A DNA stretch of 64,000 nucleotides. It comes from Escherichia phage REP4. The stretch is taken from the sequence record OQ174503.1. One strand, 5' to 3'. The notes beneath the pieces were generated by a model, which did no database searches, had not been told where the DNA came from, and saw only the letters and a program-made list of their open reading frames with translations. The position numbers were made by a program, and so were the translations under genes. Shown piece after piece: positions 1 through 64,000 of this stretch (within the stretch, counting starts at the first letter, position 1; each line of letters begins with the position of its first letter).

Positions 1-626
1 ATAATAGGAGTTGGCAATGAAATCTGTCGAGTAGATACTGCTTCATAAAAACGAATAACATGTTTTAATCTATCAACAGGTTCATCTTGATGCAATGCCA
101 TTCCAATAGTCATAAATGCAAACTGTGGAGTTTCATAAATTTGACCAGTGGTTTTATCTTTAACGAGATATTTTTCTTTTAATTGCATCGCCCCGGAATA
201 AGTAAATTCCATATCCCGCTCGTGCTTAATTTTTGATTCTAAAAATGTAATTTCTTCTGCAGAATATTTTGACAACAATTCAGGGTCATATTTACCTTCA
301 TTTACACAGTAAGAAATATGGTCAATAAATGAACGTGGTTCATATTGCCCGTAAACATGCTTACGAAGAGCGAACATTAAACAGCGTGCAGCTACATATT
401 GATAATCAGGCTCTTCAACTGAAATAGAATTCGCAGCAGCCTTAATGACAATGGTTTGAATGTCATCAGTTGTCATTCCATCACGGAGATATGATTTAAT
501 ATTTTCATATAATTCATAAGGATCTACAGATGTTCCTTCAGCTGCCCAAGATAAAACTTTAATAATTTTTTGCGGGTCAAAGCTCTGAGAAACACCACTA
601 CTTTTGATAACATTAATTAATTGCAT
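1..626 (-). CDS. nrdA: Ribonucleotide reductase large subunit NrdA, N-terminal part (ATP-cone); 3-prime end lies beyond window start
   Basis: Minus-strand frame open from ATG at 624-626 to position 1; translation [31 protein letters not shown] matches T4 NrdA N-terminus; RBS GAGGA upstream. Confidence 0.9.
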   Translation of the reverse strand, partial: MQLINVIKSSGVSQSFDPQKIIKVLSWAAEGTSVDPYELYENIKSYLRDGMTTDDIQTIVIKAAANSISVEEPDYQYVAARCLMFALRKHVYGQYEPRSFIDHISYCVNEGKYDPELLSKYSAEEITFLESKIKHERDMEFTYSGAMQLKEKYLVKDKTTGQIYETPQFAFMTIGMALHQDEPVDRLKHVIRFYEAVSTRQISLPTPI

Positions 627-943
627 AAGTCCTCAACTTGAAAATCGTCTTTAAACAATCGGTTAACTATATGGGCTATTATATCACCATGACACGGCTT
701 TGGTTTACATGTGCATCCTAGCCTCATTCCACGTAAAGGCTCTAAATGTGCTTTAGTTATTTCTCCGGATTTAATTCGACGTATAAAATCTTTTTTGAAT
801 AATTCAATGGCAGCCTCCCGGCTGCCAGCATCTTTACCGACGTAATTTCCCCAAAATGTACCACGGTGAATATTAACATCAAAGTCGGATTTATATTTAT
901 TCACTACCCGGCATAGACGGCCCGCGCGGTAATAGTTCGTCAT
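617..943 (-). CDS. Hypothetical 108-aa protein with C-x-C-x4-C-H-x-D motif (nrdA.1 position)
   Basis: ORF track; stop overlaps nrdA start; Cys/His cluster [11 protein letters not shown]. Confidence 0.6.
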
Positions 944-1160
944 ATTGTTTTTCCGTTAAAACAGTAATATCATAATAACAATCTGAAGAAGTTTTAACTG
1001 TAGAAATTTTATTATCAAAATACTCACGAGTCATTTTATGAGTATAATATTTTTTGCCATAAATGATAATAGGCTGTTCTGGCCCTGGAACTTCCAGTTC
1101 ACTTGGATTAGGAAGTGTAAAAAGAACAACACCAGAAGTATCCTTAAATCGTAAAATCAT
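897..1160 (-). CDS. Hypothetical 87-aa protein (nrdA.2 position)
   Basis: ORF track 897..1172 begins with TTG; first ATG (MILRFKD) at 1160 preceded by GAGAGGA RBS. Confidence 0.5.
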
Positions 1161-1183
1161 ATATCCTCTCAATTAAATTAAAA

Positions 1184-2043
1184 TTACACCGCCATCTTTC
1201 CTTTCAAGACACCATGGGACTGATAATCTTTGAGAACGAAATCTCGTGCTGTCATATATTCAGTTAACCAATACATTTGAGTTTCAGTATCGCATTGACT
1301 GAATCCATTAGGCCAATTAATACTAAGTTTGCATAGATCCATAGGAGTTCTATTTAATATCTCTTTGCATTGCTCAATATGGTTAGAATAAATGTGTGTA
1401 TTACCACCCGAGAATACCAAATCGCCCGGAACTAGTTCACACATGTCAGCAACAATATGTAAAAGAGCAGCATAACTCGCGATGTTAAATGGAAGACCGA
1501 GGAAAACATCTACCGAACGTTGATACCATTGTAGGTCAAGGTATCCGTTACGCACATTAAACTGATAGAACATATGACAAGGTGGTAATGCCATCTGCTT
1601 GAGTTCAGCTGGATTCCATGCCGACACAATTTGACGTCTATCATTGGGAAATGTTTTAATACGATTAACAACTTCTACAATTTGATCTACACCACCAAAA
1701 TCACGCCACTGTTTTCCGTAAATTGGACCAAGTTCACCGCTATGATAACCTAAGTCTTTGGCCTGGTTTTCGTAGTTTTCATCCCAAATTGTTTTTCCTG
1801 CAATTAAAGATCCATGAGTACGTTGACGTAAATCATTTACGTTAGTACTTCCTGATAAGAACCACAATAACTCAGAAATACATGCATTCCAGGCGAGCTT
1901 CTTAGTCGTTACTGCAGGAAAACCTTTAGTTAAATCCCAGCGTAATTTAGTACCGAACAAAGCAATTGTTCCTGTGCCTGTTCGGTCATCGGTTTCATAG
2001 CCATTTTCCAGAATATCTTTAATTAAAAATTGGTATTGTTTCA

Positions 2044-2044
<1 letters not shown>
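1184..2044 (-). CDS. td: Thymidylate synthase, intron-less, 286 aa
   Basis: ORF track; ATG at M5 (MKQYQF) gives T4 Td length; conserved TS core (PPCH, DLQWYQRSVD, LGLPFNIASYA); uninterrupted reading frame. Confidence 0.95.
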
Positions 2045-3073
<1,029 letters not shown>

Positions 3074-3081
3074 ATTATCTC

Positions 3082-3417
3082 CTAATATAAAGGATCGGGA
3101 ACATATCCACTGGCTTTAATCATTTTGATTAACGTTAGCAGTCCTTTATTAACTGCTTGTGAGATTTCATTAAAAACTTCATCACTAAAAAGTTCTAACA
3201 CTCCCTTCTGAACTTTTAATTTACAACCAACAATTTCGTCATCGCCTATAGTAAATTCGTTTCCGCCAATTCCACCGAAAAACTTAATTACACCAGTTAA
3301 CTGTGTTCCACGAGAATATGGGTCGTGTGATAAAGTAATATGAGTCACCCCAGGTACAGTTTTAAATTGGCAGCGAATGTTTACTTGGGAAATTCCAGTT
3401 ACATGAATGTCAGACAT
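3082..3417 (-). CDS. Hypothetical 111-aa protein
   Basis: ORF track; ATG start with RBS GAGGAAAAT. Confidence 0.6.
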   Translation of the reverse strand: MSDIHVTGISQVNIRCQFKTVPGVTHITLSHDPYSRGTQLTGVIKFFGGIGGNEFTIGDDEIVGCKLKVQKGVLELFSDEVFNEISQAVNKGLLTLIKMIKASGYVPDPLY

Positions 3418-3427
3418 AATATTTTCC

Positions 3428-3670
3428 TCAGACAGACTTTTTCACAATTTTCCAATCAGCTTTAAACTGTTCAACGTCAGAATGATAAATCCAAAATCCT
3501 GCGCTTTCTCCATCCTCATAAAGAGGGCATCCATCACATTCATCTTCCCATCCCATATCACGTAAAAGATGTTCAGCTTTTTCAACAAGTTCAGAATCTT
3601 TACCGATGATATTAAAATACCATTTACCTCTAACTTCTGAATCTTTGATGCTCTGGCGTTGTAATCTCAT
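3428..3670 (-). CDS. Hypothetical 80-aa protein
   Basis: ORF track; preceded by early promoter 3696-3725. Confidence 0.6.
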   Translation of the reverse strand: MRLQRQSIKDSEVRGKWYFNIIGKDSELVEKAEHLLRDMGWEDECDGCPLYEDGESAGFWIYHSDVEQFKADWKIVKKSV

Positions 3671-3695
3671 TTTATTCTCCTTAGTTGATAGGGTA

Positions 3696-3725
3696 ATAGT
3701 ATCACACTACTACCCTTCTGTAAAC
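3696..3725 (-). promoter_or_regulatory. Early promoter (GTTTAC, 18 nt, TACTAT)
   Basis: Minus-strand GTTTAC at 3720-3725, upstream of ORF 3428..3670. Confidence 0.6.
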
Positions 3726-4105
3726 TACTTTTTGAAAGTTTTTCGCAAAAGTTCAATGATTTCATCTACATTGTTTTCGTCTACAATGCAGTGAATTTTT
3801 GTTACGCCAGAAACCTTATCTTCGATTTCATCTTCTTCAGAAGTCGGTTCTTTATACTCACGAAAACAATGAAATTCGTCTTCGCAAATTTCTAAAAGTC
3901 TATCTTTGAGATAAAAATGCTTTCCATTTGCACATTCAATGTGTTTTACTGCTTTGTATCCATTGGCGACGGAAACTTCTTTAACTTCAAACCATCCGCC
4001 ATTATCTCGAATAGCTTTAACTATTGATGAATTAGAACGTGGACTATAATTAATAAATGTATCAATAAGTCTTGGAACAAGTTCATACTTTCTACCAGTA
4101 TACAT
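3725..4105 (-). CDS. Hypothetical 126-aa protein with C-x5-H and C-x5-H-C pairs
   Basis: ORF track; ATG with RBS GAGGAAAAC. Confidence 0.6.
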   Translation of the reverse strand: MYTGRKYELVPRLIDTFINYSPRSNSSIVKAIRDNGGWFEVKEVSVANGYKAVKHIECANGKHFYLKDRLLEICEDEFHCFREYKEPTSEEDEIEDKVSGVTKIHCIVDENNVDEIIELLRKTFKK

Positions 4106-4149
4106 TGCGTTTTCCTCATTTTAATAGGGGCTTGATAGCCCCTTGATAA

Positions 4150-4377
4150 TTACTGCTCAATAAATCCTGTGTAAAATTCTACATCTTCAGCATCCATACC
4201 GTCACAATATTCATTAACCATAAATTGTTTAAGACGATTTAAAGGACCTTCAATAACAACTGAAACATTGCAATTAGGATCATTTAGTGCGCTTATGATA
4301 CGGAGTTCAGGATAACGATTACGAATAATTTCTTCAATATATTCAAAATCAACAACATCAATATCAATTTTAGCCAT
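4150..4377 (-). CDS. Hypothetical 75-aa acidic protein (MAKIDIDVV...)
   Basis: ORF track 4150..4503 shortened to internal ATG with RBS; upstream part is read-through of promoter/terminator DNA. Confidence 0.6.
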
Positions 4378-4420
4378 GTTATTTTCCTCTTTAATCATCA
4401 GCAGTATTGCCGATAGTTGT

Positions 4421-4450
4421 ATAGTACCATAAAGCTTTATGCTTGTAAAC
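4421..4450 (-). promoter_or_regulatory. Early promoter (GTTTAC, 18 nt, TACTAT)
   Basis: Minus-strand GTTTAC at 4445-4450 with A-rich upstream block; directly after the gene 32 terminator. Confidence 0.7.
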
Positions 4451-4474
4451 CGTTTTGTGAAAAAAATTTTTGAA

Positions 4475-4501
4475 ATAAAAAAGGGGACCTCTAGGGTCCC
4501 C
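4475..4501 (-). terminator. Gene 32 terminator GGGGACC-CTAG-AGGTCCCC plus U-run
   Basis: 7-bp perfect stem followed by a T-run on the minus strand, 22 nt after gene 32 stop. Confidence 0.8.
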
Positions 4502-4523
4502 AATTAATTAATAATATAATCTA

Positions 4524-5432
4524 TTAAAGATCATTCAAAAGGTCATCCAGGTCCGTGTCATCAGCACTAGATGAACTGCCAGAGCTTGAGCTCATAAAAT
4601 CATCTTCAGTTTTTGTTTTGAAGTCATCAACATTGAATGCATCCAAATCATCAGCAACTTTATCAGCTTTCTTAGCGGCAGTTGCTGCGGCACCACCCAT
4701 AGCAGCAGTTCCCATAACTTGACTGAACTTAGTGCTCAGTTCTTCAAACGATTTGAATTTATCTTTAGAAGTCATTTCAGAAAGGTCAACCATTTGTTCG
4801 AACAGTTCTTTCTGGAAAGATTCATCATCAATGTTTGGAATCGCAGATTGATTCAGGAATTTAGATTCGTCGTAGTTACTAAAACCAGAAACTTGTTTAA
4901 CTTTCAGTACAAAGTTAGCACCTTCCCACGGACAAGTTACATCAACCGGAGTTTCACCCATTTCAACATCAACTGCAATCATTGCATTGATTTTATCCCA
5001 GATTTTCTTACCGAAACGGTATTTAAATACTTTACCTTCATTTTCTGGAGCAGCTGGGTCTTTTACTACAAGAATGTTAGCCCAGTAAGAAGTTTTACGT
5101 TTAACAAGACCGTACTCTTTATTGTCAGTGTTATACAAATCATTTTTACTGATGTACTGACATACTGGACAAGAATCGTAATCACCGTGGGTAGATGAAC
5201 AGTTTTCAATATACCATTTACCATTTTTCTTGAAACCGTGATTTACAAGAATTGCGAATGGTGCTTGTTCATCATTTTTAGACGGAAGAAAACGAATTAC
5301 TGCTTGACCGTTACCCGCATTGTCGAGTTTCAGTTTCCACTCGCCTTTATCTTCAGAAGAAAAACCACCTTTATTTCCAGCCAGTTTAGCCATTTGTGCA
5401 GCGAGTTCAGCAGTAGATTTACGTTTAAACAT
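4524..5432 (-). CDS. 32: Single-stranded DNA-binding protein gp32
   Basis: ORF track; near-identical to T4 gp32 ([17 protein letters not shown]..., zinc site, acidic C-terminus [12 protein letters not shown]). Confidence 0.97.
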
Positions 5433-5515
5433 TTTTATTTCCTTTTTAATTTAATTAACAGTTGGTGCTATGACGATGTATGACCTCATAGCTGGTCAGT
5501 GAGATAATTATAATC
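5433..5515 (-). promoter_or_regulatory. Gene 32 mRNA leader with autoregulatory translational operator (pseudoknot region)
   Basis: Minus-strand leader contains GUGAGAUAAUUAUCUCACUGACCAGCUAUGAGGUCAUACAUCGUCAUAGCACC, matching the known T4 gene 32 pseudoknot/operator. Confidence 0.7.
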
Positions 5516-5523
5516 TATTTATA
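5516..5523 (-). promoter_or_regulatory. Late promoter box TATAAATA upstream of gene 32
   Basis: Exact TATAAATA on minus strand, about 84 nt upstream of the gene 32 ATG. Confidence 0.6.
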
Positions 5524-5531
5524 ATAAGCAA

Positions 5532-6185
5532 TTAATACTTACAAGATTTCACAGTTTCAATGAAAACACTTTTGGCTTTCTGTGAATCAATATTTAAAAT
5601 TTTTCTATAAGCTTTTAACTTTATAGAATAATTATTCCAGACTAAATTATCAGTCTGTTCATCATGTTTATCAATTATATTTAAAAACGAATCAAGCAAG
5701 ATAAACGTCTCAAACGAAATTATATTCGATTGAAGTAGTTTAAAAATATAACTTGATTGAACTTTTGGATTATATTCAAAAATTTCTTTAAAAGCAGAAA
5801 CTTCAACTTTTTTACTAAAATAATAAATGTTGCGAATATCTTCTTCAAACTTAAATTTAATTTGCTTTAAGCGTCCGATATATTCACGATAAAACACAAG
5901 TGCATCAGCGTCAGAGATGTCACCAATCCAAGCATCTTGGTTAGCAACAAGATTGCTTATAAAGATTAAAGCAAGTTCCTTTAATTTATATTTTTCTGAT
6001 AACTTCTGGAAAAAATACTTATCCCTTCGCTTTTGATAAGCGGCATCAGACACCCGCATGCACCAATTATACTTAATTACATCATACTTTCCATTCATAT
6101 GTTGTTTTATCATTAAGTATAATTTATAAACTGATTTACCATCAATGTATCTTTCACCACCAGCAGGCATGCGGAGTTTAATCAT
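5532..6185 (-). CDS. 59: Helicase loading protein gp59
   Basis: ORF track; 217 aa, matches T4 gp59 (MIKLRMPAGGERYIDGKSVYKLYLMIKQHMNGKYDVIKYNW). Confidence 0.93.
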   Translation of the reverse strand: MIKLRMPAGGERYIDGKSVYKLYLMIKQHMNGKYDVIKYNWCMRVSDAAYQKRRDKYFFQKLSEKYKLKELALIFISNLVANQDAWIGDISDADALVFYREYIGRLKQIKFKFEEDIRNIYYFSKKVEVSAFKEIFEYNPKVQSSYIFKLLQSNIISFETFILLDSFLNIIDKHDEQTDNLVWNNYSIKLKAYRKILNIDSQKAKSVFIETVKSCKY

Positions 6186-6520
6186 AGTAGAAAATCTAAT
6201 GTATTAGTTTTTTCACAACGAACAACAGAAGGACGTAAAAGATTTTCGTCAATAGCTTCTGACTGAATTTTTTCAATTATACCTGAAGGAATAAATTTAG
6301 CAAATTGAGTTTCAGGAATAGAATTTTCTTCTAAGAATGCTGTTGTAGCTTCAAGATAACTCATTCCAAACTCTTCTACCATTTTTTCAATAATAAATCC
6401 ATTTTCTTGGCGGTCAAGAAGTTTTGCTATTTCATCCTTTTCTTTCTTAATTGAAAGTTCTTTTTCTGAAAGACCGGTCTCATCGACCGGACGAATATCA
6501 TTTAGAGAAAACTGTGTCAT
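6182..6520 (-). CDS. 33: Late transcription co-activator gp33, 112 aa
   Basis: ORF track start is TTG; ATG at MTQFSLNDIRPVDETG; overlaps 59 start. Confidence 0.9.
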   Translation of the reverse strand: MTQFSLNDIRPVDETGLSEKELSIKKEKDEIAKLLDRQENGFIIEKMVEEFGMSYLEATTAFLEENSIPETQFAKFIPSGIIEKIQSEAIDENLLRPSVVRCEKTNTLDFLL

Positions 6521-6767
6521 AAAGTTCAACTACCTCTTCAGTTTCAGCTTCAAACACATCACGGTTATCTTTATGATACAAAGCTAACAAACGATTAAAC
6601 ATCTTGCCATCAACACCAAGTTCATCTTTGGCACGAATTCGAATATCTTTAATCAATTCATTATAACCAGAAATTTTCAGTTTATGGTCAGATGCTTCTT
6701 TAATAAATTTAGCTAAATCTTCGCCGTGGATAGCTTCATCAAATTCAACCATTTCTTTTTTAGCCAT
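6498..6767 (-). CDS. dsbA: Double-stranded DNA-binding protein DsbA, 89 aa
   Basis: ORF track; position between 33 and rnh; sequence MAKKEMVEFDEAIHGEDLAKFIKEASDHKLKISGYNELIKDI. Confidence 0.88.
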   Translation of the reverse strand: MAKKEMVEFDEAIHGEDLAKFIKEASDHKLKISGYNELIKDIRIRAKDELGVDGKMFNRLLALYHKDNRDVFEAETEEVVELYDTVFSK

Positions 6768-6775
6768 TATTCACC

Positions 6776-7693
6776 TCAAAATTCGTTAATGCTATTAGTT
6801 AATTTAGAAAGACCCGCTTTTACAAAATATGAATAAATTTTGCCACGCGGTGGTAATTTATATGAATTATAGTAATTCACAATGTTTGAAGCAATATTAT
6901 CAGGAATATAATCAAAATCAATTAGAACTAAATTTTCTTTATATCGATTATATTCAGATTCAGTGAGAAGCACCTTAGCTTGCTCGCGGTCATTAGCAAT
7001 AGCTTCAACAATAGAGGTTTTCATTGAAGGAGTTCGTTCACCTTCAACTCTGGTAAACCAAAAGTCAGATCGTACTTTAACTGAAGCAACGTTATCCTTT
7101 TTGTCGCCTTTAAGGATTTTAGTCATACAGTCAATTTCAGCAGAACCGCTTTTAATTTTAACCCATTTCTTGTGCATCGGTGACCATTGCTTAACATTTG
7201 GATATTTGTGAAGTTGAGTAAAGTCACCATCCGATGAAATGATTAAAATTTTATGTCCTTCTAAGGAGAACTTTTTAACAAGCACGGCAATATGGTCATC
7301 TGCTTCATACTTATCAATATCCATAACAATGTATGGCATATAAGCTTTCAATTCATCTATAACTTTATGACTGGATTCAAAATAACCTTCCCAGTCCCAA
7401 GTAGATTCTTCTCGTGCTTTTCCACGGTTTTTCTTATAATAATAAGCGAAATCACGACGCCAGTATCCAGATTTCGCGTTATCAATACACAATACAATCT
7501 TAGTGTATCCAAGAGTTTTTGCTTTTTTGACATTAAACTTAATTGAGTTCAATATCAAATGACGAACCATTGATAAATTAATTTTTTCTTTATCTGGGAA
7601 GTTTACTAGAGCAGTTGAAAGCGCAATTTGACTAAAGTCAATTAAGCAGATTCCTTCTTTGTAATCTTCATCCAGCATCATTTCTAAATCCAT
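6776..7693 (-). CDS. rnh: RNase H (5-prime to 3-prime exonuclease/flap endonuclease), 305 aa
   Basis: ORF track start is TTG; ATG at MDLEMMLDEDYKEG; FEN-family acidic motifs. Confidence 0.93.
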   Translation of the reverse strand: MDLEMMLDEDYKEGICLIDFSQIALSTALVNFPDKEKINLSMVRHLILNSIKFNVKKAKTLGYTKIVLCIDNAKSGYWRRDFAYYYKKNRGKAREESTWDWEGYFESSHKVIDELKAYMPYIVMDIDKYEADDHIAVLVKKFSLEGHKILIISSDGDFTQLHKYPNVKQWSPMHKKWVKIKSGSAEIDCMTKILKGDKKDNVASVKVRSDFWFTRVEGERTPSMKTSIVEAIANDREQAKVLLTESEYNRYKENLVLIDFDYIPDNIASNIVNYYNSYKLPPRGKIYSYFVKAGLSKLTNSINEF

Positions 7694-7722
7694 ATGAACC
7701 TCGTTCAATTAGTGAGATTTCT

Positions 7723-7752
7723 ATTATATACTATCCAAATCTTAAAGTAAAC
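7723..7752 (-). promoter_or_regulatory. Early promoter for rnh (GTTTAC, 18 nt, TATAAT)
   Basis: Minus-strand GTTTAC at 7747-7752 and TATAAT at 7723-7728; abuts the plus-strand late promoter of gene 34. Confidence 0.6.
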
Positions 7753-7755
7753 AAG

Positions 7756-7763
7756 TATAAATA
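7756..7763 (+). promoter_or_regulatory. Late promoter box TATAAATA for gene 34
   Basis: Exact TATAAATA about 35 nt upstream of gene 34 ATG; RBS AGGAG. Confidence 0.8.
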
Positions 7764-7797
7764 CTTATTATTGAAAACACAATAGGAGCCCGGGAGA

Positions 7798-10700
7798 ATG
7801 GCCGAGATTAAAAGAAAGTTCAGAGCAGAAGACGGTCTGGACGCAGGTGGCGATAAAATAATCAACGTAGCTTTAGCTGATCGTACCGTAGGAACTGACG
7901 GTGTTAACGTTGATTACCTAATTCAAGAAAACACAGTTCAGCAATATGATCCAACTCGTGGATATTTAAAAGATTTTGTAATCATTTATGATAACCGCTT
8001 TTGGGCTGCTATAAATGATATTCCAAAACCGGCAGGAACTTTTAACAGTGGACGCTGGAGAGCATTGCGTACTGATGCTAACTGGATCACAGTCTCATCT
8101 GGTTCATATCAATTAAAATCCGGTGAAGCTATTTCGGTTAACACTGCAGCTGGTAATGATATTACGTTTACTTTACCATCTACTCCAATTGACGGTGATA
8201 CTATCGTTCTCCAAGACATTGGAGGAAAACCTGGGGTTAACCAAGTTTTAATTGTAGCTCCAGTGCAAAGTATTGTAAACTTCAGAGGTGAACAAGTACG
8301 TTCAGTACTAATGACTCATCCAAAGTCACAGTTAGTTTTAATTTTTAGTAATCGCCTGTGGCAAATGTATGTGGCTGATTATAGTAGAGAAGCTGTAGTT
8401 GTAACACCAGCGAATACTTATCAAGCGCAATCCAACGATTTTATCGTACGTAGATTTACTTCTGCTGCACCGATTAATATTAAACTTCCGAGATTTGCTA
8501 ATCACGGCGATATTATTAATTTCGTCGATTTGGATAAATTAAATCCACTTTATCATACAATTGTTACTACATACGATGAAACTACATCAGTACAAGAAGA
8601 TGGAACTCATTCTATTGAAGGCCGTACATCTATTGACGGTTTCTTGATGTATGATGATAATGAAAAATTGTGGAGATTGTTTGACGGAGACAACAAAGCA
8701 CGTTTACGTATCATAACGACTAATTCAAACATTCGTCCAAATGAAGAAGTTATGGTATTTGGTGCGAATAATGGAATAACTCAAACAATTGAACTCCAGC
8801 TTCCAACTAATATTTCTGTTGGTGATACTGTTAAAATTTCCATGAATTACATGAGAAAAGGACAAACAGTTAAAATCAAAGCTGCCGGTGAAGATAAAAT
8901 TGCTTCTTCAGTTCAATTGCTGCAGTTCCCAAAACGTTCAGAATATCCGCCTGAAGCTGAATGGGTAACTGTTCAAGAATTAGTTTTTAACGGTGAAACT
9001 AATTATGTTCCAGTTTTACAACTTGCTTATATAGAAGATTCTGACGGAAAATACTGGGTTGTACAGCAAAACGTTCCAACTGTAGAAAGAGTTGATTCTT
9101 TAAATGATTCTACTAGAGCAAGATTAGGCGTAATTGCTTTAGCTACACAAGCTCAAGCTAATGCTGATTTAGAAAATTCTCCACAAAAAGAATTAGCAAT
9201 TACTCCAGAAACATTAGCTAACCGTACTGCTACAGAAACTCGTAGAGGTATCGCAAGAATAGCAACTACTGCTCAAGTGAATCAGAACACTACATTCTCT
9301 TTTGCTGACGATATTATCATCACTCCTAAAAAGCTGAATGAAAGAACTGCTACAGAAACTCGTAGAGGTGTTGCTGAAATTGCTACGCAGCAGGAAACTA
9401 ATGCAGGTACTGATGATACTACAATCATCACTCCTAAAAAGCTTCAAGCTCGACAAGGTTCTGAGTCATTATCTGGTATTGTAACTTTTGTATCTACTAC
9501 AGGAGCTACTCCAGCTTCTAGTCGTGAATTAAATGGTACAAACGTTTATAATAAAAACACTAATAATTTAGTCGTTTCGCCTAAAGCTTTGGATCAGTAT
9601 AAAGCTACTCCAACGCAACAAGGTGCAGTAATTTTAGCAGTTGAAAGTGAAGTAATTGCTGGACAGAGTCAAGAAGGATGGGCAAATGCTGTTGTAACGC
9701 CAGAAACGTTACATAAAAAGACATCAACTGATGCAAGAATTGGTTTAATTGAAATTGCTACACAAAGTGAAGTTAATACAGGAACTGATTATACTCGTGC
9801 AGTCACTCCTAAAACTTTAAATGACCGTATAGCAACTGAAAGTTTAAGTGGTATAGCTGAAATTGCTACACAAGTTGAATTCGACGCAGGCGTCGACGAT
9901 ACTCGTATCTCTACACCATTAAAAATTAAAACCAGATTTAATAGTACTGATCGTACTTCTGTTGTTGCTCTATCTGGATTAGTTGAATCAGGAACTCTCT
10001 GGGACCATTATACCCTTAATATTCTTGAAGCAAATGAGACACAGCGTGGTACACTTCGTGTAGCTACACAAGTTGAAGCTGCTGCAGGAACATTGGATAA
10101 TGTTTTAATAACTCCTAAAAAGCTTTTAGGTACTAAATCTACTGAAGCACAGGAAGGTGTTATTAAAGTTGCGACTCAGTCTGAAACTGTGGCTGGAACG
10201 TCAGCAAATACTGCTGTATCTCCAAAAAATTTAAAATGGATTGTGCAGAGTGAACCTACTTGGGCAGCTACTACTGCAATAAGAGGCTTTGTTAAAACTT
10301 CATCTGGTTCAATTACATTCGTTGGTAATGATACAGTTGGTTCTACACAGAGCTTAGAGCTATACGAGAAAAATAGCTATGCAGTATCACCATATGAATT
10401 AAACCGTGTATTAGCAAATTATTTGCCGTTAAAAGCAAAAGCTGCTGACGCGAATTTATTAGATGGTCTAGATTCATCTCAGTTCATTCGTAGGGATATT
10501 GCACAGACGGTTAATGGTTCACTAACCTTAACCCAACAAACGAATCTGAATGCCCCTCTTGTATCATCTAGTACTGCTACGTTTGGTGGCTCGTTGGCTG
10601 CTAACTCCACATTTACTATACGTAACACAGGAACTCCGACCCGCATCGTTTTCGAAAAAGGTCCTGCATCCGGTGCAAACCCGGTTCAGTCAATGAGCAT

Positions 10701-11667
10701 CCGTGTATGGGGTAACCAGTATGGTGGCGGTTCAGATACAACACGTTCTACTGTATTTGAAGTTGGCGATGAAACATCTCATCACTTTTATTCTCAGCGT
10801 AATAAAAACGGTACTATAGCGTTTATCATTAATGGTACTGTAATGCCAATAAACATTAATGCTTCCGGTTTGATGAATGTGAATGGCACTGCAACATTTG
10901 GTAGTTCAGTTACAGCCAATGGTGAATTCATCAGCAAGTCTGCAAATGCTTTTAGAGCAATAAGTGGTAATTATGGATTCTTTATTCGCAATGATGCTAC
11001 TAACACCTATTTTATGCTTACTGCATCGGGTGATCAGACTGGCGGATTTAATGGATTACGTCCTTTAGCTATTAACAATGCATCTGGTCAAGTAACGATT
11101 GGTGAAAGCTTAATCATTGCCAAAGGTGCTACTATAAATTCAGGTGGTTTAACTGTTAACTCGAGAATTCGTTCTCAGGGCACTAAAACATCTGACTTAT
11201 ATACCCGTGCACCGACATCTGATACTGTAGGATTCTGGTCAATCGATATTAACGATTCAGCCACTTATAACCAGTTCCCAGGTTATTTTAAAATGGTTGA
11301 AAAAACTAATGAAGTGACTGGACTTCCATACTTAGAACGTGGTGAAGAAGTTAAATCTCCTGGTACATTGACTCAGTTTGGTAACACACTTGATTCACTT
11401 TACCAAGATTGGATTACTTATCCAACAACTCCAGAAGCACGTACAACCCGTTGGACACGTACATGGCAGAAAACTAAAAATTCTTGGTCGAGTTTTGTTC
11501 AGGTATTTGATGGTGGAAACCCTCCTCAACCGTCTGATATCGGTGCTTTACCATCTGATAATGCTACAATGGGGAATCTTACTATTCGTGATTTCTTACG
11601 AATTGGTAATGTTCGCATTATTCCTGACCCAGTGAATAAAACGGTTAAATTTGAATGGGTTGAATAA
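7798..11667 (+). CDS. 34: Long tail fibre proximal subunit gp34, 1289 aa
   Basis: ORF track; size identical to T4 gp34; N-terminus MAEIKRKFRAEDGLDAGGDKIINVALADRTVGTDGVNVDYL; late promoter upstream. Confidence 0.95.
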   Translation: MAEIKRKFRAEDGLDAGGDKIINVALADRTVGTDGVNVDYLIQENTVQQYDPTRGYLKDFVIIYDNRFWAAINDIPKPAGTFNSGRWRALRTDANWITVSSGSYQLKSGEAISVNTAAGNDITFTLPSTPIDGDTIVLQDIGGKPGVNQVLIVAPVQSIVNFRGEQVRSVLMTHPKSQLVLIFSNRLWQMYVADYSREAVVVTPANTYQAQSNDFIVRRFTSAAPINIKLPRFANHGDIINFVDLDKLNPLYHTIVTTYDETTSVQEDGTHSIEGRTSIDGFLMYDDNEKLWRLFDGDNKARLRIITTNSNIRPNEEVMVFGANNGITQTIELQLPTNISVGDTVKISMNYMRKGQTVKIKAAGEDKIASSVQLLQFPKRSEYPPEAEWVTVQELVFNGETNYVPVLQLAYIEDSDGKYWVVQQNVPTVERVDSLNDSTRARLGVIALATQAQANADLENSPQKELAITPETLANRTATETRRGIARIATTAQVNQNTTFSFADDIIITPKKLNERTATETRRGVAEIATQQETNAGTDDTTIITPKKLQARQGSESLSGIVTFVSTTGATPASSRELNGTNVYNKNTNNLVVSPKALDQYKATPTQQGAVILAVESEVIAGQSQEGWANAVVTPETLHKKTSTDARIGLIEIATQSEVNTGTDYTRAVTPKTLNDRIATESLSGIAEIATQVEFDAGVDDTRISTPLKIKTRFNSTDRTSVVALSGLVESGTLWDHYTLNILEANETQRGTLRVATQVEAAAGTLDNVLITPKKLLGTKSTEAQEGVIKVATQSETVAGTSANTAVSPKNLKWIVQSEPTWAATTAIRGFVKTSSGSITFVGNDTVGSTQSLELYEKNSYAVSPYELNRVLANYLPLKAKAADANLLDGLDSSQFIRRDIAQTVNGSLTLTQQTNLNAPLVSSSTATFGGSLAANSTFTIRNTGTPTRIVFEKGPASGANPVQSMSIRVWGNQYGGGSDTTRSTVFEVGDETSHHFYSQRNKNGTIAFIINGTVMPININASGLMNVNGTATFGSSVTANGEFISKSANAFRAISGNYGFFIRNDATNTYFMLTASGDQTGGFNGLRPLAINNASGQVTIGESLIIAKGATINSGGLTVNSRIRSQGTKTSDLYTRAPTSDTVGFWSIDINDSATYNQFPGYFKMVEKTNEVTGLPYLERGEEVKSPGTLTQFGNTLDSLYQDWITYPTTPEARTTRWTRTWQKTKNSWSSFVQVFDGGNPPQPSDIGALPSDNATMGNLTIRDFLRIGNVRIIPDPVNKTVKFEWVE
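9229..10230 (+). repeat. Internal tandem repeat units within gene 34
   Basis: Repeated peptide units (RTATETRRG..IATQ..N.GTDDT.ITPKKL) and exact DNA repeats, e.g. actgctacagaaactcgtagaggt at 9229 and 9349. Confidence 0.75.
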
Positions 11668-11675
11668 GAGGTATT

Positions 11676-12791
11676 ATGGAAAAATTTATGGCAGAGTTTG
11701 GACAAGGATATGTCCAAACGCCATTTTTATCGGAAAGTAATTCAGTAAGATATAAAATAAGCATAGCGGGTTCTTGCCCGCTTTCTACTGCAGGACCATA
11801 CGTTAAATTTCAGGATAATCCTGTTGGAAGTCAAACATTTAGCGCAGGACTTCATTTAAGAGTTTTTGACCCTTCTACAGGAGCATTAGTTGATAGTAAG
11901 TCATATGCTTTTTCTACTTCAAATGATACTACATCAGCGGCTTTTGTTAGTTTCATGAATTCTTTGACGAATAATAGACTTGTTGCTATATTAACTAGTG
12001 GAAAGGTTAATTTTCCTCCTGAAGTGGTGTCTTGGTTAAGAACCGCAGGAACGTCTGCTTTTCCATCTGATTCTATATTGTCAAGATTCGACGTATCATA
12101 TGCTGCTTTTTACACTTCTTCTAAAAGAGCTATTGCATTAGAGCATGTTAAACTAAGTAATAGAAAAAGCACAGATGATTATCAAACTATTTTAGATGTT
12201 GTATTTGACAGTTTAGAAGACGTTGGAGCTACCGGATTTCCAAGAAGAACGTATGAAAGCGTTGATCAATTTATGTCGGCAGTTGGCGGAACTAATAATG
12301 AAATTGCGCGATTGCCAACTTCAGCTGCCATAAGTAAATTATCTGACTATAATTTAATTCCTGGCGATGTTCTTTATCTTAAAGCTCAGTTATATGCTGA
12401 TGCCGATTTACTTGCGCTTGGAACTACAAATATATCTATCCGTTTTTATAATTCATCAAATGGATATATTTCTTCAACACAAGCTGAGTTCACCGGACAA
12501 GCTGGGTCTTGGGAATTAAAGGAAGATTATGTAGTTGTTCCAGAAAACGCTGTGGGATTTACGATATACGCGCAAAGAACTGCACAAGTCGGTCAAGGTG
12601 GCATGAGAAATTTAAGCTTTTCTGAAGTGTCAAGAAATGGAGGTATTTCGAAACCCACTGAATTTGGCGTCAATGGCATTCGTGTTAATTATATCTGTGA
12701 ATCTGCTTCACCTCCGGATATAATGGTACTTCCTACACAAGCATCGTCTAAAACTGGTAAAGTGTTTGGGCAAGAATTTAGAGAAGTATAA
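11676..12791 (+). CDS. 35: Long tail fibre hinge connector gp35, 371 aa
   Basis: ORF track; matches T4 gp35 N-terminus MEKFMAEFGQGYVQTPFLSESNSVRYKISIAGSCPLS. Confidence 0.93.
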   Translation: MEKFMAEFGQGYVQTPFLSESNSVRYKISIAGSCPLSTAGPYVKFQDNPVGSQTFSAGLHLRVFDPSTGALVDSKSYAFSTSNDTTSAAFVSFMNSLTNNRLVAILTSGKVNFPPEVVSWLRTAGTSAFPSDSILSRFDVSYAAFYTSSKRAIALEHVKLSNRKSTDDYQTILDVVFDSLEDVGATGFPRRTYESVDQFMSAVGGTNNEIARLPTSAAISKLSDYNLIPGDVLYLKAQLYADADLLALGTTNISIRFYNSSNGYISSTQAEFTGQAGSWELKEDYVVVPENAVGFTIYAQRTAQVGQGGMRNLSFSEVSRNGGISKPTEFGVNGIRVNYICESASPPDIMVLPTQASSKTGKVFGQEFREV

Positions 12792-12796
12792 ATTGA

Positions 12797-12822
12797 GGGA
12801 GCCTTCGGGTTCCCTTTTTCTT
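12797..12822 (+). terminator. Hairpin GGGAGCC-TTCG-GGTTCCC plus T-run after gene 35
   Basis: GC stem with UUCG tetraloop followed by TTTTTCTTT; immediately precedes the gene 36 late promoter. Confidence 0.7.
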
Positions 12823-12830
12823 TATAAATA
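12823..12830 (+). promoter_or_regulatory. Late promoter box TATAAATA for gene 36
   Basis: Exact TATAAATA 24 nt upstream of gene 36 ATG. Confidence 0.8.
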
Positions 12831-12853
12831 CTATTAAAATAAAGGGGCATACA

Positions 12854-13519
12854 ATGGCTGATTTAAAAGTAGGTTCAACAACTGGAGGCTCTGTCATTTG
12901 GCATCAAGGAAATTTTCCATTGAATCCAGCCGGTGACGATGTACTCTATAAATCATTTAAAATATATTCAGAATACAATAAACCACAAGCTGCTGATAAC
13001 GATTTCGTTTCTAAAGCTAATGGTGGTACTTATGCGTCAAAGGTAACATTTAACAGTGGCGTGCAAATACCATATGCTATAAACAATACAAACCAAAGCG
13101 GTATTTATCCTGGCAATGGTGATGCAGCTACTTTTGCTACAGCAAATATTGATATTGTTTCATGGTATGGTATTGGTTTTAAATCATCACAGGGTTCAGC
13201 AGCCAGAACTGTTGTAATTAATACGCGTAATGGTGATATTAGTACAAAAGGTGTCGTGTCGGCAACTGGTCAAGTAAGAAGTGATGCGACTGCTCCTATA
13301 GCAGCGAATGACCTTACTAGAAAAGACTATGTTGACGGAGCAATAAATACTGTTACGGCAAATGCAGATTCTAGAGTTTTCCGTAAAGGAGACACTATGA
13401 CTGGAAACTTAACCGCACCAAACTTTTTCTCGCAGAATCCTGCATCTCAACCTTCACATGTTCCACGATTTGACCAAATCGTAATTAAGGATTCTGTTCA
13501 AGATTTCGGCTATTATTAA
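12854..13519 (+). CDS. 36: Long tail fibre distal half, small proximal subunit gp36, 221 aa
   Basis: ORF track; size and position as T4 gp36. Confidence 0.92.
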   Translation: MADLKVGSTTGGSVIWHQGNFPLNPAGDDVLYKSFKIYSEYNKPQAADNDFVSKANGGTYASKVTFNSGVQIPYAINNTNQSGIYPGNGDAATFATANIDIVSWYGIGFKSSQGSAARTVVINTRNGDISTKGVVSATGQVRSDATAPIAANDLTRKDYVDGAINTVTANADSRVFRKGDTMTGNLTAPNFFSQNPASQPSHVPRFDQIVIKDSVQDFGYY

Positions 13520-13527
13520 GAGGACTT

Positions 13528-16500
13528 ATGGCTACTTTAAAACAAATACAATTTAAAAGAAGCAAAACCGCAGGTGCACGTCCTGCTGCTTCAGTATTAG
13601 CCGAAGGTGAATTGGCTATAAACTTAAAAGATAGAACAATTTTTACTAAAGACGATTCAGGAAATATCATTGACTTAAGCATTTCTGCTGGCGGTAGTAT
13701 CAGTGGAAATATCACTCAAACTGGCGATTATTTACAAAATGGAACATATAATCTTAATGGAAACCAGTTTGTTTATGCAGGAAAATATATTGAATTTTTA
13801 CCTAAAACTGCTGGTAATGGTGCTTGGGCAAATCAACATAAAAATAAAGCTCCTATCTTTACCGATTTGAGTTCAACGACTTCTACTTCAGAATACCATC
13901 CGCTAATTAAACAACGCTATAAAGATGGAACTTTTTCTGTTGGTACGTTAGTAAACGAAGGTAGTTTTAAAATTCAATATATCAATGAATCTGGTGATTC
14001 AAAATATTGGACTTTTAATCGTAACGGTAGTTTTATTGTAGATAATGGCAGTATTGAAGTCCGTGCAGGTAATATTTCTGCATCAGGCAATATTAACTCG
14101 GCAACTGGATTTGTTTCTGCACCGCGCGTCAATACAAAAAATATTAACCTGAGTTCTAAAACCTTTATACCGAATAATGACACGGGTTATGACATTGTTT
14201 CTTTACCTACTTGGATTTATAATCCACCAGCAGATGGTTCTGACCGTGATACAAACGGATTGAACTACATGCGTAAAATGCGGGCTTCAAATACTTCTAG
14301 CATTTTCCATGAAATAGTTGACTGTCGTTCAGGAAAGCCACAAGAAATTTCTTGGTGGACCGGCGTAGGACCTTCGTCTTTCCAGTGGGCATTTGATACC
14401 TCTGGACGTATTACCGCAGGTAAATCTATTTCAGTAGGTCTTCCTGATAGTGGTACAAATGGCCGTTATCCACTTGATTCTGCAATTTCTATTGGTATTG
14501 CGATTGGCGATAACGATACCGGTATTAAATGGGTCCGCGATGGCGTTTATGACCTGATGGCTAACGGTATTTCATCCGCTACCATTTTGAACAACGGTAT
14601 TAATAGTACTAAAAAATTGATGGTTGGTTATAGCCGTGATTCCGGCTCTACTTGGGATTTCCCAAATAACAACCAAGCAATGTTTACTGCGCGTACCGAT
14701 ATTGATGGTAATAATAACGGCGATGGTCAGACTCATATTGGTTATAGCAGCAATTCTAAAATGTATCACTATTTCCGTGGCACGGGTCGTATGGCTGTCG
14801 GAATGGCTGAAGGTTTAATTGTTGAGCCGGGTATTTTAGATATTAAAACTGGGTCCAATAGAGTTGCTATTAGAGCAGATGGTACATTTGACTCAACCCA
14901 ACGTATTTCAATGCGTACTGGATTATTTTTATCAGGTGATGATAATACCAATGCTTTGTCATTTAAAGCGCCTACAGGTGTTGACGGGACAAAAACCATT
15001 AACTGGGATGCAGGCACTCGTAATGGTCAGAATAAAAATACTGTAACCATTAAAGCGTGGGGTAACTCATTTAACTCAACTCCAGGTAATAGAGAAACTG
15101 TATTCGAAGTTTCAGATTCACAAGGTTATTATTTCTACGCTCAACGTACTAATCCTGCGTCAGGTCAAACAGTAGGTCCTATTAATTTTAAATTTAATGG
15201 TACTGTAGAAACTGGACATATTGTTGGGCTCGGAAATATAAGTGCCTCTGGTACAGGTTCTTTTGGTGGCAATGTTACCATGTCTAATGGTTTGTTTGTC
15301 CAAGGTGGTTCTTCTATTACTGGGCAAGTTAAAATCGGCGGAACATCAGATGCATTAAGAATTTGGAATGCTGAATATGGCGCAATTTTCCGTCGTTCTG
15401 AAGATAAGTTTTATATTATTCCAACTCCGCAGAATGCCGGTGAATCAGGTGGTATTTCTAATTTACGTCCGTTCTATATTACATTAAGTAATGGTAAAGT
15501 TTCCATGGATCATGATGTAGATATCGGCGGCGGTAGATTTAAAGTAGAAGTGGCTGGAACTACGGCTGGTCAACGTATTACAGTTAATGCAAGTAGCGAT
15601 GCTATTAGAATAAATGCTCCAACACAAGAGTCTTCTAACTTCATTCAAGGACGTAAGGCTGATGTGCCTAAATGGTATTTGGGTATTGGTGATGGCGGCA
15701 ATGTCGTTCGTATGCACAGCTACACACATTCACATGGTATTGCATTAAATTCTGATTCTGTCGATATTACTAAGCCTCTTAAAGTCGGCAATGCCCAACT
15801 AGGAACTGACGGTAATATTACCAATGGTTCAGGAAACTTTGCCAACTTAAATACCACGTTAAATCGTAAAGTTAATTCTGGATTTATTACTTATGGAGCA
15901 ACCTCTGGATGGTATAAGTTTGCAACTGTAACAATGCCACAATCCACTTCAACAGTCTTCTTTAAAATAGTTGGAGGTTCTGGATTTAATAGCGGATTAT
16001 TCACCCAATGTAATATTGCTGAAATTGTTTTACGTACTGGTAATGAAAGACCTTCTGACTTAAATGCTGTATTATACACAAGAACAACTGGAATGTATAG
16101 CGCAGCATTTAGAAATATTGCAGTTAACAATGTCTCTGGAAATACATATGACATTTATGTTTATGCTGGAACATATTGTAATCAACTAGTTTGTGAATGG
16201 TCATGTACCGAAAATGCTACTGTTAGCGTTATTGGTATTAACTCATCTACCCAATCACCTGTGGATGCTCTTCCAGATACAGCAGTTGATGGGCAAGTTG
16301 CTAATGTTCTTAATAACTTGGTTGATCGCGGTAAAGTTAAGCGTTATGAAGCCGATTCTGAAATAGCTATTAATAGCCCAACCGGTATTCGTATCAGAAG
16401 CAATGGCGATAAAACTGGTTCTGTTGCTACAATGCTACGAAATGATGGCGGCAGTTTTTATATTCTGTTTACAGATAAAAATGCCACCGATGGCGCAGCA

Positions 16501-17316
16501 ACTGTTAATGGTGATTGGAATAGTAAACGTCCTTTCGCAATTAACTTAACAACCGGCGAAGTGATGATGAATAATGGCATAGCTGTTCGCAGCGCTGCTT
16601 TATTCTATAATAGCATAAACGTCAAAGATAATGGTTCTATTAACTTTGATAAATCAGGTGCTAACCCGAGAAATATGAGAATATTTCATGCTGGCGATGC
16701 TTCTCGCGGTAACCGCATTGAAATTGCAGATGAAACTAACTATATTGCTTACTTTGAAAAGACTCCAGGTGGAGCTAACCGCTTTGTAGTAAATAATGCT
16801 ACTGTAGCTGGTGTTAACCAAATGAATTCATTTGGTATTAATATCAATAACGCACTTGGTGGAAATAGTATAGCATTTGGTGATAATGACACTGGAATTA
16901 AACAATCCGGTGACGGACTTCTTGATATTATTACTAACGCCGCACGCCGAATGAGATTCCAGACAGGTGACACCTATTCTGACATGAATATAAACGCTCC
17001 AAACGTTTATATTCGTTCTGATATTCGTTTGAAATCTAATTTCAGACCTATTGAAAATGCTCTTGAAAAGGTTGAACAGCTTGATGGTTTAATCTATGAT
17101 AAAGCTGACTATATAGGTGGTGAAATTGTTCAGACTGAAGCGGGTATTGTGGCTCAAACACTGCAAGATGTTTTACCAGAAGCAGTTCGTGAAGTTGAAG
17201 ATATTAAAGGTAATAAAATACTCACTGTTTCTTCTCAATCCCAGATTGCTCTTCTAGTTGAAGCTGTGAAAACACTTTCTGCTCGTGTAAAAGAACTTGA
17301 ATCTAAACTTATGTAA
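13528..17316 (+). CDS. 37: Long tail fibre distal subunit gp37 with C-terminal intramolecular chaperone domain, 1262 aa
   Basis: ORF track; N-terminus MATLKQIQFKRSKTAGARPAASVLAEGELAINLKDR typical of gp37; C-terminal SDIRLK...AQTLQDVLPEAV resembles S74-type autoproteolytic chaperone domains. Confidence 0.92.
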   Translation: MATLKQIQFKRSKTAGARPAASVLAEGELAINLKDRTIFTKDDSGNIIDLSISAGGSISGNITQTGDYLQNGTYNLNGNQFVYAGKYIEFLPKTAGNGAWANQHKNKAPIFTDLSSTTSTSEYHPLIKQRYKDGTFSVGTLVNEGSFKIQYINESGDSKYWTFNRNGSFIVDNGSIEVRAGNISASGNINSATGFVSAPRVNTKNINLSSKTFIPNNDTGYDIVSLPTWIYNPPADGSDRDTNGLNYMRKMRASNTSSIFHEIVDCRSGKPQEISWWTGVGPSSFQWAFDTSGRITAGKSISVGLPDSGTNGRYPLDSAISIGIAIGDNDTGIKWVRDGVYDLMANGISSATILNNGINSTKKLMVGYSRDSGSTWDFPNNNQAMFTARTDIDGNNNGDGQTHIGYSSNSKMYHYFRGTGRMAVGMAEGLIVEPGILDIKTGSNRVAIRADGTFDSTQRISMRTGLFLSGDDNTNALSFKAPTGVDGTKTINWDAGTRNGQNKNTVTIKAWGNSFNSTPGNRETVFEVSDSQGYYFYAQRTNPASGQTVGPINFKFNGTVETGHIVGLGNISASGTGSFGGNVTMSNGLFVQGGSSITGQVKIGGTSDALRIWNAEYGAIFRRSEDKFYIIPTPQNAGESGGISNLRPFYITLSNGKVSMDHDVDIGGGRFKVEVAGTTAGQRITVNASSDAIRINAPTQESSNFIQGRKADVPKWYLGIGDGGNVVRMHSYTHSHGIALNSDSVDITKPLKVGNAQLGTDGNITNGSGNFANLNTTLNRKVNSGFITYGATSGWYKFATVTMPQSTSTVFFKIVGGSGFNSGLFTQCNIAEIVLRTGNERPSDLNAVLYTRTTGMYSAAFRNIAVNNVSGNTYDIYVYAGTYCNQLVCEWSCTENATVSVIGINSSTQSPVDALPDTAVDGQVANVLNNLVDRGKVKRYEADSEIAINSPTGIRIRSNGDKTGSVATMLRNDGGSFYILFTDKNATDGAATVNGDWNSKRPFAINLTTGEVMMNNGIAVRSAALFYNSINVKDNGSINFDKSGANPRNMRIFHAGDASRGNRIEIADETNYIAYFEKTPGGANRFVVNNATVAGVNQMNSFGININNALGGNSIAFGDNDTGIKQSGDGLLDIITNAARRMRFQTGDTYSDMNINAPNVYIRSDIRLKSNFRPIENALEKVEQLDGLIYDKADYIGGEIVQTEAGIVAQTLQDVLPEAVREVEDIKGNKILTVSSQSQIALLVEAVKTLSARVKELESKLM
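17017..17313 (+). other. Putative intramolecular chaperone / autoproteolysis domain at gp37 C-terminus
   Basis: Motif S-D-I-R-L-K followed by about 95 helical residues, as in tail-fibre and endosialidase chaperone domains. Confidence 0.6.
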
Positions 17317-17317
17317 A

Positions 17318-17335
17318 AGAGGGCTTCGGCCCTCT
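17318..17335 (+). other. Intergenic RNA hairpin AGAGGGC-TTCG-GCCCTCT between 37 and 38
   Basis: Perfect 7-bp GC stem with UUCG loop directly upstream of the gene 38 SD (AAGGA); no clean U-run, so more likely an attenuator or stability element than a full terminator. Confidence 0.5.
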
Positions 17336-17346
17336 AAGGATTTTTA

Positions 17347-18138
17347 ATGGCAATTGTAGGTGTTCCTGGCTGGATTGGTGAATCTGCCGTGAATGAAACT
17401 GGACAACGTTGGATGGATGCTGCAATGAAAGCAGTTCGTGTTTCAGTTCCTGGTTGGATGAGCTCAATGGCTGGACAATCTAAAGAAGTATATTACAGCA
17501 TTGGTGCTAGCAATTCTTATAATAAAGATACGCTAATAAATTGGATAAAAGCCCAAGGAAGTACTCCTGTTGTTATTACTATTACAGGAAATATTGTTTC
17601 TCAATCTACTGGTGTTCCATGCTTAGATTTTCCTAGCTCATTAACTAATGCATATGTTACCTTAAATATTAATAGTGGGGTTCATGTATTAGGTCGGGGA
17701 GGAAATGGCGGAAGTAACTCTGCTGGTGGAGCAGGAGGAACTGCAATAAATAACGGAATTGGAACTCGTTTAAGAATAAACAATAATGGTATTATTGGTG
17801 GCGGCGGCGGTGGCGGCGCAGGTGCTAGATACAATCCTTTCCCTCAAATGGATATGAAATTTGGTGGCGGCGGAGGTCGTCCATTTGGCGCAGCTGGCGC
17901 AGCAGGAGGTGGCGCAGCTGCAGCATCTGCTGGTACAATTTCTGCTCCCGGTAAAGGCACTGTTTCTGGGGTTCACCATGGAGGAGATGGTGGAGATTTA
18001 GGAGCTGCTGGCAAATCTTCATATATTCAAGGTGGTACTGGAGGAACTATTCACTCGGGTGGCGCAGCAGGTAAAGCTGTTACTGGTAATGCTCCAACTT
18101 GGACTAAAGTTGGTACAATATATGGTGCAAGAGTATAA
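17347..18138 (+). CDS. 38: Tail-fibre adhesin gp38 (T2/T6 type) with glycine-rich motifs, 263 aa
   Basis: ORF track; conserved N-terminal gp37-binding region followed by poly-Gly islands (GGGGGGGAGA, GGGGGRPFGAAGAAGGGAAA, GGDGGDLGAAG, GGTGGTIHSGGAAG) separated by variable segments. Confidence 0.92.
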   Translation: MAIVGVPGWIGESAVNETGQRWMDAAMKAVRVSVPGWMSSMAGQSKEVYYSIGASNSYNKDTLINWIKAQGSTPVVITITGNIVSQSTGVPCLDFPSSLTNAYVTLNINSGVHVLGRGGNGGSNSAGGAGGTAINNGIGTRLRINNNGIIGGGGGGGAGARYNPFPQMDMKFGGGGGRPFGAAGAAGGGAAAASAGTISAPGKGTVSGVHHGGDGGDLGAAGKSSYIQGGTGGTIHSGGAAGKAVTGNAPTWTKVGTIYGARV

Positions 18139-18169
18139 TTTTGAATAAATATCCTTAAAAGGAGGGTCT

Positions 18170-18826
18170 ATGGCAGCACCTAGAATATCATTTTCGCCCT
18201 CTGATATTCTGTTGGGTGTTCTAGATCGCTTGTTCAAAGATAACGCTACCGGGAAGGTTCTTGCTTCCCGGGTAGCTGTCGTAATTCTTTTGTTTATAAT
18301 GGCGATTGTTTGGTATAGGGGAGATAGTTTCTTTGAGTACTATAAGCAATCAAAGTATGAAACATACAGTGAAATTATTGAAAAGGAAAGAAATGCACGC
18401 TTTGAATCTGTCGCCCTGGAACAACTCCAGATAGTTCATATATCATCTGAGGCAGACTTTAGTGCGGTGTATTCTTTCCGCCCTAAAAACTTAAACTATT
18501 TTGTTGATATTATAGCATATGAAGGAAGATTACCTTCAACAATAACCGAAAAATCACTTGGAGGATATCCTGTTGATAAAACTATGGATGAATATACAGT
18601 TCATTTAAATGGACGTCATTATTATTCCAACTCAAAATTTGCTTTTTTACCGACTAAAAAGCCTACTCCCGAAATAAATTACATGTACAGTTGTCCATAT
18701 TTTAATTTGGATAATATCTATGCTGGAACAATAACCATGTACTGGTATAGAAATGATCATATAAGTAATGACCGCCTTGAATCAATATGTTCTCAGGCGG
18801 CCAGAATATTAGGAAGGGCTAAATAA
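18170..18826 (+). CDS. t: Holin, 218 aa
   Basis: ORF track; near-identical to T4 holin T (MAAPRISFSPSDIL...VAVVILLFIMAIVWYRGDSFFEYYKQ). Confidence 0.96.
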   Translation: MAAPRISFSPSDILLGVLDRLFKDNATGKVLASRVAVVILLFIMAIVWYRGDSFFEYYKQSKYETYSEIIEKERNARFESVALEQLQIVHISSEADFSAVYSFRPKNLNYFVDIIAYEGRLPSTITEKSLGGYPVDKTMDEYTVHLNGRHYYSNSKFAFLPTKKPTPEINYMYSCPYFNLDNIYAGTITMYWYRNDHISNDRLESICSQAARILGRAK

Positions 18827-19099
18827 TTATTTGTTTGTATACATCTCTAGATATCGATATACACCCTCAAAACCCTCGTTGAATTCGTCGATGAGGGTTT
18901 TCTTATCTTCTTGGGTTAATTCAGAAACAATTTTACGGAATGAATTCTGATTCAACTTTCTACCTTCATGCGTTACTCCAATCTCATTCAGAAATGCAAT
19001 AAAATTAGCACGATTCTCAACAATATCTTCTCTGGAAAATTTAATCAAAATAGACGCAACAGTAATAATTTCACGAACTGTATCAATGTTTTTATTCAT
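18827..19099 (-). CDS. asiA: Anti-sigma70 factor AsiA, 90 aa
   Basis: ORF track; matches T4 AsiA (MNKNIDTVREIITVASILIKFSREDIVENRANFIAFLNEIGV); convergent with t, stop codons adjacent. Confidence 0.96.
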   Translation of the reverse strand: MNKNIDTVREIITVASILIKFSREDIVENRANFIAFLNEIGVTHEGRKLNQNSFRKIVSELTQEDKKTLIDEFNEGFEGVYRYLEMYTNK

Positions 19100-19111
19100 T
19101 AACTATACCAC

Positions 19112-19264
19112 TCAATTAGTTGACTTTATTATAATATCATCAGACGTTTGATTTGTAAACTGGTCTGTGTTATTTTCTTCAAAAATTTTTTCTACGAATT
19201 CCTTGAACGACTCACGTTCCTGAGCTACATTATGCTCGATTACCTTTTCAAGATTATGACTCAT
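19112..19264 (-). CDS. Hypothetical 50-aa acidic protein between arn and asiA (not in ORF track)
   Basis: Manual translation MSHNLEKVIEHNVAQERESFKEFVEKIFEENNTDQFTNQTSDDIIIKSTN; ATG overlaps arn stop (ATGA). Confidence 0.45.
   Translation of the reverse strand: MSHNLEKVIEHNVAQERESFKEFVEKIFEENNTDQFTNQTSDDIIIKSTN
19128..19160 (-). promoter_or_regulatory. Early promoter for asiA
   Basis: Minus-strand GTTTAC at 19155-19160 with TATTAT/TATAAT about 18-21 nt downstream; lies inside the 50-aa ORF. Confidence 0.5.
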
Positions 19265-19539
19265 TCGAAATAATCTTCAATTTCATAATCATGGACATAA
19301 ATCATTATAGTTTTTAATACATCATCAATATTTTTTCCTGGAGCTGGAATTACGTAAAAATATCCCGCCTTTGAGTTATCTTTATAAGTTCCAACCAAGA
19401 AATCATTATTCTCGAGATGCAGTTCTTCAACTAATTCATTGACAATTGAGTTGTATAAATTTGGTAGAAACTTATATAGCTTTTCTAAAATATCAATTTT
19501 GATTGTATATTGAACCACAGACTGAGAATCAATAATCAT
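19261..19539 (-). CDS. arn: Anti-restriction nuclease (McrBC inhibitor) Arn, 92 aa
   Basis: ORF track; size and position as T4 Arn; acidic protein. Confidence 0.75.
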   Translation of the reverse strand: MIIDSQSVVQYTIKIDILEKLYKFLPNLYNSIVNELVEELHLENNDFLVGTYKDNSKAGYFYVIPAPGKNIDDVLKTIMIYVHDYEIEDYFE

Positions 19540-19622
19540 AGACCTTCCCCTTATGTTTCTGTTTGCGATTAGATTCTTTAAACGCTTTCTTCTTATCTTT
19601 ATGAACAGAAGCTTTATTAAAA

Positions 19623-19841
19623 TTATGTTTTGCGACTAAATTGTTCATAGTGCTGAATTACCTCTCTTAAACATTTGCATGTGAATGAAAACTTTTTAGC
19701 TACACCACATTCAAATATATGTTCTCTTAAATCACGTGTGTCAGTATATCCCATCTCAACGATAAAATGCCGTATTAGATTTTTATCTTTATCATTGAGA
19801 GAATTAAAATAATCAGATTTTGAATTAATTTCCCTGGCCAA
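19623..19841 (-). CDS. Hypothetical 72-aa protein with C-x13-C-x-C (arn.x region); apparent TTG start
   Basis: ORF track; first codon TTG with AAGGTG RBS; no in-frame ATG near. Confidence 0.5.
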   Translation of the reverse strand: MAREINSKSDYFNSLNDKDKNLIRHFIVEMGYTDTRDLREHIFECGVAKKFSFTCKCLREVIQHYEQFSRKT

Positions 19842-20121
19842 ATTGAATCACCTTCAGTTGACGTTTTAGCTCTTTTATCATCTCTTCGTTCATCGCAATA
19901 TAAAGATCGCGTAAAGCAGGCTTTAGCATTCCATTTATTGGGGAACTAAATGGACATACATAATCTTTTCCTACGAGCTTTTTAGTGAATTCCATATTAC
20001 AGAACTGAAATGCCGGTTCATTGGCATAAATTCCCCATTTGGTTGACATCATTTTATTGGCATATTCTAATGCCTGGATTTGATTCATAATTCCATCAAT
20101 TTGAAACTTTTTAATATTCAT
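19825..20121 (-). CDS. Hypothetical 98-aa protein (arn.x region)
   Basis: ORF track; ATG start; stop/start overlaps with neighbours. Confidence 0.6.
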   Translation of the reverse strand: MNIKKFQIDGIMNQIQALEYANKMMSTKWGIYANEPAFQFCNMEFTKKLVGKDYVCPFSSPINGMLKPALRDLYIAMNEEMIKELKRQLKVIQFGQGN

Positions 20122-20582
20122 TAGTAAAGGTCCTCAGAGTAAAGTTCTTTTTCACTACCACCACGTTCAATACGCACTTGTCCAGCATAAGTTGCAATAA
20201 TCATTGCTTCTTCACGTGTCCAATAATTACTATATTGGTCAATAAACCCTTGGTCATCATCACAAACTTGCTGAGTAACTAATTGGGGTTTAACTACATC
20301 TAAAACTGCTGCCATATCTTTAGAATAATGACGAGCACCCGGAATAATAAGAGTTCGTCCATCTTTTAATCTAAAACGGTTGGCTGCGCAAACAATCCGT
20401 CGTTGGTATTTTTGGTTTTCATCCCAGTATGCAGACTGCCAACAGATTTCCGGAACTTCTTTCAGAATATCTTCTTCTGTACATTTATAACCATGTGCTT
20501 TAAATTTTTGAACAAGACTTTCTGGAGTTTCACGAGATAAAGGAACATTCAGCATTTTTAAACGATTAATAAATGGATTCAT
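20121..20582 (-). CDS. Hypothetical 153-aa protein (arn.x region)
   Basis: ORF track; ATG start; ATGA overlap with upstream ORF. Confidence 0.6.
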
Positions 20583-20908
20583 TTAAACCATCCTTTAATA
20601 CGTTGCCACAAAGTTTTCTGTTGAGCTTTGTTAACACCAATTGAGCGAATAACTGGTTGAGATTCCTGGAATTCTTTATAATCAGCAAGGTAAATTTCGT
20701 AAGCTGAATCTGTAAAGGAACTTATCGCTGCCATGAAATTATTGCGAATACCTACTGGAGCATCTTTACTTTCACGAATAATCATGTATTTGCCAGTCTT
20801 AATCTTTACAATAGTTCCAAGATAAGCCCCATGGTACCAGATGTCCCATCCCTCTTGAGTAGGTTCTGCGCAACGACGAAGTTCATTGATAATTTCTAAC
20901 TTGTTCAT
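20579..20908 (-). CDS. Hypothetical 109-aa protein
   Basis: ORF track; ATG start. Confidence 0.6.
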
Positions 20909-20918
20909 TATTTATTCC

Positions 20919-21554
20919 TCACAGTTCAGATGCTACGGTGATTACTGCTTCAATGTTTTCTGCCGAGCGTTTAATGTCAAGATACACATTACCATTTTTA
21001 GCGATTTTACATGACATTCCGATATCAGTAAATTTCTGAATATGATGTTCCATCATTTTGTATCCAAAAATTCGCATATTTCCATTGTTGTTAATTTCAA
21101 AATTACGAATTCCGTGAGTGCGTTTTTCTAAAATAGCGAGATAGTTACTACGATAAGTTTCAACTTTTTTAAGAACAAATCCATTTTCATCTAAAAGTTT
21201 TAGCATGAGGTCTTTATCTTCTTCCATATCGGAAGTAATCTCACGAGCTTTACGAGTTGCTCGTTTTTTCAGTAGTTCAGGAGCATTTTCCTGCGCATAT
21301 AAAGTTGCTGCATTTGAAATAATATCCTGAGCTTCACCAGTAATGATTAATCCATCGCCAGATTTCTCCACCAGGCCTTTTTTAATCAATACACCAATAT
21401 TACTATTAACTACTGCATTACCTAAATCTGGATGCACCTCACGAACTTCTGCAGCTGTAATGAAATCTTTCTTAGCAATGGTAATTAAAATCGCAGCAGT
21501 TTTTTCATTCAGAACATCGTTAGAAGCTTTGATGATGTAAGTTACTTTAGACAT
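20919..21554 (-). CDS. motA: Middle-promoter transcription activator MotA, 211 aa
   Basis: ORF track; near-identical to T4 MotA (MSKVTYIIKASNDVLNEKTAAILITIAKKDFITAAEVREVHPDLGNAVVNSNIGVLIKKGL). Confidence 0.96.
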   Translation of the reverse strand: MSKVTYIIKASNDVLNEKTAAILITIAKKDFITAAEVREVHPDLGNAVVNSNIGVLIKKGLVEKSGDGLIITGEAQDIISNAATLYAQENAPELLKKRATRKAREITSDMEEDKDLMLKLLDENGFVLKKVETYRSNYLAILEKRTHGIRNFEINNNGNMRIFGYKMMEHHIQKFTDIGMSCKIAKNGNVYLDIKRSAENIEAVITVASEL

Positions 21555-21595
21555 TTTCTAATCTCCGTAATTCTGTATCAGTAGTTGATAGTTGT

Positions 21596-21625
21596 ATAGT
21601 ACCACAGTATGCTTTGGTTGTAAAC
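21596..21625 (-). promoter_or_regulatory. Early promoter for motA
   Basis: Minus-strand GTTTAC at 21620-21625, 18-nt spacer, TACTAT; A-rich upstream block TTTTTCACAAAACG. Confidence 0.7.
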
Positions 21626-21647
21626 CGTTTTGTGAAAAAATTTTGAA

Positions 21648-21675
21648 ATAAAAAAGGGAGAGCCTCGGCTCTCCC
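21648..21675 (-). terminator. Rho-independent terminator GGGAGAGCC-GAGG-CTCTCCC plus U-run
   Basis: Perfect GC hairpin followed by a T-run on the minus strand, just downstream of the 49-aa ORF. Confidence 0.75.
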
Positions 21676-21680
21676 TAAAA

Positions 21681-21830
21681 TTACTGCATGACTGTGATAA
21701 CTGTCATGATAACACGTTGAATGCCGAACGCAAGAAGACCTCCTGCTACGGCTGGAACAACACCTAAACCCGCCAGTAAAATGCTACCAGATACTAATGC
21801 TGCGCTTGTAATACCAATGAATGGACTCAT
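21681..21830 (-). CDS. Hypothetical 49-aa hydrophobic peptide translationally coupled to gene 52 (not in ORF track)
   Basis: Manual translation MSPFIGITSAALVSGSILLAGLGVVPAVAGGLLAFGIQRVIMTVITVMQ; ATG overlaps gene 52 stop (ATGA). Confidence 0.5.
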   Translation of the reverse strand: MSPFIGITSAALVSGSILLAGLGVVPAVAGGLLAFGIQRVIMTVITVMQ

Positions 21831-23155
21831 TTGATTTCCTCTAAATCTTTAGTGTATTCTGTAACTACATCAGTAGTTTTCCAATATTCGTTTTCTTCTT
21901 TCTTAGCTTTAGCTTCTTCAGCAAGTTTCTTTGCTTCGTCGGAAGTCATATGAAAAATATTCATTCCGACTAGTTTATCAACATAAGAAGAATACATCTC
22001 AATTTTAGAAAGTTCTTCGGTCAGTTCTTTGCGAGTTTTACCCTGTACAACGATTTCACCTGAAATTACTTTCTTAATGAAATGTGCCTTGGCAAAGGCT
22101 AAACGAAATGCTGATTCAGTTTCTTTGATTTTGTTATCAATTCGTTTTTGGACATAAGTTTTACGAACTTCAACGAAGTCTTTAATTAAATCAACTACGT
22201 TATCGTAAACTTGTAACTTTCCTTTCTCGTTGATGACTGTAATATTTTGGGAACGACGCTCAATCAACCCGAAGTCTTTCATGATTTTTGCATGGCGTTC
22301 TTCTTCGTTATCGCTCAAAGAATATTCTTTGCGAAATTTAACTTTAAAGCCAAAACCATGCTCACCACAAGCATCATCCCATGTAATGAAGCCCTTATCT
22401 TCAAGCGGGTCTAAGATTTTACTCACATAAGTTTCACGATCATACTTATACGGAATCTCAGTGATATTCATTTGAGTTCGTGAAGTAAACTTGTACGTTC
22501 CACGAATTTCATATTGACCGTCAATTTCAACGACTTCACCACGAAATTCTGGGAATTCTACCTTCGGTTTAGTTACTTTCTTTCCTTGAAGAACTTGTAA
22601 TACAGCTTTCTTAACAGAAGAAACGCTATGAGGAAGAATGTAAGTTGCATAACCAGTTGCAATACCGGAAACACCATTAAGAAGAACAGTAGGAATAATA
22701 GGCAAATAGAAAGCAGGAGGAATGTGTTCTTTATCTTGATGTACCGGAGCATATTCAGTATCTTTATACACGCTATAGAAATTTTTACTTACACGAGCAA
22801 AAATATAACGACTTGCCGCTGCTTTTTGAACAGTACGAGAACCAAAGTTTCCTTGACCATCTAACAAAGGAAAGTTATTATTCCATGTGTTAGCCATCAA
22901 AGCCCCCGCATCTTGTGCAGAGTTTTCGCCATGATGATACCCAAGGTCAGCTACACCACCTGCAATAGAAGCAAGTTTGTGAAACTTATCTTTATTTCCC
23001 CGTGCCAAATCAAGAGCTCGAGCGATAACAAATCGTTGAACTGGCTTAAATCCATCAATCATATTTGGAATAGCACGATTTTCAACCGTGTACATAGCAT
23101 AAGCCAATGCTTCATTATCAATGATACTTTTTAAATCGCGATTATTCAGTTGCAT
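21827..23155 (-). CDS. 52: DNA topoisomerase II medium subunit gp52 (GyrA-like cleavage core), 442 aa
   Basis: ORF track; size identical to T4 gp52; N-terminus MQLNNRDLKSIIDNEALAYAMYTVENRAIPNMIDGFKPVQR. Confidence 0.95.
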   Translation of the reverse strand: MQLNNRDLKSIIDNEALAYAMYTVENRAIPNMIDGFKPVQRFVIARALDLARGNKDKFHKLASIAGGVADLGYHHGENSAQDAGALMANTWNNNFPLLDGQGNFGSRTVQKAAASRYIFARVSKNFYSVYKDTEYAPVHQDKEHIPPAFYLPIIPTVLLNGVSGIATGYATYILPHSVSSVKKAVLQVLQGKKVTKPKVEFPEFRGEVVEIDGQYEIRGTYKFTSRTQMNITEIPYKYDRETYVSKILDPLEDKGFITWDDACGEHGFGFKVKFRKEYSLSDNEEERHAKIMKDFGLIERRSQNITVINEKGKLQVYDNVVDLIKDFVEVRKTYVQKRIDNKIKETESAFRLAFAKAHFIKKVISGEIVVQGKTRKELTEELSKIEMYSSYVDKLVGMNIFHMTSDEAKKLAEEAKAKKEENEYWKTTDVVTEYTKDLEEIK

Positions 23156-23158
23156 AAA

Positions 23159-23299
23159 TTTACCATACTAGTGAATGTAGTGCCATAATAACATCAGAAA
23201 TGAAAAGCACGACTTGAATTAATCCGAACATTACTCCATAATATAGTGCTACCAATAAAGCAGCAAGGGCTAACGAGTAGCCCAAGATTTTCTTAATCA
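23159..23299 (-). CDS. Hypothetical 46-aa membrane peptide (MIKKILGYSLALAALLVALYYGVMFG...)
   Basis: Manual translation; one predicted TM helix; ATG embedded in stop region of the next small ORF. Confidence 0.45.
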
Positions 23300-23444
23300 T
23301 TTTTATCCAATAATTTAAATAGTGATAAAACTGCTACCATGCCTTGGGCTAAAGATTGTGAAAACACCGAAGTTTCTCCGGTTACTAATGTTCCGACAAA
23401 TACAAATGACCAGCAGAAAAAAGCTATACTATAAACAAATTTCA
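23292..23444 (-). CDS. Hypothetical 50-aa membrane peptide (MKFVYSIAFFCWSFVFVGTLVTG...LLDKND)
   Basis: Manual translation; RBS GAGGAAATT; TM helix. Confidence 0.45.
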
Positions 23445-23473
23445 TAATTTCCTCATTATTAAATATAGGATTT

Positions 23474-23635
23474 CTTAATCATTTTTAATCATCTTAAGTA
23501 AACCGACAAAAGTAGAAAGAACCCAGCCAATAAACAGAAAACTTAAGAATATCGGACCAGGGGTCCATACGCCTAAAAAGAAGCAAACCGAACAGACTAT
23601 AGCCATAATAAGTTCAATAAAAATTAGGATAATCA
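23474..23635 (-). CDS. Hypothetical 53-aa membrane peptide (MIILIFIELIMAIVCSVCFFLGVWTPG...MIKND)
   Basis: Manual translation; RBS GAGGAAAAT; two hydrophobic segments. Confidence 0.45.
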
Positions 23636-23646
23636 TATTTTCCTCA

Positions 23647-23724
23647 TTAGCGTCCGAAGACGCCTTTAGTTTTAAGATTGTTACGATAGAACTGCATTAC
23701 ATGTTCGTTATGGAAATTACTCAT
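23647..23724 (-). CDS. stp: Stp peptide (suppressor of three-prime phosphatase; restriction alleviation and PrrC activator), 25 aa
   Basis: Manual translation [25 protein letters not shown] matches T4 Stp; ATG overlaps ndd stop (TAATG). Confidence 0.75.
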
Positions 23725-24179
23725 TAGTATGCCTGCAAAACAAATTTAAAGTTATCAGCCAACATACGGTTCATTTCTTCAAGTGTTTGATACTCAGAAT
23801 GATGATTACGAGTAAACGCTAAAGCTAACTGACCTTTTCCAAATCCCGTCGTCAGAGGTTTCATCTTAGAAGCAGGTAGATAAAATACTGTGTATGGAAC
23901 ATTGTTATTTGCAATAGTACGCGCAAGCTGAGACCGACGCTGACGAATATGACTTAGAACTGCACTGAACCCTTGCTTAGAACGCTGATTACCTACATAA
24001 AATCGTGCAGATACACACGGACTATCAAATGGACCACCAAATTTGCTCACTAAAAAGTAAAATCCAGGGTTAGACAAAATGTCTTTATGCGGAGTTCCAA
24101 AAACCCATTCACCGCCCTTGATTGTACCAATAACAGTTGCGCCTGCATTATTCAGATCAGTAACAGTCATATATTTCAT
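23724..24179 (-). CDS. ndd: Nucleoid disruption protein Ndd, 151 aa
   Basis: ORF track 23724..24227 shortened to ATG at [25 protein letters not shown], matching T4 Ndd. Confidence 0.92.
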
Positions 24180-24239
24180 TTTAATTTCCTCTAAATTATT
24201 TTCTACTCCAAGGCCGCATGAATACATACGGCCGATAAA

Positions 24240-24455
24240 TTAATCGTCGCAATCGACGCTTAATTCCCAGAACTCTTCTACGGTATAAGTTTCAGTATCA
24301 TTTTCAATACAGAAACGTTCATTACTGTTATTTGCTAAAGTAGCGTTAACTGTCATTTTCTCGCTAGTGCTCTTAAGAGGTGAAATACGAATTAACTGAT
24401 CACCATTATCTAAACAGAAAATTTCACCAACTTTTACATCTTTAAAAATTTTCAT
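24240..24455 (-). CDS. Hypothetical 71-aa protein (ndd.x region)
   Basis: ORF track; ATG with RBS GAGGTGA. Confidence 0.6.
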   Translation of the reverse strand: MKIFKDVKVGEIFCLDNGDQLIRISPLKSTSEKMTVNATLANNSNERFCIENDTETYTVEEFWELSVDCDD

Positions 24456-24463
24456 AATTCACC

Positions 24464-24571
24464 TCAGGGAGTATAAAATCCAAATGCAGTTGTTGACCAT
24501 CCCATCCAATATGGGATATTTGCGCCAATGTAAAATACAAGAATATAAAACCAAATGCTTAGTAAATTCAT
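24464..24571 (-). CDS. Hypothetical 35-aa hydrophobic peptide (not in ORF track)
   Basis: Manual translation MNLLSIWFYILVFYIGANIPYWMGWSTTAFGFYTP; start overlaps upstream stop. Confidence 0.35.
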   Translation of the reverse strand: MNLLSIWFYILVFYIGANIPYWMGWSTTAFGFYTP

Positions 24572-24768
24572 TATTTTACACCATTCCAAATTGTTTCAAC
24601 CACAGATTTCAAACCATTTTGGTGAATATCCATTCCGACAACTGCCATCAAATAAATTCCAACTACAACTGAACCCAAGGCGAAAATCAGCATGAAAATG
24701 AATAAAGCTGGAAAAATATTATCGAAAAACCATTCCATAAATGTAAAAGCACTGCGTTTACGCTTCAT
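24571..24768 (-). CDS. Hypothetical 65-aa membrane protein
   Basis: ORF track 24571..24789 shortened to first ATG (MKRKRSAFTFMEW) with RBS GAGGAAAAT; one TM helix. Confidence 0.55.
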   Translation of the reverse strand: MKRKRSAFTFMEWFFDNIFPALFIFMLIFALGSVVVGIYLMAVVGMDIHQNGLKSVVETIWNGVK

Positions 24769-24775
24769 ATTTTCC

Positions 24776-24889
24776 TCACATAAATCCAAAGTAAGCGTTT
24801 AATACATCAATCATTAAAACGATTGGGAATATACTCAAAACTACTAGTATTATAACTACATTCCATATAGCTTTAACAATCTTTTTCAT
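24776..24889 (-). CDS. Hypothetical 37-aa membrane peptide (MKKIVKAIWNVVIILVVLSIFPIV...)
   Basis: ORF track 24776..25024 shortened; upstream part is translation of the early promoter repeat. Confidence 0.45.
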   Translation of the reverse strand: MKKIVKAIWNVVIILVVLSIFPIVLMIDVLNAYFGFM

Positions 24890-24917
24890 TTTCTGTTCCT
24901 CCGTAGTTGATAGAGTA

Positions 24918-24947
24918 ATAATACCACAGAGGAACAGTCTTGTAAAC
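24918..24947 (-). promoter_or_regulatory. Early promoter (GTTTAC, 18 nt, TATTAT)
   Basis: Minus-strand GTTTAC at 24942-24947. Confidence 0.6.
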
Positions 24948-25132
24948 AACTTTTTTAAAAATATTCGTAATAAATGTGAATACCAACTACTACTGCTGAA
25001 ACTTGCGCAACCCACCATGCACAAGCAATAAGTACAGAATTCAAAATTTTCATAATAACCTCATCACAAAAGTAAATGTTAAACAAATTAATGGAATACT
25101 AATTAACCAAACAAAACACCACCATAATGAAC

Positions 25133-25396
25133 TCATAGTTCAATCTCAGCGATTTTCATTTCATTACTATTAATAGCCGCTTTAAGACTATCTGAAAGAA
25201 TTACATTCCAGTGGTCATTCATATGACCATTAACTAAGCGTGTAATTTCTTCGGGAGTTGAAAAATAAGGCGTATCAGACTCCCAATGCGATAGTCCCAA
25301 GCGAGTATAAATCATACCTTCATCATCGCTAGAATATTCAACTGACACAAACTCATCAGTTATTTTATGTTTAGCGTAATAAAATTTAAATTTCAT
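25133..25396 (-). CDS. Hypothetical 87-aa protein
   Basis: ORF track start is TTG; ATG three codons downstream (MKFKFYYAKHK). Confidence 0.55.
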   Translation of the reverse strand: MKFKFYYAKHKITDEFVSVEYSSDDEGMIYTRLGLSHWESDTPYFSTPEEITRLVNGHMNDHWNVILSDSLKAAINSNEMKIAEIEL

Positions 25397-25401
25397 TTTA
25401 C

Positions 25402-25608
25402 TCAATAATCCGCTAAAAGATCGACGATTGCATCACGAAGACACTTATTCGCAATACGTTTAAGAGCAATTTCAGTTTCTGGAGCATTTTGAATAATCAT
25501 CGAATTCAATTCAACCTCAGCAAACTGAAGTTCTTTAACTAATTCAGCTTTATATTTTCCTTGCCCTTTCTTAGCTTTTGCTCGTTTTAATTCAGCCGTA
25601 GTAAACAT
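25402..25608 (-). CDS. Hypothetical 68-aa protein (MFTTAELKRAKAKKGQGKYKAEL...)
   Basis: ORF track 25402..25707 shortened to ATG with RBS; N-terminal extension is promoter read-through. Confidence 0.55.
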   Translation of the reverse strand: MFTTAELKRAKAKKGQGKYKAELVKELQFAEVELNSMIIQNAPETEIALKRIANKCLRDAIVDLLADY

Positions 25609-25642
25609 TTTATTCTCCAAATCCGTATCAGTTGATAGTTGT

Positions 25643-25672
25643 ATAGTACCACAGTCCTTGTGGTATGTAAAC
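25643..25672 (-). promoter_or_regulatory. Early promoter (GTTTAC, 18 nt, TACTAT)
   Basis: Minus-strand GTTTAC at 25667-25672; conserved flank CCGTATCAGTTGATAGTTGTATAGTACC. Confidence 0.7.
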
Positions 25673-25688
25673 CGTTTTGTGAAAATTT

Positions 25689-26246
25689 TTAAATGGAAAG
25701 ATACCATCCGCTGTAGTTGCTTTTTCTTACAACCTTACGAAGGTCTTCTCTATCACCGATGAACTTCGGAGTGTACTGGATGACACCTGGGTGAATTTCT
25801 TTAGTGTTGAATATAATTATACAGTCAGCGACCTGATGATTCAGAATGGGCCCTAGATTTATTCCAGAACCGTATGGATACTCTCCGCTGCATCCTGTTG
25901 TTACAGAAATCCAACGTGAGTCAGTTTGATGTGTCTTAACTTCTACACGAAGCCCGCAGTATCTTGGATGCGCCAATACATCCCATGCGTATGTATACGG
26001 GTCATTAACATCCTCTTGGCCTTTGTTAACATACCCGCTTAACCAATCTGCTACAAAAAACTCTGCATACACAGCGATACGGCATCTTTCGATGACTTCT
26101 GCTTTATCCTGATTAGGATTTTGCTTTAAAGAGTATCTTGCTGTATCAGCAATTTTGACCTTCATTTCACTAGTCAAGTCATTGTTCGACATGGTAAATG
26201 CCGGAATCTGAAATAGTCTCTGTAAACCCGGATTCGTTTTCTGCAT
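25689..26246 (-). CDS. denB: Endonuclease IV DenB, 185 aa
   Basis: ORF track; size and position as T4 DenB, between ndd cluster and rIIB. Confidence 0.85.
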   Translation of the reverse strand: MQKTNPGLQRLFQIPAFTMSNNDLTSEMKVKIADTARYSLKQNPNQDKAEVIERCRIAVYAEFFVADWLSGYVNKGQEDVNDPYTYAWDVLAHPRYCGLRVEVKTHQTDSRWISVTTGCSGEYPYGSGINLGPILNHQVADCIIIFNTKEIHPGVIQYTPKFIGDREDLRKVVRKSNYSGWYLSI

Positions 26247-26306
26247 TAAACTTTCCTTTTACGTCGGAATCACTGATATTCATACAATAAATCATAACTT
26301 CCCTTA

Positions 26307-26329
26307 AAACAAAAGGGCCGAAGCCCCTT
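26307..26329 (-). terminator. Hairpin AAGGGGC-TTCG-GCCCTT plus U-run
   Basis: GC stem with tetraloop then TTTTGTTTT on the minus strand, immediately after the 64-aa ORF. Confidence 0.7.
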
Positions 26330-26332
26330 ATT

Positions 26333-26527
26333 TTATTTGAATTGTGCAATTCTTTTTTCTAAACAATCTGCGTAAGATTTCATTGAGATGAACTGTGAAA
26401 GCAGTAATTCTTGCTCAACTGCATTAACCGTTGAAAACTTTTCACTTTCTAAAAATTTGCTCAGCGCATTAATTTTGAGCATTAATTGATCGTATTCTTC
26501 TTTTACTCGTGCTTGATAACCTAACAT
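26333..26527 (-). CDS. Hypothetical 64-aa helical protein (denB.1 position)
   Basis: ORF track; ATG with RBS AAGGA; flanked by two GC hairpins. Confidence 0.6.
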   Translation of the reverse strand: MLGYQARVKEEYDQLMLKINALSKFLESEKFSTVNAVEQELLLSQFISMKSYADCLEKRIAQFK

Positions 26528-26540
26528 AATTTTCCTTAGT

Positions 26541-26558
26541 TAAGGGCCGAAGCCCTTA
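26541..26558 (-). other. RNA hairpin AAGGGC-TTCG-GCCCTT overlapping rIIB stop
   Basis: Perfect stem directly upstream of the SD of the next gene; no U-run, so likely a processing or stability element rather than a terminator. Confidence 0.45.
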
Positions 26559-27494
26559 TTTGAATTGTTCAGTAACGTCTTCAACTACTTCGTATTGGCA
26601 AGTACGCATTTTAGCATCGTTGTAATCAATCGGAATTGATACTACATCGCGAGGATGCACTTTAACTTTTACAACTCGACTGGTTGAACTACCAAAGTGA
26701 CGAATATAAGATTTAGAACACACATGCAGACCACGAGAACAAGTTTGTGTATCATCGTCATTCACACGAGTACGTGGCATTTTAACTACTTTACCAGGAC
26801 TGTTATCAAAAGTATTTGAATGGCAGTCAAAGTAATTACTGCGAACTACTTTCCAAGCATAGAAGTAACCGTCTTCTGTAATTTCAATATCGTTTGCTAC
26901 CAAGAAATCAAAGAGTCGAGATACCGCTTTTTGGCTTGGGTTTTCCAGCAGATTTTCCAAGAACGGAAAATAAAATTCAAAGTTTTCGCCTTTTTCCATC
27001 GAATCGAGAATACGATCAACTAAACCAGACCGCAATTCAATGTTTTGATAGAACAAGCTTCCACCTTCAATTCGAACATCACCGGAAATATATTTTTCAA
27101 CAGCGCGACGAACGTTAATTTTTTGTGCTGCTTCTTCCAATTTATCTGCAACAAGCAGGTTAAGAATTTCCTGGAAGTTTGAATGAGTATTAGGAGTTGC
27201 GTTATAAGTTACGCCGTCAACAGTAATTGAAATGAATTTTTTAGATGCATTCCAAATAATGTCAGATTTAGCAACTGGAGCAATAGCTACATCACTCTTA
27301 ACTTCAACTGTAATGTCACCGCTAATAGTAACTTTGGAGCGTTCAGCTTCTTCAGCATTTTTCAAAACACGACGGATGGTGTCAACCGATACATCTTTCC
27401 AATAAGCCAATTCCTGTTGGGTATAATTACCGCTTGAATACAGTTTAACAATTTCAGCTTGTTCGTTTTTGGTCAGGCATTTAATATTGTACAT
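26556..27494 (-). CDS. rIIB: rIIB protein (lysis inhibition / Rex exclusion), 312 aa
   Basis: ORF track; size identical to T4 rIIB; immediately downstream of rIIA. Confidence 0.93.
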   Translation of the reverse strand: MYNIKCLTKNEQAEIVKLYSSGNYTQQELAYWKDVSVDTIRRVLKNAEEAERSKVTISGDITVEVKSDVAIAPVAKSDIIWNASKKFISITVDGVTYNATPNTHSNFQEILNLLVADKLEEAAQKINVRRAVEKYISGDVRIEGGSLFYQNIELRSGLVDRILDSMEKGENFEFYFPFLENLLENPSQKAVSRLFDFLVANDIEITEDGYFYAWKVVRSNYFDCHSNTFDNSPGKVVKMPRTRVNDDDTQTCSRGLHVCSKSYIRHFGSSTSRVVKVKVHPRDVVSIPIDYNDAKMRTCQYEVVEDVTEQFK

Positions 27495-27505
27495 AATTTT
27501 CCTTA

Positions 27506-29683
27506 TTAGGCCGCAAGGGCCTTCATAGTTTTAGCGATTTGGGAAACTTCATCATCACTTAAAGAGTTGCGATAACCGATGAAGTCGGAAACAATACGGA
27601 ATTTCTTGGTAAACTCAGCAACCATTTTATCACTGTTTTTTGAAGCATTATTTGATAATACATCAAAAAGATTAGTTACTGTCCAGATGTCATGACCAAT
27701 GGTATCTTTTCCACCATTAAAATATACACCCTGTAATGAACTAACCATATTAGCGAGTCGTGTATATTCTTCAGAAACTTCATCTACACTGAAGTACTTC
27801 ATCATAAAATCTAACTCAGGATACTTGATAATTTTATCAATATATCGTTTAGCTGAACTTGAATAACCTACATACTTATCATAATCTACATCATCAAAAG
27901 CATCTACATATAAATCACGCAGAGTTTCAAAAATACATTGGCACTGACCAAGTTCTTTTACCTTTTTCTGCAAAAGCGGACGAATAACATAAAATTCATT
28001 AATGCCAATAAGATTAGCCATACGAGTCAAAATACTCGTAGATGGATGACAAAGCGATGTAGTACCATCCATAGAGAAAATATCAGAACGATGCATGTAT
28101 GCTACATAACCAGTAATTTCATCTGCTTCTGACGTAAGTGTAAATAGTTCCTCTTTTTCCCAGCGTCCGTCTTTAATTTCAAACTTAAATGCAGTAGCAG
28201 CTTTAGGACGAGGAGCTTTACTTTTAACTGCCTTCGGAATATAACTTTTAACTAAAGCTTCAATTTCTGACAAATAATGAATGTTAACTTCATCACTTTC
28301 AAACATTGCCATAATATCAGGAAGCAAATCAATCTGCGATTCTACTTCCGGATTAATAAACAAAAGGCGTTCATTGTGATGAATATTCAAAGTGTTATTA
28401 AATTCGCTATCATCTAATGCACGTGCTAATCCACGGACAATATTAACACGATTTTTAATATTATCAATAATGATATTAATTTTTGTTGTGTTAATACCAA
28501 ACAGACGATAACTTGATGCAACGGCTGAAGTTTCATGGCTTTGCTTAATGCGTTTCAGTCGAGGGTCAAGATTTACTTCATACACAACTCCTGCATTGCA
28601 TAACTTACTGTCAGGTTCAAACATGCTTTGCATCTTCTTATATGACAGATTTTTAGTCGTGAATTTGACCGAATTACTAATCATATAATCTCGAGCAGAA
28701 TATCCCATCTTCATTAATTCACGGTATGTATGACGAGGAGATGTAGATTCTTTAAATCGTTTTACATCTTCATTGAATGCCTTTTCACTAAGCTCTTTAA
28801 CACGCTCAATAATATTTTTACGAGTACGATCATCTAATGAAAGAGCTTCGCGTGATGGAGCAATATCAAGTGAACCCATTGGAAACTTAATGTAATTCAC
28901 TTCATTGCGGATGCTTAACCAGTTACGATCTCTAATAACACCTTCGATAGGATAAACAATGCCGCCATAGATAGCATACAATCCACCGCGATCTGGCCAG
29001 TATCTTTCTGGATTTACGCCGTAATAATCATCAAAATCCGGAAAATAATCAATTTCGCGGTCAAGACCGTTAATGATAGCTAAATCTTTGAATGGTCGCA
29101 TGATATAAGAAACTTCATAAGCAAAGTTTCTAAAATCTTTTTCTTCAACTGGAACTACGATTTCAATACCAGTTTTATCATTTGGACCCATTTCTTTTAC
29201 GAATGTAGGTTTAATTTGCGGACCGTCACCATCCATGTAAGCTACATAACCGCGAATTTCGCCTTTATGATATGAAGTAATACTGAATGTATCAGTATAA
29301 CTAAACGGGGATTTAGAACCTAAACCAAATCCGCCAATGAAATCGTTAGATTCAGCCTTAGATGAACTAAAGTATGAATTATACAACCCAGGAGAATTAT
29401 CATCACCCTGAATATCAAAATCGCTCATACCCGGACCAAAATCTCGACAAACAAATCGCGGATCTAATCGTCCTGGAACTTGAATGATAAATTTTTCAGG
29501 ATTTCCATTGAGAGCATGGGCATCAATCATGTTGGTAATCAATTCACGGACTACTGCACGAATCTTGTTTGTATACAAATCAGATGATAGAATTTTAAAT
29601 ACTTTAGGATTTGCTGCGATGCTAAATGCTTTTGATTTAGAACCATTACCAAGAATTGTTTCTTTTTCAGTGGTGATAATCAT
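27506..29683 (-). CDS. rIIA: rIIA protein, 725 aa
   Basis: ORF track; size identical to T4 rIIA; N-terminus [60 protein letters not shown]. Confidence 0.95.
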
Positions 29684-29693
29684 AATTTCCTCA

Positions 29694-29897
29694 TTAATTC
29701 ATATTGCGTTTAATAACTTCAGCAACTTCTAGTAGTTCATCTTTAGTTGCAGTGTCGGATTGAATTTTATCTCTAATGTCCTTAAAGCGGTTTTTAAACT
29801 CTTCGGCTTCTCCCATATCGAAAAAGCGTTGAATGATTCTATATTCTCGATGAACTGCTTTATCAAAAAGTTCTAAATTTACTCTATATGATTTCAT
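29694..29897 (-). CDS. rIIA.1: Hypothetical 67-aa protein upstream of rIIA
   Basis: ORF track; position and size as T4 rIIA.1. Confidence 0.6.
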
Positions 29898-29922
29898 TTC
29901 AATATCCTCATTTACCCAATTA

Positions 29923-29952
29923 ATTATACCACATCCTTGTGGTAAAGTAAAC
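29923..29952 (-). promoter_or_regulatory. Early promoter (GTTTAC, 18 nt, TATAAT)
   Basis: Minus-strand GTTTAC at 29947-29952 and TATAAT at 29923-29928. Confidence 0.65.
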
Positions 29953-31769
29953 TACTGGCTCATCCATTCTTTACGAAGGTCAGCATTATCTCCCATGAGC
30001 ATTTCAAAAAGCTCTTTCCAATTCTCAGGAAGTTTAACAACATCATATACTGGATTTTGAATCATCTCACGATATTCAGATTTTTCCAAAGAGCCAAGTC
30101 CTTTAATATAACGGATGCTATGTTTAGGTAGAGCATCTTTGGCACTCTCATATTCAGCGACTGTATAAAACCATTCTTGTTTTTTACCGACCTGAGCGAT
30201 GATTACAGGAGTTTTGACAAAGCGAATTCTTCCTTGTTCAAACAATTCTGGCCAATTACTAAAAAATCCGAGCAGAGAAGGATAAATGCTTCCTAGACCA
30301 TCATGGTCAGCATCAGTCATAATAGCAATATTATGATAATTCAAGTTTTCGGCTTTTTCACCAAGAACTAATCCAGTGATTGCGCAAATATCAAACAGTT
30401 CTTTGTTTTTAAGCATATCAGCATATGACATACCCCAACTGTTGAGAACTTTACCACGCAATGGATAACCGCCATGAAGTTCTTTATCACGAACATCAAT
30501 AAGATATCCGATAGCAGAATCACCCTCAGTCAAGAAAAGAGTAGTGTCAGCATCTTTACCACAAAGATTCGCTTTAATATGTTTATGAACCTTAGCTTTA
30601 GAGGCCTTTTTAGCTGCTTTAGTTTCAGCTGCTTTTTCTGCCGCCAATTTACGAGCCAAGGCAGCTTCAATAATTGGCATTAAAATTGCTTCATTATTCA
30701 AAATAGCACGTGAAATCTTTTTAGCATCAAGCTGAATATGACTACGGATTTCACCAAATGGAGAAGTCAAACGCTCTTTAGTTTGAGAATCAAATCGCAT
30801 GTTTTTCATATCACGAACAAACATAACGATAGTCAAGCATTCTTTAACACGTGCTTTAGTTACATCAATTTTGAATTTACGTTTGATTTGTGGAATAAGG
30901 TCTTCACAAATATCATCCATAACACAGTCAATATGATGGCCACCATTCTTAGTATGAATGTTATTGACGTATGTTAATTGACGAAAACCATCAGGTGAAC
31001 GACCGACCGCAATAGAACAATTTTCTTGTTCTTGAACAATAGCATGTTCATCATATTGGCGTGCATATTTCTTAAAATTACCCTGAACCTTTTTACCATT
31101 AAATGTAAATTGAATATCAGGATAAACTACTGCAAGTGTCTGGAGACGATCCAGTGTAATGTCAAGATAAACTTGAGATAGCTCATTAGTTTCAAATGAC
31201 ATAAAATCAGGAATGAAAGTAACGCGAGTTCCTTTCCATTTTCCAGGAATATCTTCCCACGATTTATTTTCCATGCCGTTTGAACAACGAACTACAATAT
31301 TATTTTGACCATCACCAGTTTCACCGACAAACATCACAGAAAAAATGTTAGTTAAACTAGAACCAACACCGTTCATACCACCAGTGACGCGTTCTTTATC
31401 ATCACCGAAGTTACCACCTGCTTTTGGAATAGTCCATGCAGCAACTGGACCAGGAATTTCTTCACCAGTAGGTGTTTTAACCATCGCCTGCGGAATACCA
31501 CGACCGTTATCTTCAACTGTTACTTGATTGTTTTTAATAGTAACATTAATTTTATTTGCGAATTTAAACTTAGTACGAATACCTTCATCTACTGAGTTAT
31601 CGATAATTTCATCAATAAGCTTAACAAGACCAGGTACATACTGAACACTTTCCCATTTACCAAACAGAAAGCGCTCATGCATTTCATTAGCAGAAGAACC
31701 AATGTACATGCCGCTACGCTTTTTGATATGTTCAATATCGCTCAGAATTTTAATTTCATTCTTAATCAT
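29952..31769 (-). CDS. 39: DNA topoisomerase II large subunit gp39 (GyrB-like ATPase plus TOPRIM), unsplit, 605 aa
   Basis: ORF track start is GTG; ATG one codon downstream (MIKNEIKILSDIEHIKKRSGMYIGSS); single reading frame covers both T4 gp39 and gp60 equivalents. Confidence 0.95.
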   Translation of the reverse strand: MIKNEIKILSDIEHIKKRSGMYIGSSANEMHERFLFGKWESVQYVPGLVKLIDEIIDNSVDEGIRTKFKFANKINVTIKNNQVTVEDNGRGIPQAMVKTPTGEEIPGPVAAWTIPKAGGNFGDDKERVTGGMNGVGSSLTNIFSVMFVGETGDGQNNIVVRCSNGMENKSWEDIPGKWKGTRVTFIPDFMSFETNELSQVYLDITLDRLQTLAVVYPDIQFTFNGKKVQGNFKKYARQYDEHAIVQEQENCSIAVGRSPDGFRQLTYVNNIHTKNGGHHIDCVMDDICEDLIPQIKRKFKIDVTKARVKECLTIVMFVRDMKNMRFDSQTKERLTSPFGEIRSHIQLDAKKISRAILNNEAILMPIIEAALARKLAAEKAAETKAAKKASKAKVHKHIKANLCGKDADTTLFLTEGDSAIGYLIDVRDKELHGGYPLRGKVLNSWGMSYADMLKNKELFDICAITGLVLGEKAENLNYHNIAIMTDADHDGLGSIYPSLLGFFSNWPELFEQGRIRFVKTPVIIAQVGKKQEWFYTVAEYESAKDALPKHSIRYIKGLGSLEKSEYREMIQNPVYDVVKLPENWKELFEMLMGDNADLRKEWMSQ

Positions 31770-31810
31770 CACTTATCCTCGTTTGGTTTCGGGAATATTA
31801 TACTCCGGTA

Positions 31811-31838
31811 ATCATAAAGCTAAAGGCCCGAAGGCCTT
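31811..31838 (-). terminator. Hairpin AAGGCC-TTCG-GGCCTT plus U-rich tail
   Basis: GC stem immediately after the lipoprotein stop codon. Confidence 0.65.
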
Positions 31839-32099
31839 TTATTTAAAACGGATAGTCGAATCCTTGAAGAAAAGACCAGAACATACTGTTCCTTCTACTT
31901 TCTGCCCGGTAGGTCCAATAGCACGAAATCCAGTATGTTGGAAATCATTTTCAGAGCAACCGAACCAATTATATCCAGTGATTTCAATATTAGTAAAACC
32001 ACTTGAAGACAGAACTTTGGTTGCATTATCAGCATCAGTACATCCTACTAAAGATACTGCTAATACTATTGCCGCGATAGAACGATTAACATATTTCAT
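31839..32099 (-). CDS. Putative lipoprotein, 86 aa (39.1 position)
   Basis: ORF track start is TTG; ATG at MKYVNRSIAAIVLAVSLVGC with lipobox L-V-G-C; mature part has two further Cys. Confidence 0.65.
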   Translation of the reverse strand: MKYVNRSIAAIVLAVSLVGCTDADNATKVLSSSGFTNIEITGYNWFGCSENDFQHTGFRAIGPTGQKVEGTVCSGLFFKDSTIRFK

Positions 32100-32103
32100 A
32101 ATT

Positions 32104-32475
32104 TCACTCAAATTTAATGGCTTGAAGAAGACTAATAATTCTCAAGCGACTTCTTTCATCTTTAACTGTAAAAGAAAGAGGGTCGCCAGATTTCATAGTG
32201 ATAGTGCATTCAAAATCAAAATCTTCGGAAACTTCTTTGAAGAAGTCAAATTCTTCATCATAAATTAGAACACTACTCCGCAGACTATGAAGAACTTTTC
32301 CATCATTTCCAGATGCTGTACTAATCATTGTAACATTATGACCTTTCATATCTTCAACGATAAATTCACTAGTCAATATTACAGCATTAATAGAACTATT
32401 CCTATTACTAGCAGAAAGTAGATATTTCTGTTCTTCACCTTCACGAATGCGATATTTCTTACCAATTTTAAACAT
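32104..32475 (-). CDS. Hypothetical 123-aa protein
   Basis: ORF track; ATG start. Confidence 0.6.
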   Translation of the reverse strand: MFKIGKKYRIREGEEQKYLLSASNRNSSINAVILTSEFIVEDMKGHNVTMISTASGNDGKVLHSLRSSVLIYDEEFDFFKEVSEDFDFECTITMKSGDPLSFTVKDERSRLRIISLLQAIKFE

Positions 32476-32477
32476 AA

Positions 32478-32654
32478 TTACCCTTTAAGTAAGTCGTAAA
32501 AACCACCATTCACATGCTTAGGAGCAGAAGGCCGACGAGTAGACAAACGATGACATTTAGGGCAAACATCATTTTCTCGTTCAGAAATTTTTTTAATTTT
32601 TTCATATTCATGCCCGCAATCTTCAGATTGGCATTTATAATCATACATTGGCAT
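32478..32654 (-). CDS. Putative zinc-ribbon mini-protein, 58 aa (not in ORF track)
   Basis: Manual translation MPMYDYKCQSEDCGHEYEKIKKISERENDVCPKCHRLSTRRPSAPKHVNGGFYDLLKG; C-x4-C ... C-x2-C; fits exactly between flanking ORFs. Confidence 0.55.
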   Translation of the reverse strand: MPMYDYKCQSEDCGHEYEKIKKISERENDVCPKCHRLSTRRPSAPKHVNGGFYDLLKG

Positions 32655-32656
32655 AA

Positions 32657-33076
32657 TTATTCCTTAAAGTGTGCTTTCAACATCTGATACAAGGACCATG
32701 CCTGCTCATTATTTTCAATAATAACTTTCATGACAGGAAATTCGGTGAAATCTTCTATTTGTTCTTGCTCTTCCTGCTCTTGCTCTTCAGCTGCCTGATA
32801 TGGATTTTCCACTTCATCAAAGAACCCAGCTTCACTTTTTGAAAGCCAAATAAAGTCTTCATCCAAAACATCTTTGCCAGAAGATAGTACTAAATTTCCA
32901 GTAGATGACAAAATTTTAATAGGACGCCCAAGAGCGTCCACATCTAAAATTTTAAAAGGATACATACCTAAACGTCGCGCATAAATTCCGTTATCAGTAT
33001 GGTCTTTAATAAAATTTTCTTGAGCTTGTTTATTTTTAAATTGATACCATTTATTAACTTCAAATTTAATAGCCAT
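32657..33076 (-). CDS. Hypothetical 139-aa protein with acidic [10 protein letters not shown] tract (goF position by size)
   Basis: ORF track; ATG start. Confidence 0.6.
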
Positions 33077-33291
33077 TAATAAATTTCCTTCCAGTAAGTT
33101 GTGCCATCCTCAGTAATTTCACGAAATACACCGTAAATTGGTTGTTTATCACCAACCTTTTCATACACATAAACCGAAGTCAAGTGAGTAAACTTAACGG
33201 TATGTTCCTTTTGAACCACTACCAAATCTGGATCGAATAATACATCTTCAAATTCGTCATTAGTGCAGTTCTGAACAATTTTACGTTTCAT
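33076..33291 (-). CDS. Hypothetical 71-aa protein (cef position by size)
   Basis: ORF track; ATG overlaps downstream gene. Confidence 0.55.
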
Positions 33292-33304
33292 TACAATTTC
33301 CTCA

Positions 33305-33574
33305 TTAATTGAACAGTGGAGCGATGCGTTTCAGAAGAGTAGCAGCACCTTTGGCAAATTTTACATCATGAAAAACAGTTTCTTCTTCCGTTACAACACG
33401 AACTTTAATATTTTCACAATCCCAATTTTTACGAACAATCTTCAAAAGCTGCAGTAAATCTTTACATTCAGCAATATCGATAACACATCCACGAGAATCT
33501 TCCATTATCGCACGATAACCGTAAGCCAGACCATAATCGTTGAAAGATTGCTCGATGATAATTAAGTTTTCCAT
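33305..33574 (-). CDS. Hypothetical 89-aa protein
   Basis: ORF track start is TTG; ATG at MENLIIIEQSF. Confidence 0.55.
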   Translation of the reverse strand: MENLIIIEQSFNDYGLAYGYRAIMEDSRGCVIDIAECKDLLQLLKIVRKNWDCENIKVRVVTEEETVFHDVKFAKGAATLLKRIAPLFN

Positions 33575-33671
33575 TTTATTCTCCAAGTTGTTTTCTGTAT
33601 CAGTAGTTGATATTGATATAGTACCATAATCAACTACTGATGTATATAGTTTTATGAAAAAATTTTAAACT

Positions 33672-34169
33672 TTATGCACAGCGAGCTTTGCTATAGTGTT
33701 TAATCCAACTTTCAGGAATGACTTTGTATGTTCCTAAAAATACCGCGTTGTACAACTTAACGCCATCTTCTACCCATTGATCGGTAATGTATGCACACAT
33801 AGCACGAGTACGATGTTTTTGAACAATCCCTTCCTCATCTTCGGTAAATTCGAATTCATAAGGAGCAACGAACTTAATAGCCTGACCGAGTTTCCACTTA
33901 AAGTCTACACCTACATGCGAAGTATCAATCGTTTCAATTCCTTTAGCAGGAACAGCTTTCAAAAACGCAGACTCAAGAAATTTCGCACGAACATAGCCAA
34001 ACTGAGGTTTAGACTTTCCATCTTTAGGAATGATACGCACTTTTACTTCAGAATCTTCATCTTTAACGCCATGTTTAAGCTGAATGCTTACAATTTCGAC
34101 CAATTTTCCTGCTGCTTTAGAACGGGATTTATCAGATACACGAGCTAATTCACCAATATTAATAATCAT
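33672..34169 (-). CDS. Hypothetical 165-aa protein (motB position); paralog of 34246..34788
   Basis: ORF track; own early promoter; C-terminal motif AYITDQWVEDGVKLYNAVFLGTYKVIPES shared with neighbour. Confidence 0.65.
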   Translation of the reverse strand: MIINIGELARVSDKSRSKAAGKLVEIVSIQLKHGVKDEDSEVKVRIIPKDGKSKPQFGYVRAKFLESAFLKAVPAKGIETIDTSHVGVDFKWKLGQAIKFVAPYEFEFTEDEEGIVQKHRTRAMCAYITDQWVEDGVKLYNAVFLGTYKVIPESWIKHYSKARCA

Positions 34170-34213
34170 AGTTATCTCTCACTTGTTAAAAAGATTTTAT
34201 ACTCCACAGGACC

Positions 34214-34243
34214 ATTATACTCTGGTCCCAAGAGTTTGTAAAC
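34214..34243 (-). promoter_or_regulatory. Early promoter (GTTTAC, 18 nt, TATAAT)
   Basis: Minus-strand GTTTAC at 34238-34243 and TATAAT at 34214-34219. Confidence 0.65.
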
Positions 34244-34245
34244 TA

Positions 34246-34788
34246 TTAATTTAAAATAGCTACCACCGCACTACGAGGTACTACACTAAAATCACCTGCA
34301 TGAACAACGTTCAGAAGTTCAACACCATCTTCAATCCACTGGTCTGTTACCCAACCACAGACCGAAATAAATGGAGTCTTGATAGCTACAGCACGAGTTA
34401 GAAGGTCTGTAGGGTCTTGTTCTTCAACTTCTTGGAACAGGATGAACTCTGCCTCATAAACCAGGATTTTCTCTATTTTGTTATTGTCTAAACGACGACC
34501 GTGGACAATATAAGATTTAGTAAACCATTTACTTTTTTCAAAGTCTTCAACAGTAAATTCGCCTTCACCAAAAACATCAGTCAGAGTTTTATGGCCGGAA
34601 ATCAAGGCATTAGTTTTAATTTCAGGTTCAACCAGTTTGTAGGTTTTGCCGATTTCAATAGCGGTAGTCATAGTAGGTTCCTTAATTTCCAATGGTTTAA
34701 CAGGGCATACATAAGTGCTTACAACATCAAAATCAATCAGTTTAGCTACTGGATTTGGTGTGTATTCAGGATTATAATTAAATTTCAT
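34246..34788 (-). CDS. Hypothetical 180-aa protein; paralog of 33672..34169
   Basis: ORF track; C-terminal motif CGWVTDQWIEDGVELLNVVHAGDFSVVPRS. Confidence 0.65.
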   Translation of the reverse strand: MKFNYNPEYTPNPVAKLIDFDVVSTYVCPVKPLEIKEPTMTTAIEIGKTYKLVEPEIKTNALISGHKTLTDVFGEGEFTVEDFEKSKWFTKSYIVHGRRLDNNKIEKILVYEAEFILFQEVEEQDPTDLLTRAVAIKTPFISVCGWVTDQWIEDGVELLNVVHAGDFSVVPRSAVVAILN

Positions 34789-34790
34789 AA

Positions 34791-35291
34791 TTATCTCATT
34801 TCAATAAAATCTATGAGTTCAGCATGTGATTTGCGGAACATTACTTGGTGCACGCCAATGATAACTTCATCTTCAGGAACTTCGTATACAGCGAGATAAA
34901 ATCCTTTAGAAGATAATTCTTCCCGCTCTTCTCGTGTGAACCATCTCATCATATCATATTCACTAGCGAAAGCAAAATGATAAAGAGCTATAAACCATCC
35001 GGGAATATGATATTCTACTCCAACATAATCTTTCTTGAACTTAGTATTAATTACTATATTAGCGTTTTTAACTAATAGTTTATCTTCATGTGGTAAAGGA
35101 ATTCTTTTATTATTATCGCTATGATGCATAAAATTAGGTCTGTCATAACCTACGTGTAATAGCCACTCTTCGCTCCATGAATCGATTATACTCCTGTACG
35201 GCGTTATTTGAACACAAAGATTTCGACGTATTGTTATAGCATCTTCACAATCAAGAATACTAAACGATGATTCAACACGATAAATTTTCAT
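34791..35291 (-). CDS. Hypothetical 166-aa protein
   Basis: ORF track start is TTG inside promoter; ATG at MKIYRVESSF with RBS GAGGATAAT. Confidence 0.6.
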   Translation of the reverse strand: MKIYRVESSFSILDCEDAITIRRNLCVQITPYRSIIDSWSEEWLLHVGYDRPNFMHHSDNNKRIPLPHEDKLLVKNANIVINTKFKKDYVGVEYHIPGWFIALYHFAFASEYDMMRWFTREEREELSSKGFYLAVYEVPEDEVIIGVHQVMFRKSHAELIDFIEMR

Positions 35292-35318
35292 TTTATTATC
35301 CTCAGTAGCTATAGTGTT

Positions 35319-35348
35319 ATAATACCACAACTAACCGAGGAAGTAAAC
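35319..35348 (-). promoter_or_regulatory. Early promoter (GTTTAC, 18 nt, TATTAT)
   Basis: Minus-strand GTTTAC at 35343-35348. Confidence 0.6.
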
Positions 35349-35354
35349 AACTTT

Positions 35355-36038
35355 TTATCGTTTTGTTGGAAGAGACAGAGGATCGCACTCTTCCTCTGAC
35401 GGAGCATCTTCAAGACCCATAGCATATCGCAAAGCATACTTCATCATCAGGATGTCTTTCGCACAGTCATGAATAGAATCATGTGCAACGAATCCATCTA
35501 AAGTTCCCTTTGGAAGAGGACACGTGGTCATATCACGAACAAGAAGAAGTGCTTCAATTCTGGTACGAATATCACGCTGATTCCAGAATTTACATGGTTC
35601 TAACTTAAATGTGTCAAGTTCATTCTCAGAAACGCCATTAAGACGTTGAATATCGCGAATGAGATCGACTAAAATTGGAAAATCAAACGACATTCCACGG
35701 CACCAGCCTTGAGATTTCCAAGGATCGATGTTATGTGCATTGATGTAATCATTAAATTTTGCAATACCATCGATAGTGCTCACATCTTCATCTGATGGTG
35801 CAATATTTTTTCGAGCTTCGGGAGACTGATTTTTCCACCATTCGATAGTGCTTTTAGTAAAAAGACGATGTCCTTTTTGGCTTTTTAAATCAAACTTGAT
35901 TTTAATGCCGCGTGAAACTAATTCATCAAATGTTTCAACTACTTCTGGATTAGGGTCAAAGGCAATAACAGCCAAATCAATAACAGCTGCCTTTTCACCG
36001 CTTCCCATTGTTTCAAAATCTATAATAAAATCAAACAT
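35355..36038 (-). CDS. dexA: Exonuclease A (DnaQ-like 3-prime to 5-prime exonuclease) DexA, 227 aa
   Basis: ORF track; size as T4 DexA; DEDDh-type motifs (FDFETMG, DGFVAHDSIHDC). Confidence 0.88.
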   Translation of the reverse strand: MFDFIIDFETMGSGEKAAVIDLAVIAFDPNPEVVETFDELVSRGIKIKFDLKSQKGHRLFTKSTIEWWKNQSPEARKNIAPSDEDVSTIDGIAKFNDYINAHNIDPWKSQGWCRGMSFDFPILVDLIRDIQRLNGVSENELDTFKLEPCKFWNQRDIRTRIEALLLVRDMTTCPLPKGTLDGFVAHDSIHDCAKDILMMKYALRYAMGLEDAPSEEECDPLSLPTKR

Positions 36039-36280
36039 TAAATTTTCCTCGCTAAATCGCGAATTTGACCTACAGTATAATCTTGGATATAAACTTTATT
36101 AATGGGCTCATCAATAAATTTTGCCATAGATTCAATATCTTTTTGTATCTCTTCAAGACTGTATACTATCTTTAAAGCTTTTTCGCGAATAGTAACATTA
36201 TCAGGTCCTGGATTTTCTTGAATGACAGCTTTAACATTTGCCATAAGAGATTTAAACTGATGCAAACTTAATTCAATCAT
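36038..36280 (-). CDS. Hypothetical 80-aa protein; tandem paralog of 36273..36518
   Basis: ORF track start is GTG; ATG at MIELSLHQFKSLM; shared motif LEEI..D......V.I.DY..G.I..L. Confidence 0.5.
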   Translation of the reverse strand: MIELSLHQFKSLMANVKAVIQENPGPDNVTIREKALKIVYSLEEIQKDIESMAKFIDEPINKVYIQDYTVGQIRDLARKI

Positions 36281-36518
36281 TAATAACCGCCTTATAAAGA
36301 TGGCTAATTTCACCTAAAACATAATCACTGATTATAACAGTTTTCACTTCACCGCAAAAGAATTCTAATGCAATCAAATCTCGTTCAATTTCTTCCAATT
36401 GAAGCATTAACTTTCCCGATTCAATTTTCACGTTTTTGCGATTTTTACTATAAGCTATTTCATAAATTTCACTCACTTTATCTTGAAGCAGATAAAACTG
36501 GTCTTTAGTTATTTCCAC
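36273..36518 (-). CDS. Hypothetical 81-aa protein; tandem paralog; apparent GTG start
   Basis: ORF track; no ATG near 5-prime end; GTG preceded by GAGGAAG RBS. Confidence 0.45.
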   Translation of the reverse strand: MEITKDQFYLLQDKVSEIYEIAYSKNRKNVKIESGKLMLQLEEIERDLIALEFFCGEVKTVIISDYVLGEISHLYKAVIND

Positions 36519-36765
36519 AAATAGCTTCCTCAAATTTAATCAGCAGCTTACAGACACTTTCATCTAGCGTAATTACCGTATCTGTATTACTGTGATATGA
36601 TTGTTTTTCAATTCGTTTAATTGCTAGTATAGTATCACTTATAAGATTAAGCTTATAAAGGAGCTCAGCTCCTGTTACCATAACACTGAGATTATCTTGC
36701 TTATCAGTATGCTTCTTTATACCATCTATTAGACGATTTAAATATTTTGAATTGATGTTAATCAT
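36505..36765 (-). CDS. Hypothetical 86-aa protein
   Basis: ORF track; ATG with RBS GAGGATATAT. Confidence 0.6.
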   Translation of the reverse strand: MININSKYLNRLIDGIKKHTDKQDNLSVMVTGAELLYKLNLISDTILAIKRIEKQSYHSNTDTVITLDESVCKLLIKFEEAICGNN

Positions 36766-36771
36766 ATATCC

Positions 36772-38091
36772 TCACACATAAAACACATCATAACGACCAC
36801 GAGTGACACCAACATAAAGAAGCTGCTGAGCTAGTTCAGCATCTGCATAATGAATGCAAGGTGTATAGATAAAAGCACGGTCTACAGACATACCCTGAGC
36901 TTTATGGAATGTTGATGCGGGAAGTGCTTTCACTTTACTAAACTGTGATTTAGCATCCCAAAAATCGCTCCACGGAGCTTTTCCACCTTTATTCCAATTT
37001 TTATAAGTTTCTGCCGTTTTACCTAAAAATAAGTTAAACTTATACAGCTCTTCATCAGATGAAATTATTTTAATCTTTTCACGATAATATTCATCATCGC
37101 CGTAAGTTTCTACTGTTAAATCCCAATGACGAATTAGATATTCCCCAGAAACACCACGAGCTTTAACAAACGTCGATGTATATTCTGCTTCTATAATACG
37201 AACTAATTGTCCGTTATTAAAAATAATTTCTGACACAGGCTTTCCATCAATTTTATATGTTTTAATTAATGGTTCCTGCATTACAATAATTTCACCGACA
37301 ATAAAATCTTTATCAGTTTCAAAAATCTTTTTACGAATAATGCTATTTAACTTGTCAACAGATTTATTCGTAAATGCCATTACACGATTTTCAAACAAAT
37401 CATCTAGTGATTTGACGATTGAAAAATAATTTACCATAAAATCGCGTAAAGCGGTATCACCAGTAAATCCACGTACTCCATGTCCGTCAACAATTTTATC
37501 ATAAATCCACTTACCGTTACGAACATCAGTAGCTACATCAATAATAGGAGCATTACTGCGTTTAACTTCAGTGAGTTCACACTGATAAAAATCTTTATGT
37601 GTAAAGAATGGACTGATATAAGCAGTGTTTTCTCCTGGGTCAACGGGTCTAATTTGCTTATTATCGCCTATTCCAATTATAGTACACCACGGCGGGATAG
37701 TTGAAAGCAAAATTTTAAATAGCTTTCTATCATACATTGACACTTCGTCGCAGATTAATACCCTGCATTTAGCCAAATCTGGTACTTCTTTTTGTTCAAA
37801 AAGAACGTTTTCTTCGTATGTTACTGGGTTAATTTTAAGAATACTGTGAATAGTACTCGCTTCTTTCCCTGACAGTTTTGAAAGAATCTTTTTAGCTGCA
37901 TGAGTAGGAGCTGCTAAAATAATGCCAGTTTCGCCCGTAGATATTAAGGCTTCAATGATGAACTTAGTAAGAGTAGTCTTACCAGTACCAGCAGGTCCAT
38001 TAATAGTTACATGATGTTTCTTTTCTTTAATAGCCCTCATAACGATGTTAAAGGCATTTTTCTGGCCTTCGGTCAAATCATCAAATGTCAT
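36772..38091 (-). CDS. dda: Dda DNA helicase (SF1B), 439 aa
   Basis: ORF track; size identical to T4 Dda; Walker A GPAGTGKTT; N-terminus MTFDDLTEGQKNAFNIVMRAIKEKKHHVTINGPAGTGKTT. Confidence 0.95.
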   Translation of the reverse strand: MTFDDLTEGQKNAFNIVMRAIKEKKHHVTINGPAGTGKTTLTKFIIEALISTGETGIILAAPTHAAKKILSKLSGKEASTIHSILKINPVTYEENVLFEQKEVPDLAKCRVLICDEVSMYDRKLFKILLSTIPPWCTIIGIGDNKQIRPVDPGENTAYISPFFTHKDFYQCELTEVKRSNAPIIDVATDVRNGKWIYDKIVDGHGVRGFTGDTALRDFMVNYFSIVKSLDDLFENRVMAFTNKSVDKLNSIIRKKIFETDKDFIVGEIIVMQEPLIKTYKIDGKPVSEIIFNNGQLVRIIEAEYTSTFVKARGVSGEYLIRHWDLTVETYGDDEYYREKIKIISSDEELYKFNLFLGKTAETYKNWNKGGKAPWSDFWDAKSQFSKVKALPASTFHKAQGMSVDRAFIYTPCIHYADAELAQQLLYVGVTRGRYDVFYV

Positions 38092-38399
38092 CGTAAATTC
38101 CCTGCAATTGGTATACTAACAATACGCCCAGTATCTAAAATTCGCCGATATAATCTTTGTGTGTCTACATCAGGCTTAACATGTTTAACTTCTATTTTAT
38201 TAAACCAAAACTTGCGTGGAGTCTCAACTAATCTCGGAATTCCCATACCTAAAGCTAGTCGATACTGCTCTTTAAGAGTTGTAAAAACTTTATCGGCAAT
38301 CTCCCTTTCAAAAAATACAGCAGGACGATGTTCATCAAGAGGAACAGGCACCGCAAATCCATCTTTATCTCTATACACTATCGCATATACATAAAACAT
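38088..38399 (-). CDS. Hypothetical 103-aa protein (dda.1 position)
   Basis: ORF track; ATGA overlap with dda. Confidence 0.6.
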   Translation of the reverse strand: MFYVYAIVYRDKDGFAVPVPLDEHRPAVFFEREIADKVFTTLKEQYRLALGMGIPRLVETPRKFWFNKIEVKHVKPDVDTQRLYRRILDTGRIVSIPIAGNLR

Positions 38400-38400
38400 A

Positions 38401-39147
38401 TTATCCTCGGATAAGTTTAAAAATTGAACAATTTAGCGGGTATCCTCTTTTCAGTTTAAGTTTATCAATAAAAGACAAGTTTTGATACCGCTCTACACCT
38501 TGAATAATTTTATCACACATATCATATTGCATTTCTGCTTCTGACAACTTTTTCACAGTTTTCCAATCCGAGCCTTTAAGAAGAACGTTCAATTTAACAA
38601 CTTCAGCGCCTTCTGCTATACGAGAACCATCAATACGAGCTTTGAGTGCTACAATCGTTAGCTTAATGTCAGAGGTTTGTTTTGATTTAGAAAGCTGAGA
38701 AATGTGTTCAATTCGGTTTTCACGTTTTTTCTGTATAGCTTTAATTTGATTATAAGTCTTTTTGATTTTAGCCCATTTCTTTTCATCTAAATTTAGTTTA
38801 TGAACTTTTTTCGCAGATGAACGACCAATTCGTAAAGCAAATAAATCACGCTTTTCAATCAACTCTTCTAAAGTATAATCAGAACGAAATGTATTATACT
38901 TTTTCTTTACTGCAATAACATTCCCTTTAATGTATCCAACGTTATTATCAAAACGTTCTAATGATAATTTCTCTCCTTCAATACGATTATCAAAAGGTTC
39001 TCCCGAGTAAGCGCAAACTTTCTGATCTAAAATGTTCTTAATGTAATTGAAGTCTAAGTTAAAATCTTTAGAACGTCTTTTAGCAGATGCCTGAGTATGC
39101 TCTAAACGACGTGTAATTTTACGAATTTGATTTTTAGACAGTTTCAT
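38401..39147 (-). CDS. srd: Srd-like protein (sigma decoy region), 248 aa
   Basis: ORF track; size and position (between dda.1 and modA) as T4 Srd; very basic; own early promoter. Confidence 0.7.
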   Translation of the reverse strand: MKLSKNQIRKITRRLEHTQASAKRRSKDFNLDFNYIKNILDQKVCAYSGEPFDNRIEGEKLSLERFDNNVGYIKGNVIAVKKKYNTFRSDYTLEELIEKRDLFALRIGRSSAKKVHKLNLDEKKWAKIKKTYNQIKAIQKKRENRIEHISQLSKSKQTSDIKLTIVALKARIDGSRIAEGAEVVKLNVLLKGSDWKTVKKLSEAEMQYDMCDKIIQGVERYQNLSFIDKLKLKRGYPLNCSIFKLIRG

Positions 39148-39177
39148 ATTTTTCTCACGGACGGGTTAACTACTTAT

Positions 39178-39207
39178 ACTATAACATTTTTACTTCAGCT
39201 TGTAAAC
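39178..39207 (-). promoter_or_regulatory. Early promoter for srd (GTTTAC, 18 nt, TATAGT)
   Basis: Minus-strand GTTTAC at 39202-39207. Confidence 0.65.
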
Positions 39208-39263
39208 AACTTTATGAAAAATGCTTTAAAACTTTCATGGTATAATGAATCTAAGTCCTTCCA

Positions 39264-39866
39264 TTATAGATTAAATCCTTCAAAATCAAGAGTATAGATA
39301 GTGTATGTTGAATGCTTTTTATACTCATATCTATCTGCAATTCTAAATACACTTCCAGCTGGTATCATTACTTCCTGTTCATCTGAAACTAATTCCATAT
39401 TACGATAACGATGGCTATCCGGAAACTTAAAACTCGGACTATATTCTTTACAACGTAGAGCTTTTATAGCATACTCCTGAAAATTAAATACCATAGGAGC
39501 TTTGAATTCAAAAATAACTTGCGTGTTGTATTCTAATCCAGAAGCAAAATGCAGAGCTATATTTTTATCATATGAAGCTGATACTACTTTATCAAATGTA
39601 ATAATATCAATTCCTTGATTTAACACCTGCTTAGTTTCAACTGGAACACCTCTCCAAAGAGGTTTATCGTTTGGAACCAAACGAGATTTGATTATTTCAT
39701 TTAACCAAGAATGATCGTCTGGCTTATTAGTAATACAATGAATTAAAAGTTCAATTTCAGATAAATTAAATCCTTCGGAAAGTAATTCTTCACGAATAGA
39801 AGCACGCACCGATGCATCCATTGATTTGATTTTAAAATCTTTTAATTGCATTGCTGAATATTTCAT
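39264..39866 (-). CDS. modA: ADP-ribosyltransferase ModA, 200 aa
   Basis: ORF track; size as T4 ModA; R-S-E triad context (PLWRG, VSASYD, EQEVMIP). Confidence 0.88.
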   Translation of the reverse strand: MKYSAMQLKDFKIKSMDASVRASIREELLSEGFNLSEIELLIHCITNKPDDHSWLNEIIKSRLVPNDKPLWRGVPVETKQVLNQGIDIITFDKVVSASYDKNIALHFASGLEYNTQVIFEFKAPMVFNFQEYAIKALRCKEYSPSFKFPDSHRYRNMELVSDEQEVMIPAGSVFRIADRYEYKKHSTYTIYTLDFEGFNL

Positions 39867-40486
39867 TCAACTACCTCAATATCATACACTTTAAATGTTC
39901 CAAACGAATCGTGTAATTTTTCTTTTGAAATAGAAGTTATTTTATACTTTCCAATTGGAATCATCCATTCTTGTTCATGTACAATCATCATTAAGTTATC
40001 AGTACGTTCTGAATCTAATCCATCAGTATCTTCATATGTATACTTAAACTCAGTATTAGGAGAAGAAAGTATAATATCGCTGATATGGTCAGAGTAATTA
40101 AAAGCTTTATCAGTTTTTAAGCGAAGTACTATTTCAGTGAAATATTCAGCATAAGAAAAAGAACACGCTGTATGCAAACTAGTAGTAAATGAATCTACTC
40201 TGTTCGTTGAAAACACTTCTCCAACTTGTAAATCTTTAATGAGTTCTTTTGTCGATTTTGATATACCACGATATAACTGATAAGGTGATTCAGTTAAATG
40301 CTTTTTAACGATTTTATTCAACTGCCGATGAAGAGCTTCATTCTTTTTGGCTTCCATACATTGCCAAAGAACTGACTGTTCAAAGTCAGTAAATTTTTCA
40401 CAGACCTTTTTATACATATCATATTGAAAATCAACGCTTTCAGCTTTTATAGATAACTGTTCAACATCTGCGGGATTAATAATCAT
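39863..40486 (-). CDS. modB: ADP-ribosyltransferase ModB, 207 aa
   Basis: ORF track 39863..40498 shortened to ATG with GGAGG RBS (MIINPADVEQ); R-S-E context (YQLYRG, STNRVDSF, EQEWMIP). Confidence 0.88.
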   Translation of the reverse strand: MIINPADVEQLSIKAESVDFQYDMYKKVCEKFTDFEQSVLWQCMEAKKNEALHRQLNKIVKKHLTESPYQLYRGISKSTKELIKDLQVGEVFSTNRVDSFTTSLHTACSFSYAEYFTEIVLRLKTDKAFNYSDHISDIILSSPNTEFKYTYEDTDGLDSERTDNLMMIVHEQEWMIPIGKYKITSISKEKLHDSFGTFKVYDIEVVE

Positions 40487-40512
40487 GATAGCCTCCATAT
40501 ACTTCAGAAGCT

Positions 40513-40542
40513 ATCATATCATTGTTAGGAAGGAAAGTAAAC
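40513..40542 (-). promoter_or_regulatory. Early promoter for modB/modA (GTTTAC, 18 nt, TATGAT)
   Basis: Minus-strand GTTTAC at 40537-40542. Confidence 0.6.
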
Positions 40543-40553
40543 AACTTTTTGAA

Positions 40554-40736
40554 TTATTTTGCCCAGGGAGCCCAGGGCGGAGGGTCAAGATGGTATGAAG
40601 CTAGTTCTTCTAGAAGAGCATCTGGGGCTTCAATTCCATAATTCTGTAATACTATACGGTACTCTTTCTTATAATCATTAGAATCATTCTGGATATTCGT
40701 AGAATGATTATCTTCTAACATCTCAAATAAATCCAT
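40554..40736 (-). CDS. Hypothetical 60-aa acidic protein
   Basis: ORF track; ATG start. Confidence 0.5.
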   Translation of the reverse strand: MDLFEMLEDNHSTNIQNDSNDYKKEYRIVLQNYGIEAPDALLEELASYHLDPPPWAPWAK

Positions 40737-40744
40737 ATTAATTC

Positions 40745-41215
40745 CTAGCGATAAAAACCAAAATAACGATTAGTTTCAATAATCTTTCTTTCTTCTTCGG
40801 ACATTCTCCAGCGTAGTCCAACATCAAAATGAGCCCAGACCATCTTAACGAATGCATTTATATCTTTAATATCTTCAATAATGAATGTTTTACTTTTAGA
40901 AGGTTGACTCGCTAATTTAACTTTATCGTCTTCAAACAGGTCAAAAAGACCATATTCATGAGCTCTTTTATAGCCTTTAATAGTTAAAGCTTCAGAAGAA
41001 GAAAATGGTGAATCAGTATTCTGCAAAATATCTTCAGTATGCTTTATAATTAGAATAACATTTTCTGGATATTTTCTTTCTTTTATATCTTTAATTAAAA
41101 TATCCGGATTTTCTGCTAAAGGAATAATTAATGAGCACTTTTTATCAAGTGTATTTACCGATTTACCTTCTTTAGACATAAATTCTATTGAATAATGTTT
41201 TGCTACTTCAATCAT
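40745..41215 (-). CDS. Hypothetical 156-aa protein
   Basis: ORF track; ATG start. Confidence 0.6.
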
Positions 41216-41368
41216 GTGATTTCCTCTTGCCTACTAATGGGCCATCAGGAATTTTGTTTTCCTGAATGTATTTCTCATTTTCTTCCATCATTTTACTGCC
41301 AATTTTAAGAAGCAAATCCATTGCTTCATTTGCTTTAGCTTTAGCCTCTTCTAGCGTCATATCTCTGT

Positions 41369-41572
41369 TCACGATTTATCCCCATAGATGTCTCTCATCA
41401 ATTTAAGCGCTGAGCGTTCTAATTTCTTTTCTTTCTCAACGCTAATCATTGATTTCATCCATTCTTCTGATTCGTTCTGCATTTCTTTATTTGCTTGTTC
41501 AACCCAACCATCATCAATGTACATTGAGTTTGGTCTATTGAACCATTCAAACATTTTCTTCAGAACTTTCAT
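41369..41572 (-). CDS. Hypothetical 67-aa protein
   Basis: ORF track; ATG start. Confidence 0.55.
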
Positions 41573-42032
41573 TTATTTTACCTAAAACAACAGTAGGAGC
41601 ATCATCAAATTTATGAATTTTGAGTAAATTTGGATTTAAATTATTCCATAAAGAGGTAATAAAATATGATAGCGCATTTTCTTCTGTAATTATAAATTTA
41701 TTTCCCTTATCTATTTTCCAGTCATATATTGAATCATATGAATATAATGGCAGCGGTTTATTGTTATAATATGCTTCAGAAACATCAATATAGTTAGATT
41801 TAGTAAATGCTTGAATTGACATAAATGGAGAATTTCGTACAGTTTCAATAATTCCGATCTTTTTAAGTTTTATTTCAACATCTTCTGGAACTGGCATTGA
41901 AATAAAATCTTCTACTAGATACATGTTATTATCATATCTTTTATCAATCATTACTGCTACTGTAATTGGAACATCTTTAGCAAACGACATACTATTACTA
42001 CTAATATACATTTCAAACAAAATCGCTTCCAT
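41547..42032 (-). CDS. Hypothetical 161-aa protein (mrh position by size)
   Basis: ORF track start is TTG; ATG at [12 protein letters not shown] with RBS GAGGAAAATT. Confidence 0.55.
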
Positions 42033-42040
42033 AATTTTCC

Positions 42041-42382
42041 TCAATCACAAGATGTAGATGAACAACTAGAATCACAAGAACTTCCACACGAATCGCCCGT
42101 CCATACATGAACAGGAACATTAGTGTCATATGAATTAGAACTAGACTGTGTATTCTGTGTATTAGATGATGTAGTAGGTGTTGACCAACGCCAAGGATTT
42201 TTATAATATTCTTGGGCTTCTTCATAAGTCATAGTAACTGCTTCTACTGTTCCATCTCCCATATAAACATATTCAACTACAGTTAAAGGAAGGTAGTCAT
42301 TTGAAATAGGAACTACGCCTTCTCCGGGAGTCGTAGAGAAAAAATCCGTAAAGAAGCTTTTAAACCAATTAAAGATAAACAT
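42041..42382 (-). CDS. Hypothetical 113-aa protein with Ser/Thr-rich linker and Cys/Ser-rich C-terminal tail
   Basis: ORF track; hydrophobic N-terminus, [22 protein letters not shown] low-complexity region, C-terminus [18 protein letters not shown]. Confidence 0.55.
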
Positions 42383-42588
42383 TACAAAAAGCCTCTCTTG
42401 AATTCAACTTGCTTCTCGCCATAATCATATCGAATCTCTGCATTAAATTCGACAGAACCATCTGCATACATCATAAATGAATGCACAACAACTTCTGCAG
42501 ACCATGGCTGCAGTTCATATTTCTTCATTACATGCCGTGAAATGATAATATCTAAATCTTCATTTGGTTTAATCCAACGATTTAACAT
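42382..42588 (-). CDS. Hypothetical 68-aa protein
   Basis: ORF track; ATG; early promoter upstream. Confidence 0.55.
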   Translation of the reverse strand: MLNRWIKPNEDLDIIISRHVMKKYELQPWSAEVVVHSFMMYADGSVEFNAEIRYDYGEKQVEFKRGFL

Positions 42589-42614
42589 AGTGCTCTCCTC
42601 TATAAGATAATTCT

Positions 42615-42645
42615 ATTATACCATTCTCATTTTGGAAAGTAAACC
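42615..42645 (-). promoter_or_regulatory. Early promoter (GTTTAC, 19 nt, TATAAT)
   Basis: Minus-strand GTTTAC at 42640-42645 and TATAAT at 42615-42620. Confidence 0.55.
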
Positions 42646-42654
42646 AGTAAAATG

Positions 42655-42679
42655 AAAAAGGACTCCCGGAGGAGTCCTT
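42655..42679 (-). terminator. Terminator AAGGACTCC-TCCG-GGAGTCCTT plus U-run after soc
   Basis: 9-bp perfect stem followed by a T-run on the minus strand, 5 nt after soc stop. Confidence 0.8.
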
Positions 42680-42683
42680 GAAA

Positions 42684-42929
42684 TTATTCACCAGTTACTT
42701 TCCACAAATCTTCGTTTGCAGTAATCCATTTAGTACGTTGATTTTCTTCATATACTGTAGAATATGCTGCTTTTTCTGAAGGGAATGTCTGGTAATGAGC
42801 GCCAGAAATTTTGTGAACGTCAGAATAAAGAGGGAAAGCTACAGAAATTTCCTTTCCTTCAATTTTCTTATTTCCATCTAATTTCTGCTCAAACGTTTTG
42901 ATATTAACATAACCGCGAGTACTAGCCAT
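42684..42929 (-). CDS. soc: Small outer capsid protein Soc, 81 aa
   Basis: ORF track; near-identical to T4 Soc (MASTRGYVNIKTFEQKLDGNKKIEGKEISVAFPLYSDVHKISGAHYQTFPSEKAAYSTVYEENQRTK). Confidence 0.96.
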   Translation of the reverse strand: MASTRGYVNIKTFEQKLDGNKKIEGKEISVAFPLYSDVHKISGAHYQTFPSEKAAYSTVYEENQRTKWITANEDLWKVTGE

Positions 42930-42959
42930 GTAATTCTCCTTTTATTTAAATTACATGAT

Positions 42960-42967
42960 TATTTATA
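42960..42967 (-). promoter_or_regulatory. Late promoter box TATAAATA for soc
   Basis: Exact TATAAATA on minus strand about 30 nt upstream of soc ATG. Confidence 0.8.
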
Positions 42968-43141
42968 TCAGTCTTCAACGAAAACTTGCGCCAGGAATTC
43001 ATGTTCATCTTGAATTTGTTTATATAAAGCCATTACAGCATTTATATTAGAGCTATCTACTTTAAGCTGATAAGCATACAACTCGTATAAATTAATTAAA
43101 GCTTTTTGACGTCTAATAAATTCTTCTTTGGATATTTTCAT
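42968..43141 (-). CDS. Hypothetical 57-aa protein (soc.1 position; not in ORF track)
   Basis: Manual translation MKISKEEFIRRQKALINLYELYAYQLKVDSSNINAVMALYKQIQDEHEFLAQVFVED; ATGA overlap with upstream ORF. Confidence 0.45.
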   Translation of the reverse strand: MKISKEEFIRRQKALINLYELYAYQLKVDSSNINAVMALYKQIQDEHEFLAQVFVED

Positions 43142-43341
43142 TTTGAATGTTCTATAATTAATTTTAAGGCTTCTTCGCTGACAAAAATTTCATCAGGACC
43201 TTCTTCTACAACCCAATCAACCACACGAAGCTGATTAGATAAGAGCTCACATACGAGCTCCTTGTCATAATTTTTAAATAGCTGGTCAATACGTTTCTTG
43301 CGGGCTTTCTTAAGCTGGCGTTTATTTAAACGAGCCATCAA
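43138..43341 (-). CDS. Hypothetical 67-aa basic protein (soc.2 position)
   Basis: ORF track; ATG overlaps gene 56 stop. Confidence 0.55.
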   Translation of the reverse strand: MMARLNKRQLKKARKKRIDQLFKNYDKELVCELLSNQLRVVDWVVEEGPDEIFVSEEALKLIIEHSK

Positions 43342-43856
43342 TAACCTCGGTCTTGACGAGCGAAGTTTTCAGCATTTTTCAGATAATAAAGTTTAAAGAT
43401 TTCTTCAGCCGTAAGACCGAGACCTTGGAACATGTTCAGAACGAAATGAAGAATATCAATCATTTCAAATTTAATTTCCAACTGGTCTTGCGGAGACAAA
43501 TCAGTAATTAGAGTTTCACGACGTTCACCATGCTGTGACTTCCAAGGTTTCCATACAGCAGATGCATCTTTTTCGCCATTGCTCATACCGCCAAGAGATG
43601 TCAGAAGTTCACGGAATTCATCGTCAATATAATCTTTCTGATTACGCAGCCAATCAACAACTTCACCAGCAGTAGCCAAATCATCAGGATGACGGTTATA
43701 TTCAGGTTTATCTTTAGCTAAACGAACCTGCAAAGATTTCTGCATATCAAGCATAACCTGCAGCGGGTCTTTTTCATCACCGAGAATATCCCAGTATTCG
43801 TTTTGAGCTTTATCAGCGCCTTCGATCAGTTGTGAACATTCATTAAAGTATGCCAT
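43338..43856 (-). CDS. 56: dCTP/dUTP pyrophosphatase gp56 (MazG-like), 172 aa
   Basis: ORF track 43338..43949 shortened to ATG at MAYFNECSQLIEG; size and position as T4 gp56; N-terminal extension in track runs through intergenic DNA. Confidence 0.85.
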   Translation of the reverse strand: MAYFNECSQLIEGADKAQNEYWDILGDEKDPLQVMLDMQKSLQVRLAKDKPEYNRHPDDLATAGEVVDWLRNQKDYIDDEFRELLTSLGGMSNGEKDASAVWKPWKSQHGERRETLITDLSPQDQLEIKFEMIDILHFVLNMFQGLGLTAEEIFKLYYLKNAENFARQDRGY

Positions 43857-43927
43857 TATTTTTCCTTTCAATTCATGGATTAGTAGATTAATTATACAAT
43901 AAATATATAAAGCAATAAGGAGGACAT

Positions 43928-44128
43928 ATGGTACAAAAATTAATGGCACTTGTTAATGCCATAAAAGGTAATAAAAAACGTATAGCTTTTACTATTTCTG
44001 CTATGATAGGAATTTTACTTTGGAATTTTGTTTTATCGCCAGTAGCTATTGCTCATGGCGTTAGTATTCCAGTAATTACTCTTGATACATTCGTAGATTT
44101 AGCATTTGCTTTAGTTGGGTTAATTTAA
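43928..44128 (+). CDS. Hypothetical 66-aa two-helix membrane protein on the opposite strand
   Basis: ORF track; strong SD AAGGAGG 4 nt before ATG; hydrophobic segments; only plus-strand ORF with a good RBS inside the minus-strand early region. Confidence 0.5.
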   Translation: MVQKLMALVNAIKGNKKRIAFTISAMIGILLWNFVLSPVAIAHGVSIPVITLDTFVDLAFALVGLI

Positions 44129-45153
44129 ATCTTAGCATATTTAGATAGCCGCATTTTAGCCATCAGCCCTTGAGCAATATTATTTTTCATATATTCCATA
44201 ATTTGTTCAGGGGTTGCACCTTCCTTTCTAATCATATCATTAACATCTTTTGATTTCCAGGGAGATTTATCCCAAAACATAACCCTTTCTCCTGCATCAA
44301 CCAATTTAGTCATTCGTTTAATAGTGTCAGGATGACGAGGTTCATTATCTAAAACCCATACACGTCTATCTTTAAATGGAACAATTTCTAGGTCTAATTG
44401 ACCACCTGTAATAGCTATACCATTTTCAATAAAAAGTGAATCTATAGGTCCTTCTAGAACATATACATCACCATCTTTAACCCGTTCAACACCATAGATT
44501 TTTGTTGCCTCAGGATAAGCTTTGATGGTGATATATTTTTGAGGAGCATCTTTCTTTAATGCGCGTCCTTGAAAAGACTCAGCTTTTCCATTAGCATTAT
44601 AAATTGGAATAACAAGACGAGGCTCAGATATTTCCTTTTTATATGTTCCTGGTGCTATACTATTAACTAATTTAGGCCATTCAGTTGTAAACCAAAGATA
44701 TTTCCATTTATCCTTTGGAATACAGCGAGCTTTTACGTATTTTATAATTGGATGGTCTTCCGCCAGTTTATCTAATCTAATGCATGACGGAAGAGATTTA
44801 ATTATTTTCTTCTCAGGTTGTTTAGGAAGTTCTTTAGGTTTTTCTACTGGACGACTTTTACCTTTTTCTTTTCTTATTTCAAAGATATACTCACGATATA
44901 AATCAGGTTCAAACTCCTTTAAATATATTCCGATTGGTGCATGATAGTTACAGTTATAGCAATGAATATTTCCTTCATTATTATCACCATAATACCATCC
45001 ACGGGCTTTATTTTGGTCGGTTTTTGAATCTCCACAAACAGGGCATCTAAACCGTAATTTAAAAGTTGAACTATTATTTACTTGTGTGAATTTAGGTAAA
45101 TGAGCTAATGCACGGTATGCAAACTCATTATCAATCCAAGGTATTGATGGCAT
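44125..45153 (-). CDS. 61: DNA primase gp61, 342 aa
   Basis: ORF track; near-identical to T4 gp61 (zinc ribbon CPVCGDSKTDQNKARGWYYGDNNEGNIHCYNCNYH, TOPRIM core). Confidence 0.96.
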   Translation of the reverse strand: MPSIPWIDNEFAYRALAHLPKFTQVNNSSTFKLRFRCPVCGDSKTDQNKARGWYYGDNNEGNIHCYNCNYHAPIGIYLKEFEPDLYREYIFEIRKEKGKSRPVEKPKELPKQPEKKIIKSLPSCIRLDKLAEDHPIIKYVKARCIPKDKWKYLWFTTEWPKLVNSIAPGTYKKEISEPRLVIPIYNANGKAESFQGRALKKDAPQKYITIKAYPEATKIYGVERVKDGDVYVLEGPIDSLFIENGIAITGGQLDLEIVPFKDRRVWVLDNEPRHPDTIKRMTKLVDAGERVMFWDKSPWKSKDVNDMIRKEGATPEQIMEYMKNNIAQGLMAKMRLSKYAKI

Positions 45154-45155
45154 TT

Positions 45156-45320
45156 TTACTCTTCTTTTTCTTTAGATTCCTCTTTTTTCTTTTTAGGAAT
45201 CTGTTCAGGACCTTTATTTACTACAGCGCCTGACGTTGTTCCAGTAGAGATATTTTCAGGATTACCACCTGAATCGCCAGCTACCATATCTTCTTTAATA
45301 AATTCTTTATATGTTTTCAT
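45156..45320 (-). CDS. 61.1: Hypothetical 54-aa Gly/Lys/Glu-rich protein (not in ORF track)
   Basis: Manual translation MKTYKEFIKEDMVAGDSGGNPENISTGTTSGAVVNKGPEQIPKKKKEESKEKEE; position and size of T4 61.1. Confidence 0.5.
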   Translation of the reverse strand: MKTYKEFIKEDMVAGDSGGNPENISTGTTSGAVVNKGPEQIPKKKKEESKEKEE

Positions 45321-45321
45321 A

Positions 45322-45948
45322 TTAACCTCTATTCATAAAAGCATTAAAAATTTGGTCATCAATAGAAACATTCACTTTAGACTGTTTTTCTGATGGTAAT
45401 TCATATCCACATATTACAATTTTATGATCAATATCAAAATACACAGAAGCAATATGATTAATGATGTTTTCAGTAAAGTCTAAATCAACATCAATATCTT
45501 TTTGACCACAGCCCAAAGGATAAATAATGCGAGTAATTCGATTATCTTTAACAAAGATTCCACCGATATACTCTGTGCTGCGTTCAAAGTCTACACGCCG
45601 ACGAAATGAAAAATATTCAGGCTCTTTATGAGCTCGGCTCATAGGACACAACGAGTAACTAGAATAAGAGATGTCAAATCCTACGCCTTCAATATGAGCC
45701 AAATTATCATGATTAAACCAATTATAATCGTACGCCAAGTCCATTAGATTATAATATGTGAAAGGCACCGGATTAACATCATTAGTCACAAGCATGTAAT
45801 TAGCAACTGCTATAATTTCATTATTTTTAACGAATACAAACCGTGATTGATGTGAATGACCTGGACCTGCGTTTTCACGATTAATGATATAACACTGGGC
45901 ACCTTTATATTTGTACGTGTCTTTGCACTTGTGCATTTGATAAAGCAT
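45322..45948 (-). CDS. Hypothetical 208-aa protein at the T4 61.2 position (the gene reported as anti-DarT factor AdfA in T4)
   Basis: ORF track; position between 61.1 and sp and length match T4 61.2; assignment is by synteny and size only. Confidence 0.6.
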   Translation of the reverse strand: MLYQMHKCKDTYKYKGAQCYIINRENAGPGHSHQSRFVFVKNNEIIAVANYMLVTNDVNPVPFTYYNLMDLAYDYNWFNHDNLAHIEGVGFDISYSSYSLCPMSRAHKEPEYFSFRRRVDFERSTEYIGGIFVKDNRITRIIYPLGCGQKDIDVDLDFTENIINHIASVYFDIDHKIVICGYELPSEKQSKVNVSIDDQIFNAFMNRG

Positions 45949-46241
45949 TATTCACCTACCACTTCAGCGATGATATTTTTATTATTGAAGTTTTTATCAC
46001 AATACAGAACGTAATTATACTGCATTACACCACCAGACTTAAGCTGTTTTTGTACTTCAGCTTTCATTTCAGGGCGATCACGCTCAACGATATTCATAAT
46101 ATCCGCTTCAATTTGAGTTTCAACTTCAGTCTGATCTGCAGTCATAGACCATTCACACAAATCTTTGTCATAACCCGCCATAGCAGGCTGAGCAGCGCAA
46201 GAAGATAAAGCAAAAATTGCAGCAAAGATAAATTTTTTCAT
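45948..46241 (-). CDS. sp: Spackle periplasmic protein (superinfection exclusion; inhibitor of gp5 lysozyme), 97 aa
   Basis: ORF track; 22-aa signal peptide MKKFIFAAIFALSSCAAQPAMA then 75-aa mature part with two Cys; size and position of T4 sp (61.3). Confidence 0.85.
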   Translation of the reverse strand: MKKFIFAAIFALSSCAAQPAMAGYDKDLCEWSMTADQTEVETQIEADIMNIVERDRPEMKAEVQKQLKSGGVMQYNYVLYCDKNFNNKNIIAEVVGE

Positions 46242-46269
46242 GATAATCTCCTCAGTAGTTTATGTTTAT

Positions 46270-46299
46270 ATAGTATCTCAATTTTCAACAAAAGTAAAC
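46270..46299 (-). promoter_or_regulatory. Early promoter for sp (GTTTAC, 18 nt, TACTAT)
   Basis: Minus-strand GTTTAC at 46294-46299. Confidence 0.6.
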
Positions 46300-46346
46300 A
46301 CTAGTAGAAGCAAACAGACAAATTGCAATAATTGGTGATTTCAGTT

Positions 46347-46541
46347 TCATTCTTCTCCTCCTTCATGTTGATGAACATATTCTTTTTCAAGTCTAGAGCA
46401 CAAGTTTTCATATTCAACTAATAAAAGTGAATCAAGTGCGTTATTTCTATGCTGACACCGTTCTTGTAAAGAATCCATCTCTGAACGTTGTTCTTGTGTT
46501 AATAATTGATAACCTGATACTTTAGACATTTTGTTCTCCAT
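46347..46541 (-). CDS. Hypothetical 64-aa acidic helical protein
   Basis: ORF track; ATG; no counterpart I can place in the T4 61-41 interval. Confidence 0.55.
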   Translation of the reverse strand: MENKMSKVSGYQLLTQEQRSEMDSLQERCQHRNNALDSLLLVEYENLCSRLEKEYVHQHEGGEE

Positions 46542-46593
46542 TTACTCGTTTGTTTTGATAGGTCTATAATAACATGTTTAAAACAAAAGTAAA

Positions 46594-46848
46594 CTATTTT
46601 ATTTCCTCAAGTTCGTTAATCAATAAAAGTTCTCTGACGCTAAAAACAAAGAAAAATGTGTTCCCATCAACCAGAGCATGACCGCTAATAGAACACCCTC
46701 TGCGGAATTTAGAAACTTCACAATCTAGAACTGTAAAAGGTTTTAATCCTATGACTTTAGCTGTGCGTCTATTCAGTTCACAACCACTCGCGAATTTTTC
46801 CAAATCTTCTTCTGATTTAAACTGATATTCTCTATTAACTAGCATCAT
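46594..46848 (-). CDS. Hypothetical 84-aa protein with three Cys
   Basis: ORF track; preceded by its own early promoter. Confidence 0.55.
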   Translation of the reverse strand: MMLVNREYQFKSEEDLEKFASGCELNRRTAKVIGLKPFTVLDCEVSKFRRGCSISGHALVDGNTFFFVFSVRELLLINELEEIK

Positions 46849-46879
46849 TTTCTTTTCTCCGCGATTAGCTGATAGAATT

Positions 46880-46909
46880 ACTATAACACAACTCTATCAG
46901 CTTGTAAAC
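46880..46909 (-). promoter_or_regulatory. Early promoter (GTTTAC, 18 nt, TATAGT)
   Basis: Minus-strand GTTTAC at 46904-46909. Confidence 0.65.
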
Positions 46910-46911
46910 TA

Positions 46912-47154
46912 CTATTTTACTAGCATCAATAGCTGTTTCTCTAACTTGACGATTTTACGAAAGTATCTTTTGCATTGGCGAATCTGTCGCTTCGTAGGGC
47001 GCACAGCAAACTTAATAAATTCCACTCGACCAAATGGAGGGCTTTCTTCTGCTGGAATATCTAACACCAATTCCCACGTATCTGCAACAAGTGCTTTGAA
47101 TTGAGTATTTTTCCTGACATTATATGGAGTAGGTTTAAATAAAACAATATGCAT
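46912..47154 (-). CDS. Hypothetical 80-aa basic protein at the T4 61.4 position (the gene reported as toxIN inhibitor TifA in T4)
   Basis: ORF track 46912..47196 shortened to ATG at MHIVLFKPTPY with RBS GAGGATAAT; Lys/Arg-rich C-terminus; assignment by position only. Confidence 0.5.
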   Translation of the reverse strand: MHIVLFKPTPYNVRKNTQFKALVADTWELVLDIPAEESPPFGRVEFIKFAVRPTKRQIRQCKRYFRKIVKLEKQLLMLVK

Positions 47155-47155
47155 A

Positions 47156-47338
47156 TTATCCTCGGCAATCCACTTCACATACTTTCTTGTCATCAATGAA
47201 AGCTTTAACTAATGCTTTATTAACTTCAGCATATTGAGTAGTAGCCCATTGAACGTCATCTTTCATCATTGTGATTTCTTTAGTAAACATGCTTTCATTC
47301 TTAAACCACCCCATAAAAACTACCTTTACCAATTCCAT
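47156..47338 (-). CDS. dmd: Dmd-like antitoxin (inhibitor of RnlA/LsoA toxins), 60 aa
   Basis: ORF track; 60 aa, directly downstream of helicase 41 with its own early promoter, as T4 dmd (61.5). Confidence 0.6.
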   Translation of the reverse strand: MELVKVVFMGWFKNESMFTKEITMMKDDVQWATTQYAEVNKALVKAFIDDKKVCEVDCRG

Positions 47339-47367
47339 AACAATCTCCTCATTTAACCAACAAGACT

Positions 47368-47397
47368 ACTATACCATAGTCTTGTCGGCTTGTAAAC
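47368..47397 (-). promoter_or_regulatory. Early promoter for dmd (GTTTAC, 18 nt, TATAGT)
   Basis: Minus-strand GTTTAC at 47392-47397. Confidence 0.65.
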
Positions 47398-48824
47398 TAA
47401 AATTTTAATTCATTTGCCAAAGCATCTAACTGAGCTCGAGCGGATTCGTTTCTTTGATAGCGGTTCTGTTCAGCTTGTATCTGTTGTGAACCTGCTACTT
47501 CGTTCACTTCAGTTGGAGTAGAATCTTGTTCAATTTCTACCCATTTCTGATTTCCTTTTTGAACACCCATCAAAAACTTATTCCATTTATTCTTATCACC
47601 ATATCGTGATTTGATTTGCTTAATGAGTTGCTGTTCAGCCGCTGCTAACTCCTCGGTTTCAATGACCGCAAGCATAAAATCGGCTGTTGCTGGAAGACCG
47701 GCAGATTCTGCAATATCGCTCATGTTAACATCAGAAGAATCCCAAGCTTGCTTACCAACCTGTGCTGCAGTCCAAAGAACAGTTTCGGTTTCAACAGCCA
47801 GAGCACGCAATTCCTCTGCAATAGCTTTAACAGTTGTATAACTATTTTCTGAATAAACTCTGATGCGGCAAGATTTACAAATACCTAGATAGTCAACAAT
47901 AATGATTGTTGGAACAAAATTCTTCTTGAGCTTTAATTCGTTTAAAAGAGAACGAAATGTATTAGCGTCTGCTCCACCAGTAGGATACTGTTTAACGATT
48001 AAACGACCGAGAGTAGATTTCTCACGCCATTTTTCCATTTTTCCTTTATACTCAGCATAAGAAATATGCCCATCATCAATGTCATCAAGAGAAACATCGA
48101 GCATATTAGCGTCAATACGTTTAGCACAGACTTCTTCTGCCATTTCCATGGAAATGTAAAGAACATTATGACCGAGCTGTAAATAATCTGCTGCCAATGA
48201 ACATAGACCTAATGACTTACCAACGTTAACACCAGCCATTAAAACGTTCAGTGTTCCAGTCTCAGCTCCGCCTTTAGTAATTTTATTTAGAATTTTGAGT
48301 TTAAATGGAACCTTACGAGCTTTATTCATATAAGATAGCCAACGTGCTTCGTAGTCATCCATCCAATCATGGCCAACATAGCTATCAAATGAAATTGATA
48401 ATGCTTGACGCATGATGTCAGGAATAGCACCAACATCCGGCATTTTCTTATTTCGTTTTTCCGGAGGAAGTTCAGCATTAGTTTGAATTTCAATTATTTT
48501 AGACGTAGCATTAAACATCGCCCTTTGCTGAACATATTTTTCCGTTTCTTTTACTAACCAGCTGTGGTCTTCCGGAGAATCGGTTAGTTTTGAAATAAGT
48601 GTTTTTACACCAGAATATTCTGTTTCAGTAAATGAACTATTTTCTAATGCAACATTTAACGCATTAATAGATGGAACGCTATGGTACTCATTAACATGAG
48701 ATTTAATTAATTTGAATGTATTTTTAGCTGGACCACTTTCAAAATATTCTGAATCCATATATGGCCAAACTTTTGAAAAATAAGCTTGATCAAATATGAG
48801 ATGAGAAAGAATAATTTCTACCAC
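47397..48824 (-). CDS. 41: Replicative DNA helicase gp41 (DnaB family), 475 aa; apparent GTG start
   Basis: ORF track; near-identical to T4 gp41; first codon GTG with AAGGAG RBS 5 nt upstream. Confidence 0.95.
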   Translation of the reverse strand: MVEIILSHLIFDQAYFSKVWPYMDSEYFESGPAKNTFKLIKSHVNEYHSVPSINALNVALENSSFTETEYSGVKTLISKLTDSPEDHSWLVKETEKYVQQRAMFNATSKIIEIQTNAELPPEKRNKKMPDVGAIPDIMRQALSISFDSYVGHDWMDDYEARWLSYMNKARKVPFKLKILNKITKGGAETGTLNVLMAGVNVGKSLGLCSLAADYLQLGHNVLYISMEMAEEVCAKRIDANMLDVSLDDIDDGHISYAEYKGKMEKWREKSTLGRLIVKQYPTGGADANTFRSLLNELKLKKNFVPTIIIVDYLGICKSCRIRVYSENSYTTVKAIAEELRALAVETETVLWTAAQVGKQAWDSSDVNMSDIAESAGLPATADFMLAVIETEELAAAEQQLIKQIKSRYGDKNKWNKFLMGVQKGNQKWVEIEQDSTPTEVNEVAGSQQIQAEQNRYQRNESARAQLDALANELKF

Positions 48825-48833
48825 ACTTACTCC

Positions 48834-49178
48834 TTAAAAGAATTTAAATTTTTTCTTTGACCTTTTATTAAATGCATCTTGCAGTTGCATTGTAATACAT
48901 TTTTCTACATGAGGAGCTAACTCAGCTTTTCTTTCTTGGTCAAGAACAGCAAAGTCCATTACGACTTTTCCATCAACCCAATCTAATTTTGTCACATACA
49001 CAATGTGTGTAGAACCATCTTCTAGTTTAATGACAATCTCCTGGATAACATTTTCCATGGCAGATTTAATTATCTTAAGAGATTCATTAAAAAGACGTTC
49101 TTTTCTTTCTTCTTCCCCCTCCGAAGAGGGGGATTCGTCGATAATTTCTAGATCTAAATCTAAATCATCTTTATTCAT
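48834..49178 (-). CDS. 40: Head vertex assembly chaperone gp40, 114 aa
   Basis: ORF track 48834..49196 shortened to ATG at MNKDDLDLDLEIIDESPSSEGEE, overlapping the uvsX stop. Confidence 0.8.
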   Translation of the reverse strand: MNKDDLDLDLEIIDESPSSEGEEERKERLFNESLKIIKSAMENVIQEIVIKLEDGSTHIVYVTKLDWVDGKVVMDFAVLDQERKAELAPHVEKCITMQLQDAFNKRSKKKFKFF

Positions 49179-50352
49179 TAAATTCTTCCATATCACTTAA
49201 CTGATCTAGGTCAGTTTCTAAATCAGCTGCTGATTTGTTTTTACTTTCTGGAGATTTAAATTTTTCAACCTTTGAGTTAATCAATTCATCAACTTCAGCT
49301 TCAACAATTTCATTACTATCAATAGCACCTAACTGATAAGCACGTTTAATAGCATCTCGGAATGGCTGATGCTTAAATAAAGGACCCCAGAATGTAGTGC
49401 AATTGGTATCTTTTGCACGCCAAGATTTTTCTTCGCGAATCATCTCGCCGGTTTCTTCATCAAGAAATTCACGAGCATACCAACCATTTTTAGGTTTTAC
49501 CACAAATCCTAATTCAAGAGCCATATCTAACAATCCAGAATAAGGATCGATACCACCGTCAAATTTAACATCAATAAAAAATTTACTTTTTTCTTTAACG
49601 GTACGAGATTTTTCTACATTTAGAACAAATTGATACCCCTGAAGATCAGAACCATCTTTAATCTGGCGCTTACCGATAATGAATACAGTATCAGCCGAAT
49701 ACATTACGCCTGTACCACCTGTCATCACGGTTTTACTAAACATTTCAATTGTTTCAATTGTATGGTTAACCGCAACACATGGAATGTTTTTAATACTAAA
49801 ATAAGGAGTAACAATACGGAATAATGACTTCAGCGATTTAGCACGAGTCATATCTGCCACAGATTTTTCATTCAAGGCATCTTCCGTTTCTTTCTTAGAA
49901 GCCATATTACCGATTGAGTCGATAAATACAATAACTTTTTCACCGCGCTCAATAGCTTCAAGCTGATTCACCATATCAATTTTCAGCTGTTCAACTGACT
50001 GAATTGGCGTATGAATTACTCGTTCCGGGTCAACTCCCATGGATCGCAAATAAGCTGGAGTAATACCAAATTCGCTATCATAAAATAGACAAACCGCATC
50101 AGGATATTTGTTCAAATACGCCGCAACCATAGTCAAAGACATATTTGATTTAAAGTGTTTAGAAGGACCTGCAAAAATAGTTAAACCAGACTGCATACCA
50201 CCATCAATCGCGCCAGAAATAGCGATATTGAGCATTGGAATTTTTGTACGGATTACATCCTTTTCATTAAAGAATTTAGATGTAGTCAGTTCAGCAGTCA
50301 TTTTAGAAGTGGAAGCTTTAATCAAACGGGATTTTAAATCTGCAATAGACAT
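49171..50352 (-). CDS. uvsX: UvsX recombinase (RecA family), 393 aa
   Basis: ORF track; near-identical to T4 UvsX (Walker A GPSKHFKS; C-terminal acidic tail). Confidence 0.96.
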   Translation of the reverse strand: MSIADLKSRLIKASTSKMTAELTTSKFFNEKDVIRTKIPMLNIAISGAIDGGMQSGLTIFAGPSKHFKSNMSLTMVAAYLNKYPDAVCLFYDSEFGITPAYLRSMGVDPERVIHTPIQSVEQLKIDMVNQLEAIERGEKVIVFIDSIGNMASKKETEDALNEKSVADMTRAKSLKSLFRIVTPYFSIKNIPCVAVNHTIETIEMFSKTVMTGGTGVMYSADTVFIIGKRQIKDGSDLQGYQFVLNVEKSRTVKEKSKFFIDVKFDGGIDPYSGLLDMALELGFVVKPKNGWYAREFLDEETGEMIREEKSWRAKDTNCTTFWGPLFKHQPFRDAIKRAYQLGAIDSNEIVEAEVDELINSKVEKFKSPESKNKSAADLETDLDQLSDMEEFNE

Positions 50353-50429
50353 TCATTTTTTCCATAGGCATCATTATATTTTCCTCACTGGTTAAAGATA
50401 GAATAATTATAACACAATAAATTTAGGCA

Positions 50430-51272
50430 TTAATCGACTGCTATTGGATGAATAGCATTAAACTTATGAAACGCTTCTGATTTTTCTTTGCGCGAAACAC
50501 ACATGCGAAGAACCTTTAATGGCTCGTCTTCTTCACCTAATGATTTTCGTTTTTCAATATTAGAAGTTTTCCAACGAGCTTGCTCTGGAAACTCTTTATT
50601 GATTTGCTCAAGAGCTCTATTATGTTTTGAATTACTACGAATTGAACTACATCCGCCTGGAGCTTGTGCTTTTCCAGACACAACCAGATATTTGAACAAA
50701 GCCAAATGCGGATAACCCTGATTAATTAAATTGAGAAATGCATACATATCTTCGCATAAATCAATTTTTCCATACCCAATTTGTTCTGTAGTAAGTTTTC
50801 CGAGGTCATACCATGTATTCGTGAATCCATATGAATTTTCACGATAATTACCCCAAGATGAAGTAATTTTAAAAATAGGTAGACGAGCATGACCGTGATA
50901 ATACCCGCAATCCATGGCATCTTCAACGTATTGAATCAATTCATAGAACTGTTCACGAGTTAATTGATTAATTTTATCTACGCAGCGACGATCATCTTTC
51001 TTTCGCATTGAACTCATACGAATAGTAGTATCATCATCAATCATCCAAATTCGTTGACCTGCATACATATCAGTAATTGCTTTACGAGTTCCAGCAATTC
51101 CATTAACATCATCAGGAATAGTTATAATTTTAGCCCTAGACCCGTAAGCGTCATAATAAGCTTTTTCTTCATGTTCACGTACTACAATATGAGGTTCATA
51201 ATCAGTCGGAAACATATCAAGGGCAGAAACTGCCCCTACGCGTTGATAGCTTGGAATTACGAATTGAATCAT
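50430..51272 (-). CDS. ba-gt: GT-A fold glucosyltransferase, 280 aa, at the position where T4 encodes b-gt; probable beta-alpha-glucosyltransferase of T2/T6 type
   Basis: ORF track start is GTG; ATG at MIQFVIPSYQR overlapping gene 42 stop (ATGA); DxD-type motif WMIDDDTT; 280 aa versus 351 aa for T4 b-gt. Confidence 0.65.
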   Translation of the reverse strand: MIQFVIPSYQRVGAVSALDMFPTDYEPHIVVREHEEKAYYDAYGSRAKIITIPDDVNGIAGTRKAITDMYAGQRIWMIDDDTTIRMSSMRKKDDRRCVDKINQLTREQFYELIQYVEDAMDCGYYHGHARLPIFKITSSWGNYRENSYGFTNTWYDLGKLTTEQIGYGKIDLCEDMYAFLNLINQGYPHLALFKYLVVSGKAQAPGGCSSIRSNSKHNRALEQINKEFPEQARWKTSNIEKRKSLGEEDEPLKVLRMCVSRKEKSEAFHKFNAIHPIAVD

Positions 51273-52009
51273 TTCCACTCACCGTTATAATCTTTTTTCG
51301 CAATATGAGTTTCGCCAGTTTTCCACCAATGGTCAACCAAATAAAAATGACGGGAATACACATGAAGGCTACCGACATTCCATATAATGGAACCTGCTTT
51401 ATACTGACGAGTTGAATCACCTGCATTCAAATCAGATACTAATTTATCTAGTACATATTTTTGCCATGCATAATCATTACGGAATCCGAAGACCACGTCA
51501 TTTGAACGCATGTTAACCACTGCATTAATTTTCTTATCACGAATCAGGTACTGTACTGTATTAGTACACATGAAATCCGACATGCCATCTTTATTGTAGT
51601 CAAACTGCATGGATGGACGAGTATAAATCATGATACCGCGTCGAGAATCAGGATTTTGACCAAGTTCAGCTAAACACATATCATACTGGGCATAGTTATC
51701 TTCTGACCAGATGGCCCAACCATAATTCGAGTTAATTTCGCCTTTAGAAGATGCTACCTGCTGCCAAATCTTCGGCGTTTCACCTGGAATATCTTTAACA
51801 AACAAACTTTGAGACTTATACCATTCAAGTTCACGCTGAATGTATTCATCATTAAGAGCGCCAAAAATAAAAGGTTCATCTGCTACAAATGATGCACCAA
51901 TAATTTCAATAGTTTTAACACCGGTTTTATCAATTACGAAATCTTTTTCCTTTAATGCAAGACCCAAATCAAGACGGATTTCTTCAACTGTCATATAATC
52001 GTTAATCAT
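51269..52009 (-). CDS. 42: dCMP hydroxymethylase gp42, 246 aa
   Basis: ORF track; size identical to T4 gp42; thymidylate-synthase-like fold motifs. Confidence 0.93.
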   Translation of the reverse strand: MINDYMTVEEIRLDLGLALKEKDFVIDKTGVKTIEIIGASFVADEPFIFGALNDEYIQRELEWYKSQSLFVKDIPGETPKIWQQVASSKGEINSNYGWAIWSEDNYAQYDMCLAELGQNPDSRRGIMIYTRPSMQFDYNKDGMSDFMCTNTVQYLIRDKKINAVVNMRSNDVVFGFRNDYAWQKYVLDKLVSDLNAGDSTRQYKAGSIIWNVGSLHVYSRHFYLVDHWWKTGETHIAKKDYNGEWK

Positions 52010-52016
52010 TTAAACC

Positions 52017-52166
52017 TCAATTGATGCATTCATATTTAATTTGTAACAGTAATAAACTCCAACCTATAATAAGTGGCGGAATCATAAGAGGAACTGTTAC
52101 GCTATAGTATATACTTATTATAATCATCAAGATTAAAAGCAATACTGCTAAAATTTTGCTTTTCAT
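52017..52166 (-). CDS. Hypothetical 49-aa membrane peptide translationally coupled to imm (not in ORF track)
   Basis: Manual translation MKSKILAVLLLILMIIISIYYSVTVPLMIPPLIIGWSLLLLQIKYECIN; ATG overlaps imm stop (ATGA). Confidence 0.45.
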   Translation of the reverse strand: MKSKILAVLLLILMIIISIYYSVTVPLMIPPLIIGWSLLLLQIKYECIN

Positions 52167-52414
52167 TCCTTCTCTCTGATGATAATTACTTGATTTTGCT
52201 GTACAGATTTTTTAGTTTCACCCGCAATTGACCAAATAAATGTAATAAACCAACCAATGATTGACCAGTTAAACAGTAAAGATGTGAAAAAGATTCCTAC
52301 TGTCGATTTTGACCCACGCATCAAGGCGATGAACCATGGAAGCATGTATATAATAATAGCCAACACGCCTGAAACTAAAACCATAAAAATTGAACCTGCT
52401 ACTAAAGTTTCCAT
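52163..52414 (-). CDS. imm: Superinfection immunity membrane protein Imm, 83 aa
   Basis: ORF track; 83 aa with two TM helices, located between 42 and 43 as in T4. Confidence 0.8.
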   Translation of the reverse strand: METLVAGSIFMVLVSGVLAIIIYMLPWFIALMRGSKSTVGIFFTSLLFNWSIIGWFITFIWSIAGETKKSVQQNQVIIIREKE

Positions 52415-52421
52415 ATTTTCC

Positions 52422-52802
52422 TCACTTAGTCAAATTTTTTACGCATGAATTATAAGAATTCACTACATACTCCATCGGAGCATTTTTACCTGTACGCCAT
52501 TGGTAATTATTAGCCCAATTAGCCCAAAGCTCAGCGCAGTAGTTTTCAATTTTTTCTTCGCGTGTAATTACATCTGAATTACGATATGCTTGAGCAGATT
52601 CATCTGGGCGAATAGCTTCGTCAAAATTCGCCTGCATCTGTTCTACTGTCTGTTTTGGAGCTTCTTTATAACACTTGACGTTAGGATTATAAAATTTGCT
52701 TGAACAGTTTACAATTTTTCCTACATCAGACTGATTTACTACCGGTCCTTGAGCTACACATCCAGTAAGACCCAATACAATAACCAAAATAGCGATTTTC
52801 AT
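52422..52802 (-). CDS. Putative lipoprotein, 126 aa
   Basis: ORF track; signal peptide MKIAILVIVLGLTGC with lipobox L-T-G-C; four further Cys in mature part. Confidence 0.65.
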   Translation of the reverse strand: MKIAILVIVLGLTGCVAQGPVVNQSDVGKIVNCSSKFYNPNVKCYKEAPKQTVEQMQANFDEAIRPDESAQAYRNSDVITREEKIENYCAELWANWANNYQWRTGKNAPMEYVVNSYNSCVKNLTK

Positions 52803-52812
52803 AATAATTTCC

Positions 52813-53049
52813 TCAAATACAAGTAGTAATTACTCCAGTAGTGCTTACACAGGTATTACCTAATTGAACACCCAACGTTCCATTAGTATTCATATGAAGA
52901 TTATCATCAATTTTTGTTGATACTTTACCATTCATGTGAATAATAGTATTAGATTCAATCACATTCTGAGTGTCATTTTCAATATCAATAAATGGAACAG
53001 TTGCTAATGCAACTAAACACGCTGCTAAACAACCATAAACAATTTTCAT
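52813..53049 (-). CDS. Putative secreted 78-aa protein
   Basis: ORF track 52813..53160 shortened to ATG at MKIVYGCLAACLVALATVPF (signal peptide, A-L-A cleavage motif); upstream part is promoter read-through. Confidence 0.55.
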   Translation of the reverse strand: MKIVYGCLAACLVALATVPFIDIENDTQNVIESNTIIHMNGKVSTKIDDNLHMNTNGTLGVQLGNTCVSTTGVITTCI

Positions 53050-53083
53050 TTTATTCTCCAAATCCGTATCAGTTGATAGTTGT

Positions 53084-53113
53084 ATAGTACCATGGAAGAA
53101 CGGGAATGTAAAC
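53084..53113 (-). promoter_or_regulatory. Early promoter (GTTTAC, 18 nt, TACTAT)
   Basis: Minus-strand GTTTAC at 53108-53113; conserved flank as in other copies. Confidence 0.7.
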
Positions 53114-53196
53114 AGTTTTGTGAAAAAAATTTTTAATGAATTTACAGGACCTAGAATCATCTATTTTTCCTAAGTATAGATTTATATTACTTGTAT

Positions 53197-53219
53197 GAAA
53201 AAGGGACCCGGAGGTCCCT
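53197..53219 (-). terminator. Terminator AGGGACC-TCCG-GGTCCCT plus U-run after gene 43
   Basis: 7-bp perfect stem and T-run on the minus strand, 12 nt after gene 43 stop. Confidence 0.8.
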
Positions 53220-53231
53220 AGATTTATTCTA

Positions 53232-55928
53232 TCAGCCAAACAGGAAGTCTAACGAAGCTTTTTCTTCATAGTCCATACCCGCCGATTCACACATACCCGC
53301 AAGCGGTTTAACAAACGATTTTTGGAACAAAGTTGAGTAGTCAATCCAAGATAGTACGTCAGAACGAATTTCTTTTGGAAGTTCCGTACCCGATGGCCAA
53401 GCAATGCACTTGTCACCAAATGGATTTCCTTCACGTAATGGAAGAACCATTACCTTATTTCCATCCAAAATTGGAGCTACACCTAAACCACTAACAGCTC
53501 GACGATAAGTTAACACACCACGAATATGGAACGGGCATTTAAATCCTGGCCAACCTTTATCGTCATATTTCGCTATATCGTTCGCGGTTTTTACTTCAGC
53601 AATAACTTTATAGTCAAGTTGACGATATTCTTTCTCAAAGTTCTTGTAGTATTCTTGGACAGACTCTTCGCCTTCCTGAAGAATACGACGAATACTTTCT
53701 TCGAGAGCTTCTTGTACTGCTTTTGGTGTTGAACTCTGCTGAGTTTCCATACCCATGATTTTTAGATGTGGTTCAGCAAATCGCTTATCTTCCATATCAT
53801 AAACGTTCAGAGCATAACGTTTTTTCGCTTTCCAAAATCCACCAACACCCTTTGAACCAAGTGGAGGGCAAGAAATAGCTTCACGGTCCATATGCATCAG
53901 ATGCTCGCGATTATTCATATAATCACATAACTCACGATATGCAACATCAATCATAGGTTCCATCTTTTTCTTACCAAACTGATTCATGAATTCAACTAAA
54001 TCATTTTGTTCTTTAAAGCGGTCAAGACCTACTTTTTCAATTACTTTATCTACACAAACATATACCGAATCAGTATCACCTGCTGCGATGAAATCTTCAC
54101 CATTAGTTCCACACACTTTATTTAGATACTCATTAATTTTACGAGCAATCCACTGAATACCAACTTGACCGAAAATTGTGATAGCAGTAGCATTTCGCAA
54201 ATCATAGTAACGGAAATGAATATTACCAAGAGCACCATAAAGACTGTTAATAAGAATTTTACGGTTCAGCTGATTTGTGTTAGCAAGTGTAGCTGCTTTT
54301 TCACATTCTTCGATCAGACTATTGAGAACAGATTCGGTGTAATTTGATAGTTCATTTAAGAAATCATCACTGAACTTAACATATCGTTCAACTTCTGGTT
54401 TAGTTGAGCAAGACCCTGCACCTTTCATAATAATCTTTTTAATAGCTTCGGCATTCATTTCTTCAGCGAACATTTTCTTTTTCCAATCTTTACGCTGGAA
54501 AAATACTTTAGCGATTTCCTTTGGAATGATACCTTCTTGGTGCTTATCATACATCCATCCATTCGGAGAGCAAGAATATTCATCACTTGGCTTAGGAGCT
54601 GTTCCTGCGATATATTCATGAATTGGATGAACTTTAAACTGCCCACGAATAGTCTCAGGACTAATGTTAACCTGACGAATAATGCTAGGATACAGAGACG
54701 TCAAGTCAAAACTCATAATGTATCGACGAGCAATCGGTTTAGGTTCAAACACAAATGCACCTGGAAAACTCTGTTTAACGTGCGAACCTTGTTGAGGAAT
54801 AACCTTATGTTCACCTTTCAGTGAGTTAAAAATAATAGCATCCCAAGTTTTAATAGGACTCATTACACCAGAAAAAGGCATTTTAGCATAATAAGACATA
54901 CTTAAAACTAGATCGATAAACCCACGAATTTTATCAATTGCTTGAACTGATTCTACGTCAATGATGTTATAACTAATGTATCGTTGATGATTAGTCTCAC
55001 GAAGTTTATTAATAGGACCATCGTACGGCAATTTACCTTTTTTGGTTTCGTGCTGAGCAACTGATTCCAAAGAGAATGATGGCAAATTAGTAAATGCGAA
55101 TTTTTTGTACAAATCTAAATAATCAAGAATAGATACGCCATCAATCGAATAAATTTCTTTGCTACCGTACATATTTTGAATTAGTTTAGATTTTACTCGA
55201 CCGATTGGAGAGAAGCGTTTCATACTACGTTCACCGAGAACCATTTTAACACGGTTCATGATATACGGAACGTCAAATCCCTCAATATTCCAACCGGTAA
55301 AAATAGCAGGTCGTTTCTGTTCCCAGAGATTAATATATTCCATGAGCATATCACGCTCATTATCAAATGGCATATAAATTACTCGGTCAAGAATTTCTTG
55401 AGGAACTTCATCACCACCTTCACAGTCAAGTTTAGCAGCTAACTTTGCATCCCATTTTGATACTGAACCGTACATTGAATTCAACAAATCAAAGACGTAA
55501 AAACGGTCGTCAATTGAATCATAATGAGTGATAGCATCAATTTCATATTCTGCTTTCATTGGGTCAGGAAATTTATCACCAGTAACCTCAATGTCACAGT
55601 TAGCTACACGAACAAATTTTCGGTCATAAACAATTTCTGAACCATATGTATCACTGATATAAGCGAGTTTAAAATCGTTCATACCGAGAGCTTCGAGACC
55701 GATGTCTTCCATTCGTTTCATCCAATCTCGTGCATCTTTCATTGATGGAAATTTTTGAGGAGCACAGTTTTTACCATAAATGTCTTTGTATTTTGACTCT
55801 TCCTTACAGTGCCTAAACATAGTCGGAAGATATTCTACTTCACGGGTACGTTCCTTTCCGTTTTCATCAATGTAACGCTCAACAATGTTATTTCCGACTG
55901 TTTCGATAGAGATATAAAATTCTTTCAT
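53232..55928 (-). CDS. 43: DNA polymerase gp43 (family B), 898 aa
   Basis: ORF track; size identical to T4 gp43; exonuclease and polymerase motifs (DIEVTG, YGDTDS, KILINSLYG). Confidence 0.97.
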   Translation of the reverse strand: MKEFYISIETVGNNIVERYIDENGKERTREVEYLPTMFRHCKEESKYKDIYGKNCAPQKFPSMKDARDWMKRMEDIGLEALGMNDFKLAYISDTYGSEIVYDRKFVRVANCDIEVTGDKFPDPMKAEYEIDAITHYDSIDDRFYVFDLLNSMYGSVSKWDAKLAAKLDCEGGDEVPQEILDRVIYMPFDNERDMLMEYINLWEQKRPAIFTGWNIEGFDVPYIMNRVKMVLGERSMKRFSPIGRVKSKLIQNMYGSKEIYSIDGVSILDYLDLYKKFAFTNLPSFSLESVAQHETKKGKLPYDGPINKLRETNHQRYISYNIIDVESVQAIDKIRGFIDLVLSMSYYAKMPFSGVMSPIKTWDAIIFNSLKGEHKVIPQQGSHVKQSFPGAFVFEPKPIARRYIMSFDLTSLYPSIIRQVNISPETIRGQFKVHPIHEYIAGTAPKPSDEYSCSPNGWMYDKHQEGIIPKEIAKVFFQRKDWKKKMFAEEMNAEAIKKIIMKGAGSCSTKPEVERYVKFSDDFLNELSNYTESVLNSLIEECEKAATLANTNQLNRKILINSLYGALGNIHFRYYDLRNATAITIFGQVGIQWIARKINEYLNKVCGTNGEDFIAAGDTDSVYVCVDKVIEKVGLDRFKEQNDLVEFMNQFGKKKMEPMIDVAYRELCDYMNNREHLMHMDREAISCPPLGSKGVGGFWKAKKRYALNVYDMEDKRFAEPHLKIMGMETQQSSTPKAVQEALEESIRRILQEGEESVQEYYKNFEKEYRQLDYKVIAEVKTANDIAKYDDKGWPGFKCPFHIRGVLTYRRAVSGLGVAPILDGNKVMVLPLREGNPFGDKCIAWPSGTELPKEIRSDVLSWIDYSTLFQKSFVKPLAGMCESAGMDYEEKASLDFLFG

Positions 55929-55967
55929 AGATATTCCTTAGTTTATAGCCCGAGTTATTAGGCTCTT
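55929..55967 (-). promoter_or_regulatory. Gene 43 translational operator hairpin (autoregulation site)
   Basis: mRNA leader GAGCCUAAUAACUCGGGCUAUAAACUAAGGAAUAUCUAUG contains the hairpin just upstream of the SD, as described for T4 gp43 autoregulation. Confidence 0.6.
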
Positions 55968-55986
55968 GATATATTATACTCCAAAT

Positions 55987-56004
55987 AAGGGGCCGAAGCC
56001 CCTT
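55987..56004 (-). terminator. Hairpin AAGGGGC-TTCG-GCCCCTT between the 78-aa ORF and the gene 43 promoter
   Basis: Perfect 7-bp stem; a -10 TATAAT for gene 43 follows 9 nt downstream. Confidence 0.6.
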
Positions 56005-56008
56005 TGCT

Positions 56009-56245
56009 TTAAATTTCTATTGTACGACGCGATATAACGGACTTGCCATCTTTATTTGTGGTTTTGATAATCGCATGAAATGCGAGCTGGTGCGGGTAAA
56101 CTAATCGTTGGAATTCTTTTTGGAATTCTATTTGTTTATCTTCCGGGAGGTCAAAAACCAGTTGGGTAGAAGACAGACCATATGTATGTTTTAGATTTTC
56201 GAATATTAGAAAAGCTTCGGTAAACTGAATCTCTGATTGCGTCAT
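56009..56245 (-). CDS. Hypothetical 78-aa protein between regA and 43
   Basis: ORF track 56009..56266 shortened to ATG at MTQSEIQFTEAF with RBS AAGG just after regA stop. Confidence 0.55.
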   Translation of the reverse strand: MTQSEIQFTEAFLIFENLKHTYGLSSTQLVFDLPEDKQIEFQKEFQRLVYPHQLAFHAIIKTTNKDGKSVISRRTIEI

Positions 56246-56255
56246 ATAATTTGCC

Positions 56256-56624
56256 TTAATTACCAATCGTATATTTAGGAACGAGTTTCCATTCGTGTTT
56301 TTGTTTAAAAGAAATAACTCGGAAGTTATTGGTTAAATCTTTCATAAAAGTTCTTTGACCAGGAACGATTTCAATCAGCCCCCAATCTTCTAACAGCCAC
56401 GCAATCGAATCACGACGAACTTCATCTTCTTCTGTCATTTCAACCTGACGGCCATCCATACGAAGCATTTCTTTAAAATGAACGATATAGTATAGTCCTT
56501 TTTTCTGGAGAATGTGGCAGGACTGATACAGAACTTTATCTTTATTATTAGCAATTCCCATACGAGTCAAAGTTTCTTTTACTTTCAGAAAATCTTCAGG
56601 TTTTTTAAGAGTAATTTCAATCAT
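56256..56624 (-). CDS. regA: Translational repressor RegA, 122 aa
   Basis: ORF track; size and position (downstream of 62) as T4 RegA. Confidence 0.88.
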   Translation of the reverse strand: MIEITLKKPEDFLKVKETLTRMGIANNKDKVLYQSCHILQKKGLYYIVHFKEMLRMDGRQVEMTEEDEVRRDSIAWLLEDWGLIEIVPGQRTFMKDLTNNFRVISFKQKHEWKLVPKYTIGN

Positions 56625-56625
56625 T

Positions 56626-57189
56626 TTACCATTCCAATGCTAGTTTTTTGAGTTGTTTCTGTTCTTTTACATTCTTAGTCACTTCTTTTAAAAAATCATC
56701 CGTGACTAAACCTTTTAGTTCTTTTAATACTAAAGGAAGTTTTCCATTTTTAGTAAGAATTGATTTATAGTTAATTGCATCATTTGTATTAACTTGATAC
56801 CGCTTAGCAAGTAACTTAATAATCAATACTTCAGTAGAATCTTCGACCAGTTTTGCCCATTTACCATATCTTTTACCCCGAGGAACAGCAGCCATCAGGT
56901 AATTAAAATGGGCTTCATCGCTTAAACCTGATCCAATTAAATTCATAGCATATACAGCTGGCATGCATTCAGGAAATTGTGATAATGCATTCTCAACCAT
57001 GTATTTTGAATAATCTTTTTGAGCAATAGAACATTTAGTTTTATTATTAATAGCTCCAATTATTTCAAAAAACTCATTTTCAGCTTTTTCTTTAAAAGAA
57101 TCAGCAGCAGATTGGACAGCTGTCCAATCTTTTGAATACCAAGCAACTTGATGCTCGTTTAATTGAATATCATCTTCAAATAAGCTCAT
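56626..57189 (-). CDS. 62: Clamp loader small subunit gp62, 187 aa
   Basis: ORF track 56626..57210 shortened to ATG at [22 protein letters not shown]; overlaps gene 44 stop. Confidence 0.92.
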
Positions 57190-57190
57190 A

Positions 57191-58150
57191 TCACTTCCAC
57201 TGCATTTCACATGCCAATTGAATGAAAAGATATGCTAAATGTAATTCAGTATTAGCCGCAATTCCATGATACTGGTTATTTTCACCAACAATTTCATACA
57301 TACGAATAATACTTTGCGGAGTTACGCGTGTATAGATTTCTTCAGCAAGTTTACCAACGAACCACGAATAATCAGCCGCATATTTTGGTGCTAAAGCTCT
57401 GAGTTGTTTAACATCTTTATTTTTGAGAGACTCAAGAACATCATCAATAGCACCACGATCGTTAGTAACCAGTGATAAAATACCAGCATCCAAAACACCT
57501 TTAGATGAATAACTATCGAGCTCACCAATAGTTTTACGAAAATCAGGAAAATTCTTTTTAACCAAAGCTGCTACAACTTTCATATCAGCTATAGCAATTC
57601 CTTCATGCTTACAGATTTCAGTCAATCGACGAATCATCTGCTTCATCATTTCAATTTTATCTTCATCGGTCGGTTGACCGAACGTAATAACTCGACAGCG
57701 TGACTGAAGTGGTTTAATAATACCATCAATATTGTTAGCAGTAATAATAATACTACAGTTTGAACTATAAGCTTCCATAAAGGAACGAAGATGTCGCTGA
57801 GACTCTGCTAATCCTGAACGGTCAAATTCATCAATAACGATTACTTTTTGACGACCATCAAATGAAGCTGCACTGGCAAAATTAGTCAAAGGACCACGAA
57901 CGAAATCAATTTTACAATCTGATCCATTCACAAACATCATATCAGCATTTACATCATGACACAATGCTTTTGCTACAGTTGTTTTACCTGTTCCTGGAGA
58001 AGGAGAATGAAGAATAATATGTGGAATCTTACCTTTACTTGTAATAGATTTAAAGGTTTCTTTATCAAAGGCGGGAAGAATACATTCATCGATAGTAGAT
58101 GGACGATATTTCTGTTCAAGAATGTGTTCTTTTTCATTTACAGTAATCAT
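57191..58150 (-). CDS. 44: Clamp loader large subunit gp44 (AAA+ ATPase), 319 aa
   Basis: ORF track 57191..58165 shortened to ATG at [17 protein letters not shown]; Walker [11 protein letters not shown]. Confidence 0.94.
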
Positions 58151-58184
58151 AATTTCCTCATTCAAGTTTTAGTGTAAATTATAA

Positions 58185-58198
58185 AGGGCCGAAGCCCT
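58185..58198 (-). terminator. Hairpin AGGGC-TTCG-GCCCT between 45 and 44
   Basis: GC stem with tetraloop and U-rich tail on the minus strand, 4 nt after gene 45 stop; probably partial, since 44 follows. Confidence 0.55.
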
Positions 58199-58201
58199 CT
58201 A

Positions 58202-58888
58202 TTAAAAGTCGTGGGTAGAATCAGCTTCAAGAGCTACTACATAATTCGCGTGTTCACCTTCAAATTTAGCAGCGCCTTGTTTACCTTTTGCCCAGAGCAG
58301 AAGTTTATAATTTCCTGGTTGCATTTTCATATTTGCCATATTGATAATGAAATTAAATGTATTTTCACCATCATAATCACCAAGAGTCAAAGAATATTTA
58401 ACACGAGTCAAAGCAGAATCTTCTACTTTATTAAAACCGTTAATTACGATTTTACCTTCTTTTACTGTGATAGCAATTGTATCAATCTGCAGACCGCGAG
58501 ATACACGCAACAGCTGTTGAAGGTCTTCAGCTTTAATTTCGGTAACAACAGATGCTACCGGGAATGGAATTGGTTTATTAGGAGCAACTACTGTACTCGG
58601 ATCGGCTGCTGGCCAAAAAATTGTTGAACGAGCATCAGCAATTTTAATATTTCCATCTTCTGACTGGGAAATTTCTGCATCGTCATTAACTAGGGACAGA
58701 ATACCGAGAAAACCGTTCAAATCGTAAATTGCTACATCAAAATCAATAGTGTCAGAAATATTTGCTTCCGCATAAGTTGTACCATTAACTGCGCGAGTCA
58801 TAATAAATTGACCGGATTTAAGCATAATACCAGAGTTAATAGTAGCGAAATTTTTAAGCAGAGCAGTAGTATCTTTAGACAGTTTCAT
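58202..58888 (-). CDS. 45: Sliding clamp gp45, 228 aa
   Basis: ORF track; size identical to T4 gp45; N-terminus MKLSKDTTALLKNFATINSGIMLKSGQFIMTRAVNGTTYAEANISD. Confidence 0.96.
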   Translation of the reverse strand: MKLSKDTTALLKNFATINSGIMLKSGQFIMTRAVNGTTYAEANISDTIDFDVAIYDLNGFLGILSLVNDDAEISQSEDGNIKIADARSTIFWPAADPSTVVAPNKPIPFPVASVVTEIKAEDLQQLLRVSRGLQIDTIAITVKEGKIVINGFNKVEDSALTRVKYSLTLGDYDGENTFNFIINMANMKMQPGNYKLLLWAKGKQGAAKFEGEHANYVVALEADSTHDF

Positions 58889-58943
58889 GTAATTTCCTTC
58901 AATTCAAATGAGATTTAATTTTATAACTAATTTAATAAAGCAA

Positions 58944-59333
58944 TTAACGATTAAAATCAGCAGCAATTGTTTCCGCAACAATTTGAGCAGCAACAATTAG
59001 ACGTTCATCTGCATTACCGCAATAACCATCTTCAAGGCGTTCACCACATGAAGTCATAATAAATTTAGCGCCAGCATTTAGAGATTCTGCCGTATGTTTG
59101 CGCATCAGTTCAATCCATTTATCACTCACTTCACGATCGATAGCTTCATAATACGCATGACGAGCAGGTGCAGATTTAATTTTGTTCTGAATAACTTCCA
59201 TTGCGTTATCAGAAAGAGACAAAACCCATGCTCGACGAATTTTATTTTGGTTTTGCGGATTTGATTCAGAACGCACGTGTTTTGGCTGAATATCTTTTAC
59301 ATCAACAGTATAATTCACAGTAATTTTAGTCAT
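58944..59333 (-). CDS. rpbA: RNA polymerase binding protein RpbA, 129 aa
   Basis: ORF track; size and position (between 45 and 46) as T4 RpbA. Confidence 0.8.
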
Positions 59334-59342
59334 AATACACCT

Positions 59343-59531
59343 TTAGTCATAATAATCAGTAACAGTCCAAGCTTCATTTCTGTTGGACATTATTTTCGTA
59401 TATTCTGATTTAAATGCATTCTTAAGCATAGATTCAGTAACTATATGCTCTTCATTAGAAAAATTATTTCTCAGAATATATCGTTTTATTTCAGGAATAG
59501 TTAATAGATGCTGTCCAGTTGAATATTCCAT
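59343..59531 (-). CDS. 45.2: Hypothetical 62-aa protein
   Basis: ORF track; position and size of T4 45.2. Confidence 0.55.
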   Translation of the reverse strand: MEYSTGQHLLTIPEIKRYILRNNFSNEEHIVTESMLKNAFKSEYTKIMSNRNEAWTVTDYYD

Positions 59532-59586
59532 GTTTTTCCTCCATAGAGATTATACTCTAATAAATTAAAGCATAATCTCTTATAAA

Positions 59587-61269
59587 TTAAACCATTACAG
59601 TAAATCGACCAACTTTCTTCATTTGAAGATGCTGACCATATGCTTGTGGGTCATGGTCTCTATGTGAAATAACAAAAACATTAGTATTTTTTAAACTATC
59701 TAAAATAGTTGAAATAGCTTTTACACCTTCAACATCGGTTGCTGAATCAAAAACTTCATCAAGAATTAGTGTGTTTATTTTAACACCTGAAACTTTTTCA
59801 GCAATATCACGCCAAGTAAATAAAAGAGCAATATCAATTCGTGCTTTTTCACCTTGACTAAATGAAGCATAACTAAAATCTTCACGACCACGGGATTTAA
59901 TTGTCTCATTAAATTCTTCATCTAATGTAAACACATAATCCGCTTCCATTATTTTAAGATAATGGTTAATCTGCTTATTAAATAATGGAATGTACTTTTT
60001 AATAATAGCACCTTTAATACCAGAATCTTTGAGCATATCAGTCAAAATTCCTCTATGGTATTTTTCCATTACTAAATTAGTTTTTGTCTTAACAATTTTA
60101 TCAAGTTCTTCTTGAAGCAGTGCTATTTCATCAGCATGGTCAATAAACTCGGATGATGCTTTTTCTATAGCTGCTTTAACTTTTTTAGCTTTATCTACCG
60201 TCGTGATTAGAGATTGCTTTTTATTGCGAATATCATTTGCCAACGTCTGCTGGGTTTTAATATTATCTCGGTATTCATCAACAAGAACTTTTAAATTATC
60301 ACGATGTGTTGAAAGCTGTTCAAATGAATGCGTGCATTCAGAAACTTTATCTTTAATTTTAGAAACAACTTTATCACCGGAACTTAATTGTGACAAACAG
60401 GTTGGACATAATCCACCTTCGTGATACATATTAATAACTTTATTATACGAGTCAATTTTTGATTTAATTAAAAATGCTTCTTGACCGATTTTATTAAATG
60501 CATCAGTCGGGTCTTCATCCAAAACAATATTAACTAATCTTTCATTAGCTTCTTCTATTTCCGATTTTAGCGTTCTAGCTTCTTTTGCTAAATCATCATA
60601 CATATTCTGTAGACGAGTAAGGTTATCACCAGTTAATTTTTTCTGGCGTTCAACGTTATCATTATATATTTTAATTTGCTGGATAATACTATCTTTTTTA
60701 ACATCAAGCACTTGGTTTTGTGAATTTAATTCACGTATTAGTGCTTTATTAAGCTTATCCATTTCAGCTAATGTTCCTACCTCAAGCAGGTCTTCCACAA
60801 GCTTTCTTCGCGCAGGGGTCGACAAACCCATGAAAGGGGTATACCCTGCTGTACCAAGGACAACAATCTGCTTGAAACTGGCATATGACATTCCGATAAG
60901 CTGTTCAAATTCTGCTTGGAAATCTTTACTGCTGGCAGATTCATTAAGACGTGTACCGTTAACGGTGATTTCAAAAACATTCGGTTTTTGTCCTCTTTTG
61001 ATATAGTACTTTTTCTCGTCATATTCCATCCACAGTTCAACTAAAAGTTCTTTCTTATTTGTACTGTTTATTAATTGGCCTTTCTTTACATCACGGAATG
61101 GCTTGCCAAAAAGCCCAAATGTGATGGCTTCTAACATAGTAGACTTACCACCACCATTTCGTCCAGTAATAAGAGTTTTTTGAACCTTATCTAATTGAAT
61201 GTCAATAGGATTTCCACCTACTGACATTATATTTTGATACCTAACTCGGTTTAGTTTAAAATTCTTCAC
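59587..61269 (-). CDS. 46: Recombination endonuclease subunit gp46 (Rad50/SbcC-like ATPase), 560 aa
   Basis: ORF track; size identical to T4 gp46; Walker A GRNGGGKST, CPTC zinc hook, signature SQGE, Walker B LILDE. Confidence 0.96.
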   Translation of the reverse strand: MKNFKLNRVRYQNIMSVGGNPIDIQLDKVQKTLITGRNGGGKSTMLEAITFGLFGKPFRDVKKGQLINSTNKKELLVELWMEYDEKKYYIKRGQKPNVFEITVNGTRLNESASSKDFQAEFEQLIGMSYASFKQIVVLGTAGYTPFMGLSTPARRKLVEDLLEVGTLAEMDKLNKALIRELNSQNQVLDVKKDSIIQQIKIYNDNVERQKKLTGDNLTRLQNMYDDLAKEARTLKSEIEEANERLVNIVLDEDPTDAFNKIGQEAFLIKSKIDSYNKVINMYHEGGLCPTCLSQLSSGDKVVSKIKDKVSECTHSFEQLSTHRDNLKVLVDEYRDNIKTQQTLANDIRNKKQSLITTVDKAKKVKAAIEKASSEFIDHADEIALLQEELDKIVKTKTNLVMEKYHRGILTDMLKDSGIKGAIIKKYIPLFNKQINHYLKIMEADYVFTLDEEFNETIKSRGREDFSYASFSQGEKARIDIALLFTWRDIAEKVSGVKINTLILDEVFDSATDVEGVKAISTILDSLKNTNVFVISHRDHDPQAYGQHLQMKKVGRFTVMV

Positions 61270-61529
61270 AAAAGATTCCTTTTAATGTATCTTTTAGACC
61301 ATTCTATCATATCATCATAATCTAAAAAGTATTCATCAAATTCAGCCATGCAAACAACACCTTGTGCTGCTTTTGATGTGATATAAATTATTCCAACATA
61401 TCTAGAATCTTCTTCGGTGTAATCAATATTTGCTATGAATTCATCGTTAATGTCAAATGTCGAAAACTTCACAGTATGCATCCTTAATACAAGATACAGC
61501 CATATCTTGTAATGATTTAGGTGTGTCAT
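61266..61529 (-). CDS. Hypothetical 87-aa protein (46.1 position); start uncertain
   Basis: ORF track; overlaps the next ORF by up to 77 nt, an internal ATG (MHTVKF) would shorten it. Confidence 0.45.
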   Translation of the reverse strand: MTHLNHYKIWLYLVLRMHTVKFSTFDINDEFIANIDYTEEDSRYVGIIYITSKAAQGVVCMAEFDEYFLDYDDMIEWSKRYIKRNLL

Positions 61530-61716
61530 TATCTAAAATGTTGAAGTTAAAAGATACAGCCCAGTCAGTGCAGACCGTAACCTTTTTAATACAATTATCT
61601 TCAACCTCTAGCGGTTCAAACCAATATTCAATAATTTCTTTATGCCCAATATCATCTTTTACTTCGCATTCAAAATGCTGACTCATCATAACATTTTTAA
61701 ATTCATCAAAAGTCAT
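61453..61716 (-). CDS. Hypothetical 87-aa protein (46.2 position)
   Basis: ORF track; ATGA overlap with gene 47 stop. Confidence 0.55.
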   Translation of the reverse strand: MTFDEFKNVMMSQHFECEVKDDIGHKEIIEYWFEPLEVEDNCIKKVTVCTDWAVSFNFNILDNDTPKSLQDMAVSCIKDAYCEVFDI

Positions 61717-62732
61717 TGTGTTGCCTCTACATATAACTGATTTGCATATTGAATAAGTGCTTCGCGGTCAGAATCAGTGATGTCTGGAATTGCATTAATA
61801 TATTCTTCCATCAACGTTTGAAGAGATTGAACTTCAACTTCTTCACTATCATCTGACTCGACAGAGTTATCAATCTTTGACACAACTCGTAATGAATGCA
61901 CAACTTTTTCTAGTTCAGATTCGAACTTCGTTAGATTTTTGTCTACTTCAGTTACTATAACACGCACTGATAGATTTGTAAAATCTTTATAGTCAATTTT
62001 TCCCTTAAATGGATATTGAATTCGACGATGCCAGGTGGTGTTGTTTGGAATAAATTCCATTCGTTCTGTTTCTGTATCAAACATCCAGAACCCGCGAGGG
62101 TCATTCTCGTCACCTGCAGTTAGTGTCCATGGTGTCCCAATATATCTGACGTTAGCAGCCTCAGAGATAGTATGGAAGTGACCAGACCACACCTCTTTAT
62201 AAGTCTTAAGGAAATCAGGTTCAAGACCGTGAGATTTCATTCCTTTATAAAAATAAAATCCATTCAGTTCCCAGTGACCAACACAAAAAGAAGCAGATGA
62301 AGTTTTGATGTGTTCAAGAATTTCACCAGTATTTTCTTCGCACATCCAAGGAATTAAATCAATCAAACATCCGTCAAAATCTACTGTAGTAGGCTTATCA
62401 TATACTTTAACATTAGGATATTTAGCCAAAAGCTCAGTAGAAGCATTTGGAGTTAAAGTATTTTTAAAGTGCATATCATGGTTTCCTACAACAGTATGTA
62501 GGGTAATACCAGCATCATCAAGCATTTGAACTATTTCACGTGCGAACTCCATAGTTTTATGCGTGATTGCTTTTCGCACATCAAAAATATCACCGTATTG
62601 AATCCATGTAGTAATTCCATTTTTCTTAGAATATTCTATCGCCTGCTTAATTCCATCCAACTGGATTGATTGAACCCACTCATCATCGGCTTTAACACCT
62701 AAATGCCAATCACCTAAATTTAAAATTTTCAT
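61713..62732 (-). CDS. 47: Recombination endonuclease subunit gp47 (Mre11/SbcD-like nuclease), 339 aa
   Basis: ORF track; size identical to T4 gp47; phosphoesterase motifs (GDWHLG, GDIFD, GNHD). Confidence 0.96.
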   Translation of the reverse strand: MKILNLGDWHLGVKADDEWVQSIQLDGIKQAIEYSKKNGITTWIQYGDIFDVRKAITHKTMEFAREIVQMLDDAGITLHTVVGNHDMHFKNTLTPNASTELLAKYPNVKVYDKPTTVDFDGCLIDLIPWMCEENTGEILEHIKTSSASFCVGHWELNGFYFYKGMKSHGLEPDFLKTYKEVWSGHFHTISEAANVRYIGTPWTLTAGDENDPRGFWMFDTETERMEFIPNNTTWHRRIQYPFKGKIDYKDFTNLSVRVIVTEVDKNLTKFESELEKVVHSLRVVSKIDNSVESDDSEEVEVQSLQTLMEEYINAIPDITDSDREALIQYANQLYVEATQ

Positions 62733-62869
62733 ATATCAAGAACCGTCATTGAAATGCAAAATAAAATTATTGAAATAAATCCATCTGGAGTGCTAAAGAA
62801 CCCAATCCAACATGCTCTAGTGAATAGATAAAACGCCAGAAAAAGTATCACATATCCAAGAAATATCAT
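62729..62869 (-). CDS. Hypothetical 46-aa membrane peptide translationally coupled to gene 47 (not in ORF track)
   Basis: Manual translation MIFLGYVILFLAFYLFTRACWIGFFSTPDGFISIILFCISMTVLDI; its stop overlaps gene 47 ATG (ATGA). Confidence 0.4.
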   Translation of the reverse strand: MIFLGYVILFLAFYLFTRACWIGFFSTPDGFISIILFCISMTVLDI

Positions 62870-62892
62870 TATATCAAACTCCGTATAAAGCT

Positions 62893-62910
62893 AAAGGGCC
62901 GAAGCCCTTT
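62893..62910 (-). terminator. Hairpin AAAGGGC-TTCG-GCCCTTT overlapping a-gt stop
   Basis: Perfect 7-bp stem with tetraloop and U-rich tail on the minus strand. Confidence 0.6.
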
Positions 62911-64000
62911 ATTTTGTAATAATGTCAAACTGTTCTTTAAAGCAGAAGCTTGAATCTTGATGCTGATACAAAAATTCATAAGCTTTTTCGCGTTCACGGT
63001 CATAAAGAGCTCGGTCAGATGACAGTTCTTTAATACGCTCAAATGTTGATTCCATGTCATTTTCATCAAACCAAACGATACCGCTATCATGAGAAATTAA
63101 CGGAGTATTATCAACACGGAATTTTAAATTTTCGCCAGTAGATTTCCAAAATACTGGAATTGTTCCACATGCACCAAGCTCGAGATGAGTATATTCTAAA
63201 GAACGTTGTAGATATTTTTTATCCAACTTACTCAACTGATAACCAAATCCGGATTTACTCATGCGTTCAAGCATTTCGCTATTTACATAACGGTCAAGAA
63301 TTTGCGTTGGCAAATTAGGAGCAATTTTAATTTGGTCTACTTGATGAAGACGATAATACTCGTATGGAATTCCTTTTTCTTTAATAGGAATGAACGCTGG
63401 AGAACGTTCCAGACCTTCCATAATAGTGCTTAGTCCTGCAGGTTTAAGATGTTTTTCATGAAAATCAAACATCTGATAAAAGCCTTTCCATGTAGTAGTA
63501 CGACCAATCCAACGGTTGATATTCATGTTAATTTCAGAAACATCTTTCCAGTAGGTTGATCGAACTTTCGCAATATCCATAGGAGGCTGAAAGTTATATA
63601 CGGTCGGTGCTTCTTCAATATCATCAAACAGAGAAACAGTTTCCGGATACCATTCTTTCATCAAAACTTTATTAAAATCACCATTATCAGAATGGCTAAA
63701 AATAACATCAGCTCGACGAACAGTTTCTTCTAATCCCAAATTTCGGCGCAAAGAAAGAGAAGAATGGTCATGTTGATAAACTACAACACGAACCGAAGGT
63801 TTAATGTTATCAATAATTTTTTTATAGTTATTAATCGTGTCTTCTTCAACTGAAGTAGCAGGAACTGAATTGATAATTAGAATATCACAATCATTTACCA
63901 ACTTAAGTGTTTTATCGTATTCTTTTGCCAATAAAACCGGAATTGAAAATGACTTATAATCATGTGCGCAATTACGAGTAAATGATTTATCTTTAGCATA
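62909..64000 (-). CDS. a-gt: DNA alpha-glucosyltransferase, C-terminal about 363 codons; 5-prime end lies beyond window end
   Basis: ORF track entry begins at a TTG, but the frame stays open to position 64000; translation ...YAKDKSFTRNCAHDYKSFSIPVLLAKEYDKTLKLVNDCDILIINSVPATSV matches T4 a-gt. Confidence 0.9.
   Translation of the reverse strand, partial: YAKDKSFTRNCAHDYKSFSIPVLLAKEYDKTLKLVNDCDILIINSVPATSVEEDTINNYKKIIDNIKPSVRVVVYQHDHSSLSLRRNLGLEETVRRADVIFSHSDNGDFNKVLMKEWYPETVSLFDDIEEAPTVYNFQPPMDIAKVRSTYWKDVSEINMNINRWIGRTTTWKGFYQMFDFHEKHLKPAGLSTIMEGLERSPAFIPIKEKGIPYEYYRLHQVDQIKIAPNLPTQILDRYVNSEMLERMSKSGFGYQLSKLDKKYLQRSLEYTHLELGACGTIPVFWKSTGENLKFRVDNTPLISHDSGIVWFDENDMESTFERIKELSSDRALYDREREKAYEFLYQHQDSSFCFKEQFDIITK

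Follow-up and report, generated by a model that had tools for sequence, protein, structure and literature searches.

Two small accessory genes between sp and tifA in the 41–61 locus of Escherichia phage REP4 as candidate independently exchanged cassettes

The window analysed here is a 64,000-nucleotide stretch of Escherichia phage REP4 (OQ174503.1). Between the genes of primase 61 (44125–45153) and helicase 41 (47397–48824) it contains seven ORFs, all on the minus strand, as are the regulatory sites described below. Five of them are counterparts of T4 genes, with 87–100% identity to T4. Gene 61.1 (45156–45320; 54 aa; phrog_1823) encodes a protein 96% identical to T4 gp61.1. It is followed by gene 61.2, or adfA (45322–45948; 208 aa), encoding anti-DarT factor A (Pfam PF23813 AdfA, E 1.9e-135; 97% identity to T4), and by sp (45948–46241; 97 aa), encoding Spackle (Pfam PF25676 T4_Spackle, E 2.8e-45; 97% identity to T4), which functions in superinfection exclusion. 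Gene 61.4, or tifA (46912–47154; 80 aa), encodes a ToxN inhibitor (Pfam DUF7279, E 5e-20; 87% identity to T4). It matches T4 TifA in 74 of 85 aligned positions, the differences being confined to an altered C-terminal tail; its start was placed at the ATG at 47154, and a TTG start giving a 94-aa ORF was set aside. The last gene, dmd (47156–47338; 60 aa), encodes an antitoxin against RnlA/LsoA (Pfam PF17587, E 1.6e-46) and is 100% identical to its T4 counterpart.

These matches bear out an earlier sequence-only reading, which had counted seven small genes in the interval, recognized the same five T4 counterparts and described the locus as one already holding inhibitors of bacterial immunity. TifA and Dmd are published counter-defence proteins of the 41–61 locus, both working through binding of host RNase toxins (PMC9391042, PMC10853763), and AdfA is the product of another published counter-defence gene (PF23813; PMC11257639). 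Transcription of dmd-tifA is driven by an early promoter (PMC9391042). An Rfam scan of positions 44900–47600 with E up to 1 gave zero matches, and a scan of the region for intrinsic terminators found none.

The two remaining ORFs, designated here ORF60 (46347–46529) and ORF84 (46594–46848), are located between sp and tifA. They fall outside the T4 arrangement, as had been suspected: the T4 record holds just five genes between 61 and 41, the number given earlier, and only 60 nt separate sp from 61.4. Comparison with this record thus identifies both ORFs as insertions lacking a counterpart in T4, and the interval length indicates the same for T2 and T6. Neither ORF is present in about 49 of 58 sampled records (about 85%). 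All four states of presence and absence were observed, as Shfl2 and RB3 carry ORF84 only, SA20RB carries ORF60 only, and the window, KFS-EC3, ime09 and GEP001 carry both. The two ORFs had been read as one unit under a single promoter, an arrangement contradicted by Shfl2 and SA20RB, which point to two independent cassettes.

The share of records carrying either ORF is about 4–14%. At an identity of at least 95%, ORF84 was found in about 70 GenBank Tequatrovirus records, including RB3, RB6, RB7, RB10, Shfl2, ime09 and PP01, and is routinely named there "goF mRNA metabolism modulator"; ORF60 was found in 20 records. Both are therefore known sequences that dozens of sequenced phages already carry, and the description of them as new genes has to be abandoned; they are reasonable candidates for wet-lab screening and not a discovery. 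A study of either ORF did not come up in searches of the literature.

ORF60 encodes an acidic protein (pI 4.9, net charge −6) matching phrog_37915 over profile positions 1–60 of 60 (E 1.7e-44). It had been described as a 64-aa ORF extending to 46541. We set this start aside in favor of the second ATG, which is most likely the true one, giving 60 aa, because it is preceded by GGAG 6 nt upstream and agrees with the 60-position PHROG profile, GenBank annotations and the motA-homologous leader discussed below. The 84-aa length given earlier for the neighboring ORF stands. A word-indexed search of 5.8 billion proteins with ORF60 alone returned near-identical clusters only, and an exhaustive HMMER search of 1.84 billion representative proteins yielded nine relatives at 47–69% identity. 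Homologues in the family alignment are 44–59% identical and share 15 invariant columns; all 10 of 10 aligned relatives match phrog_37915 and no other PHROG. Some relatives reside in unrelated phage-like contigs (one IMG/VR locus and two metagenomic contigs), where the surrounding genes are mostly unannotated and gave no functional hint, and no paralogue was found within the window. The family phrog_37915 is small, patchily distributed and uncharacterised. Nonsynonymous differences (pN 0.26–0.38) are much rarer than synonymous ones (pS at least 0.78), and by this measure ORF60 is a genuine gene under strong purifying selection. The AF2 model, made from a single sequence, consists of one long helix (residues 12–56, pLDDT 88). 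Longer homologues contain 4 additional residues in the middle of the protein, which suggests that the fold may be a hairpin instead of one helix.

The region upstream of ORF60 has a separate origin. Positions 46519–46600, which take in the promoter and leader and the opening codons, are 80–87% identical to the motA start region in many records. The match, at about 86% identity, extends over some 82 nt and includes the −35 box, the −10 box, the Shine-Dalgarno site, the ATG and the first codons (MSKV). This start region is shared with motA of Mosigvirus (RB69/JS09-like) phages, whereas the ORF60 coding sequence beyond codon 4–5 is unrelated to MotA. The leader of the window's own Tequatrovirus motA (21545–21640) is far less similar. 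By this comparison, ORF60 borrowed its promoter and leader, together with the first codons, from a Mosigvirus motA, and the locus includes a gene start taken from another genus.

ORF84 belongs to phrog_2980 "goF" (E 3.2e-20), and its BLASTP alignment with T4 GoF (E 2e-8) spans the entire GoF N-terminal domain. Searched alone against the same 5.8 billion proteins by word indexing, it returned near-identical clusters only; more distant relatives required a profile search. When ORF84 homologues were combined in one profile with the GoF proteins of T4 and of the window itself, GoF proteins were retrieved at E about 1e-31, a value that is not independent, as GoF was part of the query. The predicted fold is a bent five-stranded antiparallel β-sheet forming an SH3/LSm-like barrel. 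Its structural neighbors are FeoA and IdeR, as reported for GoF, and it also matches T4 MotB.1. Both the N-terminal domain and the predicted barrel, together with the PHROG and an early-type promoter, connect ORF84 with GoF (ComC-α), which in Tevenvirinae belongs to the LSm-like GoF/Frd.2/MotB.1 fold family (Kim et al. 2025, PMC12152347).

The resemblance stops at the end of the GoF N-terminal domain, where ORF84 itself ends: it possesses neither the linker nor the C-terminal domain of the two-domain protein (84 aa versus 141 aa in GoF). Four conserved residues of ORF84, C23, C43, C52 and H57, are missing from GoF, and the residue aligned with GoF D25 is Gly. The goF locus adjoins gene 39, whereas ORF84 is an additional copy in the 41–61 locus of about 14% of Tequatrovirus records; the resident full-length goF is kept in the window at 32660–33076 and is the sole paralogue of ORF84 there. 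Since only one domain is represented and the phage retains a full goF, ORF84 was rejected as a true GoF orthologue. Judged from sequence and predicted fold, it is a domain-only paralogue of the T4 GoF N-terminal barrel. As a database label, "goF mRNA metabolism modulator" accordingly overstates the kinship, and "GoF N-terminal-domain-like protein" is the better name. With pN about 0.13 against a saturated pS of 0.72–0.79, and dN/dS of 0.06–0.17 where computable, ORF84, too, is a genuine gene, and purifying selection on it is strong. Wherever the surroundings of ORF84 homologues were inspected, they occupy the 41–61 locus; those with 57–81% identity adjoin DUF7279/TifA-like, Spackle and dmd genes in SP18 and two uncultured T4-like contigs.

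Each of the two ORFs is preceded by its own early-promoter-like site. The promoter assigned earlier to both of them at 46880–46909 does correspond to a promoter-like site, TTTACA-N17-TATAGT at 46908–46880, but it precedes ORF84 only; ORF60 has a separate site, TTTACT-N16-TATTAT (46566–46593), within the motA-derived leader. A third site, TTTACA-N17-TATAGT with a 15-bp stem-loop (47368–47396), precedes dmd-tifA. These three calls are predicted consensus matches from a promoter scan with a threshold of 9/12, and such matches are no commoner in the region than in shuffled sequence (12 versus 9.6 ± 2.8). The sp site, TTTACT-N17-TACTAT (46270–46298), scores below the threshold and was read from the alignment instead, being conserved in T4, Shfl2, KFS-EC3 and the window. 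The ORF84 site forms part of a putative PeSL-type regulatory cassette (46867–46908), in which a 14-bp stem-loop extends across the spacer and the −10 box, the arms of the inverted repeat lying at 46867–46879 and 46890–46902. RNA folding gave −18 kcal/mol (z −3.6) for the ORF84 leader and −21.8 kcal/mol (z −5.25) for the dmd leader. These two leaders are homologous: besides a stable stem-loop they have TAGTTTACAAGC in common, and 6 pairs of the stem-loops differ on both sides by compensatory changes. No significant stem-loop was found in the leaders of ORF60 (z −0.96) or sp (z +1.0), and because of this result the ORF60 leader is classified as a putative promoter cassette and not as a complete PeSL.

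Junctions of the insertions fall into these same motifs. The ORF60 cassette is flanked by a direct repeat of 18 nt, with copies 89% identical and spaced by 295 nt. The right copy (46282–46299; core GTTTACTTTTGTT) coincides with a junction visible in the Shfl2 alignment, and the left copy (46577–46594) overlaps the ORF84 stop codon, which directly abuts the next −35 box. In SA20RB the junction lies inside the GGAGAA of the two leaders. A 13-nt repeat considered as a target-site duplication was rejected, as it represents the −35 region common to two promoters.

This organization resembles the mobile regulatory cassettes termed PeSL (promoter-early stem-loop) that are known from T4-type phages (Arbiol et al. 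2010, PMC2839356; Comeau et al. 2014, PMC4122927). The predicted ORF84, ORF60 and dmd sites agree with the T-even PeSL promoter consensus given there, TTTACW-N17-TAYWAT (PMC4122927). ORF84 and dmd combine the early-promoter consensus with a stem-loop, the cassettes flank orphan genes variable among close relatives, and crossovers fall in −35 and Shine-Dalgarno motifs (GTTTACTTTTGTT and GGAGAA); the literature records crossovers between Shine-Dalgarno and −10 boxes (PMC2839356). The present case differs in the ORF60 leader, which lacks a significant stem-loop. The available parts of PMC2839356 and PMC4122927 contain no description of the ORF60 or ORF84 cassettes. Regardless of function, the locus offers a clean, nucleotide-resolution case of T-even small-gene swapping via promoter and ribosome-binding motifs.

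We hypothesize that the interval between tifA and sp consists of two independent accessory cassettes, each combining a small gene with its own early-promoter-like signal. They would be gained and lost through recombination between short near-identical regulatory motifs, GTTTAC as the −35 box and GGAGAA as the ribosome-binding site, which precede every gene of the locus; the process would be the PeSL shuffling known from T4-type phages. The products of ORF60 and ORF84 would be synthesized during the first minutes after infection, and because both proteins are tiny and lack catalytic motifs, they would presumably act through binding a partner. For ORF60 the partner may most likely be a host protein. 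For ORF84 it may most likely be RNA or an RNA-handling protein, so that the barrel would protect phage transcripts or modulate them; the analogy draws on the ability of GoF(D25Y) to stabilise gene-41 mRNA (PMC12152347) and on the neighbors Dmd and TifA, which neutralise host RNases. Against this stand reporter RNA assays in which a clear effect was seen with the D25Y mutant alone and not with wild-type GoF or MotB.1 (PMC12152347), so that RNA binding by the fold family is itself putative, and the Gly of ORF84 at the D25 position. Taken as a whole, with a GoF-domain ORF84, a motA-led ORF60 and early partner-binding proteins, we consider this explanation reasonably probable.

Two rival explanations concern function. 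The proteins may be modulators of host takeover or gene expression lacking any immune target, with ORF84 tuning phage mRNA stability or translation in the manner of a GoF variant and ORF60 binding a housekeeping factor of the host, a mode of action shared by many small early proteins of T4. The membership of ORF84 in the GoF/MotB.1/Frd.2 family by sequence and predicted fold is consistent with such a role, as is the ORF60 leader, which is that of motA, an early transcription regulator. GoF, moreover, is an abundant, non-essential early protein linked to gene-41 mRNA levels and mRNA stability and not to immunity (PMC12152347). We regard this reading as possible and hold it tentatively: with both genes missing from about 85% of Tequatrovirus records, a general takeover role would be dispensable, and a host-specific benefit is still likely.

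The second rival, proposed in the earlier reading, is that one or both ORFs would inhibit a bacterial defence against phages, such as a toxin–antitoxin or other abortive-infection RNase, enlarging the AdfA/TifA/Dmd cluster into a counter-defence island. It is the position alone that lends plausibility to an anti-defence role. Both ORFs directly adjoin tifA, dmd and adfA, sharing with them the locus, similar size, early-type signals and variability among relatives. ORF84 homologues keep comparable neighbors in other T4-like lineages, presence differs among near-identical phages, as expected of host-specific genes, and O157:H7 or Shigella served as isolation host for many carriers. Neither protein is related by sequence or family to Dmd, TifA or AdfA, or to any other characterised inhibitor family: searches of NCBIfam, PADLOC, Pfam (with its models for AdfA, Dmd and Spackle) and PDB sequences, the last with both family profiles, returned nothing usable. 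ORF60 is also acidic (pI 4.9) and ORF84 mildly so (pI 5.8), versus the very basic TifA (pI 10.3). Furthermore, the locus houses non-inhibitors as well (sp, and the uncharacterised 61.1), exchange via conserved flanks suffices to keep genes in one place, and GoF, the sole studied relative, has no known immune target (PMC12152347). We therefore consider this reading rather unlikely. Its most specific form, in which at least one cassette is an unrecognised immune inhibitor and the Cys3-His barrel of ORF84 neutralises a host RNase-type abortive-infection or toxin–antitoxin effector, or protects phage mRNA against it, seems doubtful to the same degree. Should either protein prove to inhibit immunity, the 41–61 locus would represent a compact, naturally modular site of counter-defence and cassette exchange, and T4, as a phage naturally devoid of both ORFs, would offer a ready test chassis; the GoF/MotB.1/Frd.2 fold family, unexplained since goF mutants were isolated, would then gain its first physiological role.

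That the ORFs are passengers spread by recombining promoter cassettes with little or no benefit, or not genes at all, would suit their patchy distribution, the recombinogenic repeats flanking the cassettes and the lack of a known function for either, but it is very improbable in view of the purifying selection on both, the reading frames, Shine-Dalgarno sites and promoter-like sites intact in all inspected carriers, the conserved Cys/His pattern of ORF84 and the occurrence of ORF60 relatives in unrelated phage contigs.

The interval between primase gene 61 (44125–45153) and helicase gene 41 (47397–48824) belongs to a T4-like phage (Tequatrovirus); a 2.5-kb query around it matched 567 phage records, best of all Escherichia virus KFS-EC3 (97% identity, full length). 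It holds seven ORFs, all on the minus strand. Five correspond to the T4 genes 61.1 (45156–45320; 96% identity to T4, no Pfam family), 61.2/adfA (45322–45948; 97%, Pfam AdfA, E 2e-135), sp (45948–46241; 97%, Pfam T4_Spackle), 61.4/tifA (46912–47154; 87%, DUF7279) and dmd (47156–47338; 100%, Pfam Dmd). The T4 reference record lists these five and no others, sp and 61.4 being 60 nt apart; the sequence-only reading gave this arrangement correctly and rightly counted two further ORFs as extra, ORF84 (84 aa, 46594–46848) and ORF60 (60 aa, 46347–46529), both lying between sp and tifA. The counter-defence roles it gave to TifA, Dmd and AdfA agree with the literature: TifA, the product of 61.4, inhibits ToxN, an early promoter drives dmd-tifA (PMC9391042, PMC10853763), and AdfA is encoded by 61.2 (PMC11257639).

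Judged by their substitution patterns, both extra ORFs are genuine genes. ORF84 homologues share 57–81% amino-acid identity, with saturated synonymous sites (pS 0.72–0.79) against a pN of about 0.13 and dN/dS of 0.06–0.17 where computable. ORF60 has nine relatives (47–69% identity) among 1.84 billion representative proteins, and its family shows 15 invariant alignment columns and pS of at least 0.78 against pN of 0.26–0.38. The smaller ORF, originally read as 64 aa, stands as an ORF but is better started at its second ATG: GGAG lies 6 nt upstream, GenBank annotations give 183 bp, the PHROG profile spans residues 5–64 of the longer version, and the ATG of motA, whose leader is homologous to that of ORF60, aligns with this codon.

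A tblastn search recovered ORF84 (identity of at least 95%) from about 70 phage records, RB3, RB6, RB7, RB10, Shfl2, ime09 and PP01 among them; a frequent annotation there is "goF mRNA metabolism modulator". SP18-like Gaprivervirus phages have more distant homologues (57% identity). ORF60 is present in 20 records. The two ORFs are extra relative to T4 yet already widespread in sequenced phages, one with a family assignment, and cannot be called new genes. Among 60 evenly spaced records from the 514 matching the sp–tifA interval, about 49 contain neither ORF and have a T4-length interval (T2 and T6 among them), six contain ORF84 only (e.g., RB3, vB_EcoM-G28), one ORF60 only (SA20RB, ordered 61 – 61.1 – sp – ORF60 – tifA – dmd – 41) and two both (IME339, SH-1); the other two, APCEc01 and EP02SG, are cross-hits to motA outside this locus. 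Since all four states exist, ORF84 and ORF60 represent two independent cassettes. The sequence-only reading thus keeps its observation, with small coordinate corrections, and part of its interpretation: T4 does lack the ORFs, but they are neither new nor a single module under one promoter, ORF60 having its own promoter-like site.

A promoter scan recovered the previously noted site upstream of ORF84 (46908–46880, minus strand; TTTACA-N17-TATAGT), an identical motif upstream of dmd (47396–47368, minus strand) and TTTACT-N16-TATTAT upstream of ORF60 (46593–46566, minus strand); overall the region has no excess of such matches over shuffled sequence, and what counts is their position and homology rather than their number. 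Homology links the leaders of dmd and ORF84, which both carry TAGTTTACAAGC and, after it, a 14–15-bp stem-loop covering the spacer and −10 box (dmd, −21.8 kcal/mol, z −5.25; ORF84, −18 kcal/mol, z −3.6); comparison of four distinct sequences shows both partners altered in six stem pairs. Promoter-early stem-loop (PeSL) cassettes of T4-type phages follow, in T-even phages, the consensus TTTACW-N17-TAYWAT and recombine between the Shine-Dalgarno and −10 boxes (PMC2839356, PMC4122927). The cassettes of the 41–61 locus resemble them in architecture and behaviour as published (PMC2839356, PMC4122927), but differ in that RNA folding gave no significant hairpin in the ORF60 and sp leaders.

The junctions, read from alignments oriented with transcription, fall in such elements. 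In T4 the tifA stop runs straight into CTGTTTACTTTTGTTGG, which is the sp promoter's −35 region; Shfl2 has the stop codon of ORF84 overlapping that GTTTAC. In the window this −35 motif is interrupted by the ORF60 cassette, with GTTTACTTTTGTT on either side of it (46582–46594 and 46287–46299; repeat family D3, spaced 295 nt). SA20RB, missing ORF84, has its joint inside GGAGAA, the Shine-Dalgarno sequence common to the ORF84 and ORF60 leaders.

The promoter, leader and first codons of ORF60 (46519–46600) match the start of motA and the region just upstream at 80–87% identity in hundreds of records, mostly Mosigvirus (about 86% to a Mosigvirus motA sequence, its positions 901–985). When the three sequences are aligned, ORF60 and motA of JS09 are nearly identical from the −35 box to the end of ATG TCT AAA GT, and the window's own motA leader (~21545–21640) is far less similar to that of ORF60 than the Mosigvirus one is. 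This regulatory stretch seems to have passed from one genus to another. ORF60 begins with MSKV, as does MotA; its relatives natively have K-V/L-S/T-G-Y there, which makes the shared Lys-Val codons the probable joint.

Profile searches and structure prediction place ORF60 in phrog_37915, a PHROG without known function, and predict it to be helical; no match was found in Pfam, NCBIfam, PADLOC or PDB. The protein is acidic (pI 4.9, net charge −6), and its single-sequence model is one long helix (residues 12–56, pLDDT 88). Its relatives, from unrelated and mostly unannotated phage-like contigs, share the motif GYxLLTxEQRxEMDxLxERxTH...LDAxxLxEYExLCxRLExEY and have up to four additional residues mid-protein, pointing to a helical hairpin instead of one straight rod.

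The same searches assign ORF84 to the GoF-type barrel family. It matches the goF PHROG (E 3e-20) and T4 GoF residues 7–47 (37% identity, E 2e-8), aligning to residues 1 to ~93, the N-terminal domain only; a profile of its homologues retrieves GoF proteins at ~1e-31, a value not independent, as the query profile held two GoF sequences. Its AlphaFold2 model (pLDDT 80) runs from one strand through two helices to four further strands, and Foldseek against viral models returned T4 MotB.1 (P39415, E 2.8e-4) along with numerous T4-like proteins that have an N-terminal copy of the domain. The predicted barrel also has FeoA and IdeR as structural neighbours, just as reported for GoF. Since the window keeps a full goF (32660–33076), ORF84 is, on these homologies, an additional, domain-only paralogue. 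Unlike GoF, ORF84 has C23, C43, C52 and H57, residues shared by all four diverged homologues that may bind a metal or form a disulfide; a zf-CGNR hit of the SP18 homologue stays below threshold (E 0.002). Homologues stay in the 41–61 locus with varying gene order: 41 – homologue – two ORFs – dmd – sp in SP18, and 41 – 253-aa ORF – homologue – TifA-like (DUF7279) – Spackle in two uncultured T4-like contigs, at whose locus dmd was not called. The 253-aa ORF (2679–3440 in both contigs), without a Pfam hit, is another variable occupant.

The evidence supports ORF84 and ORF60 as two small proteins under selection, delivered by cassette exchange, probably expressed early and putatively acting by binding. 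The GoF link and the neighbours Dmd and TifA, both of which neutralise host RNases, suggest that ORF84 would bind RNA or a protein that handles RNA. The GoF-type fold has been termed LSm-like (Kim et al. 2025), and RNA with the gene-41 5′ untranslated region is stabilised by GoF(D25Y), not by wild-type GoF or MotB.1 (PMC12152347). By association, an anti-defence role is a reasonable though tentative proposal; a GoF-like modulator of phage gene expression without an immune target carries similar weight. Mere passengers are unlikely, given the selection signal in both ORFs.

Smaller differences surround these genes. TifA in the window has 80 aa and ends in EKQLLMLVK (46912–46940), while T4 TifA has 85 aa and ends in EKQFVTCDYAEILK; KFS-EC3 TifA keeps the T4 tail although both cassettes are present. 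The variant tail and the first ORF84 codons share TGATGCTAGT (repeat D1), which may be a recombination scar or else chance. The dam gene, which T4 carries between 56 and 61, is missing (43338–44128), T4 Dam having no tblastn match anywhere in the window; its place is occupied by a plus-strand, 66-aa hydrophobic ORF (43928–44128), also annotated in Shfl2 and KFS-EC3. Some relatives carry, between 61.1 and 61.2, a 118-aa "ORF33c" (Shfl2p038, 1823–2179 of the Shfl2 sequence) that is not in the window. This paralogue of the AdfA C-terminal half (PF23813, E 1.9e-8, profile positions 113–211) adjoins adfA in Shfl2 and GEP001 and replaces it in ime09.

What the first reader, a model, noticed from the sequence alone, without database searches (positions are those of the whole stretch)
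46347..46848. Two-gene early transcription unit of unknown function inside the 61-41 hotspot
The 84-aa ORF (three Cys, mixed charge) and the 64-aa ORF (acidic, predicted helical) are co-oriented, separated by about 50 nt, and driven by a canonical early promoter. They have the size and expression class of phage inhibitors such as anti-toxins or anti-CRISPR-like proteins. The acidic one could be a DNA mimic or an inhibitor that pairs with a basic partner.
Basis: inference. Interest (0 to 1): 0.65.

Follow-up and report, generated by a model that had tools for sequence, protein, structure and literature searches.

The report
Two independent T4-type accessory-gene cassettes
The two small genes are real early genes of a T4-like phage, but they are separate, independently gained and lost cassettes in a known counter-defence region: one is a short relative of the phage protein GoF, the other a rare 60-residue protein of unknown function.

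Summary
Both ORFs exist at the stated coordinates on the minus strand, between tifA (61.4) and sp in a Tequatrovirus 41-61 region. They are not one transcription unit. Each has its own T4 early-promoter match, and public phage genomes show all four states of this site: neither gene (T4), the 84-aa gene only (RB3), the small gene only (SA20RB, IsaacDaniel), or both. Breakpoints fall in repeated promoter -35 boxes or at the ribosome-binding site.

The 84-aa ORF is not of unknown family. It is a stand-alone paralogue of the N-terminal SH3/LSm-like barrel of GoF (hhalign 97.3%, E 2.8e-11). It is under purifying selection (dN/dS 0.07-0.16) and stays in the 41-61 island in the three other T4-like contexts examined.

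The "64-aa" ORF is really 60 aa, starting at ATG 46529. It is mildly acidic (pI 4.9) and occurs in only 20 phage records, plus one 55%-identical copy on a Vibrio conjugative plasmid. Its promoter and leader resemble a motA leader.

Dmd, TifA and AdfA are neighbours in this published "anti-TA island", so a counter-defence role is plausible but untested. Nothing supports a DNA mimic or a partnership between the two proteins. This is an ordinary finding that yields reasonable candidates for testing.

The parts
46594..46848 (-). ORF84: 84-aa stand-alone GoF-N-terminal-domain-like (SH3/LSm-like barrel) protein
   Evidence: ORF with GGAG 8 nt before the ATG. phrog_2980, E 3e-20. hhalign against the GoF family: 97.3%, E 2.8e-11, 79 columns. 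AF2 pLDDT 84.7, five strands plus a helical insert. dN/dS 0.07-0.16.
46867..46909 (-). PeSL-type element for ORF84: early promoter (GTTTACA-N17-TATAGT, 46909-46880) with a 14-bp hairpin (46902-46867) across the spacer, -10 box and start site
   Evidence: Promoter scan, motif scan, inverted repeat I9. RNA fold -18 kcal/mol, z -4.06.
46347..46529 (-). ORF60: 60-aa mildly acidic protein.
   Evidence: phrog_37915, E 1.7e-44, over residues 5-64. Found in 20 phage records and one Vibrio plasmid copy with 55% identity.
46518..46594 (-). ORF60's own early promoter (46594-46566), leader, SD and first codons; homologous to a motA promoter/leader of another T4-like genus
   Evidence: Promoter scans. 88% identity over 82 nt to the Dhakavirus PSD9 motA upstream region.
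46577..46594 (-). Upstream copy of the 18-nt direct repeat (a -35 box, GTTTACTTTTGTT...) bounding the 295-bp ORF60 cassette
   Evidence: the repeat finder D4, 89% identity, spacing 295. Haplotype comparison with RB3.
46270..46299 (-). sp early promoter. Its -35 box (46282-46299) is the downstream copy of the repeat bounding the ORF60 cassette.
46285..46350 (-). 21-codon hydrophobic mini-ORF (MKLKSPIIAICLFASTSVYFC). Its ATG overlaps the ORF60 stop codon (ATGA) and follows GGAGGAG. Status uncertain.
   Evidence: Sequence. Present only in the 20 records that carry ORF60.
46912..47154 (-). tifA (61.4), DUF7279: the upstream neighbour and a known ToxN inhibitor. Its C-terminus (..QLLMLVK) differs from T4's.
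   Evidence: Pfam PF23945, E 4e-20. Translations. PMC9391042 and PMC10853763.
47156..47338 (-). dmd (61.5), a known antitoxin against RnlA/LsoA; island context
   Evidence: Pfam PF17587, E 1.6e-46.
45948..46241 (-). sp (spackle), the downstream neighbour
   Evidence: Pfam PF25676, E 2.8e-45.
45322..45948 (-). adfA (61.2), anti-DarT factor A; island context
   Evidence: Pfam PF23813, E 1.9e-135.
32657..33076 (-). goF (comC-alpha) of the same phage, 139 aa: the full-length paralogue whose N-terminal domain ORF84 resembles
   Evidence: blastp and phmmer within the window. phrog_622, E 5.7e-38, and phrog_2980, E 1.6e-6. Alignments.

Best explanation
The interval holds two separate accessory-gene cassettes, each with its own early promoter. 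They were inserted into the tifA-sp gap of a Tequatrovirus 41-61 variable region by short-homology recombination at regulatory motifs (early-promoter -35 boxes and Shine-Dalgarno sequences). This is the modular shuffling already described for T4-type hyperplastic regions.

Cassette 1 (ORF84) encodes a single-domain SH3/LSm-like beta-barrel. [quoted passage not shown] It is a conserved, selected gene that stays in the 41-61 island next to or near tifA.

Cassette 2 (ORF60) encodes a rare 60-aa, mildly acidic, probably helical protein. Its expression signals were borrowed from a motA-type leader, or from ORF84's leader in phages that carry ORF60 alone.

Inferred, not shown: both are made immediately after infection. 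ORF84 most likely acts on RNA or on an RNA-handling host factor. This rests on the post-transcriptional RNA-stabilising effect of GoF(D25Y) and on the RNase-toxin inhibitors Dmd and TifA encoded beside it. ORF60 probably binds and blocks a host protein. Either could be an inhibitor of a host toxin or defence system, acting independently of the other.
For: Anatomy and independence:
- Four haplotypes exist at the same site: T4 (none), RB3 (ORF84 only), SA20RB and IsaacDaniel (ORF60 only), and the window and ime09 (both).
- Counts: the tblastn search with ORF84 gave 70 records at >=95% identity, ORF60 is in 20 records, and 16 records carry both.
- Junctions: an 18-nt repeat of the -35 box flanks the 295-bp ORF60 cassette. 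In ORF60-only phages the gene is fused to ORF84's promoter and leader at GGAGAA.
- Promoters: 18 of 18 early-promoter motif hits are on the minus strand, against 1.4 in shuffles, with one hit before each of dmd, ORF84, ORF60 and sp. A hairpin lies over ORF84's -10 box (z -4.06), as at dmd (z -5.25). This matches the PeSL description in PMC2839356.

ORF84 family:
- phrog_2980, E 3e-20. The window's own goF hits the same profile over residues 11-91.
- BLASTP to GoF orthologues gives 29-31% identity over 93% of ORF84.
- hhalign: 97.3%, E 2.8e-11.
- These are the same structural neighbours reported for GoF in PMC12152347.
- dN/dS is 0.07-0.16. Homologues sit in the 41-61 island in SP18 and in metagenomic T4-likes, directly before tifA in L007 and one small ORF away in L008/L009.

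Context: Dmd, TifA, AdfA and Sp flank the genes. PMC9391042 calls the region a probable anti-TA island.
Against: - No direct evidence of expression, binding or any anti-defence activity.
- Wild-type GoF and MotB.1 themselves have no known function, and only the D25Y mutant stabilised RNA. Family membership therefore predicts little.
- SH3-like barrels bind many kinds of ligand.
- The good AF2 model used an alignment that included GoF and MotB.1 sequences, so its resemblance to them is partly built in. The model made from the family's own 5 sequences was poor (pLDDT 62.5).
- ORF60 varies too little (0-2 codon differences between copies) to test for selection. Its chimeric 5' end and the truncated-looking mini-ORF after it are compatible with a recombination by-product.
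- PADLOC, NCBIfam, Pfam and PDB sequence searches gave nothing for either protein.
Confidence: 0.75

Rival explanations
1. The two ORFs form one co-functional early operon, for example an inhibitor pair or an anti-toxin module, in which the acidic small protein pairs with its neighbour.
For: The genes are adjacent and co-oriented, with no terminator between them. They co-occur in 16 records. They lie in the anti-TA island.
Against: ORF84 occurs without ORF60 in roughly 54 records, and ORF60 occurs without ORF84 in 4. Each has its own promoter. ORF84 is not basic (pI 5.8). ORF84 homologues in other genera and in metagenomes never have an ORF60 neighbour.
Confidence: 0.05
2. ORF60 is a DNA mimic, or another strongly acidic decoy, that blocks a DNA-binding defence such as a restriction enzyme.
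For: Net charge is about -6 and pI is 4.9, with an acidic C-terminal tail EGGEE. It is small and carries an early-promoter signature.
Against: Only 20% of residues are acidic and 10% are basic, which from general knowledge is well below typical mimics such as Ocr or Arn. The conserved positions shared with the Vibrio homologue are mostly hydrophobic, Gln, Cys and His rather than a patterned acidic surface. No structural model was available.
Confidence: 0.05
3. ORF60, together with the 21-codon mini-ORF after it, is a nearly neutral passenger. On this view it is a young or decaying fragment that spreads because it is flanked by recombinogenic promoter repeats, and it does nothing useful.
For: Its distribution is extremely narrow: 20 phage records, one cluster among 5.8 billion proteins, and none in IMG/VR, JGI metagenomes or GTDB genomes. 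Its 5' end is a chimera with a motA-type leader and the codons for MSKV. The following mini-ORF looks like a cut-off signal peptide. There is too little variation to show selection.
Against: A 55%-identical full-length homologue exists on a Vibrio MOBH conjugative plasmid, with 30 invariant positions including both Cys and a His. That implies a conserved folded protein. The ORF stayed intact under two different promoter/leader contexts, and only in-frame length changes are seen.
Confidence: 0.2
4. ORF84 works on transcription or translation rather than on defence. For example, it could bind RNA polymerase, Rho or the ribosome, as KOW, Tudor and EF-P-type barrels do, and tune elongation or termination of phage transcripts. 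This would echo the old antitermination idea for GoF/ComC-alpha.
Confidence: 0.2

Closest known systems
T4 GoF (ComC-alpha) and the GoF/MotB.1/Frd.2 family of Tevenvirinae LSm-like-fold early proteins (Kim et al. 2025, PMC12152347)
   Same: ORF84 aligns over its whole length with the GoF N-terminal domain (hhalign 97.3%, 30% identity). It has the same predicted barrel of five antiparallel strands (ORF84's model places two helices between strands 1 and 2). It shares structural neighbours with GoF (FeoA, IdeR) and hits T4 MotB.1 in BFVD. It has an early-promoter signature and occurs in T4-like phages only.
   Different: ORF84 has no linker or C-terminal domain (84 aa against 120-141 aa). It lies in the 41-61 island rather than the 39-motB region. 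It has family-specific invariant residues C23, C43, C52 and H57 that GoF lacks. It has Gly where GoF has D25, the site of the gain-of-function D25Y change. It is present in only a minority of Tequatroviruses.
PeSL (promoter-early stem-loop) ORFan cassettes of T4-type phages (Arbiol et al. 2010, PMC2839356; Comeau et al. 2014, PMC4122927)
   Same: Small ORFs of unknown function sit in a hyperplastic region. Each is preceded by an AT-rich stop region, a sigma70-like early promoter, an SD and an ATG. ORF84's promoter has a stem-loop overlapping the -10 box. Indels between close relatives have breakpoints inside the repeated promoter motifs.
   Different: ORF60's own promoter has no significant stem-loop (z -0.96). 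One junction uses the SD (GGAGAA) rather than the promoter. The stems lack the G/C tracts typical of RB49 and phi1. Mini-circle formation was not and could not be tested.
Anti-TA island genes of T4: Dmd (61.5), TifA (61.4), AdfA (61.2) (PMC9391042, PMC10853763)
   Same: Same genomic island, same strand and the same early expression signals. All are small non-essential proteins. TifA and ORF84 homologues are directly adjacent in several phages.
   Different: There is no sequence similarity to any of the three. No toxin target is known and nothing has been tested.
Hypothetical 62-aa ORF on Vibrio fluvialis conjugative plasmid pIDH5335-2 (NZ_AP028131.1, 682-867; no CDS listed there in the PLSDB gene table, which is incomplete)
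   Same: It is the only non-phage relative of ORF60: 55% identity and 30 invariant positions, including the SGYQLL and LQERC-x-H motifs and both Cys. It also sits in a run of small co-oriented unknown genes on a mobile element.
   Different: It lacks the MSKV start and has a 4-residue insertion and a different tail. The host element is a MOBH/F-type conjugative plasmid, not a phage. Its function is equally unknown.

Membership tests
GoF/MotB.1/Frd.2 LSm-like-fold family (ORF84) | Sequence or profile homology to the GoF N-terminal domain | tested here: met
   hhalign of the ORF84 family against the GoF family: probability 97.3%, E 2.8e-11, 79 columns. Reciprocal PHROG hits. BLASTP 29-31% identity over 93% of ORF84.
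GoF/MotB.1/Frd.2 LSm-like-fold family (ORF84) | Bent five-stranded antiparallel beta-sheet (SH3/LSm-like barrel) | tested here: met
GoF/MotB.1/Frd.2 LSm-like-fold family (ORF84) | Two-domain architecture: N-terminal barrel, flexible linker, variable C-terminal domain | tested here: not met
   ORF84 ends at residue 84, where the GoF barrel ends. It is a barrel-only member.
GoF/MotB.1/Frd.2 LSm-like-fold family (ORF84) | Early gene of a Tevenvirinae phage | tested here: inconclusive
   An early-promoter match with TGn lies directly upstream and the host phage is a Tequatrovirus. Expression itself was not measured.
GoF/MotB.1/Frd.2 LSm-like-fold family (ORF84) | Effect on RNA stability or RNA binding (shown only for GoF D25Y) | not testable with these tools
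   Needs reporter assays, RT-qPCR or binding assays.
PeSL ORFan cassette | Strong sigma70-like early promoter with an AT-rich upstream region, followed by SD and ATG | tested here: met
   Both ORFs: 46909-46880 and 46594-46566, each preceded by AAAATAG and followed by GGAG.
PeSL ORFan cassette | Stable stem-loop within or overlapping the promoter | tested here: inconclusive
   Met for ORF84 (-18 kcal/mol, z -4.06) and not met for ORF60's own promoter (z -0.96).
PeSL ORFan cassette | Insertion/deletion polymorphism between close relatives, with breakpoints in the repeated elements | tested here: met
   Four haplotypes. Junctions fall at the -35 repeat GTTTACTTTTGTT and at GGAGAA.
PeSL ORFan cassette | Excision as mini-circles during infection | not testable with these tools
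   Needs inverse PCR on infected cells.
Anti-TA island inhibitors (Dmd, TifA, AdfA) | Location in the 41-61 island among the known inhibitors | tested here: met
   Order on the minus strand: 41, dmd, tifA, ORF84, ORF60, sp, adfA, 61.1, 61.
Anti-TA island inhibitors (Dmd, TifA, AdfA) | Homology to a known inhibitor | tested here: not met
   No Pfam, PHROG or NCBIfam link to Dmd, DUF7279 or AdfA.
Anti-TA island inhibitors (Dmd, TifA, AdfA) | Neutralises a host toxin or defence system | not testable with these tools
   Needs plating and toxicity-rescue assays.
DNA-mimic proteins (ORF60) | Very acidic protein whose surface carboxylates imitate the DNA backbone | tested here: inconclusive
   pI 4.9, 12 acidic and 6 basic residues out of 60, which is only moderately acidic.
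   Each gene is found alone in other phages and there are two separate promoter matches.

The most novel reading that the evidence does not exclude
One or both proteins are new counter-defence factors of the T4 anti-TA island. ORF84 would be the first member of the GoF/LSm-like family with a defined job, for example shielding phage mRNA from, or trapping, a host endoribonuclease toxin, much as its neighbour TifA does. ORF60 would be a new small inhibitor shared between T4-like phages and a Vibrio conjugative plasmid.
Probability: 0.2. Interest if true: 0.6.

Novelty: new member of a known kind. Interest (0 to 1): 0.33.

Why it matters
The 41-61 region of T4-like phages already holds three proven inhibitors of toxin-antitoxin defences, and its remaining small genes are named in the literature as candidates. 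This analysis shows that the two ORFs are separate, naturally occurring presence/absence variants at one site, with sequenced phages for every combination. That amounts to a natural gene-swap experiment for host-range and defence-rescue tests.

It also gives the GoF/LSm-like family a minimal barrel-only member. That should be a simpler object for working out what the domain binds. Beyond this, the finding is ordinary: both genes are already annotated in public genomes, and the shuffling mechanism is known.

Tried and rejected
- First AF2 run on ORF84 with its 5 close homologues: pLDDT 62.5. The BFVD search with that model returned only noise, so both were discarded.
- Exhaustive HMMER search of 1.84 billion representatives with the ORF84 profile: one true relative (P0007). 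The other hits that were inspected were false: two are C2H2 zinc-finger arrays matching 'GxKPFxxLxCxxxF', and one is an SH3-like repeat protein.
- Word-indexed search of 5.8 billion proteins: 5 hits for ORF84 and 1 for ORF60.
- ORF60: no relatives in IMG/VR, JGI metagenomes, GTDB genomes or E. coli genomes.
- PDB sequence search: nothing for either protein.
- Pfam, NCBIfam and PADLOC: nothing for either protein.
- Rfam and tRNA scans of the locus: nothing, so an RNA gene is not hiding there.
- No intrinsic terminator was found.
- Paralogue search inside the window: ORF60 has none. ORF84 matches only goF.
- A longer version of the mini-ORF was looked for and not found.
- Pfam scan of the small genes around the Vibrio homologue: no significant family match. 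The plasmid's oriT-linked mobI lies about 50 kb away, so I dropped the idea that the homologue lies in a plasmid 'leading region'.
- A Cys3-His zinc site in ORF84 was considered.

Full report
WHAT IS THERE

The window is a T4-like (Tequatrovirus) genome. The closest public records over this stretch are Shigella phage vb_GEC_SH_GT and Escherichia phage JoYop, at 99.3-99.4% identity.

On the minus strand the local gene order is:
- 41 helicase (47397-48824)
- dmd (47156-47338)
- tifA/61.4 (46912-47154)
- the 84-aa ORF (46594-46848)
- the small ORF (46347-46541 as listed)
- sp (45948-46241)
- adfA/61.2 (45322-45948)
- 61.1
- 61 primase

Pfam identifies Dmd, DUF7279 (TifA), Spackle and AdfA with strong scores.

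THE OBSERVATION, CHECKED

The 84-aa ORF has GGAG 8 nt before its ATG and three cysteines.

The 64-aa ORF is better read as 60 aa starting at ATG 46529, for three reasons:
- The sequence is AUGGAGAACAAAAUG, so the first AUG has no SD, while its own GGAG serves the second AUG.
- In phages that carry this gene alone, the upstream AUG is missing and the 60-aa frame is intact.
- Public annotation and phrog_37915 are both 60 residues long.

The motif GTTTAC-N17-19-TAYWNT, a T4 early-promoter signature, occurs 18 times in the window. All 18 are on the minus strand, against 1.4 in shuffles. Consecutive hits lie in front of dmd (47397), ORF84 (46909), ORF60 (46594) and sp (46299). The first three also have the TGn extension.

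No intrinsic terminator was found in 45200-47500. The promoter claim is therefore right, but there are two promoters for the two genes, and the run of early genes has no internal boundaries.

THEY ARE INDEPENDENT CASSETTES

Four states of the tifA-sp gap exist in sequenced phages:
- T4 has neither gene; the intergenic gap is 60 nt.
- RB3 has ORF84 only.
- SA20RB and Hafnia phage IsaacDaniel have ORF60 only.
- The window, ime09, PP01 and others have both.

The counts are as follows. The tblastn search with ORF84 gave 70 records at >=95% identity and 18 more distant ones. ORF60 is in 20 records. Both genes are present in 16 records.

Reading the junctions shows how the states arose:
- The 295-bp ORF60 cassette is bounded by an 18-nt direct repeat of the -35 box..GTTTACTTTTGTT.. 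(46577-46594 and 46282-46299).
- In ORF60-only phages, ORF60 is joined to ORF84's promoter and leader at the SD, GGAGAA.
- The left edge of the ORF84 cassette lies in or just after the 3' end of tifA, which gives two TifA C-termini (QLLMLVK against QFVTCDYAEILK).

ORF84's promoter carries a 14-bp hairpin across its spacer and -10 box (-18 kcal/mol, z -4.06), like the dmd promoter (z -5.25). This is the composite 'promoter-early stem-loop' (PeSL) arrangement described by Arbiol et al. In that account the stem-loop most often lies between the boxes or over the -10 box, and recombination between elements inserts or deletes ORFans (PMC2839356).

ORF60's own promoter, leader, SD and first codons are 88% identical over 82 nt to the motA upstream region of a Dhakavirus. 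The window's own motA shares only ATGTCTAAAGTA (MSKV). ORF60 therefore uses borrowed early-expression signals in both of its contexts.

WHAT ORF84 IS

ORF84 has no Pfam, NCBIfam, PADLOC or PDB sequence match. It does match phrog_2980, 'goF mRNA metabolism modulator', at E 3e-20.

Evidence that it is a GoF-domain paralogue:
- The same phage's goF (32657-33076, 139 aa) hits that profile over residues 11-91.
- GoF orthologues align to ORF84 at 29-31% identity over 93% of its length.
- A profile-profile comparison of the ORF84 family with the GoF family gives 97.3% probability, E 2.8e-11, with ORF84 residues 3-81 aligned to GoF residues 6-90.
- With a 22-sequence alignment, AlphaFold2 gives pLDDT 84.7 and a five-stranded sheet with two helices between strands 1 and 2.
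- Foldseek against viral models finds T4 MotB.1 (P39415) and many uncharacterised proteins, largely from T4-like phages.

[quoted passage not shown] 2025 (PMC12152347).

ORF84 is thus a barrel-only member of that family, with no linker or C-terminal domain. It is a real gene under purifying selection, with dN/dS of 0.07-0.16 against 57-81%-identical homologues.

Those homologues also lie in the 41-61 island. In SP18 the gene comes right after gene 41. In metagenomic T4-likes it lies upstream of tifA, directly adjacent in L007 and separated by a 50-aa ORF in L008/L009, in the place dmd occupies in T4.

Residues C23, C43, C52 and H57 are invariant in the ORF84 family and absent from GoF. I could not test whether they form a metal site.

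WHAT ORF60 IS

ORF60 is a 7.1-kDa protein with pI 4.9, two Cys and three His. It has a hydrophobic repeat pattern suggestive of two amphipathic helices and a Gly/Glu tail whose length varies in frame between phages.

It has no family match beyond its own PHROG. No relatives were found in IMG/VR, JGI metagenomes, GTDB genomes or E. coli genomes.

One relative did turn up. A 62-aa ORF, for which PLSDB's incomplete gene table lists no CDS, lies on Vibrio fluvialis plasmid pIDH5335-2. It is 55% identical with 30 invariant positions, including SGYQLL, EMD-x-LQERC-x-H and the second Cys. That plasmid is a MOBH/F-type conjugative element, and the ORF sits in a run of small co-oriented unknown genes.

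ORF60 is therefore a rare but genuine small protein family shared between mobile elements. It is not obviously a random ORF, although too little variation exists among the phage copies to test for selection.

HOW IT MOST LIKELY WORKS

Shown:
- The cassette anatomy.
- Independence of the two genes.
- ORF84's family and fold.
- Purifying selection on ORF84.
- Residence of both genes in the island.

Inferred:
- Early expression, from the promoter matches.
- For ORF84, action on RNA or an RNA-handling factor. GoF(D25Y) stabilises a gene-41-leader RNA post-transcriptionally, although wild-type GoF and MotB.1 do not. The island neighbours Dmd and TifA both neutralise endoribonuclease toxins, and TifA does so by binding RNA.
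- For ORF60, binding of a host protein.

A counter-defence role fits the published suggestion that this region is an anti-TA island whose other genes are candidates. It rests on neighbourhood only. I put the counter-defence reading at about 0.2 and the anatomical and evolutionary account at about 0.75-0.9.

RIVALS
- A co-functional pair is contradicted by the haplotypes.
- A DNA mimic is unsupported by composition.
- A neutral-passenger status for ORF60 remains possible (about 0.2).
- A transcription or translation role for ORF84 is as compatible with the fold as an RNA-stability role (about 0.2).

NOVELTY AND SCORE

Both genes are already annotated in public genomes, as 'hypothetical protein' or 'goF mRNA metabolism modulator'. 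ORF84's family and the shuffling mechanism are published. The new points are modest:
- ORF84 is a minimal barrel-only paralogue tied to the tifA neighbourhood.
- There is a natural four-haplotype series at one site.
- ORF60 reuses a motA-type leader.
- ORF60 has a plasmid homologue.

Rating: new member of a known kind; interest about 0.33.

Noticed in passing
window 46285-46350 (minus strand): A 21-codon hydrophobic mini-ORF (MKLKSPIIAICLFASTSVYFC) starts in an ATGA overlap with the ORF60 stop codon. It sits behind a strong GGAGGAG and runs into the -35 box of the sp promoter. It looks like a signal peptide cut short. It travels with ORF60 in all 20 records and is found nowhere else. It has a weak 22-nt resemblance to the 5' end of sp (D2).
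   Followed up: partly
window 46518-46594 (minus strand); L012 367-448: ORF60's promoter, leader, SD and first codons are 88% identical to the motA early promoter/leader of Dhakavirus phage PSD9, and similar to motA leaders of Klebsiella and Enterobacter T4-likes. The window's own motA (start 21554, minus strand) has a different leader but the same first four codons, MSKV.
   Followed up: yes
L013 5004-5192 (= NZ_AP028131.1 682-867): A 62-aa homologue of ORF60 (55% identity), with no CDS listed at that position in PLSDB's incomplete gene table, lies on a Vibrio fluvialis MOBH/F-type conjugative plasmid. It sits inside a long run of small co-oriented hypothetical genes; none of the ten neighbouring small proteins scanned has a significant Pfam match.
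   Followed up: partly
window 46912-47196 (minus strand): tifA is listed as a 94-aa TTG ORF overlapping dmd, but the conserved protein starts at ATG 47154 (80 aa). Its C-terminus (..KLEKQLLMLVK) differs from T4's (..KLEKQFVTCDYAEILK). The two endings are found with different downstream cassettes, so a recombination breakpoint lies in the 3' end of tifA.
   Followed up: partly
L007 2179-3483; L008 2179-3640; L009: Metagenomic T4-like contigs have the order 41, a 253-aa unknown protein, an ORF84 homologue, then tifA and sp, with no dmd in the 41-tifA interval where T4 has it. L008 and L009 carry an extra 50-aa acidic ORF between the ORF84 homologue and tifA. The ORF84 homologue occupies dmd's position at the head of the tifA operon.
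   Followed up: partly
window 46594-46848 (ORF84 residues 23, 43, 52, 57): C23, C43, C52 and H57 are invariant across the ORF84 family down to 56% identity and are absent from GoF.
   Followed up: no
window 47357-47388 and 46867-46902 (minus strand): Strong hairpins (z -5.25 and -4.06) span the -10 regions of the dmd and ORF84 early promoters. In read-through RNA from upstream they would form at the ends of gene 41 and tifA respectively, with no U-tract after them.
   Followed up: partly
window 32104-32475, 32657-33076 and 34246-34788 (minus strand): The 39-motB region holds at least three further proteins with the same N-terminal barrel: goF, a 123-aa phrog_622 member, and MotB.1, which is listed as a 180-aa ORF but matches 141-aa proteins that start at an internal ATG.
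   Followed up: partly
P0008, P0014 (representative-library hits): The ORF84 profile draws spurious hits to eukaryotic C2H2 zinc-finger arrays, because 'IGLKPFTVLDCEVSKFRR' resembles the finger-linker consensus TGEKPFxCxxCxKxF. This is a trap for automated annotation.
   Followed up: yes

Follow-up and report, generated by a model that had tools for sequence, protein, structure and literature searches.

Which glucosyltransferase does Escherichia phage REP4 carry at the locus where T4 has its b-gt gene, and what would it do to the phage DNA? The DNA analysed here (the window) is a stretch of 64,000 nucleotides from record OQ174503.1. An intact open reading frame of 280 aa lies at 50430..51272 on the minus strand, between uvsX and gene 42. 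A sequence-only reading of this stretch had described a 280-aa gene with a WMIDDDTT motif at this place, and the list of open reading frames reproduced its coordinates exactly. The frame can also be read from a GTG as 50430..51278 (minus strand), giving 282 aa, and the ATG at 51272 gives the 280-aa product. We refer to the gene as ba-gt (also g-gt or TAGT, the beta-glucosyl-HMC-alpha-glucosyltransferase gene). Its protein, RIWMIDDDTTIR, carries WMIDDDTT at residues 76-83, as read from the sequence (51024..51047, minus strand), and the aspartates D79-D81 are encoded by GAT GAT GAT at 51030..51038.

The flanking genes lie on the same strand. Gene 42, encoding dCMP hydroxymethylase (51269..52009, minus strand, 246 aa, Pfam PF00303), is 100% identical to gp42 of phage PP01, and the downstream neighbour, the recombinase gene uvsX (49171..50352, minus strand, 393 aa), encodes a protein 99.7% identical to PP01 UvsX. 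The start codon of ba-gt and the TGA stop of gene 42 share bases as ATGA. A scan of 50250..52300 for promoters and terminators returned 11 and 1 sites, respectively, versus 9.9 and 1.1 in shuffled sequence, which is chance level. The simplest account of ba-gt expression would be that the gene is transcribed together with gene 42 and translationally coupled to it via the ATGA overlap. A GC-rich hairpin of 9 bp, TAGGGGCAGTTTCTGCCCTTG, lies inside codons 12-18 of ba-gt (51218..51238, minus strand) and is kept in T2, T6, and PP01. It was flagged as terminator-like by the scan, but such sites occur at chance count and the sequence is coding.

Database comparisons place the protein in a described family. 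It has 100% amino acid identity to PP01 BBC14379.1, annotated as beta-glucosyl-HMC-alpha-glucosyltransferase, so chance resemblance is not an issue. When 50300..51400 was searched by megablast in the phage collection, PP01 was the best record, with 99.8% DNA identity, and the PP01 gene, annotated 'beta-glucosyl-HMC-alpha-glucosyl-transferase', is likewise placed between 42 and uvsX. The protein is also 98% identical over its full length to the corresponding open reading frames of T2 (AP018813) and T6 (AP018814), and it matches PHROG 842 (beta-glucosyl-HMC-alpha-glucosyltransferase) with E = 3.6e-89. In Pfam its match is PF20691 (TET-associated glycosyltransferase, TAGT), with a score of 38.8 bits (cut-off 27.5) and an alignment that spans profile positions 2 to 205 of 205. 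An NCBIfam scan assigned neither glucosyltransferase to a family, and a sequence search of the PDB with the ba-gt protein gave chance-level matches only (E about 1), so sequence comparison detects no relative of solved structure.

On these grounds the gene at 50430..51272 very probably encodes the second DNA glucosyltransferase of the T2/T6 type, the enzyme that would yield gentiobiosyl-hmC. The enzyme is already known, and this protein sequence is already present in a deposited genome. The genes of T2, T6, and PP01 resemble that of REP4 in their locus between gene 42 and uvsX, their length of 280 aa, their DDD motif, and the ATGA overlap. The window protein differs from those of T2 and T6 by three conservative substitutions, K92, I101, and K226, all common to PP01, from which we would expect nothing of functional note. 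At positions where T2 and T6 differ from each other, it agrees with T2 for Y40, D55, and R106 and with T6 for R11 and P251.

A second glucosyltransferase of this type acts on the product of a first, and all the partners are found within the window together with ba-gt. The alpha-gt gene, which the sequence-only reading had noted at the window end, occupies 62909..64000 (minus strand). It covers residues 38-400 of 400, the first 37 codons being cut off by the window edge. The encoded part is 99.7% identical to that of PP01 (tblastn) and matches PF11440 (AGT) at 719.7 bits. Gene 56, encoding dCTPase/dUTPase, was found at full length with PP01 gp56 as the tblastn query (43341..43856, minus strand, 71.5% identity, E = 1.4e-82). 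The presence of gene 42, gene 56, alpha-gt, and ba-gt, together with the identity to the T2, T6, and PP01 enzymes, supports the earlier suggestion that both the enzyme and the DNA modification are of the T2/T6 type.

By the expected pathway, gp56 and gp42 would convert dC to 5-hydroxymethyl-dC in the nucleotide pool, with gp42 making hm-dCMP and gp56 keeping dCTP from replication. After replication, alpha-gt would add one glucose in alpha linkage to hmC in the DNA. The ba-gt enzyme would then use UDP-glucose to add a second glucose, beta-1,6, onto the first, producing gentiobiosyl-hmC. By analogy with the characterized phages, we infer that REP4 DNA itself carries gentiobiosyl-hmC. A phage with both alpha-gt and ba-gt is expected to contain alpha-glucosyl-hmC and gentiobiosyl-hmC and no beta-glucosyl-hmC.

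A further question is how far the second glucosylation would proceed. In T2 and T6 the enzyme places its glucose on alpha-glucosyl-hmC, and the reported share of gentiobiosyl-hmC among hmC is about 5% for T2 and about 72% for T6, with about 25% bare (PMC13390438, PMC13216743, PMC11078745, bioRxiv 10.64898/2026.02.25.707755). The difference between T2 and T6 is 14-fold although their enzymes are 98% identical, so the presence of the gene does not predict the extent. The share of doubly glucosylated hmC is not predictable from sequence and varies widely among phages with ba-gt. REP4 could thus resemble T2, with an intact ba-gt making a minor contribution: the second glucose would reach only a few percent of hmC, the DNA would effectively contain alpha-glucosyl-hmC and bare hmC, and alpha-gt alone would set the sensitivity to defence systems. 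The T2 gene, which is 98% identical and yet accompanies about 5% gentiobiosyl-hmC, speaks for such a state, as do the residues Y40, D55, and R106 common to the window protein and T2, but R11 and P251 are instead common to the window protein and T6. LC-MS of ten Durham Tequatrovirus phages with alpha-GT and TAGT also argues against it, with 40-67% gentiobiosyl-hmC in all of them (PMC13390438). Three of the ten had hmC, alpha-glucosyl-hmC, and gentiobiosyl-hmC at about 1:2:2, in the remaining seven about one third was hmC and two thirds was gentiobiosyl-hmC, and beta-glucosyl-hmC was found in none (PMC13390438). The high-extent state therefore seems common, and we consider a minor contribution of ba-gt in REP4 unlikely. 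There is a slim chance that the REP4 allele, which mixes T2-like, T6-like, and PP01-specific residues, could help find residues that set the extent, if any exist, or alternatively that it gives an unusual modification ratio.

Both deposited T6 genomes carry lesions in ba-gt, each a different one, whereas the gene is intact in T2, in PP01, and in the window. In T6 MH550421 (2138-2980, minus strand, of the segment compared), codon 10 is changed from CAG to TAG (amber), and the annotation starts at Met20, giving a protein of 261 aa. T6 AP018814 (4135-4974, minus strand, of the segment compared) is missing one GAT of (GAT)3, changing DDD to DD in a product of 279 aa. Such differences between stocks could matter for experiments, since T6 serves as the reference for high gentiobiosyl-hmC.

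The acceptor expected for REP4 ba-gt, the glucose of alpha-glucosyl-hmC, is that of the T2 and T6 enzymes. The enzyme could in principle move another sugar or use another acceptor, such as hmC directly. Some phages encode distant TAGTs without an alpha-GT or beta-GT (PMC13216743), so the TAGT family is not limited to one acceptor. Such a change is very improbable for REP4, whose protein is 98-100% identical to those of T2, T6, and PP01, bears no sequence sign of a change, and is accompanied by an alpha-gt 99.7% identical to that of PP01.

The fold of the protein bears on both its mechanism and its relationship to T4 b-gt. A search for homologues returned 11 clusters, every annotated one of which was TAGT. 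D79, D80, D81, D175, and a PGG-S motif are invariant in 9 full-length sequences down to 32% identity. An AlphaFold2 model built on a 9-row alignment reached medium confidence (mean pLDDT 70.5, pTM 0.72). Its N-terminal, Rossmann-like half is confident, with pLDDT 85 for residues 71-80, and the structural matches of the model are GT-A enzymes only. These are of the GT2 family (TarP, TarS, chondroitin and hyaluronan synthases, BcsA, and SpsA) at 7-17% identity. The acceptor of ba-gt, unlike theirs, would be a sugar attached to DNA, and for its C-terminal half (residues 127-280) they offer no confident structural counterpart. For the T6 protein, too, a 2026 paper reports a GT-A fold, with TAGT as a sister to GT2 (PMC13216743). 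The PF20691 match, the GT-A matches of the model, and this result for T6 agree with the earlier assignment of the gene as a GT-A glucosyltransferase.

The Asp triplet D79-D81 directly follows model strand 74-77, the position of the DxD-type motif in GT-A enzymes, and from this placement we infer a metal-dependent, GT2-like transferase. It is presumably inverting, taking UDP-alpha-glucose to a beta linkage. D79-D81 would be the residues that bind the divalent metal and the diphosphate of the UDP-sugar, and the base would be a conserved acid in the second half, for which D175 of a conserved ED pair is a candidate. The conserved segments 127-151 and 193-211 are poorly modelled (pLDDT below 50), so the model lends no support to the acceptor-binding part of this mechanism.

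T4 b-gt and TAGT are alike in using UDP-glucose as donor, in forming a beta linkage, and in modifying phage hmC DNA after replication (PMC13216743), and they occupy the same genomic position, TAGT being syntenic with T4 beta-GT (PMC13390438). T4 b-gt has a GT-B fold, for example PDB 1JG7 (PMC13216743), in contrast to the GT-A fold of ba-gt, and shares no sequence similarity with it. The acceptors also differ: T4 b-gt acts on the hydroxymethyl group of hmC, whereas ba-gt of the T2/T6 type acts on the glucose of alpha-glucosyl-hmC. BLASTP of the ba-gt protein against the 351-aa T4 b-gt returned chance fragments only, the best with E = 3.3 over 8 residues. Pfam places T4 b-gt in PF09198 at 325 bits and the ba-gt protein in PF20691, with PF09198 absent from the matches of the latter even at E <= 1. 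It is hardly credible that ba-gt is a truncated or degenerate GT-B beta-glucosyltransferase of the T4 type that has lost about 70 residues, since the one point in its favour is the shared position between gene 42 and uvsX, while BLASTP gives no alignment, the Pfam families differ, the structural matches are all GT-A and none GT-B, and DNA homology to T4 is lacking anywhere across the gene; the truncated form was rejected on BLASTP, on blastn against T4, and on the fold matches.

The sequence-only reading had proposed a distinct enzyme and named an alignment showing a truncated b-gt as the result that would speak against it. With no alignment, separate families, and no DNA homology, what was found is a distinct enzyme.

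The extent of the exchange can be followed in a blastn comparison of the window with T4. The two are homologous across imm.1, imm, and gene 42 as far as 51287, some 15 nt short of the gene 42 end, and homology returns at 50340, some 12 nt into uvsX. The segment without DNA homology to T4 (50341..51286, minus strand, 946 bp) is at the position of T4 b-gt and segA, and stands for 1941 bp of T4 (23556-25496) comprising these 2 genes. These alignments show a clean exchange of non-homologous genes at a conserved locus, and ba-gt is unrelated to T4 b-gt. T4 differs from the window in having the GIY-YIG homing endonuclease gene segA between b-gt and uvsX; tblastn detected no segA homologue or remnant in the 64-kb window. 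A tblastn search of the 64-kb window also detected no T4-type b-gt (E <= 1e-3), the canonical b-gt locus holding ba-gt.

The state described as ba-gt in place of T4 b-gt is that of the majority. The megablast search with 50300..51400 found ba-gt in 578 phage records; T4-type b-gt is in 29, and T4 itself makes up most of the 29. Having ba-gt at this locus is common among T4-like coliphages and the rule within the genus, with T4 as the exception. One phage carrying all three GT types is on record (PMC13216743).

Taken as a whole, the window fits an ordinary mosaic Tequatrovirus of the T2/T6/PP01 kind. For 39001..64000 no near-identical record was found, and the best matches have 97-98% identity in several joined pieces. 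The gene 56 product, at 71.5% identity to PP01 versus 99.7-100% for gp42, UvsX, alpha-gt, and ba-gt, is a sharply mosaic case in an essential gene of the hmC pathway. Between genes 46 and 47 (61266..61716, minus strand) the layout is T4-like, with 46, 46.1, 46.2, and 47 in order, and an 855-nt open reading frame found between gene 46 and 46.1 in PP01 (PP01_057), and also in T6, was not detected in the window by tblastn. A stretch of about 240 bp located between imm.1 and gene 43 (52803..53041) is without a T4 counterpart. It holds a small open reading frame (52813..53160, minus strand) with a hydrophobic, signal-peptide-like start, MKIVYGCLAACLVALA..., and a small hypothetical gene is annotated at its position in PP01 and T2.

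The second glucose matters for the encounter of the phage with host defences. Deletion of ba-gt from T6 abolishes gentiobiosyl-hmC, increases the sensitivity of the phage to Brig1, and leaves DNA that Brig1 can degrade in vitro (PMC11078745), and DNA of T6 delta-g-gt becomes a substrate of the deglucosylase BapA (bioRxiv 10.64898/2026.02.25.707755). According to this published T6 work, DNA with gentiobiosyl-hmC resists the Brig1 glycosylase in vitro and the BapA deglucosylase. GmrSD-type enzymes, BrxU included, still cut gentiobiosyl-hmC DNA (PMC13216743, PMC13390438). The altered sensitivity to defence systems anticipated for REP4 is supported by the T6 deletion mutants for Brig1 and BapA, with the caveat that GmrSD-type enzymes are not stopped by this modification. 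The finding is correct but ordinary and adds nothing new to biology, as an identical protein is deposited and the gene is found in 578 records. Its use would lie mainly in annotation and in predicting the outcomes of phage-host encounters.

Follow-up and report, generated by a model that had tools for sequence, protein, structure and literature searches.

A lipoprotein family usually encoded beside imm across T4-like phages and a swappable cassette gene in the imm early operon

Knowledge of Imm goes back about 50 years, and Lu and Henning are said to have found in 1989 that Imm expressed alone from a plasmid excludes T4. Superinfection exclusion by T4 is not known to act at adsorption, and T2, T4, and T6 use different outer-membrane receptors. 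The lipoproteins Llp (T5) and Cor (phi80, N15) bind the outer-membrane protein that serves as the phage receptor, and they protect the infected or lysogenic cell from further phage. Spackle (T4 gp61.3), made early and exported, is a small, disulfide-containing helical protein with a periplasmic role in superinfection exclusion (PMC7677548). At the level of gene regulation, T4-like phages carry PeSL (promoter-early stem-loop) elements, which are composed of a stem-loop, a promoter of the form TTTACW-N17-TAYWAT, an SD, and an ATG, are repeated in the genome, lie beside indels, and have also been reported beside "plastic nonessential adaptive genes" (PMC4122927).

We analysed a 64,000-nucleotide stretch of DNA (hereafter, the window) in which, according to the ORF listing and the sequence, four consecutive, tightly packed ORFs occupy the minus-strand interval between gene 43 and gene 42. 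The upstream flank is gene 43, encoding DNA polymerase (53232..55928, minus strand; identified from the ORF listing and sequence matches), and the downstream flank, 7 nt past the last of the four ORFs, is gene 42, encoding dCMP hydroxymethylase (51269..52009, minus strand; ORF listing, Pfam, and matches). As the original prediction had it, all four intervening genes are of the export or membrane type, each having a hydrophobic N terminus or membrane segments. This locus is the imm early operon of a T2/T6-like coliphage, which had been annotated before, and all four ORFs carry annotations in near-identical Tequatrovirus genomes; its nearest relatives are the Shigella phages SH-1 and Shfl2. The gene order, terminator, and early promoter are the same as those of the T4 imm/imm.1 locus (T4p045 and T4p046, between genes 42 and 43), with identities between T4 and the window of about 96% for Imm, 98% for Imm.1, and 88% for the 49-aa ORF. 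T4 lacks orf78, whereas the window has this extra 237-bp gene between the promoter and imm.1. The label "iduronate sulfatase" given to imm.1 in the T4 record found no support in our Pfam search. What is new is that the imm.1 lipoprotein family usually lies beside imm across T4-like phages and that orf78 is a swappable cassette. We have high confidence in this structural and evolutionary description, the components of which (anatomy, family memberships, synteny, selection, and cassette behaviour) are matters of observation; for the explanation as a whole, in which the description is blended with a specific function for Imm.1, our confidence only slightly exceeds our doubt.

By a crude hydrophobicity measure, 14 of the 103 ORFs in the window are of the membrane/export type, and by the same measure a run of four such ORFs is expected about 0.03 times per window. 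The four-gene run is a modestly non-random departure from chance, and the cluster is not one single four-gene unit. A run of three membrane/export-type ORFs is also present at 23160–23636 in the window, and a further run of small hydrophobic ORFs lies at 24571–25018.

The operon opens with a composite regulatory element. A terminator scan, which found 3 terminators against 0.6 expected, placed an intrinsic terminator hairpin past gene 43 (53202..53219, minus strand; AGGGACC-TCCG-GGTCCCT followed by a T run) that is kept in T4 and in metagenomic relatives. Beyond it lies an early promoter of the T4 type (53084..53112, minus strand), TTTACA-N17-TACTAT, which has TG and an A/T-rich upstream tract ahead of it and fits the PST/T4 PeSL consensus TTTACW-N17-TAYWAT. 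The promoter and its leader are repeated in the window at 25685–25606, 21640–21583, and 4471–4412. The hairpin is the stem-loop part of a PeSL-type element, and all features of such elements were found here: a stem-loop, the promoter consensus, an SD with an ATG, genomic repeats, and adjacent indels. Although the promoter had originally been assigned to orf78 as its own, T4 carries the same promoter directly ahead of imm.1, and it is therefore not orf78's own but serves the whole operon. The locus is the early transcription unit for imm in a T-even phage, in which the PeSL-type terminator–promoter after gene 43 would give a compact polycistronic message with the order orf78 (variable cassette), imm.1, imm, and 42.1. 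This message would continue past 42.1 into gene 42 and then the glucosyltransferase gene, and the predicted destination of all four small products is the cell envelope.

The imm gene (52163..52414, minus strand) encodes an 83-aa superinfection immunity protein of the inner membrane, belonging to PF14373 (Imm_superinfect; 58.1 bits, cut-off 27.9, E = 7.8e-16) and to PHROG 1039, "immunity to superinfection" (E = 7e-32). Compared with Imm in T4, T6, and further Tequatrovirus records, its product shows 96–100% identity. From the identity of about 96% to T4 Imm, we infer that the window protein blocks the entry of superinfecting-phage DNA, and it would act as the known inner-membrane protein that halts this step.

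Immediately upstream, imm.1 (52422..52802, minus strand) encodes a 126-aa predicted outer-membrane lipoprotein of PHROG 1754 and the Pfam family DUF5481 (PF17578), whose profile it matches over positions 1–103 of 103 with 239.2 bits (cut-off 27). The reading of this protein as a predicted lipoprotein with the lipobox LTGC, as first proposed, agrees with the PROSITE rule PS51257, which calls for K or R in the first 7 residues, an uncharged core, and [LIVMFWSTAG]2-[LIVMFYSTAGCQ]-[AGS]-C with the Cys at 15–35. Imm.1 has K2, a hydrophobic core, and Cys15 in the lipobox ILVIVLGLTGC, with Val at +2. Of 7 DUF5481 members, 6 conform to the rule and retain the lipobox Cys, and a lipobox is visible in all six long-form relatives; the rule can mislead, since Spackle, reported to be soluble in the periplasm, fits it too. 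Asp at +2 occurs in no member of the lipoprotein family. In E. coli, a lipoprotein without Asp at +2 goes to the outer membrane, and by this +2 rule Imm.1 is therefore predicted at the outer membrane, where it would be sorted to the inner leaflet. Among DUF5481 members, Cys89 and Cys120 are invariant, and Cys33 and Cys44 are either both present or both absent. The periplasm-facing domain is predicted to be helical, with the conserved cysteine pair probably forming a disulfide.

The sequence of Imm.1 is tightly held. Over about 500 Tequatrovirus records, T2 and T4 among them, identity is 96–100%, and the proteins of T2, T4, and the window are 97–98% identical; the set of DNA matches also includes T6. 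The dN/dS values were 0.03 for imm.1 and 0.09 for imm, compared with 0.01 for gene 43 and 0.05 for gene 42. These results indicate that Imm.1 is under strong purifying selection, with a constraint on par with that of replication enzymes. In published laboratory screens, on the hosts tested, imm.1 is nevertheless dispensable: in T4 transposon sequencing, insertions occurred at 31 of 31 TA sites of imm.1 and at 20 of 20 of imm, insertions were tolerated in all of the Bas37 genes 0156–0159, and CRISPRi-ART scored imm.1 as "Not Fit". Screens of this kind, with a single phage, are blind to competition traits. On the suggested periplasmic anti-defence functions the evidence points neither way, the T4 and Bas37 screens having revealed no requirement on the hosts used. 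The NCBIfam and PADLOC family libraries returned nothing meaningful, and our literature search found nothing on the function of imm.1 or DUF5481, 42.1, or orf78.

We compared the arrangement of related genes across the Tevenvirinae and found that a lipoprotein of the same family adjoins imm, or lies one gene away, in six genera. A search covering 1.84 billion representative proteins gave four divergent DUF5481 clusters, each with a PF14373 gene immediately downstream. The order is 43, lipoprotein, Imm, 42 in Melville and likewise in JD18 and KPV15, and 43, Imm, 42.1, lipoprotein in JS98 and VR26. In Mosigvirus, imm.1 and imm have relocated together to a site beside spackle, giving in Mosigvirus a20 the order dmd, Imm.1, Imm, Sp. 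This synteny is weak evidence, and much of it is not independent because gene order in the Tevenvirinae is generally conservative; independent weight comes only from the joint move in Mosigvirus and from the permuted order in Dhakavirus and Gaprivervirus. Of the suggestion that the exported proteins near imm are exclusion candidates, the part concerning imm.1 gains ground through guilt by association (linkage to imm in six genera and joint movement in Mosigvirus), but the part concerning orf78 does not.

The relationships within the family are distant. A word-indexed protein search with Imm.1 returned near-identical sequences only. Profile–profile comparison of mature DUF5481 with the long-form (147–175-aa) lipoproteins was not significant and an HMM search between them was negative, and the two groups were therefore united by transitive pairwise scores. 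For these, Smith–Waterman scores of the mature parts, with the signal peptide removed, were compared with those of 500–1000 shuffles. Against the protein P0022, z scores were 8.9 for VR26, 5.8 for JS98, and 5.9 for JD18; the Melville–JS98 pair gave 11.3 and the VR26–window pair 4.3, and no shuffle reached any observed score. P0022 and the window protein matched with a HMMER E of 1.2e-4 (whole library), and tblastn against the phage collection connected the Melville lipoprotein with Dhakavirus at E = 1e-4 and with Enterobacter phages at E = 1e-13. Together, these comparisons point to Imm.1 being a branch of a Tevenvirinae-wide lipoprotein family. The two genes do not always coincide. Among Enterobacter phage records, the lipoprotein was found in at least 27 and an Imm match in fewer than 9. 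Imm-domain genes occur in many phage genomes of about 40–70 kb outside the T4-like group, and the organism summaries of the lipoprotein searches contained no such non-T4-like phages of about 40–70 kb. An IMG/VR scan with Imm found only 5 close loci.

The 49-aa ORF 42.1 (52017..52166, minus strand) is predicted to encode a membrane micro-protein with two hydrophobic segments and matches PHROG 3610 over profile positions 1–47 of 47 (E = 1.9e-24). It is named "42.1" in the T4T and RB32 annotations and is left unannotated in the T4 reference record. Its start overlaps the imm stop as ATGA, as had been read from the sequence. Homologues of 47 aa, with the motif SIYW..T.P.MIPT..GW...LQAKYECFN in common, occur in Mosigvirus, Gaprivervirus, Kanagawavirus, and Mosugukvirus, and in every case their start overlaps the stop of the gene before; the annotated homologue in Dhakavirus JS98 is shorter (36 aa). 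In three genera, 42.1 follows an arabinose-5-phosphate isomerase gene instead of imm, so the proposed coupling to imm stands as far as the ATGA overlap goes but is not a tie specific to imm. The dN/dS of 42.1 was 0.31. A MotA-type middle promoter for gene 42, TGCTT-N14-TATAAT, can be read from the sequence within the 42.1 coding sequence (52117..52141, minus strand), and a gene 42 middle promoter is annotated at the equivalent position in SA21RB, a 98.6% identical phage. That 42.1 is a chance ORF over this promoter was ruled out because the protein is conserved across genera. 42.1 is a real two-segment membrane micro-protein that is conserved even without imm, probably a hairpin-like protein of the inner membrane whose translation would be coupled to whichever gene precedes it. 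It is thus a widely conserved micro-protein that is missing from the T4 reference annotation.

The promoter-proximal gene, orf78 (52813..53049, minus strand), is a variable cassette gene of PHROG 4189 (function unknown) that encodes 78 aa from the ATG at 53049. A 115-aa reading from 53160 was rejected because the extension, which is not conserved, spans the promoter and leader. The product has an N-terminal signal-like segment and a small β-rich C-terminal domain with two C-terminal Cys. Its N terminus, with Lys2, a 14-residue hydrophobic core, and ALA at 14–16 followed by T (hand-written -3/-1 rule), fits a predicted type I signal peptide, with an uncleaved signal anchor as the alternative. 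The LAAC at Cys11 lies too near the N terminus for the PS51257 lipobox (Cys at 15–35), the Dhakavirus homologues are without the N-terminal Cys, and among orf78 variants only the 85-aa duplication variant P0006 conforms to the rule. The dN/dS of orf78 was 0.38. T4 lacks orf78 as a clean indel, T2, RB27, and RB51 have an unrelated 83-aa ORF in its place, and the Dhakavirus homologue is located near nudE, e, and denV. The proposal that its position makes orf78 a superinfection-exclusion candidate is therefore unsupported by these comparisons. Rather, the slot that orf78 occupies is plastic and follows a repeated promoter cassette; orf78 is itself a cassette outside the conserved module, and its product may be a fast-evolving, exported small β-protein dropped into this promoter-proximal slot. 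Recognising orf78 as a mobile cassette gene removes a false lead, since its position is uninformative on function.

In most genera Imm.1 remains next to imm, and it moves with it; the two share an early promoter, and Imm.1 is under strong sequence constraint and is not needed when a single phage grows. For these reasons we tentatively propose that Imm.1 takes part in superinfection immunity as a component on the side of the outer membrane or periplasm. In this role it would act together with Imm on something conserved, either the tip of the incoming tail or an envelope component that does not vary, and its target would be other than a phage-specific receptor. The broader idea that the lipoprotein, Imm, and 42.1 constitute a conserved envelope-spanning superinfection-immunity module of T-even phages seems to us doubtful. 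In such a module, the lipoprotein would be the missing periplasm- or outer-membrane-side partner of Imm and could explain how a small inner-membrane protein stops DNA ejection from a tail already across the outer membrane. For T4 geneticists, imm.1, which sits beside imm in T-even genomes and is carried as "hypothetical", offers a candidate Imm partner from a Tevenvirinae-wide family that travels with imm and is constrained yet dispensable.

The four genes may instead be functionally unrelated early accessory genes gathered in a 43–42 interval that serves as a tolerated insertion site with a strong early promoter, their shared envelope targeting simply reflecting the many small membrane proteins that T4 accessory genes generally encode. 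This is what would be expected from orf78, a PeSL-slot cassette that is replaced or absent in T2 and T4 and placed elsewhere in Dhakavirus, from the persistence of 42.1 without imm, from the other runs of small hydrophobic ORFs (23160–23636 and 24571–25018), and from laboratory screens in which none of the four genes was required. It also agrees with Kanagawavirus Q7622 and Mosugukvirus PM2, in which the lipoprotein follows gene 43 and no imm was detected in the 43–42 interval. However, Imm.1 and imm moved jointly next to sp in Mosigvirus and, although the gene order has changed, have at most one gene between them in six genera, and the dN/dS of 0.03 means that Imm.1 is no drifting passenger gene. 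We consider this account of the four genes unlikely.

It is less probable still that the Imm.1-family lipoprotein protects or remodels the envelope independently of Imm, for example in resistance to lysis from without, control of the tail or endolysin muramidase, or stabilisation of the outer membrane during infection. The presence of the lipoprotein in genera where Imm is undetected would be accounted for in this way, as would the proximity of the Mosigvirus lipoprotein to spackle, the tail lysozyme inhibitor. In addition, conservation of the segment right behind the lipid anchor (VVxASEVGKxR) suggests a binding partner near the outer membrane. Conversely, a relationship between Imm.1 and Spackle was rejected, as only their signal peptides align; sequence searches of solved structures gave nothing matching Imm.1; and single-phage screens revealed no phenotype, though a competition trait would escape them. 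Receptor masking, in which Imm.1 would block the adsorption of further phage as Llp and Cor do, matches the general design of a small, early, predicted outer-membrane lipoprotein but is highly improbable, since a receptor-specific blocker should vary with the adhesin and Imm.1 is near-invariant (96–100% identity over the Tequatrovirus records, T2 and T4 among them) across phages with different receptors, since T4 superinfection exclusion is not known to act at adsorption, and since no other Pfam lipoprotein family matched Imm.1 at E ≤ 1 beyond the generic lipid-attachment-site motif.

Llp and Cor resemble Imm.1 in design only, being small, early, outer-membrane-aimed phage lipoproteins with no detectable sequence relationship to it in Pfam, and plugging of a receptor in their manner is unlikely for a protein that does not vary with receptor specificity. 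The PeSL elements of T4-like phages are alike in layout, in repetition, and in adjoining indels or gene replacements, but the window copy sits between the core genes 43 and 42 and not in a large hyperplastic region. In Mosigvirus, spackle, the other gene with a known role in exclusion, directly follows those for Imm.1 and Imm; its product is soluble, unlike Imm.1 with its predicted lipid anchor.

The 1.4 kb around the imm cluster of REP4 shared 99% identity with Shigella phage SH-1 and 98.6% with both Shfl2 and SA21RB, and a 1.4-kb query from this region matched 520 phage records, almost all of them Tequatrovirus. On the minus strand, gene 43 DNA polymerase (55928-53232) comes first in transcription order and is followed by a terminator hairpin (53219-53202), an early promoter (TTTACA-17-TACTAT, 53112-53084), orf78 (53049-52813), imm.1 (52802-52422, a full-profile DUF5481 match), imm (52414-52163), a 49-aa ORF (42.1; 52166-52017) and gene 42 (52009-51269). 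Successive spacers from orf78 to gene 42 are 10, 7, -4 and 7 nt, and orf78, imm.1, imm and 42.1 form a single compact early operon. The T2/T6-type beta-glucosyl-HMC-alpha-glucosyltransferase (Pfam TAGT; 51278-50430, minus) located 3' of gene 42, in place of T4 beta-gt, suggests that REP4 DNA is probably glucosylated in the T2/T6 style.

The features described in the original prediction were all found, namely a PF14373 Imm, a 126-aa lipoprotein satisfying the PROSITE lipoprotein rule with Cys15 (Imm.1), a 49-aa ORF with two hydrophobic segments whose start overlaps the imm stop (ATGA), and a signal-like N-terminus in orf78. Since 14 of the 103 window ORFs encode membrane or export proteins by a crude hydrophobicity measure, a run of four (expected about 0.03 times per window) is mildly unusual. 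Very short ORFs with strong hydrophobicity form two more runs on the minus strand, at 23160-23636 (46, 50 and 53 aa) and 24571-25018 (65 and 80 aa), so the imm locus is not the only place where membrane micro-ORFs cluster. The finding is thus real, yet the locus is already known and annotated: imm, imm.1 and a 78-aa (or 115-aa) ORF are annotated in PP01 and SA21RB, the 49-aa ORF is named 42.1 in T4T and RB32 and omitted from the T4 reference record, and all four proteins belong to PHROG families. RefSeq calls T4 imm.1 an "iduronate sulfatase" (NC_000866 T4p046, L003:2637-3014), a name copied into other records; it is an apparent annotation error, because a Pfam scan of Imm.1 returned no sulfatase family.

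When 1.84 billion representative proteins were scanned with HMMER using Imm.1, only six clusters emerged, two of them Tequatrovirus fragments. All four divergent DUF5481 clusters adjoin a PF14373 Imm gene, with the order dmd/Imm.1/Imm/Sp in Mosigvirus and an Imm.1 homologue next to Imm on three metagenomic contigs. In the other genera examined, a lipobox-bearing lipoprotein gene lay beside the Imm region every time: 43/148-aa lipoprotein/Imm/42 in Gelderlandvirus Melville, 43/147-aa lipoprotein/Imm/42 in Jiaodavirus JD18 and KPV15, and 43/Imm/42.1/166-167-aa lipoprotein in Dhakavirus JS98 and Gaprivervirus VR26. Kanagawavirus and Mosugukvirus carry a 175-aa lipoprotein gene after gene 43, and imm was not found in their 43-42 interval. 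Smith-Waterman comparisons of these proteins without signal peptides gave scores that no shuffle reached, with z values of 8.9, 5.8 and 5.9 for VR26, JS98 and JD18 against P0022 (a DUF5481 homologue), 11.3 for Melville against JS98 and 4.3 for VR26 against the window Imm.1. Further links came from tblastn matches across the whole phage collection. A profile-profile comparison based on small alignments was not significant, so there is a good though not conclusive case that DUF5481 and the long-form lipoproteins constitute one family.

Shared across the family are the lipobox, the lack of Asp at +2, a conserved VVxASEVGKxR right after the lipid anchor and a C-terminal pair of cysteines. Cys89 and Cys120 do not vary among DUF5481 proteins, which have either both or neither of Cys33 and Cys44, a pattern that disulfides in an exported protein would be expected to give. 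In P0019, a homologue from metagenome contig SRR30535852_365571 (L020), the lipobox has lost its cysteine (LAGF) and there is an AHA|S site instead; Imm.1 of this lineage may be soluble in the periplasm. Another small predicted lipoprotein (31839-32099, minus, 86 aa, MKYVNRSIAAIVLAVSLVGC) matches the PS51257 rule with Cys20. The signal peptide of spackle (45948-46241, minus; MKKFIFAAIFALSSC...) likewise fits the lipoprotein pattern, with Cys15, and can be aligned with that of Imm.1. Spackle has been described as a soluble 75-aa periplasmic protein (PMC7677548); either this match is a false positive of the rule, or Spackle processing merits a second look.

The motif SIYW..T.P.MIPT..GW...LQAKYECFN is common to 47-49-aa homologues of 42.1 in Mosigvirus, Gaprivervirus, Kanagawavirus, Mosugukvirus and two metagenomic relatives, and recurs in a shorter annotated 36-aa ORF of Dhakavirus JS98. 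In all of the full-length cases (JS98 is outside this count), the start overlaps the stop of the preceding gene, which is imm in some genera and arabinose-5-phosphate isomerase in others; 42.1 is missing from Gelderlandvirus, Jiaodavirus and one metagenomic relative. It is therefore a real gene that is not imm-specific. Its coding sequence contains a MotA-type middle promoter for gene 42, so the full 42.1 message can come from the early transcript only.

Nei-Gojobori dN/dS values from 6-9 Tequatrovirus genomes were 0.01 for the gene 43 C-terminus, 0.03 for imm.1, 0.05 for gene 42, 0.09 for imm, 0.31 for 42.1 and 0.38 for orf78. Published screens show that phage growth on laboratory hosts does not depend on imm-locus genes: transposon sequencing of T4 hit 20/20 TA sites in imm and 31/31 in imm.1, and all four Bas37 genes between dCMP hydroxymethylase and DNA polymerase (bas37_0156-0159) tolerate insertions (bioRxiv 10.1101/2025.11.20.689424 supplement). 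By CRISPRi-ART, imm.1 was rated "Not Fit" and imm "Fit" (PMC11879866 supplement), the latter at odds with transposon sequencing and explained by its authors as population-level superinfection effects (PMC11879866). Since 42.1 is translationally coupled to imm and ends 7 nt before the essential gene 42, effects on downstream genes might instead underlie the knock-down phenotype. Strong constraint on imm.1 combined with the lack of a single-phage phenotype is what a phage-phage competition trait would be expected to show.

We are highly confident in this structural and evolutionary description of the locus. For Imm.1 itself we favour, only tentatively, an outer-membrane-anchored periplasmic protein that would add to superinfection immunity. 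Its target would be something invariant, because Imm.1 is constant across T2, T4 and related phages although their receptors differ. Three observations speak against a strict Imm.1-Imm partnership: the lipoprotein occurs in genera with no detected Imm, many smaller phage genomes carry Imm-domain genes where lipoprotein searches returned no such lipoprotein, and Imm expressed alone from a plasmid reportedly excludes T4 (Lu and Henning, 1989). Candidacy for superinfection exclusion, originally proposed for both uncharacterised exported proteins, is reasonable for imm.1, given its family-wide link to imm, and unsupported for orf78, a swappable cassette. That link is the main value of the finding and makes a simple deletion experiment worthwhile.

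The orf78 N-terminus has a short positive stretch, a 14-residue hydrophobic core and an ALA|T site, making signal peptide cleavage plausible. For the last 48 residues of the protein, prediction gives a small beta domain, for which structural comparison returned no informative neighbour. Some variants have 7-residue duplications in the signal region, which in the homologues P0006, P0010 and P0014 are tandem (CLVALAA) and in P0006 yield a canonical lipobox (LAAC18); some alleles may thus be lipoproteins, the window allele not. The gene is present in 325 records. Alignment with T4 showed that precisely orf78 is missing there, with junctions at Shine-Dalgarno/ATGAAAAT sequences, and that the identical terminator and promoter stand immediately before imm.1. 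The promoter, first assigned to orf78 alone, is accordingly the operon's, and orf78 is a cassette gene. An unrelated 83-aa ORF without a hydrophobic segment fills the slot in T2 (L014:1237-1488, PV958097), RB27, RB51 and some 30 further Tequatrovirus records, and a homologue of this ORF with 54% identity is present in Dhakavirus. The orf78 homologue of Dhakavirus lies near nudE, e and denV, away from imm. In PP01, imm.1, imm and 42.1 are 100% identical to the window DNA and orf78 only 83.5%, indicating exchange of distinct alleles within otherwise identical flanks.

At least three further copies of the promoter and leader lie in the window (25606-25685, 21583-21640 and 4412-4471, minus), and one of them matches at 46/46 nt from the -10 box through leader and SD to the ATG (25651-25606). 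Such repeats, resembling promoter-early stem-loop (PeSL) elements, could mediate cassette exchange. A PeSL-driven early operon, in which one swappable cassette gene precedes a conserved envelope gene set, is well supported, and its promoter element agrees both with how PeSLs are defined and with the PST/T4 consensus of Comeau et al. (PMC4122927).
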